DNA of 62,454 nucleotides, the filler included, from Streblomastix strix (taxonomy: Eukaryota): the NCBI GenBank assembly GCA_008636045.1. It is 3 parts of 3 records of this genome, joined end to end, with 100 filler letters (N's around TTAATTAATTAA, not from the genome) between each part and the next. Parts side by side here need not be neighbours in the genome. Positions count along the whole stretch, not along the records: positions 41,732 to 62,454 come from SNRW01000417.1; 2 more parts are not named here. One strand, given 5' to 3'. Positions 1 to 62,454 of the stretch are shown one piece after another. Position numbers and translations under genes: made by a program. The notes under the pieces were generated by a model. It was given only the letters and a program-made list of their open reading frames with translations. It was not told where the DNA came from and ran no database searches. Numbering within the stretch: the stretch's first letter is position 1; each line of letters opens with the position of its first letter.

Positions 1-1888
1 AAGGATCATAAATATGAAGAAGTGCAAATACTGGACATTGTTTGTTATTATCAACTTGATTAATATCTCCATTTGATTTTTAATTACTGTGAATAACTGT
101 AGTTAAATAATATACAAACTGTCCATCAGAGAAGAAGCGACCTTAATTTGTAAGCTAAAGATTTTTTAGAATTGATCTACTCATATTGTTCTGTTGCCAT
201 GGAAATTTCTTCTTTCTTGATTATCCATATATATTTCTATATTCTTTTTACATTTCGATTTCTTCTAATAAGTCTGAATCTTCATCATCTTCTTAATCAT
301 TTTCATCAAACTCTATCATATCTGCAGAAAGCAAATATTTCCTCACAAATTCATATCTTCCTGTAAGTTGATGTATTTCTTCAATTATATCTCCAAGATT
401 AATTCCAGATATAATAATTCCATTCTTGATTAACTTATTCTTATTTTAATAATTATTTAAAGTGGTTTATTCAGATGATGATGAAGAAGAAGAACTGATT
501 TATTGGTTGAATGATCAGTTAAGTGAATAAAAATCATTCTAATCATAAACTTCTTCAACAAGTTCAAGTGTTTCTGAATCATAAACATTGATTATTGATT
601 ATTCATTAGTCGATTCATTCTATTCATGTTTATTTGAATGTTTGAAATTCATCTTCAATTCAGAATTACTAAATAATTAATGAACTATATAAACTCTTCT
701 CTAAGGAAATGTAGTGCAAAACATTCCAAGAATCTGAATAGACTTATTTTCTGTTATTTCTTCTTTATTCACTTTAATAATTTCTATTTCCTTATATTCT
801 CGGCCTAATTCAGTACCCTAATTCCCTGTTCCAATACATTTCAACTTATTTTCATCATTCAACACAAATATGTATTTTCCATCTGTATCAACTCCTTTTA
901 TATTCTTCTATCTTTCTCCTTATTATAAATTATTTAATTCATCTTTTATTTCTACGATCAATTTATTAGAAATTTCTTGTTCTTGTTTCTTTATAATTGA
1001 TTATTTCCATTATTCTTTATCTGTATCAACATCAATAATAAATAATGGTTTAAGTTGTCTAAATGATGATATGGATTTCAATAAGGATTTAATCTATTTC
1101 TTTCTTTGATCATCATTATCTTTTTGAATATTATCTTTATTCTTTAATTTCTTCTTCTTTCTCATTCCATCTAAGAGTTCATATGATGTATTAAGAAAGT
1201 ATCTAATACGACCAGATGCAACACCTAATGCAATAAAGGCATTCACATATTCCTCTTTTGATATCAATTCTTATCTTCTGGCATTTTTAATGAATGATTC
1301 AATGTTCTTTAGTTGTGATGTTGCTCCAACTTATAATTATCTTGGACCTAACTTGAGAAGAACACTAACTAGAGACTGAATATATTTTGAAGCATTCAGA
1401 TCTATTCCGCTCATCAATTCATAGCGAATATCAAGTTAAAGTGCAATTTAAGATGGATTTTCTTCATTTTAGTTCAATTTAACTTTAGTAATTTTCTCTT
1501 TTCCTTCACTGCTGCTGATAATTTCAAGTTCTTTCCGAGTGCAAATTGCAACACGCTTGAAAAGTTCTGATCTCGCAGAAAGCATATGAAGAAGGGCATA
1601 TGAATTCGGAATCCATCTTTTTAATGCATTGACAATACTTTCTCTTCCACAAGAGTTGTTAATTAAATGAATAAAATTGTCTATTTCCTCTGAATGAGCT
1701 GATTTCTTTTTATCATCGCTGCTATTGAGTTCTTTCTTAACATTTAATGCTCGTTCGGTTGTGTAGTTCCAGTTAAAGATACTGTCAATCACATTTGAAA
1801 AATTTAATCTATTCAAAGAAACTTTATTTGACAGAATATATTCTAACTCTTGATCTTTGGCGAGATCAGCAGAATCAGAATTTTACAT
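1..1888 (-). CDS. Large protein, 5' part (runs off window); MYCBP2/HECTD4-like N-terminal region, possible E3 ubiquitin ligase
   Basis: ATG at 1888 (MQNSDSADLAKDQELEYILSNK...), open frame to the window edge under TAR=Gln. Contains GVDTDGKYIFVLNDENKLKCIGTGNQGTELGREY and GRFFSDGQFVYYL, resembling the DGxYLY...KIGTG..GT..G..Y motif of MYCBP2/HECTD4. No catalytic domain visible. Confidence 0.5.
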
Positions 1889-2859
1889 ATATCTAAATTT
1901 ATTTAAAAATGAAAATTTAGACATTTTAAAGGAATTGAAAATAATAATTAGAGCTAATTCACGAGTTAAGCGAGATAATAATGAAATAAAATGAAAAACT
2001 ATTTTCTGCTTATATGTCAAAAATTAACAAATAAAATTTATGTCATTTACAATAATTTGTGTTATTGTATTGAAATTAATTAAATTAAATTAAATTATTT
2101 AGATGTACGGCTAGGAAAACTCGTTTTATTGAAAATTTAAAGAAACAGCAAAATTCATGCAAGATGAACCTTGATTTTACAAAATATATTCATTTAATTA
2201 ATATTTAAATAAAAATCATGTTTGTAAAATGAAATAACCCTATCTTATTAATAATAGTGCGCTATTCCAAATCTCATAATTTTAATAGAAATTATATTAC
2301 TAGATTAATATATATACACAATAACAGATAATTATTAAAAAATTATCAATACAATTTCTGGAAAAAAGCTAAATAAACATTTCAGTTTAATTTGTCATTA
2401 TTGTTTAATCTAATGACTATTTTTTTATTTATTTATTTAAATCATTTCATTAATAGATAATTTAATTTTTATTAGAGATTTTCAATTTTATATAACCCAA
2501 AAATACCAATAATATTGAATGTTTTCACAATTTCGATTTTTTTGATAATTTTTAGCACTTAATTTAATGTATATGTTCTAAATCATTTAAAAATATATTT
2601 TTGTAAATAATATATTGCATATACAAAATATTTCTTTCCAATACATCTTTTGAAACTCGTTTGAAACTTTCCAAAAATAAATTTAATTTTTTTATTATTT
2701 TTTTCATCAATTTTCACTACGATTTTTTTATTTTTCTACATTTTTTTTAACGTTATAACTTTTTAAGAGTTTACAATTCTTGAGCCTTTTTTTCATAAAT
2801 ATAATTTACCTTCTTTCTTTTTTAAAAAAATAAATATTTATCTAGTAATAATTAAGTTT

Positions 2860-5800
2860 ATGTCAAGTTCATTAGTTAGTCAAAAAGAATCAATAATTTC
2901 ATCTGAAGCTGTCACAAAAGATGATCAATCTTTTTTAACGAGTGAAAGGTTTTAATTCAATTTATTTATTGAATATTACATAAATTATTTTCCATATTAA
3001 ATATTTTACCTTTTTTAAAAAAAATCCAGCATAATTACAACCAAAGAATAAGTTGAATATAATGATTGTATTTTATTTAACTTTTATATTATTTAGTTTT
3101 TCATTATTTTTATTCATCCAGTTGAAATTTTAACCAAACTCTTTGGAGGAGCGATGGGAAATACATTCTTAGTAAGACATAAATATACTGGAGTACTTTA
3201 TGTTATGAAAAGAGGTTTGAATGATGTTTTATTTCATATAAATATAAACTTAATAAATAATTAAAAAAAGTTGATTACTTAGATGAGAATGATAAAAAGA
3301 TAGCTGATGAAGAAATTGCATAAATGCGTAGGCTTGCATCTCGATATACAGTTTGATAATTAGATACAATTTTATATCATAATTTCATATAATACAACTA
3401 ATCCTTCTAGATTCGACTTGTTTGGACCTTCGTAGATCGCGAAGATAAATACATAGTAAGTGAATACTGTTCGCATGGAGATTTGAGAAAACTTATTGGT
3501 GAATTTCAAACACTACCAGAAGTTGAAAGATTGGAAGTGCATTATTTTATTTTATTTTCAATTATTAATAATTTATTTATGATTAGCTTGTATTAGAGTT
3601 ATTTGCATAGATTATTCTTGGATTGGAATTCATACATTCGATGGGCATAATCCATAGGGATATAAAACCAGCAAATATCTTCATAATGGAAGATGGATCT
3701 GTTCGATTAGGTAAGATTATATTTTTATTTGTATATTTATAACACAAATTATGGTTTTTATTTAAAGGTGATTTTGGATTATCAAAAATTCTAAAATAGA
3801 AAGAATATGGATCAGTTGCTGGAACACAGTGTGTCGATATTTTATTTAATTTTTAATCTTATTTAATTTTATTAGATACTACATGGCACCCGAAGTATAT
3901 ATCGAAGGAAAGTGTGAAGTAATTATATATTATTTAAATGTTTGATTTTTTTAAATTTGTTTCAGGATGTATTTCAGCAGTGATATTTACGCAGTTGGAA
4001 TTTGCATATTCGAGCTTTTGACTGGAAATCATCCATTTATAGGAAGTAATGGTTAATAAACTATGGAAAATATATTAAATGGCAAGTCAGCTAAAATTCC
4101 AGAGTTTGTACCTTCTGATCTAAACTAGCTTTTTTTGAATATGATTAATTCTGTATGCTATATTATTATAAAAATTATTATTATATTAACTAAATTTGTA
4201 AATAATTGCACAATTTTTCCAATTTTATATTAAAATATACTTAGGACATAACCAAACGTCCAACTATTCAAGAAATTATGCAAAATTAAAGAATATAAAC
4301 AATCATTATTAAAATAAAAGAAAAAGAAAGAAAAGAAGATGAAATTAGAGAGATAGAATAATAATCCACTATTTTATCTCCTCCAAAACTAATCACATTT
4401 GATCAACTCAAATCAATTAATGATGAAATGATAACACTAAAAGACTTTGAAGATTATTCTTTGAATGATATTGAAAAGCTTAAAGATAGTCTTACAGATG
4501 TTAGGTCAGTTTAAACACTCACACTAAATAATTCATCTGAAAAATTGACGAATTTAGCTGATTAAATTATAGAATTGATTTGTGATTTTATAACTTAAAT
4601 AAAAATTAATCCTGAGAATATTGAAATATTAATTCAAACAGGTCTCATTATTGAGATCATCAATCTTATAAAACGAACATCTGTTAATAAATTGGAATAG
4701 AACTATGTATTATTTATCAATTCAATTTGTAATAAAAGCACATCAATTCAAAGTCAAAAATTGGTCTAAATGAGAATTTTTTAAGCACTTACACCAATTC
4801 TAAATAAGAATGATAAAAATTTTCAACGAATAATTATTACTTCATTTTAAGGAATAATAAGAATAGGATGGAAATTAAATTAATAAGAACCATTCTTAAC
4901 GAAATAATAAGAATATGTTTAATTATCTACAACAATTCAATCTCATATATAATATTTACTCAATAAACCTCATCCTTTTCTTCACATATTGGAGAAATAA
5001 GGAATAATTAGAAAAATTATTGAAATAATCTTATTAGATTAAAAAATTGATTTATCCATAAAAAGATCTACTTGTTTACTTCTTAATAATCTATACATTT
5101 AAGGAGCTAAATTGCCAACTGATCTTCAAAATCAAATAATTGCAAATCTTTCTTAATAATTGAATCAATTGAAAGATAATTACCAATAATAATTCATACT
5201 TCAATCTCTTGAATATTTAGCTGTTAATAGAGGTTTATGAATATTTGTTTTAATATGAATAGAAAATTGTTGATATTTTTATTATTTTTATTTGTATTTA
5301 TAACTTTCCATTTTACATAACAGATAATCACAACTCAATTGTTGCTTGTGATCTGATTGAGACAACTTTGCTATTATTCAAAGAAGCAAATCAACAATAA
5401 GGGTATATTAGGAAACATATTGATTATAATTAATGTTAATTAATTATTAAGTTTTTATTAAAAAATTTTGATTATTATTTTAAATTATATTCAGGGAAAT
5501 TTCTACAATAAGCTCAGAAATTATATCATTCTGTCTTCAAATTCTTTAAATGATATTCATATATGGAACTCCAACTGCATAAAAACTAATCCGTTTAGAA
5601 ATTTCAAACGAAACACTATAAAATCTTATCAAAAATAAATAATATGAAAAATAAGCAAAAACATTGCAATCGATTTTTGCTGATCCAAAGATCATGGATA
5701 AATTGATGAGAATGCAAAGATCAATTGGATTTGGATCTGATGAATATAAAATTGATTTAATTAAATCAGGATTTATATCAGATTTAAATATAGAAATTGA

Positions 5801-6457
5801 AAAAGCATTGAAACAGATAGAAAATGAAAGAGATGGAAAATTAAATATTATAAATGATATAATCCTTTTGCTAATTAATGATAACGAAGAAATAAAAAAT
5901 TTAATGGCTCTGAATGCCATATTCATCGAAAATTAGCTCAACATTATTAATTCAATTCAATTAAATTAAATTAGATAATTTCACCTTGATCCACTTGATT
6001 AACTTTCAAATTATCTTCCAATTGAATTAATAAATTAATCATTTTCAAAAGGAATTATTCAAACGATGATATAATTAATCAATTCAGAATATAAATAAGT
6101 CCGACATAATGCAATTAGAATAATAAATACAATTATTAGATCATAAATTTTTGTAATAAGAGAAGGGTAATAGCATCCATATTTCCATTAATTATCAGAA
6201 GATGGAACTATTAATAGTCTAATCTAATTATTCAAGACTAAAAGTGATTGGCTTATTTAATCAATTATTGCACAAATCTTCGCATATCTCTTCAAAAGTT
6301 AATCTCTTCCAGCTGAAATTAAAAATGAAGTTATTATTTAATTGAATAAGAATAATTAATTCCATTAGCTTACTCTTCTTGCTGAATGTAAAGGTTTATT
6401 ATTGTATTAATTAATTATTTTTTGTAATTACTATATTTTATTGTTCTTTTTTAATTA

Positions 6458-6549
<92 letters not shown>

Positions 6550-8009
6550 TTTTTCTTCTATAATTATTATTCATTTAAATATTAAGAAAACCATGACACA
6601 ATTTTATCAAATAGCTTTACAGCAAAATAATTCGTAAATAATAATGATGAATCAAATTTTCTTCATCTCATTCTCACATTTCTTAAATTTGCATCAGATA
6701 TGAATAAAATTAAAGCTGCTTGTTCTGTGAAAGATTAAGTATTGGAGTTTACTGATGATAAATGTTTAGCTGAGATGAAAAATAGATTTAAATGGAAATA
6801 AGAAAAAATTGAAGATATTAAATTTAAAGCAACAGAGATATTATAAATGATAAATAATATAATTGAAAAAATTAATATTGAATAAATTCATCAAATGATA
6901 CAACTAATGAAATCTGATGATTATAATGCCAGAAACGACTCAATTCAACTATTTTTATTAATAATTAAAAATAAGATTGAAATTTTAAATGAAAAATAAT
7001 ATCATCAACTAATCCATTAGTTAACCGAAGATGGAAGTATTAATGTTCTTATATAATATTTTTAAGATGAAAATCTTATTAATTTTCAAAATGATTTTTC
7101 ATAAATATTTGCATATATCTTCAAATTTAAGCCAATACCAATTGAAATCAGATATAAAATGATTGATTAACTATTAAATAATAAGAAATACAATGAGCTT
7201 GAAATACTTTTTGAATATGCAGGTATATTATATATGATAAAATATTTTAATTATTATTTTTATTACATTTTTGTTTATTTATATATATATTTAAAAGAAA
7301 ACCAAAAAATAATCTTATCAGAGATTTCAAAAGAATTAGATATATCTCTTATCGGAAACAACGAGGAAAAGATTGAAATTTTAATCAAAAAAGCAAGAAG
7401 TTGCAATTTTTTGACGTCAATGCTTAATAATCAAAAAGATGATTAATTAAAAACAATGTTAATTGATGCTGGAATCGTGGATTATTTGCTCTAAATATTC
7501 TCTCATTGGGATATGGATAGAATAATTAAATCAATTGTTGATTGTTTCTTCGTGTTTACTTATCCATATAACTTCATTATAAGTTAACTCTTGGTAGAAA
7601 AGAAACCATTTCCATCTTTACTTCGATTATTTGATCATATGGATGAATAAATTGTAGGTGATGCAATTAGAATAATAAATACAATTATTAGATCATAAAT
7701 TTTTGTAATAAGAGAAGGGTAATAGCATCCATATTTCCATTAATTATCAGAAGATGGAACTATTAATAGTCTAATCTAATTATTCAAGACTAAAAGTGAT
7801 TGGCTTATTTAATCAATTATTGCACAAATCTTCGCATATCTCTTCAAAAGTTAATCTCTTCCAGCTGAAATTAAAAATGAAGTTATTATTTAATTGAATA
7901 AGAATAATTAATTCCATTAGCTTACTCTTCTTGCTGAATGTAAAGGTTTATTATTGTATTAATTAATTATTTTTTGTAATTACTATATTTTATTGTTCTT
8001 TTTTAATTA

Positions 8010-8101
<92 letters not shown>

Positions 8102-9654
8102 TTTTTCTTCTATAATTATTATTCATTTAAATATTAAGAAAACCATGACACAATTTTATCAAATAGCTTTACAGCAAAATAATTCGTAAATAATAATGAT
8201 GAATCAAATTTTCTTCATCTCATTCTCACATTTCTTAAATTTGCATCAGATATGAATAAAATTAAAGCTGCTTGTTCTGTGAAAGATTAAGTATTGGAGT
8301 TTACTGATGATAAATGTTTAGCTGAGATGAAAAATAGATTTAAATGGAAATAAGAAAAAATTGAAGATATTAAATTTAAAGCAACAGAGATATTATAAAT
8401 GATAAATAATATAATTGAAAAAATTAATATTGAATAAATTCATCAAATGATACAACTAATGAAATCTGATGATTATAATGCCAGAAACGACTCAATTCAA
8501 CTATTTTTATTAATAATTAAAAATAAGATTGAAATTTTAAATGAAAAATAATATCATCAACTAATCCATTAGTTAACCGAAGATGGAAGTATTAATGTTC
8601 TTATATAATATTTTTAAGATGAAAATCTTATTAATTTTCAAAATGATTTTTCATAAATATTTGCATATATCTTCAAATTTAAGCCAATACCAATTGAAAT
8701 CAGATATAAAATGATTGATTAACTATTAAATAATAAGAAATACAATGAGCTTGAAATACTTTTTGAATATGCAGGTATATTATATATGATAAAATATTTG
8801 AATTATTATTTTTATTACATTTTTGTTTATTTATATATATATTTAAAAGAAAACCAAAAAATAATCTTATCAGAGATTTCAAAAGAATTAGATAAATCTC
8901 TTATCGGAAACAACGAGGAAAAGATTGAAATTTTAATCAAAAAAGTAAGAATTTGCAATTTATTGACATCAATACTTAATAATCAAAAAGATGATTAATT
9001 AAAAACAATGTTAATTGATGCTGGAATCGTGGATTATTTGCTCTAAATATTCTCTCATTGGGATATTGATAGAATAAATAAATCAATTGTTGATTGTTTC
9101 TTCGTATTTACTTATCCGTATAACTTCATTATAAGTTAACTCTTGGTGAAAAAGAAACCATTTCCATCTTTACTTCGTTTATTTGATCATATGGATGAAT
9201 AAATTGTAGGTGATGCAATCAATAGTATTGACAATATATTATATAGTGGAGCAATTGGATTCGATAAAACTTCCATTCATCCGTATTACTAAGATCTTAA
9301 TTCAGCTGGAGGAATTGAGAAGATTTTTTAACTATTTACAAAATCTAACAATGAATTCATCAAAAATACTTCTTCAATTTGCATAGGAATAGTTCATAGA
9401 GCTCAATAAATTTAAAACAAATAAATGAGGACAGAAATTATATCTCATCTTAAATCTATCTCAACCAATTCAGATTATGAAATACAAAATGAAGTGAAAC
9501 TAGCTTTGAAATGCCTATCTTTGAACTCTGGTATGCCTTTTTTTGAAGATCAACTTCAATTTCTACTAAATTATTGTAAATTTGTTTATTTAATTATTAA
9601 AAAGCAAATTGCACTGAAATTGGGAAAGGTGGATTTTAAATTCCAGATGAGTGA
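2860..9654 (+). CDS. Multi-exon NEK-like Ser/Thr protein kinase with long C-terminal ARM/HEAT-like helical repeat region
   Basis: Spliced translation gives LFGGAMGNTFLV, YVMKR, ADEEI, EYCSHGDL, HRDIKPANIF, G|DFGLSK, YMAPE, SDIYAVG, LTGNHPF. Many GT-AG introns of ~60-190 nt. C-terminal modules repeat HPxxxxLxxxGxIxxLxQxF. Ends NCTEIGKGGFQIPDE-TGA at 9652-9654. Confidence 0.9.
6461..6547 (+). repeat. (TTA)n intronic microsatellite, copy 1
   Basis: About 29 perfect TTA units inside an intron. Confidence 0.97.
8013..8099 (+). repeat. (TTA)n intronic microsatellite, copy 2
   Basis: Same length as copy 1; part of the 1552-bp duplication. Confidence 0.97.
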
Positions 9655-9929
9655 TATTAATGTTTAAAGCAATTATTATTCATAATATTCTGTTTATCAT
9701 ATTCACGATAGATTTTCTATTTCAACCTTAAATTTATCTAATAAAACCAAAAATATTAATTATTTATCATTTTTATTATTATTCTGATAAATTATAGTGA
9801 GGATAGTTATGAATAACTGTAAAATTAATTTAACAATAGATTAAAATTTAAGATTTGAATAAAGAAAGTAAATAGATTCTCTTTTAGAAAAATTAAAGAA
9901 ATGAAATTTGTTTTGTTTGTTTCTTTTTA

Positions 9930-10250
9930 GGAAATACTTCAATTTTCCCTCATGCTTTAGCTTTTGGATTAAGATTTGATAACTGCACTATGGATCCTTC
10001 AACTTGTTATGGTTTTGCTCGATTATGACCTGATGGTTGATTTTACAAAGAAATTTATGATTTATTAAATTGAAGAATGAGTTTAGGATAATTAAATTGC
10101 AGAATGAGTTTAGGTTAAGAATTAGATAAATAATAATAATAATTAGAGAAAAAATAAGAATAAGAGAAAGAAAAGAATTAGAGAAAGAATAAGATAAACA
10201 ATAGGAGAATGTATAAAATTAAGAGTAAGTGTAAAAATTTGATCTAAAAT
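9930..10250 (+). pseudogene. Possible decayed exon/gene remnant
   Basis: After a ttttag acceptor: NTSIFPHALAFGLRFDNCTMDPSTCYGFARL, then several TGA, a short direct repeat (aaattg[a/c]agaatgagtttagg x2) and an E/K/Q-rich tail. Confidence 0.25.
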
Positions 10251-10535
10251 ATAAATGTGAATTAAGAATAAGAAAAAGAACAAAAATTGCATCTTTTTAT
10301 ATTAAATTAGATTAAATGATTATTTTATTAATGTTATTTAATTTATATTTGCTTAACTAGCATTTTTTGAGAATCTTTATCAATTTAGTCATTTAATAAA
10401 AACATAGATTTTAACTATTCTTGCAATAATTAACAAATATTAAAAATAGTGAATAATTTAATTTATTGTATAAACTAAAATTTAAAAAATATTTAAAATA
10501 AGTAACAATTTAAATATGACTAAAATGAATAAATA

Positions 10536-13500
10536 TCAAAATTCGAGTTATTCGCATAGATTTAGGAGTCGTTTTGCAGCAGATGAAAGTTAATCACCTT
10601 CTTCAAGTTCTTCATTATTATCTTGCTATTCTGTAATTAAACTTTATAAAGAAACAATTGCTCCACATTCAGTTAAAACATTTACCGCTTATGTGTAAAT
10701 ACTTGTGTCTTCTTGTTCTTCATTCTCAATGCTTCTTCCAAGCTTTCTACTTGCACAAACAACATTCCATGCTTTAACTAATACAACAAATGCAGATTCC
10801 AAAGTGCAAATAATGATTTATGTTGCTTAATACCATGTAAGTAATTCAACTTTATTTTAATCATATTAAATAATATAATCTTATTCTGTTTATCCAATAG
10901 ATCTAATTCCATCATATTTTCTATTTTATTATTAAATTCCAAATTTAGTAATACATTCAATCAAAGATTTCGCTAATAATTCAATCATATTTGTTTCATT
11001 CATCATATTAATGGAATGAGAAGTTTATTCATCTTTCCAACTTGTATTTACTGAGATCTCAGCCCAGACACCACGGAGTATTAAATGTGCACCTTCCCAT
11101 ATACGTTATTCATCTCGGAGTTTTCTTCTTTATTATTTTGAACTTTAATTATTTAGATCTGAATTAATTGAACTTATTGGAGATGGAATATTAGTAGTAG
11201 TTTGTGTATTTTGTTAATTAATTAATTTTTAATTTGGTTAAGAAGAAGATTATGATTATGATTAAGATTAATGTTCATGAAATGCTGATTTAGATAATGG
11301 ATGTTTTGTTTTTGGAAGAGAAAGATTATTTGAAGATTATTATTCATTATGATTATGTTCAATATTTTAATCAGAAAATGTTGTATTTGGAGAATCAAGT
11401 GCATATGGATCATATTCTTCTGTCAATATCATTTATTTTGCAGATGAAGGAGATGGAATTTTGATTTAAGGAGCAAATTATGTTGTTTATTTTTAAGATG
11501 TTTATGAATTGAAACTGATTACTGTTGTTGATGAATCTTATGTTAATATTTATTATTAGTTGAAATTCTATTTATTTTATTTTATGTTGTTATTTTATTA
11601 AGGAATTTTTTATTTTTCTATAGTTTTCTTTGATTTCTCAAAATTTTATTTATTTTATTTCAATTTTTATGATTATTCTTTTAATTTTTTTCTCATTTAT
11701 TCTGCCAATAAATTTTCATCGATAGGAGGTTTAGAAGCAATTAATATTATTCTATACATTATAACTTAGCATCTCTATAGCAAAATATCAAAAGGAAATC
11801 CAGATTGAATAATAAACATTGTAGGAGAGAAATTTGGCACAGTTTAAGAAGATTAAGATGAAGAAGATTAAGTTTATTAAATTTGATGATTGTTTGATGC
11901 TGATGATTATGAAGAACTGGGACTTTGAGAAGCATTTGAAAGTTCAGATCTGATATTTTCCCATCCAATTTTATTCCCTAAATGTTTTATTGGAATAAAA
12001 TTGAGTAATAATTAATTTAAAAGAATTAATGAATAAGAAAGTGAAGGAGAAATAGATTTTCTTTATTCCTATGAATCTAAATAGAAAAAAGGATCTGAAT
12101 ATATTTGTATGGATTGATTCTATTAAGAAGAATAAGGATTTAAATAAGAAGAAGAGTATGAAGATGTTGATTATTATGATCCAATATTCATAGATGAAAT
12201 AATCACAGATCGATTCTTATGCAAACTTTATTTTAGTTTCTATTATGGTTATATTAAAAGTTAACTTGTTTCAGAAACAGATGGAACATCAAGAGTATTA
12301 TTTGAATCAAAAATATTAATAATACAATTTAATGAATTAATTAAACTTCTTCTTGATTCTTGAATAAGTGTTTTTAGATTAGTGAATTGATTTGCAAGTC
12401 TTGTAAGAGCATATATTGAATGAAGTGAAACAGATGCAGATGATGAATATGATGATGAATTTGATGAATAATATTTCAACGTTGATGAGGATTATGTGTT
12501 TTAATATAATGATCCACTTGATAAAAGAAGTAATATTTCTCTTAGATTATAAAGTTTTTATTTAATTCTTGAATCATTTTCTTATAATATTGATGCAGAT
12601 TGAATTAATAATGTTAATGGAATTGTATCAACTTTGGAATCAATATCAAATATTGGTGGAATAAGTTATTCTTTCTTTTTTGATTTGATATCTTATACTC
12701 CATCACATTATTCATCTTTTTCAATTCTTTATTATTAATCAATAGTCAAATCTATATTTTTATTAGATTATTAAATGAATTCATTTAAATTTTAATTCAA
12801 AATTGATTATCCAAAGTTATGAAGTGAATTTAACGAATGAAGAATTGTATTACTAATTTATATACTTGTTTCTTGGAGTAATTCAGTTTGAATGGAAGTT
12901 TCAGCTGATTATGGATTTGTAATCGATCTTAATGTATTTTGATCTTTAACTGAAATGAATCTACCTTAATTCATATTTTCTTCTTAATTCTTTACTCTTA
13001 ATCTTTCTTATTCCAATTATTTCTCTTCACCACAACAAATAAATAAGATATAACATGAACAATAGAAAGTCATTGCTGTATGCATTGGAGACATTAAAGG
13101 AACTGAATCTTATTCATTTTCATCAAATATATTAAGATTTCCTTAATTATATTTCATTATTGGATTAATTCCTTTCAACATTTTATTTTCATTAATAGTT
13201 GATGATTCAATTGCAGATTCATTTTATTCATCATATGATTATTATTAATTTTATTGATCTTCTATCTTCTCAATATGCATTTATTATTCAAAATCTTATA
13301 TTTATTATTCTTCATTATTCTACTAAATTCTTCCTCTTCCATCAACACCATTCAATGTATATAATGCATTTAGTCTTTCAATTATCCTTTCAGTTACTCC
13401 TGATCGTCGAAGAAGCATTCGAAATGGATTTGGAAATTCTCCTTTACACATAATACATCCTTATGCTGCAACTGTTGCTAACATTCGAAGTGAATATAAT

Positions 13501-16500
13501 GTTTCTTATAATTTCTTTTATTTTATATGTCTTGTTATTAAATTAGATTATTAATGTTACCTTTCAATTTCTTAATCTTTTAATAATTATCTTAATTACA
13601 TTACATTTTTATGTCGAAATTCAACTGTATTCAAAACTTCACCAGAATGTTCACTTGCATTAATTAACGCTCCTTTTTGAATTGCTATTTTAATTTATTG
13701 TTCTGTCATTGGTGTTGAATATGCAGATGATGTAGATCTTGATATTTTAGATTAGATTTATGGAGAATTTATTTATTTATTTATTGGACTGTTTGGATAT
13801 TGAGAATTATTTCTTCTTGAGTTTTAATAAGAACTTGCACTACTTGGCCTTTATGAAGAAGAATTTTAGTAGAACAACTTTTATCCAGATTATATTCTTA
13901 TTCTTCTTTACTCCGTTTCTGAATATGTACTTTTTCTATTCAAATCTAATTTAATTGGTTAATTTTGGTTATTCCTTAATTATTTTTAACTTGAAATATC
14001 ATTATATTAAGAAGTTTCATTTGAATTTATTTGTTATTATCCAACAACTCCAGATTTATTTGATCTGACTCCACCTAATCCTCCAATAACAATTTCATCA
14101 ATTACATTTGATTGATTATTAGGATTAATTATTATTGTTTCTTATTACTATTTATCTTCTTATTATGTTTATTATTATTATTAGATCTAATTTGGAGATT
14201 GAATTGGATTTTGATTGTTTGATTATGAGCGATGAGAAGTTTGAGATTTATGAGATGATTCTGATTAAATTAATTAATCTTAATATATTATTTATTATTA
14301 TTATTCATCTTTAATTAAATCATTATTAATTTATTTATTATCAATAATTGTTTCATTTTCTTCAATTGATTAGCTTTTTTCATTTTCATTTAATATTTCA
14401 TTTTATTATTTATTCTTTTATTTTTATAATTATTATTTCAATTAATTATTTCTTTCATTTTTTTATTATTTTTCAATTTCCCATCTTCCTATTTATTAAA
14501 TTCCACCATCAGATTCAACCCATTAAGAAACGCGACTTAAAAACTTTCTCTCGCAAATATCTGATAATTATTCTGATGTCAATAACGTTAATATTTGAGT
14601 TATCAGTAATATACCAGATATTCGAGATTCAATATCATTTTTATCTGATTGTAAAACGAGTTATAAAGTATTATCAATAAGTTTAGGAAGTGGAACCAAT
14701 CTTTGAATTAAATAAAATGCATCAGAAAGTTAAGGAGAAAATGTTAATAATAAGATATTGTTGGCTAAAGAAGAAGATATAGCTGAAGGAAACTTAGTTA
14801 ATGATTATTCATTTTAATCATTTTCATCATCTATATAACTATTATTCTTATTAGAGTTATTATTTATAAATCCTCTGATCTAATTTTCATCTCTTGAATC
14901 AACTCCATTATTTATCATACTTTAAATTCTTTATACTTTTTTCACCATCAATGATTATGCACTTGTTATTGATGAATTTAATGAATTAGGAATAATTAGA
15001 GAAGTTGAAACACGAAGAGCTGCAGCTGTAGTGGCTGCATTTATTGGACATCAAGATGCAAAATTGAGCAGGTGTTCAATTAATCCATCAACTATTAATG
15101 GATTATTTGAAAGTTATGATTCTTATATTAATAGTTGAGATTGTTATTTGGATTCATTTTATTATTATTATTTAGTTTGTTCTTTATTTCTGCTATAAAG
15201 TCTGTTGAATGTCATTGATGAGAACCATCTTTCTTTTATTATTGATATTTAATCTTTTGAATTATTAATATAATCTTCAATTTATTATTATTATTCTTTA
15301 TCTTCAGTTTCATCATCAGAATCTTCTTCAATGTCAATTATATTCTATAATCCAGATAATTCATCTTATTCATTTTAAATATTTCTATTAAAAGCTTCTT
15401 TTTAATTCTCTTTCAATAATTTCTTTCTTTATTCTTCTTTCACTTTCTTATATTTAATTATTTTCTTTCTTCTTTCTTTTGCTAATAATTTAATTCTCTT
15501 TCTTCTTTATAAATATAATTTATTTGTTTATTATCTTCCAATTGATTCTTCTACTCCTTCTGTTAAACGAAGGATACCAGCAAGTATTGAAACTGATAAT
15601 GAGAATAATCGAATACTTTTCTTCTGTCTTATTTCAATATCTGATTCATTTTCTATTAATTGTGATTCATTTGATTATAATTGAGATTATCTTGATGATT
15701 AATTATCAGACTTTTAATATAAATTCTTATTTCTCTATTTTTGATTATATTCTTCATTATTACTTATATTCCTTCTTCCGTATCCTCTAATATGAAATGT
15801 ATTATTCAGTTCTTATGCAGTAGATGATATATAATTAATATTATATTCATCTTGTTCATTTGGACTTGATTATTTTCTTTTATTGTTAATTTATTAATTT
15901 TAATTCGAAATTCTATTCTTTTGAGAAGGTGAATTGAATCTTTATAATTGTTGTTGTTATTATTATTCTCCTTTAATTTAGTTAATATCATTAATTCCAA
16001 CACCTTTTCCAACTACATATACTGCTTCTGAAAACTTTGCTATAACATCAATTATATCAAAATTTTCCACAAGTTCATAAACTGCATCTAAGTTTCCATT
16101 GCATATAATCTCATCAATAATCATCAATGATAATTCACAAATTGGAGAAGTTGGATTTATTGGTCCATCTTCTTCATGGCTAAATCCACAGCAATGCAAA
16201 TCTCTTTATTATTCTTTTTTAATCTTCTTCTTATTCTTATTTCGATGACTGTTATTATTACTTTGACTTACTCTCTCCCCTCTTATTTAATATTAATTAC
16301 TATGTGGAGCCATTGGTGAGGTTGAATAATAATTGGTAAGCTTTGAAATGAATTGGGAGGCGCATATGAGTATTCTAGTTATAACATCTATAAATGGAGG
16401 AAGTGGTGATCTTCCTATAATTATATGAACTTATGATTGATTATTGTTATTATTATTTATTATTTATTACTATTTGATTATTTATAATTTTGATGGTGTT

Positions 16501-17603
16501 TCTTTTTATTCATTTTAATCAATAAGTAAATCTGAAGATAGAGGATTGTCTCTTAGAATTAAAAGAAGAAGATTTAATGCAGACTTTAAATGTGGTGTTT
16601 ATTCAGAAATTGGTTATTAATCAAATTCATCAGAAAAGAAACTATCATTATTTTTTGAATTTGATGTTCCATCCAGAATTATATTCATTCTGCAATGTGG
16701 AATTAATTATTCTAATTCATTCAATACATTACATTCAAATATAAGAGAATCCCTCAAAGATGGGGTAACATCAGATAATTCAGTTAAGATGCTTAATGTA
16801 TATTCAACTACATGCAATTTTAAATTATACTCTTCATCAGATTAATTTTCACTGTCATTCAATTATTATATCGCATTTAATTATTTCTCTCTTCTCAAAT
16901 ATGGAATTAATGATAAACAAGGATCATTATCAACAATAATTAAACAATTCTCTGAATAAATAATAATGAATAAATGTTATATAATAAATTGGAAAAAAAA
17001 ATTTAAAATAAATTATAATAACATAATGTATATAAATATTAAACCTTTATTTTCAACTAGACAAAGAAGAGCATGAAGAATCATAATTAATGTCCTTTTC
17101 TATGTGATATATTCTTCTTCATAATCTAATTGTTGGATAATAATGCGAGTTAATCGAGTTAGAAGACCTTTGTCAAGTTCCTGTGCCTTAGAAATGAATG
17201 AAAGAAGGCAGCCTATTATAATTCGAGTACGCTCTGAAGCACTATCATTCCAGAATATGGATATCAAATTGTTGATTAAGCTGCTCTCGTCCAGAATAGA
17301 AGCTATGTTCTATTGGCGCATATCAACTAGAGAAGCGCCTCGCTCTACAAAGCAAGTGAAGGCGTAGAGAGTCCGAGTGCTCTTTACTGATGTGCATGGA
17401 CCAATCCACGTGTCAAGTCGCTCAATGAGGCTTCGATTCGAAAATAACCTTCGTAAGCACTTCTTATCTATACATTTTGCAATACGTAAACAGTTTTCCA
17501 ATCCTTTTCGTGACTCTGTGTCTGATTGTATTTATACAAATGCATTGGCCGCTTCTTCTTCTGGCCTGTGCTTGCTGTCAAGTGAGAAGTATCTTGCCAA
17601 CAT
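10536..17603 (-). CDS. Giant (~2300 aa) hypothetical protein; helical (ARM-like) segments separated by Q/N/S-rich low-complexity tracts
   Basis: ATG 17603 (MLARYFSLDSKHRPEEAANAF...), in frame with track ORF 17310-17501. One intron at about 16952-17044. Ends ...AAKRLLNLCEQLEF-TGA at 10536. No family recognised. Confidence 0.75.
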
Positions 17604-18101
17604 TTGCCTAAGAGCAATGCGAAATAAAAAATTAAAATTTCTTTAAAATTAAACGCAATTTAATCATAAACTTTGAAATATTGATTTGATAAAAACAGAA
17701 AATTCAAATTTATTATTTATAAAATAATATTTGTTTGTTAGGACGCGAGAAATTAATGTTGAAATGAAATAAATACTCCATTCAATAATTTGGAAGAAAT
17801 TTATTGTTCTTAATAGTAGATCATTACGAATAAATATATGTAAAATGAAAATATTTACTTAAATTTGAATAATATACTATTACAGTTGTGGAAAACCAAT
17901 TTCTGATAAAAAGATGGCATTGTGCTATAAATCAGTAATATTTTTTAAAATTAAATTAAAAAAATAGTAAATTTTATTTATTATTTATTATTGTTAGTGT
18001 TTTCTGTGGAAATAACATACAGAATTATTTGAAAAATGAATCTCTGAAAAAAAATAATTTATGAAAAAATTGAAAACATGTATAAATATATAAATAAAGA
18101 C

Positions 18102-20624
18102 TCAGTTAGTAGGTTTTTAATCTACTCCAGAGCCCTTGACTTTCACTTTAATAAGAGGTTTAGAACTATTGGATTGGGATTATTATGATGTGGAATTTGA
18201 GTTATTAATTGCAGTCAGTAGAAGAGGAGGGACAAGTGATGAGTGATTTTAAATTATAGGTTTAATTAATTTAATTGAATCAGAATTAGGAGGATTAATT
18301 TTATTACTATTCAGCTCTGTTGGATCAGATTAAATGCCAGATTACATGGGAGAGAGGTTTCTTTATTTTTATTTTATATTCAGTTCATCTTAGTCGATAA
18401 TAACTCCAGGCTGTTGTACTGGAAATTGATCCTGAATCTAATTAGATGCAGAAGGATACTAACTGGATACAACACTAATTCTCGGCTTATTAAGCGATTA
18501 TTGGATTGATTACTGCTTTGAAATACTTGATGAAAATATATAAGGAGATGATGATGGATTGATAATTTTGTCCTTTCTTGGGATAATTCTCACTTTCTCT
18601 TCATTCTTTTAGTAAGAAAGCTTTTAAATTGGTTTCTTCTTTTATTTCGTTTTACTGAGCAGCATCTTTATTATTGCATTTATATCCTTTTCATTCAATT
18701 TCTCAATTTCATCATCTAAGTTAATTTATTTATTCTCTATACTATTCATACTGCCCTTTGAATCAATTTTTTTGATTGAATTATTATCTTTTTCTTTATC
18801 AACTTCTTTCTCTTTCTCTTCTTCATCATCATCTTCTTCTTCTTCCTTTTCATTATCTTCATCTTCTATTTCTTTATCACTTTCATTTTATGTTGTTGAA
18901 TCTTTCTATAATTATTTCTTCTTCTTAGGTTTTTTCTATTTTTTGATATTTTTATCTTTTTTATTGTTTTTCTCCTTTTCAATACTTTTCTGTTTCTCAT
19001 CATTAATATTCTTCTTCTGTTTTTCGCTTAATGCATCTTTATTCTTATCTAATGCTTTGATCCTATTAGTCTAAGGGGACTTCTGAATTTGATTCAGATT
19101 ACTCGTACTAAAAGGAACAAATTATACATTCAGCGGAACAGATTGTGTATTTAGTGGCACAGATTATGCATTCAGAGGAATTTATTACTCATTTCGTGGT
19201 GACGTCTGCACATTTGCATGTGTTGGATAGTGATGTATCGTGTGAAGTGAAGGATTCAGCGGTTATGGTGTGTTTGTATACAAATTCTATCTGGGCATGT
19301 TTGGATAAGACTTATTCCTGTTCATGGGCTGTGATGATGATGATGATTGCGGAGGAGGAGTTCTTATTGGGAGGTTCTGCTGTCTTCTTAATTCAATTGT
19401 GTTCTGCCTGTTCAGATCAGCTGGATACAGGCGCGGAGATACGAAAGATTGGAACTTCTGGTAGTGCGGGTTATCCAAGTTATTTTATTTCTTATTATTT
19501 TACTGCGGAAATGTTGAGAATTGCTGGGATGATGTTGGAAGTCTCATTGTTTATGACGAGAAAGATTGCGTCGTTCTGTGCAACTTCTGAGAAGAATCCT
19601 GTTTATTAGAAGGGTTCTTATTTTGATCAGAGGATTGATATACTGAAGGTGGGACATGTTACATGTTGTACAGTTTGGGTTGAAATGTGTCCACTTTAGT
19701 TGATGATGTTTGGCGATGTATTATCCTTTATTAAGTACTATTATTAACTGGGAAAGAATTGGTACCGGAATTTGTAGAGGATTTTGGACTTAGTATATTT
19801 GAGTTACTTGATGATGAATTGAGCGCTGAATTTGATATAACTAAGCTTCGTGTTGTTAATGATGGTTTCTATTTTTGCTTCAAAGAGTTCAAATTCAGAC
19901 TCATGCTATCATCTGAGTATTTTTTGGGTTCTATATTGTGATCTTCAGTTTTGGTTTTCTGATCAGCTTTAATCAGTTTTTATTCATTTATTTCATTTTC
20001 CTTCTTAATTTATACTTTCTTCTGATCCAACTGCTTCTCCATATCCTGAATCTGCATATGTATCTTAATCTGCTAATTAAACTGCTCCTGTTCCGAATCA
20101 ATCTCGACTCTTTCTTTGGTTCTGAGTCGAGCTGTTGTATTTCTCTCGGTAGACTAATCTAGTTAATTATTATTATATGGAGGTGCAGATACGGATGGGG
20201 GAATCTATTCGAGGCTGCCAACACTTGGGCTTTTCTGGATGGGCTCATGCCCAGCAACTTTCGGAGGAGATTGTTTAGATGTTATGTTTTATTGCTGTTA
20301 TTCTGAATCGATCTCAGTTTCTGATGTTTATGGATTTAGTTGCTTTTTCAGTTACTCAACAAGGGAGATCATATGTTTTATCTCTTTGTTGTGCTTCAAC
20401 TCAATTTATTTCAGTGATTTTATTTTTTCTTCCTGCGATTATTATTATTGTTATTGTTATTAAGTCTATTATTTATCATTATCTGATACATTTATTTTAG
20501 ACTTTTATTCATCATCACCTTTTACATTCATCAGATCTTTTATATCTTTTGAATACTCTTACCATTCTTTCCCTTATGATCTGAGGCTTTGTAACAATTC
20601 ATTCACTTTTTATTCATATTTCTT
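18102..20624 (-). CDS. Low-complexity Q/P/S/E/K-rich hypothetical protein, 5'-truncated
   Basis: Long TAR=Gln open frame ending ...GVDQKPTN-TGA at 18102; includes track ORF 19287-19478. Confidence 0.65.
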
Positions 20625-20780
20625 CTCTTTTGCACCTTCCACATCTCCTTTTCCCAAAGCTTCTTCTACCTCTGCAATCATTTTTTTTACATTTATTTCT
20701 GCCAAGCTCAGATAGATGATTCTTTCAATACAAAAAGCCAAACAAACAACCAAAGCAATAGCAACCAAACTCATGAAAGA
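20625..20780 (-). other. Fragment of a Bacteroidales-type MotA/TolQ/ExbB proton-channel gene fused in frame to the eukaryotic ORF
   Basis: Translates SFMSLVAIALVVCLAFCIERIIYLSLAEINVKKMIAEVEEALGKGDVEGAKE, which I recognise as the Bacteroides/Prevotella ExbB-family motif (FMSLVAIAL..GLAFCIERIIYL.L.EIN). No TAA/TAG in these 52 codons; TAR=Gln sequence begins right after. Confidence 0.8.
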
Positions 20781-20880
20781 NNNNNNNNNNNNNNNNNNNN
20801 NNNNNNNNNNNNNNNNNNNNNNNNTTAATTAATTAANNNNNNNNNNNNNNNNNNNNNNNNNNNNNNNNNNNNNNNNNNNN
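20781..20880. other. Artificial contig-joining linker
   Basis: N44-TTAATTAATTAA-N44 (stop in all six frames). Confidence 0.97.
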
Positions 20881-23800
20881 ATTAATTTAGAATAAAAAAA
20901 GAATATAAATTAAGAGATTAACTAATGTAATGATTAATAAATAAATTATGTTGGAAAATAAAATGAATATGAATAAAGTATTGCATTATAAAGTGTTTCA
21001 AAATGTACATCTAATCAAATATTAATTGAAGAGCTGAACAATTAATTCATGAATTATAATCATATATTCTCCATTTACAACTTGGCAAAGAGACCAGTTA
21101 TATTTGGATACGAAGATTATGATATTGCAAAATAAGTTATTTAATAGAGTTTGTAAATGCCTTTATCAACCATAAATAAATAAGAATAGTAAAAATAGCA
21201 ATAAATAATATTTAAAATTCCAATATATTAAACTACATCATAATTATTAATGTGGAAAATGATTGAAAAAGCAAATTAATAAATATAAGCAACATAATAA
21301 ATGATTAACGTATAAAATTTTGAATTAATAAATAAATCATAACAAAATGATTTCTCATAATCTACAGAAGATAAAGAATAATATTCACAATAATTTTCTT
21401 TATTTTCAGAAAAAGAATAATTATTTGAAATAAGAAATTAATTTGAAGATCTTTAATACAGTGATTCTTAATAATCCAGCATATTAAATTCTTCAAATAA
21501 TAATAGTAAATAAAATGAAAATAATAATTATTTAGATATTATTTAGAAACGTAAAATGGAATAACCTTAAACTTAAAAAAAATAAAACACAACAATTAGA
21601 ACAGTTTAAATGCTAATAATATTTGAGCTATTTCCACCAATTTATATATCAATATTAGAAAGCTTAAGAGCATTTAAAGAAAGATAATAATTTCTAAAGT
21701 TGAATGAGTTTTCTTAAATAAATGACAAGAAAGATGGATTAACATTTCATTGTTTAATTTAATAACCTTTTGTTGATATTTTTCCTCCTAGAATAATAAG
21801 GCATTTTGCACCAATTAGTATTAGAAAGAGGACAATCTCTGAAGAATATTAGATTATCGAGAGATATTTCATGAATAGAATGAAAGTATGGCTCAGGAAA
21901 GACAAAATGTATATTAACTAAGAAAAAAATTTAAATGAAGGATTAGATGATAATTCAGGTGTAATTAAAAATATGGATAATGAATAAAACACATAAATAA
22001 AGTCAAAAATGAATTTCGATAATTAAGAACAATCAAGAATTTAATAGAGAATTAATCGAATTCCATCAATAACATATATTTTTTATCTACTTCTTTCATA
22101 TGTACCCAAAGTTGAAGAACAAACTCATTATTCTAGATTACTATTCCATTAACTAATGAAATTATTTCCAGCACTGAAATTCTTACCATTAAATTTCAAT
22201 CATTGTTTAAAAATCATTTTATAATTTAGCTAATTAATCAATTAATATCCTTCAACTATTAATGAATCAAAGTCAATTGCTATATTATGGATTAAAACTT
22301 GTAGAAATGTTTTTGCAGATCGATTAAATAGAGCTTAGAAAGTGTCATTTGATCTGATTGCTTGCTATTTTGCATCATATTTAGAAACAAATGAAGCATT
22401 TAACTTTGAAGGGCTGTTTGAATTTGTGAGAAGATTACCAGTTAATAATGAAGAGGAGAAAATATAAGAACTTGTTATTGAAGAACTTGACTCTAAAGAA
22501 CATAGATTATTTACACATATGGTATTAGATTAAAGCACTTCATTAAGTTATTTCTTATAATAGAAACAAATGATGCATTTATCAAGATCATACTTCTTAC
22601 ATTATGGTAGTGTTGCTATTCGCACTTCTTAGAAATTGAAAGAGAATCATGTTTGCATTATTTCATATCCACATGTAATAAATTCCACATTCATATAGAT
22701 GGTCGGAATATTGACGAAATTCAATCATTATCATTTATAAATTTCATAAACATATGCTGAATTTATTAAATAATTGAAAATGATTATTATAAAGGTTATT
22801 TTTGATAAGAAAAATATGATTATTTCTTTTGTCGTATAAGATCTTCTTGATTTATGCCCTGCAAATCTTAGTAAATATAAAGAAGAGCTCACAATGTAAA
22901 AGGCTAGTTTATTAGATGCAAACGATTAATTAAATGCGAATAAATCAAATAATTATTTAACTGATTAACTTAATTGTATTCCATTACCTTCCAGAAAAGA
23001 ACAAATTGGATAAATGGATTGGATTGGAGATGCATAAAAATAGGAAGATAATATCCTTTTTGAAACAAAATCTTGGGCTAATCGAAAATAATTAAACAGT
23101 TTAGACGTTAGTTCTATACTTTTTTCAATAATAATGAGTGAATAATCACCAATTTTGTGTGAATATTTTAAAACACTAAATTAATTTTATTTTAATTATT
23201 ATTAATTATTAATTTTATTTATATTTATATTTATTTAATCAGAATATTTTCTGAACTTGAAATCTAATTGATTTTAAAAGAAGCCAAATCAGTGGGCTTT
23301 ACTGATGCCATTAATTACTAATGGATATCTAATTAATTATAAGAAAAATTAAGATTCTTAATTTTACTTGAAATGTATATACCTACAGCTTGTAATCCCT
23401 CTTAAGAATCTCATACTGAAACTTCAGTTAAAGATTTGAAGAAAAGAAGTGATTAATTAAAAGAAATTTTTAATGGAATTAATGAAAATGAAATCAATTA
23501 GAAAGGAGTAATAAATACAGCGATGGATAAAATTTAAAGATTAAGTCACTTAGAAATTGATAATAAAAATGAATAAGCAAATGATCCCAATTAATAAAGG
23601 AAATAACAAATTGATTAGAAAACTATTGTTTAATTATTTTTAGAGGAAAACACTAAACATTAATATGATAATTAAATTGTTTAATCATAATAAGAACAAG
23701 ATATTTTTGAATAAGCAAATAATTCTTTAAAAATTGTAATTTAATAAGCATAAAATGAAGATACGAAAAGAATTTCATAATATATTCTTCCTGGAATATA

Positions 23801-26800
23801 ATTTTTCCCATTTATTTCTCGTTACTTTTAATTTGAGACAATAGATATCATGCCTTCAATGCAATTAACTGAACTGATAAAAGATGTATTATTGCCACTT
23901 TAAATTGAATAAATGATTTTAAATGAGAAATTAAATGAATTTGATTAATAATTAAACTGAAAAGAAGCAATATTTGTTGAATAATAAAATCATTTATTTA
24001 TATCAAATGATAAGAAAATAAATTCAGAAGAAACAAATTAACAGCAGAAATTAAAGAAACAATAACAACAATAATTCAAGAATAAAAATAAAATTACATA
24101 AATAAATTATAATTAAGGACATATTAAGAAAATTGAAAGCCCATAAATTGTGAAGAATGAAAATCAAACATCGGATAAAATAAAAAATATTAATTCATTT
24201 TAAATATAATAATTTAACTCTTCAAAATTAGATAAATCTAATTATAATAATTAATTATTTTTAGGGAATAAAATATAATTACCTATTTTAAAATAACAGA
24301 ATATTATAATATAAAACAACTAATTAACAAGTTAATAACAATAATCAAATAATTAAACATCTTAATAAAACATGAATGATGAATAGAAAGAAATGAAATT
24401 TAGTAATGAAAATAAAACTGAAATTTAACAAAAACTGAATAATTAAACATTAATTCAAAATAAAGATAAATTAATTAAAGAGGAATAAGATAAAGCATAA
24501 AAAGAAAAAGCGATTTAAAATTTAAATAAAACAAATAGTGTTGACAATAAACTGGATTAAGAACTTGAATCTTTATTAAATAAAATAAAAATAAAGACAT
24601 AATTAGTTGGAATAACCGGATATTATTAGAATCATCCAGTTGTTACTGCTATAGAAAATGAAAATGAAAATAAATTCTATAAAATAGTTTAATAACAACA
24701 ATAATAATAATAAATAAGAAGACTTTCTTCATATAGAAATGAGGGAAAGAAAAAGAACAATGAAGATGAAGCTAAAATATAATTAAACTCAAATGGTATA
24801 GAAAAGGAGAATAGTTACAAAATTAGAAGAGACTCTGATAATAAATTTAGAAAAGCAAATGTTGATTTGTTATTTAATTTGCATTAATAACAATTGTAAA
24901 CTTCTCCATTTAAATAACAACAATAAACATAAGAGGAAAACCTACAATATGCCAAATAAATGTTTAATAATCAGACAATTATGCCAACCTTGCAACCTGC
25001 TTAGTATATAAGATTAAGAAATGAAGTTCCAAACTTATATTATATTATTAATAAACTAAATATGTAGAAAAGAAAAGAAAATATATAAGAGAAAATGAAT
25101 GATAAATATTAAATTGAAAAATTTATTGATCGAAAGAAATAAATTTAATCTTAAAAATTATTATAAACAAATAGATAGATAAATTAAATTGAATCAAAAA
25201 ATTAAAAAAATATCTAAATTTAAACTTAAAATAGAATTGCACAAATATCATAAATTAATATAATAGTTTAAAATAATTAAGAACAGAATATGAATTATAA
25301 ATAATAATTTGAAAGAGGATTAAAACAGATGGAATGTATAGATAATAAAACATTGAATAATATAAATGAAAAGAAAAATGAAGAATTGAACGATAAATAT
25401 TTATAAAAATTGTAATCAGATGAATTTGATTTTGATGAAAAAATTGAATTAAGATTAACATAAGGTTTAAAATCGATGCAAATTATAAATAAGCTTATAG
25501 ATAAAAATGACCATGAAATAATAGTTTAAACATAATAATTATAATTATAAGGATTAAATAATATAAGAACCTTGGAATCAACAATTTCTGCTTCAGCAGC
25601 AGTTGCTGGAGTTTGTTAGTATTAAAAATTAAATGGTTTTTAATCACCAATAATAAAGAATGTTTCAATTTAGTTGTTTTAATTATAAAATAACACAAAT
25701 TAAAATTAATTATAGGAAATGTAAAAAGTAATGAAAAGTGAATCTGAAAGAGAAAAAGATGGAAAATAATAATAAAATAATTTAAAACCAAATTTAAGAT
25801 AAATATCAAATTCAAATCAATCAAAAGTGAAGAAATATAATTTCATTGAACATTAATAAATGTTGGAATAAGAAAATATAAATTAATAACCTATAAATAT
25901 CAATAATAATTGTTAAGAAGATATTAGAAAAAATGAATTATAATAAAAAAGCAATATAATTATTAGAAATCATGCAGATCCATAAGAACTGGGTAAAATT
26001 TCTTCAAGAATTACATTAATGCCAGAACAAGCTACAATTTAATTAAATAATTTATCTCCTTAGATTTAAATTGAACGTTTAATACTGAAAACAGATGTTG
26101 ATTTATTCTTATATGTCCTTGCAGCTATTTACGAAACAGTTCGAGACAATTACTAATATTTTGCATAAACGGCTCCAGTGTAAGATTGGCTAATGTTTAG
26201 ATGCATCTTCCTCCAATCCGAACATTTTATTAATTTCGTATAAATAGCATTGGATATTTATGAAAAGAGAATAAAAGGTTTGAAGAAAAGAAAAATATAT
26301 TTATAGAATGTGTTATTGAAGCTTATTCATTTTCATGTGGGTATTGTGTCTAAAAGAAACTTCATGCAACAATTATTACTGAATATATTTTATAAAGATG
26401 ATACAAGTAGAACAAAGATTCAAGATTTGATTTAAGAATTGAGGAAGAAGATGGAAGAACTATTAAACAAATCTCGTGAAATGAAAATCATCCAATAAAA
26501 CTTTTAAGAATCAAAACTTAAGGCCAAATAAATAAGAAATCAATTAGAATAAATATATGAAGAACTTTAAATGTAAGAAAATTAACAATTATTTAATACA
26601 TAATTTTCAGTTGTAAATCCTCAAGACCTTTACTTTATCAGAATGTTTACCAATCCTCATAATTTGGTTAAAAGAATGTGTGATATAATACTTATCTTAC
26701 TGAGAAAACAAATAAATTAAGTTGAAATTGTTGAAAATACTAATTAAAGTTAATAAGTTAATAGCATAAGTTAAAAATAGCTTAATATTTCAAGTTAATC

Positions 26801-29800
26801 TTCAAATTCAAGATTATTAACTCAAAAATCTCTTCCATTGTCTCCATAATTACAGGAACATAAATAATTATAATATAATAATAAGACATATTATGTTCTA
26901 AAAGATTCTTTCATTGAAACATAGAAAATGTTTACAAATAGCAATTTTATTAAATAAATAGTAGAAATTGATTAGTAGACAATTTCAGATGAACAAATTG
27001 AATTAATGTTGCCTTATTTTGATATGCCAGATTTTAATGCATAAACTATTGGAAGAGTAAGTTCATCTGTATTAAATATATTCAACTTCATTCAATCATT
27101 AATATAAATGAAATAAGTTAGATATAAATTAATATTTAATCTTTGGTAATTCTCTAATTAAGAAAAAGATATTTAGAATTAATTAAATAAATTATAATAG
27201 TTCAAATAAATAATTTTATAAATAAAAGTAGAATTAGAATAATTGATAAGCGAAATGAACCAATTAGCCAATGTGTATATGCCTGCTTCGAATGAAAATG
27301 AAGATTAGGAAGAAGAGAATGAAAAGGAAATTGATACAAATGATGAATAATACGAAAGAAAATTGTTTAATCCAATCTAAATTTCAGAGAACTTAATTTA
27401 TCCTCAATTATTTATATCATAAATAATTTTGCAATGGAGAAATCAATTATGGGAAGTTTAAGAGAATATTTTATGTTGCCGCGGAGATTCGGTTTTAACT
27501 TCTGCATTTCTAAATTTCAATGGATTTGTTCCTGTTGAAGAATGGGTATTCATTTTTAGAAAGATAAGATTATTACTGAAAAATGCTGGAATAAAGTATT
27601 CTTCTGTTGAAAATGATGATGAAGAAGAAAATAAATAAAAATAAGTAGATTCAAACAATAATAAAAGAAATGTATATGTGAAAGATGAATAATCAAAAGA
27701 ATAAAGTTTAATCATAAAAGATGAATAATAAAAAATCAATAATATGAAGACCGAAATAATTAATGAATTTAAATAATTAAAACAGCATTAATTCATTACT
27801 GGAGCACTTGATGTCTAAGAAGATGGATAGGTATCATATTCAGACAATATAATATTAAATTACATACAATTTATATCTCCTCTCTTTATTCCAATTTGGA
27901 GTGTCATGCATGGGCCTTCATTATTGTTGCAGTAATTATACGAACAATTATCTTCAGATGAATAATCAATATTATTAAGTTGTGGAAGTTCATTATTGCA
28001 ATAAGGTAAAACAATAATAATAATTGATCCTGTTGGTACTGCTGAATAATGGATAATTAATAAATTAAGATTATATTCACCAATTTGTATTTCTTCAATA
28101 GTTTCATAAAGATTAAATTAAACAGTAATTGATTCTTTATTGTCTGGATATCCTCTTCTCATTGAATATATTGATTTGTAAAATGAATTAAATTATTTAT
28201 AATACTAAAACATAATCGCTTTATTAGATACTTTATCTTAAATTGAAATTTAATAGTCAATGAAACCAATTTGTTTATTTGGATAAAATATTGATGTTAA
28301 ACCAGGATTCAGATTAATTTTATTTATTAAAGACAATACTTCTTTGATTCCAAAGATTCATAAATCAATTACAGACACTATGCTATATAAGAACTCTATT
28401 ATTTTTAACTGGACACCATTTGGAATTGGAAAAATATTTCATTAATAATTAATTTATACTATTTTAGCACCTGGAATAATTCCTGGAATTATGCAATATA
28501 GAAAATCAATAATTTAATAAATTGGACAGTTGAAAGAGTAAATAGATAATGATTGGAAAGATTTTGAATTATTAATATTATAAACACACAATTAAATAGC
28601 ATTATAGTTTATTGTACAAACAATAAAAATAATTAATTCATTGGAACAAAACGAATAGAAAATCAAACAATTATTAATAATATTAATAAAATCAGAAGAA
28701 GATATTCAAATGGTTTCTCCACTTGCATGTTTAGTTGAAGATATTCATTCATCAATAAAAGCTATGCAAAACTAATATGTAATGTAATTGTTTCCATCTT
28801 CATCATTGTCAAATATAATTTACTCTTCCATATCTTAATTTGCATTACCTTCTTCTTAATAAATATTTGGATATTTATAATTTTCTATTAGAAAGGCTAT
28901 TAATGATATGGAAATAAGTAAAAGGGAAATAAATGAAGTTATGAAAATTATGAAAATAAAATAATATAAAGATGATGAATAAGAAATTAATTAATTGTAA
29001 TAATTTAAACAGGATAAAAACAATAACGAAATTGTTGATAATGATTTTACTTAAATTTATGAATAATAAAAACCTAGAAATTTTTCAACTGCAATAATTT
29101 AGTCATTATTTTAATTAATTCCTTTTCATTTTATTTAAAAGTTGATAAGATCTGTATCAAATTTATTTATTAATAGAATATCACTTTCAATCATGACTTC
29201 ATATTCTGATTAATTAGGAAATGGATTAATGAAATACTAAAGACAATTATTTCTATTCTTATTATCATTTAATTAATAACAAAGATATGAATTAGAATTT
29301 TCTTAGAGAATTGCTTGTTAAGATTATAAATAAGAATAATTAAAATAAGAAAATTTATAATTTAATTCTATTAATTAGCATAAAAATAGTAATAATAATA
29401 ATGAAAAGTTATAATATTAAAAAAATAATGGAAATTAAATTTAAATTCAAAATTCAAATCAGGAAAATAATTAATGTATAAAAAATACTTAATTTGAATA
29501 AATTGAAAGAAAAAAACTAAATGATTTTGAGTAAATTAATTCACTGATTTAATAATTATTGTAATAAAGAGATAAAATTGTTCTTTGGAGAGATATTTCA
29601 TCATCTACTTAAATATTAATACAATCGAACAGTAATTTTTCATCTTCTAAATAGTTGAAATATGCAAATAAATATATTTAAAACATATCATAGAATAAAA
29701 TTGACATTTTATTGGATAAAATTGATTTGATTAAAATGAAATAATAATCTTCCTAATTATAAAATGAAATAAATAAAATGAAAATAGAAAATTAATTAAA

Positions 29801-32800
29801 TTATATTGAATTTACTTCTTTACTTTCTAGAAATGTCATTGATAATAATAGTTAATAGCAAAAATAAGACTATAAATAAATAAAACCATTAATAAATTAA
29901 AACTCAGTTTCAAATGTAATTAAGATAGAATAACAATAAAATAAATAACAATTAATATAGTAGGAAAAAATAAACTAAGATTCAAAATTATAACCGGTTT
30001 CAACTCTTCATACAATATCAATTTTGTCTTCTTAATATCCATTATAAAATATTTTATCAATTTTTGAAAGATTTGACAAAGAATTTTTTGGAGACAATTA
30101 AAAACTACCAACATTAATCAAAAACAATCTTTTCCCTTAAAAATAATATTTAATTATTGACAGAGAATAAATTAATGAGTAAAATGCTTAATAATAAATA
30201 TAGCAGCGAAGTTTTAATGGTTTATTTATTAATAATTTATAAGTTTGGCTCAAATGGGTTTAATAATCCAATTAATAAATCCCAGATTAATTATAATAAT
30301 TACTTTCTCCATATGAGTAAATGATTGTAATAAGACAAATATTTCCCTTCAAATTAAATGATGGGATAAATTAATTCATCAGAAATACACTAAAATCTGT
30401 ATTTCCATCTTTTTAAACATAAGAATAATAACTAAAAGATGCAATTTCATTATCATCGAATAATTCTCCAATTTTATTATTTTCTCCATATCACTAATCT
30501 AATCATAAATATTATATTAAATAATTAATTAATTACAATTCAAATGTAAGAGAAGAAGATGTTTTAAATATTCCTTAAATAACTTCTCCATTTATTGAAT
30601 CTAAATTTCAATTTAATTTAAGACTTCCTGATAATTTATTCTTTCAATTGCCAATTACCAACTCAAATATTTAATAACATTAATTAACAAATTAACTAAT
30701 GTAAAATATTCATATTAATTATTTAAATACAATTTATGGTGATTTATTATCATCTGATTCTTATCTGCATTCTATTCTTATTCTTTCTCAAAAACTGTAG
30801 AAAGAAATACAGTAAATTATGTAAGATAAAAAAGAATAATAAAAATAAAAATAATTGAATTCATCATAAATTATATATAAATAATAAAATGAATATTAAA
30901 AGATATAAAGAAATGAAATTAATATTCTTAACAATATTGGATTAAAACATAAAATTGTTTAAAGAAGTGATGAACAACCTAAATTAGAAGATTAAAATAT
31001 TTAGAATAATGAAAATAAAGAATTAAATTGCAATTTAAAATAATAAAGGTTCCTTCCTTAGATTGGATTCAATTAATATTAATATCTATTCTATAACAAT
31101 TTTCTTCCTAAGAAGTATAAAAATATAAACACAAAATTTAATTAATAATCAAACTGTTAAAAATTAATTAATTTTATTAATTTTATTTTTAATTCAAAAA
31201 TTTATAAAATAATGAATTCCTTCTCAATTTAATAATTTCATATCTCTCCAAATTCATTCTGTATGAGTTAAGTTGGAAATATAATTGATAATATTATTAT
31301 TGAATAAGAAGAAATAATGAGTGAAAAAATTAATAGGATTAATAATAAGATATTAAATATGAAATTATAAAATGGATAATAAATTTATTTATAGGAAAAT
31401 TAAGAATTAATAATATAATAAAATTTATCTAATGTAATAAACTGTCAGATTAAAAATACAAATATTATAAAATAAATTAACATAAATAATTCTCAACTAA
31501 CATAATATTAAGATATTGAATAATCAAAATCACACAAATATAAAAACATTGGATTAAAATGCTAAATGGATTCTGATTTACTATAACGATGGAAAATATT
31601 CATTTATTAAAAATAAATTCTTGGATAAAAGAGAAAATGGAATTTGAATGGAAAGAATATGGATAATAAGAAGGAATATAATAATGAACTAAATGATAAA
31701 TGTGATTAAGATGAAGAAGAAATAAATGATTTTGATGAAAATTAAAATTTTGGGGCTGAGGATTAACTCAGATAAGAATTAATCATTAATAATAAAAATT
31801 ATAGCAAATTCAAATTACTTTATAATTTGAAAATTGATTAAGATATAAGTTAAAGTGAATAAAACTAAAGTTTAGAATTAAATTAATTATTTTTAGAAAA
31901 TAGCAAAATAAGTAAAGAAATTCTTTAATCTGATCGAATATATCCAATTTATCCAACGCAGAATTTTCCATCTTCTCACTTCATTCTTTCTGCTCCAACT
32001 ACACAAACATTATTTTAGTCTTTTTCATAACAAACAACACAAATAATTAACACTTAGGACGAGGAAATGAATTTGAATATTAAAAACTAATTAATCAGAA
32101 TAATATGTCAAGTCCCAGAACAAATGGAAGATATTGAATAATTAATAAATATTAACAAATTCAAATGTAAATATTGGGGATCGATTCTATTTTCATTATC
32201 CTATATATTTACAATATTGAAATTGAGATAATAAATTCTACTATTGTTTGATACAGCATTATCTGGACCTGGAGAAAGAGTCTCTAATTTCCAATACAAC
32301 CATTTAAGCCAAACTATTCCTTCTAATATTTATTGTTAAAGAACTTTCATTGAACTTATAAATATTATTAAGGACACTATTATTAAATATTTTGATAGAA
32401 AATAATATTACAATTAAACTATTTATAAGGAAAATATTCAAATTGTTGGGATAAATTATGCAAATATATAATAATATCAAGAAAGATCTGAATATATAAA
32501 TCCATTTTGGCTTTAAGAAGCAAGATCTTTATTGATTAGACATCTTTCGCGTGTTGTTTAATTTAATCAAAGAGAAGTGGCATTTATTATATAAATGTTT
32601 AGTACATATTTCATTCCTTAAGCATTTAAAAGTGGATTTAATTTCTTATTTTCATTATCATCAAATGGATTTTAGAATTTAATCAATATGAATTAAAATA
32701 AAACAATTGAAAACGATAATGAAATGAATAATGATATTAGAAATTTAAAGGATCAAATCTTCGTTTTGCCTGATTATTTAAGGAGTTAGAAATTCAATCG

Positions 32801-34841
32801 GATAGAACTTATTAAATATATTTAATCTAGTTTTCCTGAAAATATAAAATCAAATAATATTGGTTTATTAGATACAATCGTAATGATTGGCGAACTTGAA
32901 TAGTCTTCTCGATTAATTGATTAAATAAGTATTACTGTTCGTCCAGCTTTTAAATAATTACAATCCGGTTTATGGGTTAATTCAAACTAAGGATAAGGAT
33001 TAGAAAGATTTATATTCAAGTAAGAATAAGTTTAATACCTCTAATAGTGTCTTGAATAAAGAAGAAATGAAATAAGCTAAATAAATCAGTAAGAAACAAA
33101 TATAATAAATAATGAATAGCATCAAAGAATTGAAAGTTTTAAATAGGAACTTGTTAAAGGCCATTTATTAAGATTGTCTAAATAAATGAAATAAGAGTAG
33201 GAAGCTTTGAATTCTAAATTAGTTAATAGACTCGAAGAAAAATTCTTAAATAAAGCTTTTCTATTAATGTCTGAAATACCCAATTAAATTCCAGAGAAAT
33301 ATTTTGTTAAGATTAAAAATCTATTCAATTAATCTGTTTCATAATAACTAGTAAATTAGTATATACTAGAATAAATGGAATATCAAAACGCTATGTTGAC
33401 TTCAATCAGGATGAGAATAAATACCATAACTCAATGTTTATTTCCAGTTAATAATTCAATTCACTTAACACATATTCCTTATCCATCACCATTTATTGGA
33501 GATAAAAGATTATCTCTTGAATCATAAATTATTAAATTATTTCCCTTTCCTTAATACATTGGATCAAATGAAAATGATATTTCTATTTGGCTTCAAATGA
33601 GAAATTTATACTTTATTCAGATATCAGAATAATTAAACATATTCAATTATGTTATTCCACTATCATTATTTGTCGCTCCAGTTGGAATAGTGAATATATT
33701 TTAAATGATTGCATATTAGAGACATTTGAAAATCTAAGAAAGATAACGAACAATTTAATAACAGAGAAGAAGATCTCAAATTCGAGGAGAATTCAATCAA
33801 ATTAGTATATATTCTTAATCTTAAAATTTAGCTGATTAGAAAATTAATAACAAAATATTGAGCAATAATGAAATTTTAAGAAATACATAATCTTTTTAAT
33901 CATTAAACTAAAATCCACGATCGGATAATAAATAATAGAAAGATAATATCAGTATTCACACTACTTCACCATTCAACTCTCCAGAACCAATTTACACTCC
34001 AATAGAAGTAATTCAGAAAAAGAAATATTCTGAAGCTGAAGAAGAAGACAAGGTTAATCAAACTTAATTGGATCTCAAATTGAAAAATAGTGCATTTCAT
34101 TCACAAACAAATATTGAGGATGTTTTGATTGGAATATAATTCGTTGGAGTTGATCCCTCAAAAGATATTCCAGAGAATGAATTTACTCAGAGTGATATGT
34201 CTGGTGATACAATTCTTGTTTCTGGAATTTCAATGCATGGATTTGCTTGGAATTTTGTAGAACAAAAGTTTATTAATGCATCTCCTGTTGGGTTCTTACA
34301 GAAAGAAGCATCTTAATTCCCAATTTTGCGAATTTCTTTATTATTTTAAGAAAATGTTAGAAATATCAGCAATTAAAGAATAATTGATGCATCTGATTCT
34401 GTACCACTTTCTCCTTATTATCCCCCATATGACATCATTCATTCCCAAATATACTGGAAATATCTGGAGGAAATGAACAAATAAGATTAGTTATAAACAT
34501 TTTCTAAAGAAAAAATTATACTTCCATCATAAACATAATATTCAACTGTAGAATTCAATGAAAAAAATATATAAAATCTTTCAGAGGACCAAACAAATAT
34601 TCCAATGTAAAATATTAATCATGAAACAGATAAAGATATCAATTAAAAAAGAATTAGAAGGCGAACTCACATATATTCATCTTCAACCAAAGATGATTCA
34701 GATTTGGCTGTAATAGTACTTCATGATGATTTTTATGAATATGAGAAAAGTGGATGTTTCTTATTCTTTGATTTTGATGTGAATTCAATGCTAGCACGTT
34801 ATGGAAAAAGCTTTGAGAAAATTAGAATAAGTAACAGCTGA
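20881..34841 (+). CDS. Highly divergent dynein heavy chain-like protein, 5'-truncated (AAA3 lid to C-terminus), with long Q/N-rich insertions
   Basis: SPRIIRHF (~21790), LWIKTCRNVFADRL (~22290; cf. LWxHExxRVFxDRL), stalk/MTBD-like DLYFIRMFTNPHNLVKRMCDIILILL (~26625), RGDSVLTSAFLNFNGF (~27480; cf. GDxLLxxAFxxYxGPF), IIIDPVGTAEQWI (~28015), GYPLLIE, GISMHGFAWN (~34225). One intron near 23159-23242. TGA at 34839-34841. Confidence 0.8.
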
Positions 34842-35037
34842 ATACAAAACAACTGCCTTTTCATTTGTATTTATTATTTTTTTTGAAATATTGTAATTTT
34901 TTGTTATAAAATATTTTTTTATTTCTTATTTGTTAATTTTATGTAAATATCTTAATTATTACAAGATCTTTTAATTATTATAAGATCTTTTAATTATTAT
35001 ATAATGTTTTCTTTCTTTTCATCTTATTTTATATTGT

Positions 35038-35563
35038 TCACTTCTTATTTATTGATAATCTTAATTATAATTCATTATTTTCTTTGATTATTAAATTTGA
35101 TTGATCAAATTATTCATCTTCTTAATTATTATAAACAATCTAAACTTCATATACATGAATTTAGAAATTTAATTTGTAATTTTTATCTTTATGATATTAA
35201 TAAACATCATAAAGATCCAGACAAGAAAATGTGATATTTTTTTTTAATATTTCTTTCATTAATTATTGAAATGATCAGATTTATTAATTTTTTAACAGTT
35301 GGATGATTAGTTGCAAGCTAATAAGCTCCTGATGATTAGTTAAGGAAGTCGTAGAGCAAAGATCTCACACAATCATTATTCACTTCATAAAAAATAAGTT
35401 TTATGGATAATATCAAAGCCCATTAATTGTGATCTCTTATAATGAATGATCTTGTAACAATACAAAAATTTGATAAAAATATAATTTGTTAGATTTTCTC
35501 TAGCAAATAAATCAAAACTTTAAAAAAATTGCTTTTTTTATTAATTTTCAAAAGTTAATTCAT
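35038..35563 (-). CDS. Hypothetical protein (~175 aa)
   Basis: ATG-to-TGA open frame under TAR=Gln (…YEVNNDCVRSLLYDFLNQSSGAYQLATNHPTV…); no motif recognised. Confidence 0.3.
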
Positions 35564-35736
35564 GTCTAAATTTAATATTATTTTACAAAATAATTATTTA
35601 CATATATTTCAAGTAAAATAAATGCAAAATATGAAATTTTAAATGCTGGTTTAATTAAAATTAGAAAATTGCAATTTATTCAACAATTTAACACTATTAA
35701 CTCTATCTTTATATTAATTCTTAATTTTCAGAAATT

Positions 35737-40739
<5,003 letters not shown>

Positions 40740-40835
40740 AAAAAAATGTTATTTAATATTCATTCAAATATCATTTCATTGTTTCAATATATTTATAAGC
40801 CTGTTTTTGTGAAATGAAGATTGAGTTTCTTAAGT

Positions 40836-41232
40836 TCAAGCTGCTCGTCTGGCTTCACTTATAGCCACAATGTTGTCAGCTTTCAATAACACCTCATGCA
40901 GCTGTTTTCTTTCACCAGTTTTAACATAAACCTCGCAGGGGTCGCGCAGAACGAGGTTCATATATTCGTCAAATCCCTGCGTAGAGTGAAAATAATTGAG
41001 GAAAACAACAAAAGGATTATATAGATAAATGATATAAATATAATATAAAAATAAGTATACTTCAATTATGCCTTCAATTCGCATGCGCGGGTTTTCATAA
41101 AGCCAAATCTCTACACGCGTGCGCTGCGAAGAGTAAAACTATTACTGGAAGAAAAAAAATTCATACATCTTTGAAGAAAGAAAAAACTTAGTTAATTGGC
41201 TGTGTTGCTGCCCTGTTTGCTCTTCTCGACAT
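40836..41232 (-). CDS. SNRPE: Small nuclear ribonucleoprotein Sm E (3 exons)
   Basis: Spliced: MSRRANRAATQPINQVFSFFKD|RTRVEIWLYENPRMRIEGIIE|GFDEYMNLVLRDPCEVYVKTGERKQLHEVLLKADNIVAI...; Sm1/Sm2 motifs. Confidence 0.95.
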
Positions 41233-41631
41233 TTTTAAATAACCAATTAAAATCGTCTACCGAATGTAAATTGAACATTCATTCTATCAAAATAGTCAAT
41301 CTAAACAAACTATTCATAATTCATATTTTCATAACTAGTAACTCTACAATTTATTACTACAAATTTGATGTTGGTAAAAAAGACTATTGTTTGAGTGCAG
41401 TGGATAAAAAATACTGGAATAAAAGTGACACCTAAATACTATATATAGTGTATAAATGAAGTCCTGCCCATTTATACACAAATAACCAATCAAATCTAAG
41501 ACTTATATCGGAAAAAAGAAAAGAAAGAAGAAAACTAGAAGATTCAATTTGGAATGATCAATTCCATTCAACCAACTTTACACTGTTATTCATTTATAGA
41601 GGCGGAGTTTTAATTGGTGCCGGAGAAGTCA

Positions 41632-41731
41632 NNNNNNNNNNNNNNNNNNNNNNNNNNNNNNNNNNNNNNNNNNNNTTAATTAATTAANNNNNNNNNNNNN
41701 NNNNNNNNNNNNNNNNNNNNNNNNNNNNNNN
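41632..41731. other. Artificial contig-joining linker
   Basis: N44-TTAATTAATTAA-N44. Confidence 0.97.
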
Positions 41732-41922
41732 TAAGCGATAATGAAAAATATATGAATAAACTATACAATGATAATAACCATGAGTACGAAAGAATCTATA
41801 ATTAAAGAAAAGAAGAATTAAATAATGTAAATACAAAAATAACAAAAATAAAATAGTTCCTACTAATTGAAGCAACAGACGAAGATAAACAAATATATAA
41901 TTAGTTTGTATAAGAAGCATGA
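41732..41922 (+). CDS. Element hypothetical protein, 3' end (coiled-coil-like)
   Basis: ...YERIYNQRKEELNNVNTKITKIKQFLLIEATDEDKQIYNQFVQEA-TGA. Confidence 0.5.
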
Positions 41923-41956
41923 TACAAGTTGTTTTGAGAATATTACTAATTGTAAA

Positions 41957-42211
41957 TCATAACGCCGAAAGAATCGACAGATAATTAATGTAGTTGATTA
42001 TTTCATTACATTTATCTGAATGTATTAGTTCTGTATTATCATTATATTTATTTTTAATATCTTAAATCATTTGTTCATCAACGTCATTAATTGGCTTGGT
42101 TAATGCTTCAAAGATATGGTAAATTTCATTATCCGATGCGTTAATCTTTTTTCCTATTTACTGAGCAACTGTTAGTAATTAATCCAATTCATTAGGATTT
42201 GACGTAATCAT
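41957..42211 (-). CDS. Element hypothetical protein (84 aa)
   Basis: TAAAATG start; MITSNPNELDQLLTVAQQIGKKINASDNEIYHIFEAL...YLSILSAL-TGA. Confidence 0.6.
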
Positions 42212-42260
42212 TTTAAATAAACATAATAATAATATTATTTTTTTTTAATATAGTTTAAAA

Positions 42261-42700
42261 ATGGATTCTTTAAAATGTATAGATAAACAAATATTTGATA
42301 ATTAACAATACAAATAAGGCATAATAAATTGTAATAAAAAAAAGATATAGATGGATATTTGAGAAAATAATTTAGATTCTCAGTATATTTAGACAAATTT
42401 GCATCAATATTAAGGTAGTAAATAGAACCAATAGAAGAAAATATATATTATCTTAAAGGACTTATTAAGTCTGTTAAGATGCCTAAATTAATGTTTCCAG
42501 AAGGATAATTATCAATTGAAGATGATAAAAATAAACGAGAAGAATTACTTATACTATATAACTAATAATTATAATAAGCTACATAATAATTATATGGCTT
42601 ATAATCAGATTTTAGAATAATAGAGTAATATGAATAACAGAATGTATGTAATAACCTTAGTGGAAAAACTAATCCATTTACTATTTTGGATTATTAATGA
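42261..42700 (+). pseudogene. Element hypothetical protein with a frameshift in an A8 run
   Basis: MDSLKCIDKQIF... hits TGA at 42360, but the -1 frame from 42344 continues DIDGYLRKQFRFSVYLDKF...NPFTILDYQ-TGA (42698-42700). Confidence 0.55.
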
Positions 42701-42710
42701 GATTATTTTT

Positions 42711-44721
42711 TCAAATTACACGACCATTAAAAGTTAATGTGTTTCAATCTGCTGATATTTATAAGCCTCTATTATTATCGCCTGCTTAAGATGATACAAC
42801 TATTACAAAACTTTGAGGATTATTTGTTGAACTACTTGGTGATGTAAAAATAGACCATTAGCCATCAATAGCTCCAACGGTTGATGTTCTACTACATCCT
42901 AACTAAATTGAAGAATTACCTGTACTTGTTGGATCAGCTCTTGATATTCTCAATCCATCATCATATCCAACAGCTTTGAGGTTAATTTATATATTACCTA
43001 AATTCACTTTACCATAGAAATTTAATACATTACCATATTAATTTATTTGTAATCCACTACTCGATCCCTCTTATCCTGCTTTAACGATAGTAAATCCAAG
43101 AGGATTAACTGTGTTATTACCTGTTGAACCAATTAACCATTAATTATCAATATATCCATCAATAGAATAAGGATCAGCTCCAAATTATATATTACTCCAT
43201 GAATTTGTTGGGTTTCTACTTATTCTAATACCTTCATTAAATGTACCATTAATTATAGGATAAATTTACATAATTGTAATAAATGAATTAGGAAATAATT
43301 ATTAAATAACACTATAATCCTCAGGTAATGCCTCCTATCCATCTGTCGTTAATATATCAGTAATATTACCCTAAAAAGCACTTACGCTTGATTCGAATAT
43401 ATATGAATTGTAAGTATATTCATCAATTTTACACCATAATTCACCATATCTATCAACTCCATCATTAAAGTATAAAATCCATGCGCTATTAATACCTGTG
43501 GCTAATGTTGGAATAAATAAATACTAATACCTACTAATACCTTAATCATTAGTCCTATGTTAATTAAACTATATTTATCCAAATCCTATCCTAGTACTTA
43601 CTTCAAATTTAATAGAATTATCGGTATTGGAATTTACAGCTAAAATCGTACATAATTTAACATATTATCCTGGGTCAATTTCTGTAAATGATCTGCCTGC
43701 TATAGATGATTATTTAGTTGATCCATCAGCTAGTAATATGTCATTTGATGTGCCCCCAGTCTTAATAAATTTAGTAGCTGTAATATTCTCAATCATAATT
43801 TAATTACTATGGATGTACATGGTCATTTCTATAATATTAATCACTCGTACTATTAACCGCAACAGTAGCATTTACTAACGGAACATTCACACTACTTGGA
43901 TCAACATTTAATGGATGTTAATGTTTTGTACTAGCATATACACTTGACGTACCAGCAGTTCCAGTTCCTGTATCTTTAAGTGGTATATCACTACTTAGAT
44001 TTACATGATGAGTATGATCGGATCTAGCAAAAGTATTTGCAACACCATCTTCACCATTTATTGTATCTTTAGATGGAAAGACAGAAGAAACTTATAAAGA
44101 AAGTTAATGGTCTCCTCTAGCATAATCGGTTTATATTCCTGCTACACCTGCTCCACTATCAACTGATGGGGTGTTATCACTTGCTGGTGTTACTTAATCT
44201 GGTACTATCTAATCTGTTTCAATCCAACTTACTTAATATATCCATACTAGTAAATCCTATGCACTATAAGCGTAATCACCCATAGCACTAGATTGTAAAG
44301 CTAGTATCTCATCATTCGTTGCTAAATATCCTCTGAAATATGTCTATCTCGATAACTCTTAATTTATTACTTGTACAGCTGCTTATAACTAACAAATATC
44401 TTAAATACTTGTATTTATCTATTATTATATCTGATATACTTGTTATTCTAACTAAGTTATTTTTTAAAGAAAGTCGTTGTTCAATAGTTATAGATTATTT
44501 ACTATTAACAAACCTTGTGGAGTTAGTTTCACTGCTTAGTCTGAGGGATTATTTTTTTAACAATATATCAAGTTATTTTAATCGTATATAATCAAATTAT
44601 ATTCATTGCTTTGTGTAATGCTACTAGATATATTTTTCTTTGAATATTACATGTTATAACTTATATCAGAATGTATAAGTCGTTTTATTACTGAAAGTTG
44701 TTACTGGGTTAATGATTACAT
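42711..44721 (-). pseudogene. Tail-fibre-like protein gene (~670 codons), disrupted
   Basis: N-terminal coiled coil; repeats YARGDHQ, FARSDHTH, YASTKHQHP, YRNDHVHP; then ATKFIKTGGTSNDILLADGSTK; two EGIRISR/DGLRISR...QW..G beta repeats; ends RGLQISAD*NTLTFNGRVI. Frame break at ~43791 and internal TGA at 42744-42746. Confidence 0.7.
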
Positions 44722-44736
44722 TTTAAATAAAAATAA

Positions 44737-45135
44737 ATGAACGTTATATCGTTAATTATAACAATTATCAATTACATTTTTTATGGTGCAAACTTCTTGT
44801 TATCAGTAATCAGCCTATCCATTCCTTCTGAAGCATTGAACTTGATTAATATATTTAAAAAATTATGGAGTTATATTGATGTTATAGTTATACCTATAAG
44901 TATTGTATTGTATATTGTAAAATTCTTTTATCATAGAAAAATGGAACATTAGCTTGGAACCAAGGACGGAGATAGTGGAAATGATGTTGTTAAAAATTAA
45001 TGGAATCAGCTTACAATTGACGAGTTGTATTAGTTAGTACAGATAACAATGGATGAAAAAGATTTAAAGTTAGCAAAACATTATCGTTACCTAATTACTT
45101 TGAAACTAATAAATAAATAACAAATAGTTCCTTGA
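44737..45135 (+). CDS. Element membrane protein (132 aa, two hydrophobic N-terminal segments)
   Basis: Track ORF 44737-44952 extends through TAG to TGA 45133-45135; segments VISLIITIINYIFYGANFLLSVISLSI and YIDVIVIPISIVLYIV. Confidence 0.65.
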
Positions 45136-45177
45136 ACATTTTTTTTCAAAAAAGTTTGATTTTATTTTTATGATTAA

Positions 45178-46239
45178 ATGAGTTCCTAAGAAATTAATCA
45201 TATACAGTTCGATGATTATAGCATGTTAGAAGAATACAAAACAAAACCACTGACTTCAAAATCAATCTTTGTTATTAATGGAAACCACTATATAGTTGGA
45301 GCTGTTGGAAGTGGCAAAACAACTTTATTATCTAAACTAATAATATTATACAAACATATTATTAATCCTTACATGTTATACTTCTCTAATCTAGGACCAG
45401 ACGAAACCATGGCAATTAATATGAATGATAAAGGAGTTCAACTAACAAATATGACATACAATGAAGCTATGATTTTCTTACCTTAATATGGTGAATTGAA
45501 ATATAAAGTTAAAGAGATATACACGTACAATAAGTTAAAGTAAATGAATATACGTTATAACAGTGATTTCATAAAAAGACTCAAAAAAGAAATGTATGAT
45601 TTTAATGAGTTAAAAAAAGATGAGTTCTATTAATAGTTTACAAATAGAATGAAAGAAGTGTTCAAAGTTAATTGTATTGAAACTATTAACACATACAGCT
45701 AACCAACCAAAATATCACGTTTTTCTATTCCTCCGCTTATATAACACGTTGCATATGATAAGAGACTAAAAATAGTTGATACTCCAGTTAGTCGTAAGCC
45801 TACGGCTACTCATGAGATATATGAAGATGGTGTTGAGATAATCAAGACACTAAAACTACCTGTACAATCGAATGCTAAATTGTTATCTACACTAATGATA
45901 TTTGACGATATTGGTTCTAATACAGATATTCAACGATATACCTCTGAGTTATCACGTACAATAACTCACTTAGTCAGCGATAGTAGACACGCCAAAAACA
46001 CATTATTCTTAGTAGCATAAAGACCTAGTTATCTTTTTAAAACTGCTAGAATATTATGCCATGTAATAGTCATAGGGTCTGGGACATCAGACATTGATTT
46101 AAAACAAGTATATGAAGAAAACCACATCAACACATTGACGGAGTAAGAACTAATGATAATATACAACACATTAAATAAGTATGAGTTTATTATCATTAAT
46201 AAGTATTAAAATAGATTTGAAATTATTCGTTAGCTGTGA
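45178..46239 (+). CDS. A32-like (FtsK/HerA superfamily) genome-packaging ATPase, 353 aa, intact
   Basis: Walker A HYIVGAVGSGKTT, Walker B LMIFDDIG, then SDSRHAKNTLFLVAQRPSYLFKTAR (RH...hhhhxQ...R pattern of A32/Polinton/virophage ATPases). Intronless; ATG 45178, TGA 46237-46239. Confidence 0.85.
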
Positions 46240-46260
46240 TATATTTTTATTTTTAAATAA

Positions 46261-46401
46261 ATGATTTGGGAGATATTAAGTTGTATTTCATTAATGGTTA
46301 TAGCTCTTAACAATCTACTATGTTGTATATTAACGATATAATAAATAAAAATAGATAATGAAGAGATTAGTGATGAAGTAATAAATTCACTTTACTCTTG
46401 A
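46261..46401 (+). CDS. Small single-TM protein (46 aa)
   Basis: TAAATG start; MIWEILSCISLMVIALNNLLCCILTIQQIKIDNEEISDEVINSLYS-TGA. Confidence 0.45.
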
Positions 46402-46442
46402 GATTATCATCTCTGATGTTAAGAATCTTCGATTGTTATTTT

Positions 46443-47361
46443 TCAAACAGTCTAATTATAAAGAGCATATGAATCACATACTTATACAAAAAAATCATTC
46501 GGTAAACTAAACTAACATTATGTATTTATTTTAATGTCCATCCAGATCAATGAAGCAATCTATTGGAATTGGATTTAGCCATACAACAAGTGTAGTAGAT
46601 TATTTAGTAATATAAATAACGGCGTTAAGAGGTATTTTATGAGATGAACCACTGAATTTTGGTTTTGCGGAATCATACATAACAGAAAATAGAGTGTATC
46701 CAGTATTCCAATTAGTGTTAGGATTAGAATGTGTTATACCTATTGAAATATATACACGATTATTTAATAATGTTGCTTATCCCCATGTAAAGAAATCAAA
46801 TGCACCAATACCTAGTGTTTATTATGTTGCATATTCAATTGGTAATGGAGATACGATTTAATTATTGAACTTAAGTGATATACAATCGAAATCGATAATT
46901 AATCCCTTATAATCATATGCTTCATCTTCTTATTTTTATATTCTAAATTATGATGAAGTTGATCCAACTTTCCATATACCATCTCTATCTGTGGGGTCAG
47001 CATTACAACCAGTGAGAACAAAGCTATCCCAATTCGTTTTATTTTTCATTATCCTAATACCTTAATTACGTATGTTACCATTCGGTTCAATAATCATTTA
47101 ACCCATTGCATGAGGATAGTATTTAGGCAAAAAATCTCCTTCATCAGTTATATCTCCATTAGTCAATAATAATTAGTTTGAAGTTCCTCCTGTGTTAATA
47201 ATCTTATTTACTACTATAGGTTATGTAAAATTTTTATCTCCAATAATGATCTAAGAAGTATTTAACGTTACCAAATGTGATATATCAAAATCTTTATTTT
47301 TAATATATTAACTAAAGTAAATAAGTAGTTTTTCAATCTCTGCATCAATGAATGAAGTCAT
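46443..47361 (-). CDS. Second tail-fibre-like protein (~300 aa), probable frameshift near the 3' end
   Basis: LVTLNTSQIIIGDKNF, IINTGGTSNQLLLTNG, NQGIRIMKNKTNWDS...DGIWKVG, beta-rich C-terminal head-like domain. Frame stops at 46495, but an alternative frame from ~46533 continues KINTQCQFSLPNDFFVQVCDSYAL to TGA 46443. Confidence 0.65.
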
Positions 47362-48176
47362 TTATTTTTACAATTTCTCTAACTACTTTACTTCCTCTTA
47401 TTTTTGCTGTAATTCTTAAAGTTGTATTTGTATATTAACTAGTTCCTCATCAGTTGGTTTGATTAATGTTTCTATTTACTTAAAAATAAATTGATTGTAA
47501 TAGCATGAAATGAAATGATTCAAAACTCGTTTGGATCCACTTCTGACTATGGTTTATCACTCAATCTAACAAAGTCCTTGTTTATTCGATATAGTTTTTC
47601 AACAGAGTTAAACAACACATTATCCAATACACTAATGCTTACATTTTTTATTAGTACATCCATTACTCTTACTAAGTCTATTTTCCTATATTTCTTTGCC
47701 ATACATGAATGAGATTACATTAGTGGTTCCTCTAATACAATCTCTATATCATCTTCGTTTTCTTATGTGATTAGTGCCCAAAATTTAATGAAGTTATCAC
47801 TGTTCAATATGAAGTCATCACCACGCTTTCTAGATGTTGTTACTCTCCAGATACAATCAATTACAAACTTAAGAACTTCAAGATTTGGATGTGCTAAGAA
47901 AGTATTTTTAAATACATCCTCAGGTTCTACTTATGCAGTCTCTCGTTCAACATCTCGATACTTATTTTTATCGTAAAACCTTTTAGTCTTAACTTCATGC
48001 TCATTAATCATATCAAATTATTTAGTTTCTTATTATGGTGTTGATAAGTTTCTAAGTGCTTAATCAATTGATTATAACCTTATTCTATCCTCTTCTGTCA
48101 ACTCTTTTTTCATATCTTATATCTGTTTCTTTGATTTACTCATACGGAGTTGATTCCTCTCGATACTTATAATCAT
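47362..48176 (-). pseudogene. Element hypothetical protein with probable 1-nt deletion at ~47522
   Basis: MIISIERNQLRMSKSKKQ...FLAHPNLEVLKFVIDCIWRV...VDPNEF-TGA (47520); the neighbouring frame continues LNHFISCYYNQFIFKQIETLIKPTDEELV... up to the next ATG. Confidence 0.55.
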
Positions 48177-48208
48177 TTTTATTGATTAAAAAATTTATTT
48201 ATTGATAA

Positions 48209-48844
48209 ATGGACAAATCACAAGCACTAAGAAAATTAAAAGAAAACGGCAATTCATTCGAGAGCTTCAACAATGGTTATATCATGTAAGTAGGTAAATA
48301 AATTAAGGTATATGAAGATGGTTATAAAGGTCCCAAAGTGATGACTTAAACATAATAGAATAAGTTATTAGCTATACGTCCAGCACCTAAGCCTGTTGAT
48401 AACAGGCTAATGTATATGGATGATGAAGACAACACAGATGAATAAGATGATGATGCAGATGATGAAGAAGAAACTATTCCGGAAGTAAAGCCTAAAGTAA
48501 TGAACAAAAACGTAAAGTAAAAACATTAATAAAAAGCACCAAATATTAACTACACTAATCCTTAGTTAGATTTTGAAGAACTAATATAATTAAGAACGGA
48601 AAACAAATTTATAAAAGAATAACACATACAATCATAGAAACAAATATAAAAATATAAAAATAAACTTATGTAATTAAAGTAGAAGGAAGTTTAACCAATC
48701 GAACATAAGCCTGAAGCAATGAGGACTGAAGTATTGAAAACCGAAGGGTTGATGAAACCGAGAGAAAACAATTCCCCTTAAATTATTGAAGAATAACCAA
48801 TATAATATTAGAAGGTTATACATGAGTATGAACTCTTCCAATGA
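48209..48844 (+). CDS. Element hypothetical protein (211 aa) with acidic tract and coiled coil
   Basis: TAAATG start; MDKSQALRKLKENGNSFESFNNGY...DDEDNTDEQDDDADDEEE...HEYELFQ-TGA. Confidence 0.65.
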
Positions 48845-48867
48845 GCTATAACATTTATTTTTCTCAT

Positions 48868-48992
48868 CAATCATAAGCATTAGCACGAAGTTCATCAATG
48901 TATTCCATCGCTTTTATTAACACACGTGTTGCTTTGTAGCACTTTTTCTGAATCGACATCGCTTAGTCTTTTCGTGATGAAAAACATTACAT
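48868..48992 (-). CDS. Small element ORF (~41 aa)
   Basis: TAAAATG start; ...MSIQKKCYKATRVLIKAMEYIDELRANAYD-TGA TGA. Confidence 0.3.
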
Positions 48993-49700
48993 TTTACGAG
49001 AGTCTGTGATGCTCTGTAGCACTAAGAAATGATAATTCAGAATTTGCATACGCGTTTTCGTTATGAAAAACACTGCGTAAAAGATTATTTTTATGGAAAA
49101 TTAAGAAGCAAGTTAGTACAAAGAATCATGTTAGAGAAAATAACAAAGCACAGTAATATATATAGAAGATATTAGTAGAAACTTGTGATGGTTTTGAATA
49201 TCAAATTGGTTTTAACGTTTTTTGATATAGACTTTAGACATTGTTTTTGAACGAAAGGCGTTAGCCTGAAGATAGGAAACAATAAATAAAAAATAAATCA
49301 AAAAAAGATAAAAATAAATTGTTTTTATATCCATGTCCAAGTTAGTACAAAGATCTTCTATATATACTATTCATACTAGGCCGTAGGGACTGGATGCTCC
49401 CACGAGCTGTCCACCCCTATGGGTCGGCCATTATTTAAAATTTAAAGAAAGCTTGAAATGTTAATATACGATGAATCTGAAAATCCCTTTTACGGGAAGA
49501 ACAGCGAAGAGGTTTAAACAATTAAACAAAAAGGAATTGATATATGAGGAAAACATTAAAACAAAAACTCACTCACCAGAGTATTCTCGTTGTTGCAAGA
49601 GTGAGAAAAGAATATTAAATTCGTACATAAAACCTCACAAAATACATCACGTAGTAAAAAAAAATTCCAGTGTTGCTATTGATTGTTGTTTGTTTTCTTA

Positions 49701-51050
49701 TCATTGTTGTTATAAATCTTTATCAAAACTTCTTCGATGTTCGAATTCGTTAGCATTCCAACTGCTCCAATAGTCTTATTGTCTAGACATATCATCACTG
49801 TTATGTTGATCAAGGTATATTATATCGTTTAGTGCTCCTTTGTTGTCGGTTGGTTCAATTCCTCGACCGACGGGTAGGGTCTCATAGAATGGGAGGGCAA
49901 GAGGTTGAGCAATTGAACTCCGTGATAACTTACTATTATCAGAGTGTTATAAAAAATACTCTGGCAATGTACTTATATCACTTCGTTCAATTGCTCCACC
50001 TCTTTATTACGAGATAGTTTAAGTAGCGTAGCTTTGGCCGTGACTTCCCACGAGCTAAGACGCGATATCATAAATTCCTGCATTTGCAGCGTATATGTAG
50101 TAGTTGCTTGCAGCCCTCGAAAATACGCTGTGGTGTGTAAAAATGTTCAACTTCGTTGTATCAAGCCCCTGTCTTGCTAGTTCTGTTGATGCTGCATGTT
50201 TAAAAGAGTATGCAGTTGCCCCACGGATACCGATTTCGCGTAAAAGGGAGTTCAACCAAAGACTGATTCGTCGTTTATCTGCTGGTTATCCATCAGGTTA
50301 CCAAAAAAAGTTCGCAAAGTGTTCAGCATCCATCCCAAAATGCCAATATAAACGATTAAGCCAAGTGAACAATGTTGAATTAAGACTGACCTTTGGATCT
50401 CCTGTTCTTCTTATCTCATATTGTTCAATCGAATTGTTCGCTTTCGGAACTAAGCATAAAATTGCTGTTTAGTTTCTATAATCTATGTTCGAAATGGCTA
50501 AGTTTATTTCGGTTACCTCGTTTATTATGATGAAACATATGGAGAGTAATAACAATGCAAGTTTCGTTTGAATCTCTGTATTTGATAAATCTTTATCATC
50601 AGGTCGCGAGCGCCAGTAATCAAATAGTTATCTTATGTCCCACATATTAGAATATCTTCTGTTTATGATCTTATAATTTAAAACTGCTCTATACGGCAGT
50701 TTTGATGGTGTCTATGTAATTTGTGGTATATCAAAAATGAAAGAGAGCATTGTATTTAGGCATTACTGGAGGGTGTATGCTGAAGAAGCGCTTGGATTCC
50801 ACCTTGTGAACCAGTTTATCACTTCAAAAAGTAAAAATCCAGGGCTTATGGAGAGTAGTTAGTCAATACTGAGACCATGTTCGTAAGAGAATTCTGCCAA
50901 TGTTCTCATTGCATAAAGGTAGTGTCTCTAAGTCTCGAATCTCCATACATTGATGAGTAATTGCTAAGCTCCTCTAGAAAATCATATCCTGTCTAAAATC
51001 TAGGTTAAAAACATTCTTCCCTTCTCAACTTCTGGTCCATGAAGAATGCT
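49701..51050 (-). pseudogene. DIRS tyrosine recombinase (disrupted)
   Basis: WDIRQLFDYW, QTKLALLLLSICFIIINE (Arg expected at FIxIxE is Ile), AYSFKHAASTELA, FTHHS...NYYI; in-frame TGA at 50982-50984. Confidence 0.85.
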
Positions 51051-52940
51051 GCTATCTTTCCAGGTGGTAGAAAGCTTTTTGGGTTTTCCATGCTTAATCC
51101 CTTGATTAGGCATTAACTTGACTGTACAAAAATAAGATACTTGCTTGACTGATTCATTAAGCTTGTAAACCATGGCTTGCCTGGCCACAATGGTGCTATT
51201 ATCATTGCTAACGTTGCTTCGTTGTTAAGGTATGAGATCACTTTTGAAAAGATTGGAATTGGAGTGTGTACTAATAGTATTTTGTTAGTCCATGTGTTAG
51301 AGAATGCGTCAATCCATTGGGCATTTTAATCCCCTATGTTAGCTGTTACATAATGCTGTAGTAGTTTCGTTGTCGATGATGCAAATAGATCTAGAGTTGG
51401 TAGGATGTTCAATATCATTATTATTTGATCTAAATACAGAGGGCGAAAGTGATAGTCTCCTAATCTATACAATCTGCTAAGAGCATCTGCTATTATGTTT
51501 TTCTTCCCTGAAACGTGTTATGATATTATTTTCATGTTCAAATGTTGGCAAGTGAAGTAAATATCCTTCACTGCTGGTGTTAACGTGTCTGTTGCCCTCA
51601 GTCTTCTTAAATCGAATACTGCTGTAGAGTTATCTGATCTAATTAGGAGATTAATTATCTGTAGCTCTTTGCAAATTCTTGCGAAAGCTATTATTTCTAA
51701 GTGAATGGCCTGAAGTTCTTTATTATTACTTGTCCAATGTATTTGGTAGCTTAGCCATGCTCCATGAGCTACTAGAACCTCTCCAGAATTTAGTTCCAAT
51801 GTTGCTCCCCACCCTTGGGGTGAGGCATCTGTTACTGCTGTAGCTTGTGGAATTGGGGGTTATATGTATATTTTCTTATTCTCTGTTATTTTCTTAATCC
51901 ACCAGTAGAGTTCCTTCAGGGCTTCTAGCGGTGAGACCATCATTCCAGTCCAGCCTTGTGTTTTGACTGCTCTAGTTTTAGCTGAGTCTATTTACATTAG
52001 ATAGAGTGAAGCTTCTCCGAATTGAGTTCTCAAGAAATTCAGTCTTCCTATTAGAGCTGCTGTTTCTTTAATCTTGATTATTTTATGTCTTTGTGCGTTC
52101 TTAACAAACTGTTTGATTTATTCTAATAATTGATGTCTTCTATCTTTAGTCATGAAAATATTCATTTCTGTCATATTCCATGTCCATCCGAGGAAGTCTA
52201 TCTCTTATATCGGAATTAATTGCCACTTATTCAGAGCTATTGTCCAACCAAAATGCTCCAGAGTGTTGATTATATGTGGTGTTTGGTAGAAAAGCCAATT
52301 TTTATCTTGATGGAGGAGAAGAAGATCGTCGGAGTAGTTAATTATTCTGATGTCTGTTCTCTTACGAATCTCTGTTAAAAGAAGGGTGAGTGCCTAAGTA
52401 AAGAAAATTGGGGAATGTTTAAATCCAAATGGCATTGCCCAATATTGGTAGTGGTGATTATCGACTTCGAAAACCAGGTATTCTCTATGTGGAGGGTATA
52501 CTATCAAGTGATGAGAGGCCGATTTGAGATCGAGTTTTACTGCCCAATCGTTAGGAATGAGAAGGCATCGAATTTGTTCGACTCCATTCTTTTAAAAATG
52601 TAATGGTTGTATTTCTTCGTTCAGAAGACTTGCATCTAGTATCTTTCTCCATTCTCCCGAAGGTCTAGGTACCAGAAAAGTTAGGATCCACCATTTAACT
52701 TTTTCTTTCGGAATCTCATCTATTATTCTTTCCTATAGTTCCTCTTCTAACATCGCTTTGTATGCTTGCATTTCTGTTTAATTTTTTTGGAAGGGACATT
52801 GTGCGATTATTTGTTAAAGTCTCTCTTGACTGTTATTATCTTTAAATATTAAGTAAAATCTTTTCAGTATGAAATCTTTACAATTAATTGTTTCCCAAGC
52901 TTTTATATATTTCATGATTTCTCCACCCAGATGTTGTTGT
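50906..52940 (-). CDS. DIRS pol: reverse transcriptase + RNase H + adenine-methyltransferase-like domain (start approximate)
   Basis: WRKILDAS, LDLKSA, AMPFGFKHSP, NYSDDLLL (52326-52337), FLGW; RNase H TDASPQGWGA, KELQAI, SDNSTAV, NIIADALSR; MT-like LDLFAS...DAFSNTW...APLWPGKPWF. Confidence 0.92.
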
Positions 52941-53048
52941 TATACTGGGATTTAGCTTCTCTAAGGAGGAGTCTTTGATAGTTGCTCCTCCTGTTAATGC
53001 ATCCAGATCAACATCAGCATATGCCATCCAAAGGCAAAGTTGGCGCTG

Positions 53049-54480
53049 TCAGCGGCCCTTCTTCTTCTTACGGGAAGATTTAGAGCGCGATTTTGTGCTG
53101 CTTTTATTCGCTTCGCTCCTTCTGGTTTCTTATGATAGCCCCGGTGGGCCTTCATATCCAGGATTATCTCGAAGATTGTTTAAGTCTTGTTGACCCTGGT
53201 CTTGTTCAAGTCTATCTTCAGTTTGTTCTTACTCCTGACCAATAGGAGGTTGGAATCCAAGGCAATCTGCGCCTTATGCTGCAAGATGACCTTGTTGAGG
53301 TATATTCATCTCATTTCCATCATACAAATGCTAAATGTTTGCGCGTTAAGCTGCAAAAACATTCGCAGTTTCCCCCTCAGCATGCCATGATGCTGTCGCT
53401 AATTAAGGTGGGGCTTTTGATACAATAGGGCCATCATTGGATGTATGTTCAGTTTGAATAAGATGCCTATTCCATCATCTGTTCCATATCTATGTCCAGA
53501 TCTGATCCAAAATTAAAGTCACTCCCACCAGCGATCTGTTTTATACGAGAAGATTAGGCGCTGGGATTATAGTCCCATTGGCTGCTCCAGTCTTCCCGCG
53601 CCTCTGTCCAGAGACTTTTAATTTAGACTTCGTACTTCCCTAAATAGGTTGATGATTAGATAAAAGGGGTTGTGCTTGAGATTATGCTTTGCCTCTACCT
53701 CTATTCTTCTTTCCTCTTCATCTACGACCTCTAACTTGTAATTCAATTAGATCTGCATCTCCAAATACATCATCATTACTATCGTGATCATCATCTCTTT
53801 GCATTTGATATTAATCAAAATCATTAGAATATTCTTACTAATCTTAAGAAGGAATCTAGCAGAGGTTATCTATATATTGATTTGGATTGAAGTTAGGTTT
53901 GAAATTTCCAAAGAGATGGTAGGAGGGAATATCAAAGCCTTTGCTCCTAGCCATCAAATTCGTCAGCATTCCATCCATTAAGTATTTTTGCGTTTTATTC
54001 TGTGCTCTCTGTTGCATATGGATTCGATATTCATTCCTAGCCCTATTTTCTTGAAGTATCCTCTCATTATGAAGTCTCTGGGCTCCTTATTCTGCTCTAA
54101 AATCCAAGCTCGTTGGTGACATATTAATACTTGCACAAGAGTTAGGAAGATCCGGAAGTCTGTATGGTTAGTTAGTGTTCTGTTAACTCTACAGATTGAA
54201 CAGCTATTATTGTTAGCATACCAATTGCTATTGATTTTATGCCTGTTATTGAGATACCAACATATTGTTTACTGGTTGGGTTGTAGTATTAGGTTGTATG
54301 TCGACTATTGGAGGTAATTCAATATTAGAAGGATTAATTGGAGGAGGAGAAACGGCTATAGGAGGATGAAGAAGGTGAACTTATTCTTATTGTACTTATT
54401 GCAAACTTGGAGTGACAATATGAATTATATTGGAACTTGTAGTTTCAGAAGATTATAAAGTTGATATAGAGGGCTAGGTA
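53049..54480 (-). pseudogene. DIRS gag-like ORF1 (disrupted)
   Basis: P/Q-rich, then RGR*RGKKNRGRG with in-frame TGA at 53718-53720 and a later frame change; ends ...KSRSKSSRKKKGR-TGA at 53049, just upstream of pol. Confidence 0.55.
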
Positions 54481-54519
54481 GATAATTAATAAATAATAAG
54501 AAAAGAACAGTAAAAATAA

Positions 54520-55022
54520 AGAAAGAAAAAATTAAATCGAAAGAAAAATAGATTGTAATAATAATATAAAATCAGATTAACGAACAAAGAAAATTGATAA
54601 ATAAATCTAGACATAAAAATAGGATAATGCTGTTAATTCAGATAAAAGTAAAATTGGTTAATAACCAAATAAATAACATGAATAAAATGAAATTGAGCAA
54701 AATAATAAAATAATATCATGATGAACTTTAATAAATATAAAGAAATAAATAATCATAATCTCGTCAACATCATTAAAATAATTCATAAATAAAATAAGGA
54801 AATTCAAATTAGAATTAATAATCTAAAATAGAAATAAATCTTGAAGAATATCAAAAAGATACTTCAGAAACAGATTCACAATTGTTAAGATTGACATTAA
54901 TAGAATCATTAAGGGTTAATAATTTATATACCCAAATAAATTCAACTGAAGATGCTTAAAATTCTAAAAAATAATAAACAATTCTTCCAGATAATCTATT
55001 ATAATTCCCATTTATATTTTGA
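54520..55022 (+). pseudogene. 3' fragment of a Q/N-rich host-like gene abutting the DIRS 5' side
   Basis: Open TAR=Gln frame ...EEYQKDTSETDSQLLRLTLIESLRVNNLY...FPFIF-TGA with no evident start. Confidence 0.35.
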
Positions 55023-55552
55023 AACATTCAAATGATTCAATATGATAATGAAAATATAATATGAAAATACTTAACATAAGATATGATTGAGATATTTATT
55101 TGCAAGAGAGTTAGTAATAAATCTCAATTCTATTGTGTTGAAAAAGAAACAATGAGAATGTGTTTATTTCAATCATTGAATCAGTTTGATTTCCAATTTC
55201 TCATTAATGTTTCTTTTTTTTAATTTGTTTTGATTTTAATTTTATTTTGTTTTCATTTTATTAACAAATTTTATTTTGCTTCCACTTCATTTAATTAACA
55301 ATATTTATTTGCATTCACTTACACAAATATCTATTTTGAACATATTTTGAATTTACTTATCAATGTAATTGTGAGAATTGAGTCAAAGATATTCTCATTG
55401 GAATATGATACAGTTGTTGTTTAGGAATTATAATATATAGTGATATATTGCACTCAATTTGACATAATTTATTAATATTTTGTTTATTTACTGGGAAAAA
55501 TTAAAATAATATAAAAAAGAAATTTATAAACAATTGAATCCAGAAAAACTGC

Positions 55553-56590
55553 TCATCCATATTTTGCTATTGTGTATTTTTCTCGCTCAGCATATAATTC
55601 CTGTTATAATTATTCACATCTTTTATAGCATAGTAAAATAATAATTAAAAAATGAAAAAAAAGAACAATAAAATAAATAATGCAAACTTTTCTTTATAAC
55701 TTTATAATGCTTTCCACATTCGCATTTCATCATCGTTTTTCATCTCTCGAATTCTTTCAAGCTCATGTTTGTATTCATCAAGTCTTGCATCATCTTATAT
55801 ATAATTAATAACAATAAATGAATTCATATTCAGAAATAGAAAATTAATCAACCTTCACATTCTTAAGACATTACGTTTGTTGATGTTCTGTTTGTTATAA
55901 TCTAAATTGAAAATATGAATGAATTAATTAAGAAATAAGAAATGATATTAATTTATAAGAATGATGGTTAACATATATAATAAAATATATACCTCTGCAG
56001 AAAGTAAATCATTTCTCATTTGTAAATCTTTATTTTATTACTCAATATTTGTGATTTAATTCATTTTTTCTTATAATAAACTAGAAATAAATATTAGAAT
56101 GAATGAATAACTAAATATAAATATAAATATCAATACCCTTTCAAAGAATTGATTTCTTCATCTTTCTTATTTAATAATTATTCATTATGCAGATTCTAAT
56201 CTTAATTCTTTTAATCTTTTTCAATAATTTTCATTTCTTTATCAGATGATTATTTTGCCATTAAACATAACTGATTAGTAATATTCAAATAATATATTAT
56301 ATTAATAATAATAATAATAATTAGTTAAATGTGTGTTATCATACCTTTATTCTGTATTATTCATTCTCATCTTCAAGATCTTTAAGTCGCTATTGTGCAA
56401 ATTTCAATGCTTTTTCAGAATTTTGTCTTTTTTGCTTCTCTACTGTTAAAGCAGCACCATAACTATTCATTTTACTTTATTATTCTTTCAATTTTTCCAT
56501 GAGATCCTAAATTGCTTTTTCCTCGAAGCTGGAATTCGAATTCATTGGTTAAATTTGTTTGGGAATGTTGACGATGGGCAAGCTGAACAT
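55553..56590 (-). CDS. Multi-exon coiled-coil hypothetical protein
   Basis: MFSLPIVNIPKQ...EKAIQDLMEKLKEQQSK...; several GT-AG introns; ends KCEQLQQELYAEREKYTIAKYG-TGA. Confidence 0.7.
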
Positions 56591-56799
56591 AGTATATTTT
56601 CTGTAATACAAATAAAAATTTGCATAAAAATAAACGTTTAAGTAAATTATTAAACGAATTACAAAATATAAAATTGAATAATTTGAGTTATGTAGTGTTT
56701 TATAAAAATTAATTTAAAACACTTATTAATGAATGGAAATATTTACAAAAATTAAAAATAATAGGAAATTTTTCTAATACACTTTAACTAAACTATAAA

Positions 56800-59700
56800 A
56801 TGTTCTTCAGATACAAGTAATGTTCAATACGTGGCATGTAAAATCGGGTTTAAAATTTTTCATTTTTCATTCATGCAACCAAGTTTACTGGGAGTATTTT
56901 CTGGTTAGCATTTGGATTAAAAATAAAACAATAATTTTGATTAATTAAAATATTTATAAATTATAGACTTGATTGTAAACCAGCTAATAAAAAAAAGCGA
57001 AGAAGCAAAGAAGACCATGTAACAACCATAATCATTAACGGAAAAGGGTATTTATGAGCTTTGAGTTTAAAACATCTAAATTTTATTTCATACATACTGC
57101 AGAATAGAATGCGAAGAAGGAAAGCTTGAATAGTCGCCAGGTCCTTGTTTATGGGTATTCACTATTAGTTATGTTATATTTTCTTAATTTTTTTAAAGTG
57201 AAAAAACTTAGAAACTCATTTCAGAATCAAGCTGCCTTATCAGTGGACTAGATGGGGTGGGAGTCGAGATAGGTATTCATTATTTTTAATCCATTATTTT
57301 CTCGTTTATTCACAATTTTTTCATTGTTTTTCATAGCAAAAAATGTGATATTGAGTGGACTTGGGATCGTTACAATTCATGATACTGCCCTTACAGTCAT
57401 CGCTGATTTGACAACTCAGTTTTACCTCACAGAATCAGACATTGGAAAGAATCGCGCTGAATCCTGTGTGACCAAGCTCGCAGAACTGAATTAATATGTT
57501 CATGTTGAAGCTATCACAGGAATCCTAACTGATGATGTTATCAAGAATTACAAAGTTGTAGTCCTTGTGAATGCAAATGGATAAGAAATCGAACGTATTT
57601 CTAAATCTTGCAGAGCGAATGGAATCAAATTCATTATTTGTGACACAGCCGGTTTATTTTCACGAATATTTGTAGATGTTGGTGAATCACATCTTGTGTA
57701 AGATCTTGATGGAGAAAGATTGAAGATGGCAGTTATATAACTGATTACAAATGATAAATAAGCAATTGTTCACTCACTATTAGAAGAACCTCATGGATTC
57801 ACAAATGGTGATTATGTAACATTCTCAAAAGTAGAAGGAATGACATAGATCAATGATTTGTAGCCAGCTAAGGTTACATACATAAGCTAAGATTCATTCA
57901 AAGTTGATATTGATTCATCTAAGTTCGATCATTATACAATGAATGGATATGCTAATCAAGTGAAATTCCCATAAATAATTTCACATAAACCTTATTCAGA
58001 ATAATTAGAAAATGATCCATAATTTGCAACTATTGTTGATTTGGTTCATTTCGAGCGTCCAAATATTCTTCATGCTGCTTTCATAGCTCTTAAATAATAC
58101 GAGTTAATCCATAATGGAGAATTACCTCATCCATACAACAATAAAGATGCTGAAGAATTTGTCAATATAACATAATAGATCTACAATAAGATATTTGGTT
58201 CAGATGGATTTGATTCATAATTTGTGAAGTAATTCAGTTATGTTAGTTCTGGTGCATGTTCACCTGTTGCTTCTTCAGTAGGTGGAATTATTGGATAAGA
58301 AGTTGTGAAAGCAGCAACATTAAAATTCACTCCACTAAGTTAATGGTTGTATCTTGATCATAGCGAAGTATTACCGATTCCATTACCAAATGAAGAAGAT
58401 TGTAAACCTCTTAATTGTAGATATGATGCACAGATTGCAATATTTGGACGACAATTCTAAGAAAGACTTGGAACTTTGAATTATTTCTTAGTTGGTGCAG
58501 GAGCATTAGGATGTGAAGCTATCAAGAATTATGCATTGATGGGAGTTGCATGTGGTACTAATGGATTGATAACAGTAACTGATATGGACAACATTGAACT
58601 ATCAAATCTAAGCAGATAATTCTTATTCAGACCTTGGGATATTCAGAAACATAAATCAAATGTTGCTGTTTCAGCTGCATAAAAGATTAATCCATAATTG
58701 AAGGCATTTCCAATGACAAGCAGAGTTGGTGTTGAAACAGAAGATATATTCAATGATGAATTCTGGAATAAACTCGATGGAGTGCATAATGCTTTGGATA
58801 ATGTGCAATCAAGACTATATGTGGATAGTAAGTATGCTTATAAATTATATAAAGAATAATATTTTATAACATTTATTTATTTATACTTATTCATATTATT
58901 ATTTATACTTATACTTATTCTTATACTTGTACTCATACTTATACTCAAAAAGAATAATCTAATACCACAAAACACTTCTTGAAGGTGGGACACTTGGAGC
59001 AAAAGGCAATGTTCAGGTTGTAATTCCTCAAATAACAGCCAATTATGGAGCTTATAAGGACATTTAAGACAAAAGTATACCACTTTGTACAGTTAGAAAC
59101 CTTCCTTATATTATTGAGCACACAATTGAATACACTCGAGGTCTCTTTGTAGATATATTCAGTGAATAACCTTCAGATGCTGCATCATATATACTCAATC
59201 CAAAGAAATACATTGAGCGCATTTAATCTACTCAATAAAACAGGCTCATATCAGTTCAGAACTTGAAGAAGAATTTAGTTACTGAGATTCCGCGCACATT
59301 CAAAGATTGCATTGAATGGTCAAGAAGATTATTTGAGTAATGTTTTGTGAATCAGATTAAACAACTTCTTTATAGTTTTCCTCCAGATGCATTGACAACG
59401 AGTAATACTCCATTTTGGGGTGGAAGAAATAAGATGCCAAAAGTAACACCATTTAATCCAAGAGATTATAGACATCTTGATTTTATTGGACATGCAGCAT
59501 CTATTAGAGCGAAGAATTATTGTATTGATATTCCAGATGAAATGAATTGGAAGGAAATTGCAGATGTTGGATCATAAACACCGATTGATACTTTTATACC
59601 TCTGTCACATATGAAGATTGATGTTGATCCTAATTCTGATAAAAGTGAATCAAATAAAGATGAAATGAATGCAGAAGAAGAAGAGAAATATTTCTAAGAT

Positions 59701-60411
59701 GAAATATCAAAACTTCCATCATCTGAAGATCTGATTAAATAAGGAATCAAAGTTGAAGGAGAAGAATTTGAAAAGGATGATGATGCAAACCATCACATTG
59801 ACTTCATAACTGCTGGTTCCAATCTACGTGCAATTAACTATGGTATTCCACCAGCTGACAGGAATAGAATCAAATAAATAAGTGGTAAGATAATACCTGC
59901 AATTGCTACAACGACAGGATTAATAGCTGGATTATAATGCATGGAACTGTACAAACTTGTATCGCCTTGTGATATATTCAGAAAAGCTGATCATTACAGG
60001 AATTGGTTCATAAATATAGCAGCCAATATATTCACATATTCACAACCCATCCAACCAAAGCCAATCTAATAAGGATCTCCATATACAATCTGGGATAGAG
60101 AAGATGTAATATTCAAATAAATACCAACACTTGGATAAGTAATTGATAGATTAAATGATTAGAAGAAATGGATCATATCTAAAGTATCATATGGGCCAGG
60201 ATTGATGTGTGCTACTTTCTTAGAAGATGAAAGAAATGATTAGAGGAAGAAATAACTTATTACTGACATTGCTGAAGAAATTGATGAAAAGAAACTTGCA
60301 AAAGGAACTAATATTCTTTGTCTTGATACGTCATTTGTTGTTGAAGGTGCTAATCCTGATGATGAAGAATCATTCCTTCCTGTTTATGTCAAGTTTCCTC
60401 CACTCGAATGA
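56800..60411 (+). CDS. UBA1: Ubiquitin-activating enzyme E1
   Basis: [87 protein letters not shown], catalytic [33 protein letters not shown] 60409-60411. Confidence 0.97.
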
Positions 60412-60560
60412 TGAAGCAGTTATTCGTTTGATCCATGTTTCGAGTTTTTATTGGAATCTCAATAAAGAAGAAAATTATAACTAACATTTTAGATAAAAAT
60501 AAATATTGGTTGAGTTTTATTTTTTATTATTATTCAACATCGTCCATGCACTATTTAACT

Positions 60561-61912
60561 TCATTAAACAAGTAAAAACATTCTTAAAATAACAAATGCT
60601 GCCAATCCTACACCAAATGATATCCAACAACAATTCAATTTCTTCTTTTTGCTCTTCTTTTCAACAAAGATCGATTTTTTCAGCAAATCAGAATCAAGAA
60701 GCTCTTCAGCAGATGGTCTTCTCGTAGGGTCCTGATAAATATTAACATAAACCAATAAATATTAATAGAAATAATAATATTATTATATTACAATCAAACT
60801 GTATTCAGCATTGCTTCAATCATTTCCCTGACCTCTCCTTATATTTCAGATGGTAATTATGCCATCCTTCCATTCCTTATGTTCATAATGGTCTCTTCTG
60901 GACTCTGCCCTTCATATGGATGCTTCCCTGTAAGAAGCTCTACAAGTATAACACCCAAAGACCAGATATCTGATTGGAAGGTCATTCTATATTAGATAAT
61001 GGATTGTTAATAATAAATGTTTATAGTTGTTATATCGAATTTTATTATCTTTTATAATTATTAATAATTCTGATTGTATACTTATTTTGTCTAAGTGATT
61101 CGGGAGGACTATAATCTCTATAATGATTAAAATTAAAGTTTAAATAAGTAAATATTATTAATTAATCAGAAATATTTATATACTTTGTTCCTGCTGCTTT
61201 GATGTATGATTTACTAAAAACCTTCATGGATAATCCAAAGTCACCTATTTTCATTAAAATAATAAATTAAATAAATATTATTTATATCTAAATATCTAAT
61301 TAAAATCGAAAATCTATACCCAACTTTGAATTCCCATCTTTATCAAAGAAAATATTCTCCGGTTTCAAGTCACGGTGCACAATACCAAGTGAATGGAGGC
61401 TCTGAAGACCAGAAAGTACATCAAACAGTATCTTAAAACTTTGCTGGATATATAAATTAGGAAATAAATTTATAAAATATCAATAATAAGAATAAATTAA
61501 TGAATGATAATTACCTTTTATATTTTTTCAAAATTCGATCTTTCCATTCTCTCAAGAAGTTCTCGCAAATTCCCTCCTTCACAATATTCCATTATGATGC
61601 AAATATCGTCATCATATATAAATGAACTATAGAACTACACAGTGTATTTTGTCAATAATTTCTTAAGCATAGCAATTTCTTCATCAGCAGCTCGTTTGTC
61701 TTTTTAATCAAGGTATGGCAATCGCTTCATTATGAGTTCTACTTTTGGATTCTTCTTCAGCTTAACAAGTAAAACTCTGCCAAATGAACCTCGTGATAAT
61801 TCTCTTATTCGTTGGTCTGCAGCATTAATAGTTAGAAATGGATAAATCTAAAAAATGGCAAACAATCCTAATATTTGTGCTTTTTAACAGTCCTTGATTG
61901 ATTATTACCCAT
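60561..61912 (-). CDS. Multi-exon NEK-like Ser/Thr kinase with N-terminal MGxxxS and C-terminal hydrophobic tail
   Basis: MGNNQSR; LSRGSFGRVLLV; IMKR; ADEEI; MEYCEGGNL; HRDLKPENIF; G|DFGLS; YSPPE; SDIWSLG; DPTRRPSAEELL; KKSKKKKLNCCWISFGVGLAAFVILRMFLLVQ-TGA. Confidence 0.92.
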
Positions 61913-62253
61913 TTTTTATACAAGAAAACTACAATCTTTGGAAATAAAAACAATAATACGTAAAAAATATTAAACAAGACAAGTAGTAGGGAAATTATTA
62001 TTAAAATTTGTTATATAGTAAGTTAAAATAAAATTTAAATTCATTTAATTTATAAATAGCACCTATTTGCTGGCTAGGTAATAAGTTTTTTTGCAGGTTG
62101 GCGGTTTATTCATAATAGTGAATAATATAATTATCCTTGTTATAAAAGTGTTATTTGTTGGGGATTAATGAGAGTCCGGGACGTCCGGAAATTTACTGAA
62201 ACGATTTAGAATTGAATTATTTATTTTTGACCTGTATAAACAAACTCAACTGA

Positions 62254-62419
62254 ATGGCACTTATTGTTAGTGGACTATAGACAAACTCAATTCTTTCAGA
62301 ACTTTTCAAATTCTTTGAACAATTTGGAACGATAATAAAGTGTGAAATACGTGGAAAATCAGCTTTGATTATTTTTTCTTAGAAAAAAGATGCAACGCTA
62401 GTTCAGAGAGAATTTAATT
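62254..62419 (+). CDS. RRM-domain RNA-binding protein, first exon (runs off window)
   Basis: MALIVSGLQTNSILSELFKFFEQFGTIIKCEIRGKSALIIFSQKKDATLVQREFN, then GT donor at 62420; RNP2/RNP1-like pattern. Confidence 0.7.
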
Positions 62420-62454
62420 GTATTTATTAGATTTTATTATCATTATATATAAAT

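Follow-up and report, generated by a model that had tools for sequence, protein, structure and literature searches.

Part of a virion-building module, very probably of a multi-copy Polinton-like virus, in the genome of the oxymonad Streblomastix strix

The genome of the termite-gut protist Streblomastix strix carries a compact gene cluster that is very probably part of the predicted virion-building module of a multi-copy Polinton-like virus, likely belonging to a second family separate from the one already published. The cluster lies in a window of 62,454 nucleotides (the whole stretch of DNA analysed), is integrated in host DNA and occurs in many copies. It is read as an integrated Polinton-like virus because four gene models tie the module to a gene with a double jelly-roll homologue. 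The kind of system is already known and is not new.

Ten gene units, all intronless and tightly packed, are arranged as divergent and convergent pairs (Table 1). The contig starts at position 41732, after a spacer, and this start cuts ORF1, so that the cluster is entered from within the element, as the earlier note had it. That note had described about 11 intronless ORFs separated by 10–50 nt; intronless, paired and packed they are, but there are ten units, and while seven of the nine computed intergenic gaps span 15–53 nt, the remaining two reach 93 and 158 nt. Not all of the genes are intact, a point that the earlier note had missed: both fibre-like genes are broken and ORF3 is probably frameshifted. 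The ATPase is intact. The claims on the genetic code stood. In ten correctly framed ORFs, with two mis-framed rows left out, 133 of 161 Gln codons are TAA or TAG and all ten end in TGA; the Gln of the ATPase AQR motif is itself encoded by a TAA/TAG codon. Under table 11 the longest stop-free run in the ATPase is only 98 aa, and the cluster is invisible to the standard code. Under table 6, 15 of 100 shuffles contained an ORF as long as 353 aa or longer, although only one of the 100 contained four that reached 288 aa. As ORF length alone proves nothing under this code, the case rests on homology.

Table 1. Features of the gene cluster and of its flank, in window coordinates.
Feature	Position	Strand	Remarks
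ORF1, 3' end only	41734..41922	+	contig begins within gene; coiled-coil-like
ORF2, 84 aa	41957..42211	-	fused to small Gly-rich protein in sisters P0273, P0277
ORF3	42261..42700	+	probably single gene; frameshift in A-run near 42335
Long fibre-like gene A	42711..44721	-	~660 aa in sisters; broken here; putative fibre function
ORF6, 132 aa	44737..45135	+	two predicted membrane helices
A32-like packaging ATPase, 353 aa	45178..46239	+	intact; four motifs; Pox_A32-matching paralogues
ORF8, 46 aa	46261..46401	+	possibly truncated; one predicted membrane helix
Short fibre-like gene B	46443..47361	-	motifs common to gene A; frameshift near 46534
ORF10, ~218 aa	47520..48176	-	kept in sister copies; 54% to P0044
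ORF11, 211 aa	48209..48844	+	acidic, low-complexity
Imperfect hairpin, 212 nt	49157..49368	.	between viral genes and retrotransposon; z -5.3
DIRS-type retrotransposon	49372..54450	-	neighbour of cluster; gag-like, RT and tyrosine recombinase
Tyrosine recombinase of DIRS element	49701-50909	-	
RT of DIRS element	50906-53155	-	

The set of motifs seen in this P-loop ATPase is typical of the A32-like packaging ATPases of Polintons, Polinton-like viruses, virophages and NCLDVs. The reading frame and all four motifs are present as first described (Walker A at residue 41, Walker B at 240, SRH at 269, AQR at 280), with an unusually long, helical spacer of ∼195 aa between Walker A and Walker B. The A32-like assignment was upheld at the level of the family. 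Five of 19 aligned members match Pox_A32 of Pfam, all five above its cut-off (23.3–26.3 bits against 22.8); the window ATPase, which keeps the four motifs and is 52–59% identical to these five paralogues, has no such match of its own, nor have two members of its sister clade. All four motifs occur in 18 of 25 near-full-length records. The records form three clades with support of 100/100, and their wide separation, all in the host code, suggests that the virus has resided here for a long time, either since the code changed or from before that change. Several near-identical full-length ATPases sit on different contigs, which suggests recent spread. The predicted structure is of low confidence (pLDDT 39), and a PDB sequence search with the ATPase gave no useful match.

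That the cluster consists of ordinary host genes or of bacterial contamination, its ATPase being a cellular P-loop NTPase, is very improbable. The ATPase does have weak Pfam matches to NACHT, AAA and cobW, and one weak PHROG terminase match (E 5e-4), but the Pfam matches are restricted to the P-loop, and the best family for the paralogues is Pox_A32 and not a cellular NTPase. All 36 of the other close ATPase homologue clusters are named Streblomastix strix. The genes lack introns, are closely packed, occur in many copies on the pattern of the host code, lie on a host contig and are linked to a capsid fold. No relative appeared in phage or viral contig collections. Nothing meaningful was matched in NCBIfam, in PHROGs or by phage tblastn. 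Scans turned up no related locus in metagenome contigs or prokaryote genomes, nor in viral contig collections except for two loci matching the P-loop alone; the protein-based locus scans were back-translated with the standard code, which makes their blanks weak.

The host is very likely the oxymonad itself. A host E1 gene with introns shares the contig with the viral cluster, and the viral piece is flanked by host genes and a DIRS retrotransposon with a GC content of 37%. The tyrosine recombinase of the latter was considered as a viral integrase and rejected, as it overlaps the RT frame and has a higher GC content. The hairpin in front of the retrotransposon is a possible element end; no partner was found for it, the contig beginning within the element, and the window yielded no pair of the terminal inverted repeats that would bound a Polinton-like element of 15–30 kb.

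Two genes sharing motifs were found where the earlier note had placed two fibre-like genes, although both are broken and ‘fibre-like’ is a label that we infer. Sisters of gene A encode a coiled coil, three HxH repeats and beta-rich modules; in the window copy, a frameshift near 43788 is joined by a premature stop at 42744, 11 codons short of the end. Directly upstream of gene B is an open coiled-coil stretch (47362-47508). This copy has lost both genes and is likely a decaying insertion; in a family with many copies, part of the damage may come from errors of assembly. Searches of PHROG, phage and PDB sequences with the fibre-like genes gave no match at useful E-values, and Pfam gave nothing for any of the 28 fibre-type gene models. 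The two small membrane proteins of the earlier note were borne out by the hydrophobic helices predicted in ORF6 and ORF8.

Copies of the module are abundant. In three termite-gut runs from two studies, 4176, 826 and 219 contigs match the stretch at 85% or more. Fused gene models of sister copies show that the ATPase, both fibre-like genes and ORF10 travel together, with 23 of 93 ATPase records fused to another window gene; the neighbours are multi-copy and not the single-copy conserved genes of a host locus. Fibre A and the small Gly-rich protein form a fusion in 27 of 28 models; the latter is also joined to the ATPase in P0024, and to ORF2. A 40-residue peptide fused to the ATPase was considered as a capsid end and ruled out: it is this same small protein.

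No capsid gene lies in the window, and no polymerase, integrase, protease or penton was identified there. Sister copies, however, do link to a capsid-type gene of ∼600 aa, an outcome opposite to the one that the earlier note had named as telling against it. Its fusion partners are fibre B in P0139 and P0246, fibre A in P0187 and the small protein in P0067. The link from ATPase to capsid is a chain through neighbours in these four automatically predicted gene models, with no single record holding both among the records fetched. A metagenomic homologue, P0173 (29% identity, E 7.9e-51), has the predicted fold of a double jelly roll (Foldseek E 4.5e-10) and aligns with the PBCV-1 capsid over 320 residues (Z 13.6, rmsd 3.6); the model has a mean pLDDT of 63.5, and the fold is read from this homologue rather than from the S. 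strix protein. The predicted product of the linked gene is thereby a double jelly-roll capsid, as in Polinton-like viruses, with the gene present in sister copies and not in the window. Pfam found no capsid family in the capsid alignment, and PDB sequence searches with capsid and fibre gave nothing useful.

Could the module instead be a capsid-less, non-autonomous or host-domesticated repeat, with capsid fusions that arose because abundant repeats happened to lie side by side? In favour of this, the window lacks a capsid, its fibre-like genes are both broken, the fusions number only four records, and gene order differs among subfamilies (17 same-strand and six window-type, n=23). Yet all four fusions come from one capsid family and join three different module genes, this family is itself multi-copy (at least 128 among the 150 matches listed), and the near-identical ATPases suggest recent spread, so we regard the repeat as improbable. 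The core of the earlier reading, part of a dsDNA virus or Polinton integrated in a metamonad host that reads TAR as Gln, holds and agrees with the ATPase, the copy number, the code use and the capsid linkage.

Bellas et al. 2023 (PMC10120064) had already described table-6 viral elements in S. strix, and for that reason the earlier note overstated the novelty; its hedge, ‘possibly an undescribed lineage’, gained support because the linked capsid and the published one seem unlike each other. In that paper, 820 S. strix capsid matches are counted, the published Metamonada (MMN) capsid is of the KAA6394011 type and ∼32% identical to T. vaginalis, and the viral share of the genome is ∼11% (Table S4). 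A virus of the same host and code might therefore be a member of the MMN family already counted, its linked capsid a divergent or second capsid of those elements; this departs from the favoured explanation on separateness alone and seems rather unlikely. By eye, the linked capsid has a strand pattern common to the MMN capsids of Table S3, and the survey of linked capsids covers the best 150 of 235 phmmer matches. Against this, all 820 matches fall in one cluster, and four motifs of eight residues each, taken from the published capsid and allowed up to two substitutions, occur in none of 284 proteins (including those best 150 of 235), where two control motifs of the linked family occur in 35 and 25. 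The best outside relatives of the linked capsid are metagenomic proteins (24–29%) on contigs of up to 20.7 kb; among the best 150 of 235 matches, the eight distant near-full-length ones are metagenomic and not from Trichomonas, in contrast with the published capsid, which matches T. vaginalis. Six linked-family accessions are absent from the readable part of the supplement, which ends before the S. strix rows of Table S5. On these indirect tests, the linked capsid is likely a second type distinct from the published one.

On balance, we lean towards S. strix harbouring another family of integrating DNA viruses that has so far gone uncounted. Its capsid type would be its own, its ATPase would have the long helical insert, and it would encode two variable fibres as well as a short amphipathic protein for entry. 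This family would represent, in recoded and host-anchored form, an undescribed lineage that is otherwise made up of unannotated genomes of ∼20 kb in public metagenomes. In a complete element, DNA would be pumped by the ATPase into the double jelly-roll capsid, the two fibre-like proteins may sit on its vertices and attach to host cells, and the small membrane proteins, together with the short amphipathic protein of sister copies, may serve membrane or entry steps; a literature search found no report of a protein VI-like gene in Polintons. Readable only under the TAR=Gln code, the genes would make the virus dependent on the translation of this host and would confine it to hosts sharing that code. 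The analysis shows the multi-copy linkage, the code use, the host flank and the capsid fold of the homologue; the functions, particle formation and current activity are what we infer. If the second family is real, the published viral share is an underestimate and an undescribed lineage would have a host group assigned to it for the first time. Another type of capsid and ATPase whose host is known, and which has several metagenomic relatives, would provide seeds for placing metamonad elements.

The MMN viruses of S. strix and parabasalids (PMC10120064) are alike in TAR=Gln code, in high copy number, in host for S. strix and in a double jelly-roll capsid recognisable by structure alone; the linked capsid differs in its motifs and in its nearest, metagenomic, relatives. 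The available text and tables contain no description of the gene content of the S. strix elements. Trichomonas vaginalis Mavericks/Polintons share a metamonad host, very high copy number and a divergent capsid, but their protein-primed polymerase, rve integrase and KilA are not seen in the window, and named Trichomonas proteins account for none of 36 ATPase matches and none of 20 capsid-search matches looked up. EMALEs with Ngaro in Cafeteria burkhardae (Hackl 2021, PMC8547959) likewise have a tyrosine-recombinase retrotransposon adjoining an integrated small DNA virus; here it is a single case, inserted in or beside the virus, with no protease or virophage-level sequence match. Polinton-like viruses (bioRxiv 10.64898/2026.06.19.733378), among which Metamonada elements were left ungrouped for lack of relatives, differ in that penton, polymerase and integrase are not identified here and that the ATPase has a long helical insert, but are alike in the capsid and A32-like ATPase, the compact intronless genes, the integration into protists and, for the relatives of the linked capsid, contigs of ∼20 kb.

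The gene cluster at the start of the third record (41732-62454) is very probably a genuine, degraded piece of an endogenous Polinton-like virus. Every homologue that carries a name belongs to Streblomastix strix, so the host is very likely this oxymonad or a near relative. Read with table 6, the code in which TAA and TAG specify Gln, it resolves into ten gene units on both strands (41734-48844), separated by intergenic gaps of 15-53 nt in seven of nine cases. TAA or TAG supplies 133 of the 161 Gln codons in the ten correctly framed ORFs, all ten of which terminate at TGA, and a table 11 reading splits the ATPase into fragments, the longest of 98 aa. An ORF of at least 353 aa, the length of the ATPase, appears in 15 of 100 shuffles read with table 6; long ORFs are common by chance under this code, and the case for the cluster is therefore carried by homology. 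Most viral start codons between 41957 and 48844 sit within TAAATG or AAAATG, a context that may just reflect AT-rich surroundings. Elsewhere in the window, the first contig has a ~1.55 kb tandem duplication (6386-9787), with a repeated ORF starting at 6700 and 8252 and a minus-strand poly-Gln stretch, and the second has a very AT-rich open frame of 3489 codons under table 6 (24372-34841).

The ATPase finds 37 matches among 1913 candidates: the window's own and 36 named S. strix, at 37-89% identity. Pox_A32 is matched by five of 19 aligned members, which score 23.3-26.3 bits where the cut-off is 22.8 (a test of seven proteins, five of them picked as known matchers), and the match covers the half from Walker B to the arginine finger; neither the window ATPase nor two members of its sister clade match this profile. 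Walker A and Walker B lie ~195 residues apart, much further than in typical A32 proteins, and the structure model is confident only in the predicted helices of this spacer. Near full length is reached by 25 of 94 matching ATPase records, 18 of which retain the full set of four motifs. Placed in a tree together with the window copy, these 25 fall into three clades of 7, 9 and 10 rows with support of 100/100; the tree, built without an outgroup, does not address the family's place among viruses. The first 40 residues of one ATPase model, P0024, are absent from the window, and as a query they find 28 matches among 50 candidates; they are part of the small Gly/Ala-rich protein described below.

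Automatic gene models frequently fuse adjacent genes, and neighbours spliced into one model reveal gene order. A fibre-like gene or ORF10 is also present in 23 of 93 ATPase records, 17 of them in same-strand order and six in the window order, where the ATPase and fibre B face each other. In the window, the ATPase and two small membrane genes (44737-46401) run opposite to the fibre genes. A coiled coil, three HxH repeats and shared beta-rich modules suggest fibre proteins, as does a UniRef name on three of 28 models; no database match supports the label. Fibre A paralogues (P0046-P0073) have a common front half and a widely divergent back half, which looks like module swapping and may partly be a gene-model artefact. 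The virus family is accompanied by a small Gly/Ala-rich protein of ~65 aa (e.g. residues 1-64 of model P0050) with a strongly amphipathic start, equalled in at most 0.3% of shuffles in the five windows tested. It may resemble adenovirus protein VI, and is a possible candidate for membrane entry. Of 28 models, 27 join it to fibre A, and P0067 joins it to a ~540-aa sequence; two other models join it to ORF2. P0050 and the ATPase P0014 have adjacent locus tags on equally long contigs.

A phmmer search with P0067 returned 235 matches, and 128 of the best 150 match its ~540-aa part. Twenty matches were looked up: 12 are named S. strix and eight are distant metagenomic relatives (24-29% identity) from Logan, ENA, JGI or NCBI (P0173, P0206, P0218, P0228, P0229, P0236, P0266, P0268), none of which matches a Pfam capsid family. 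Some clusters of these relatives lie on contigs of 20.0-20.7 kb, which may be whole genomes. The fold predicted from 58 sequences for P0173, which is the cleanest homologue and matches P0067 at E 7.9e-51, has pLDDT 63.5 and pTM 0.68, and the top PDB matches listed for it are all double jelly-roll capsids, including EhV-201 (E 4.5e-10) and Sputnik (4.0e-9). The Sissi virophage is matched in a viral structure library (1.3e-10), and PBCV-1 superposes with Z 13.6 and rmsd 3.6 over 320 residues. In three further S. strix gene models this predicted capsid gene is fused to fibre B (P0139, P0246) or fibre A (P0187). None of the records examined carries both ATPase and capsid, so their link is a chain through neighbours.

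The module forms a repeat family. At ≥85%, 4176, 826 and 219 contigs from three termite-gut runs match 41740-50400, a stretch taking in 1 kb of retrotransposon, and most of them are <95% alike; the runs come from two studies, and one is possibly the window's own source. Right of ORF11 follow a 31-codon ORF, a hairpin, a DIRS retrotransposon and a host ubiquitin-activating enzyme gene. The intron-bearing host gene and the flanks support integration in host DNA.

Features of the cluster and its right flank
Feature	Position	Strand	Evidence
Fibre A	42711-44721	-	
ATPase, 353 aa	45178-46239	+	
Fibre B	46443-47361	-	
Imperfect hairpin, 212 nt	49157-49368		between viral genes and retrotransposon end; z -5.3
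DIRS-type tyrosine-recombinase retrotransposon	49372-54450	-	RVT_1 E 2e-16; recombinase E 2.5e-6
Host ubiquitin-activating enzyme E1 gene	57054-60411		GT-AG introns
Protein kinase gene	60794-62113	-	intron-containing

The hairpin, matched in stability by none of 200 shuffles and accompanied by a 16-nt direct repeat (49109 and 49338), could be an element terminus or a small transposon. The retrotransposon has a GC content of 37% versus 27% and in-frame stops in its gag-like part; joints at 49372 and 50014 in public contigs mark its terminal structure.

The window copy is likely decaying. Fibre A has a frameshift near 43788, where sister proteins read straight through and contigs of all three runs lack one base, and its stop codon is 11 codons premature. 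Fibre B changes frame near 46534, and ORF3 has an apparent frameshift near 42335, across which one contig of run X1 is identical. Decay is not proven, because damage of this sort in multi-copy elements may stem from the assembly, as Bellas et al. (2023, PMC10120064) warn.

The same paper reports S. strix viral elements using the TAA/TAG=Gln code and 820 S. strix capsid matches in one cluster, the Metamonada virus group MMN. Four motifs of the published capsid occur in none of 284 proteins compared (control motifs in 35 and 25), despite the hundreds of loci of that family reported there for the same host. This motif comparison, covering the best 150 of 235 P0067 matches, tips the balance modestly towards a linked capsid separate from that of MMN. 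The available portions of a preprint (bioRxiv 10.64898/2026.06.19.733378) leave Metamonada elements ungrouped, those of the Yaravirus preprint name Streblomastix solely for a primase-polymerase tree, and those of other related preprints do not mention S. strix. Among mostly open-access literature on Streblomastix or oxymonad Polintons, Mavericks, endogenous viruses, capsids and MMN, no listed paper describes the module.

By analogy with the known Polinton-like module, the ATPase would drive ATP-dependent DNA packaging into an icosahedral capsid and the fibres would mediate attachment. The kind of element and its host association are already known; the specific virus family is probably undescribed.
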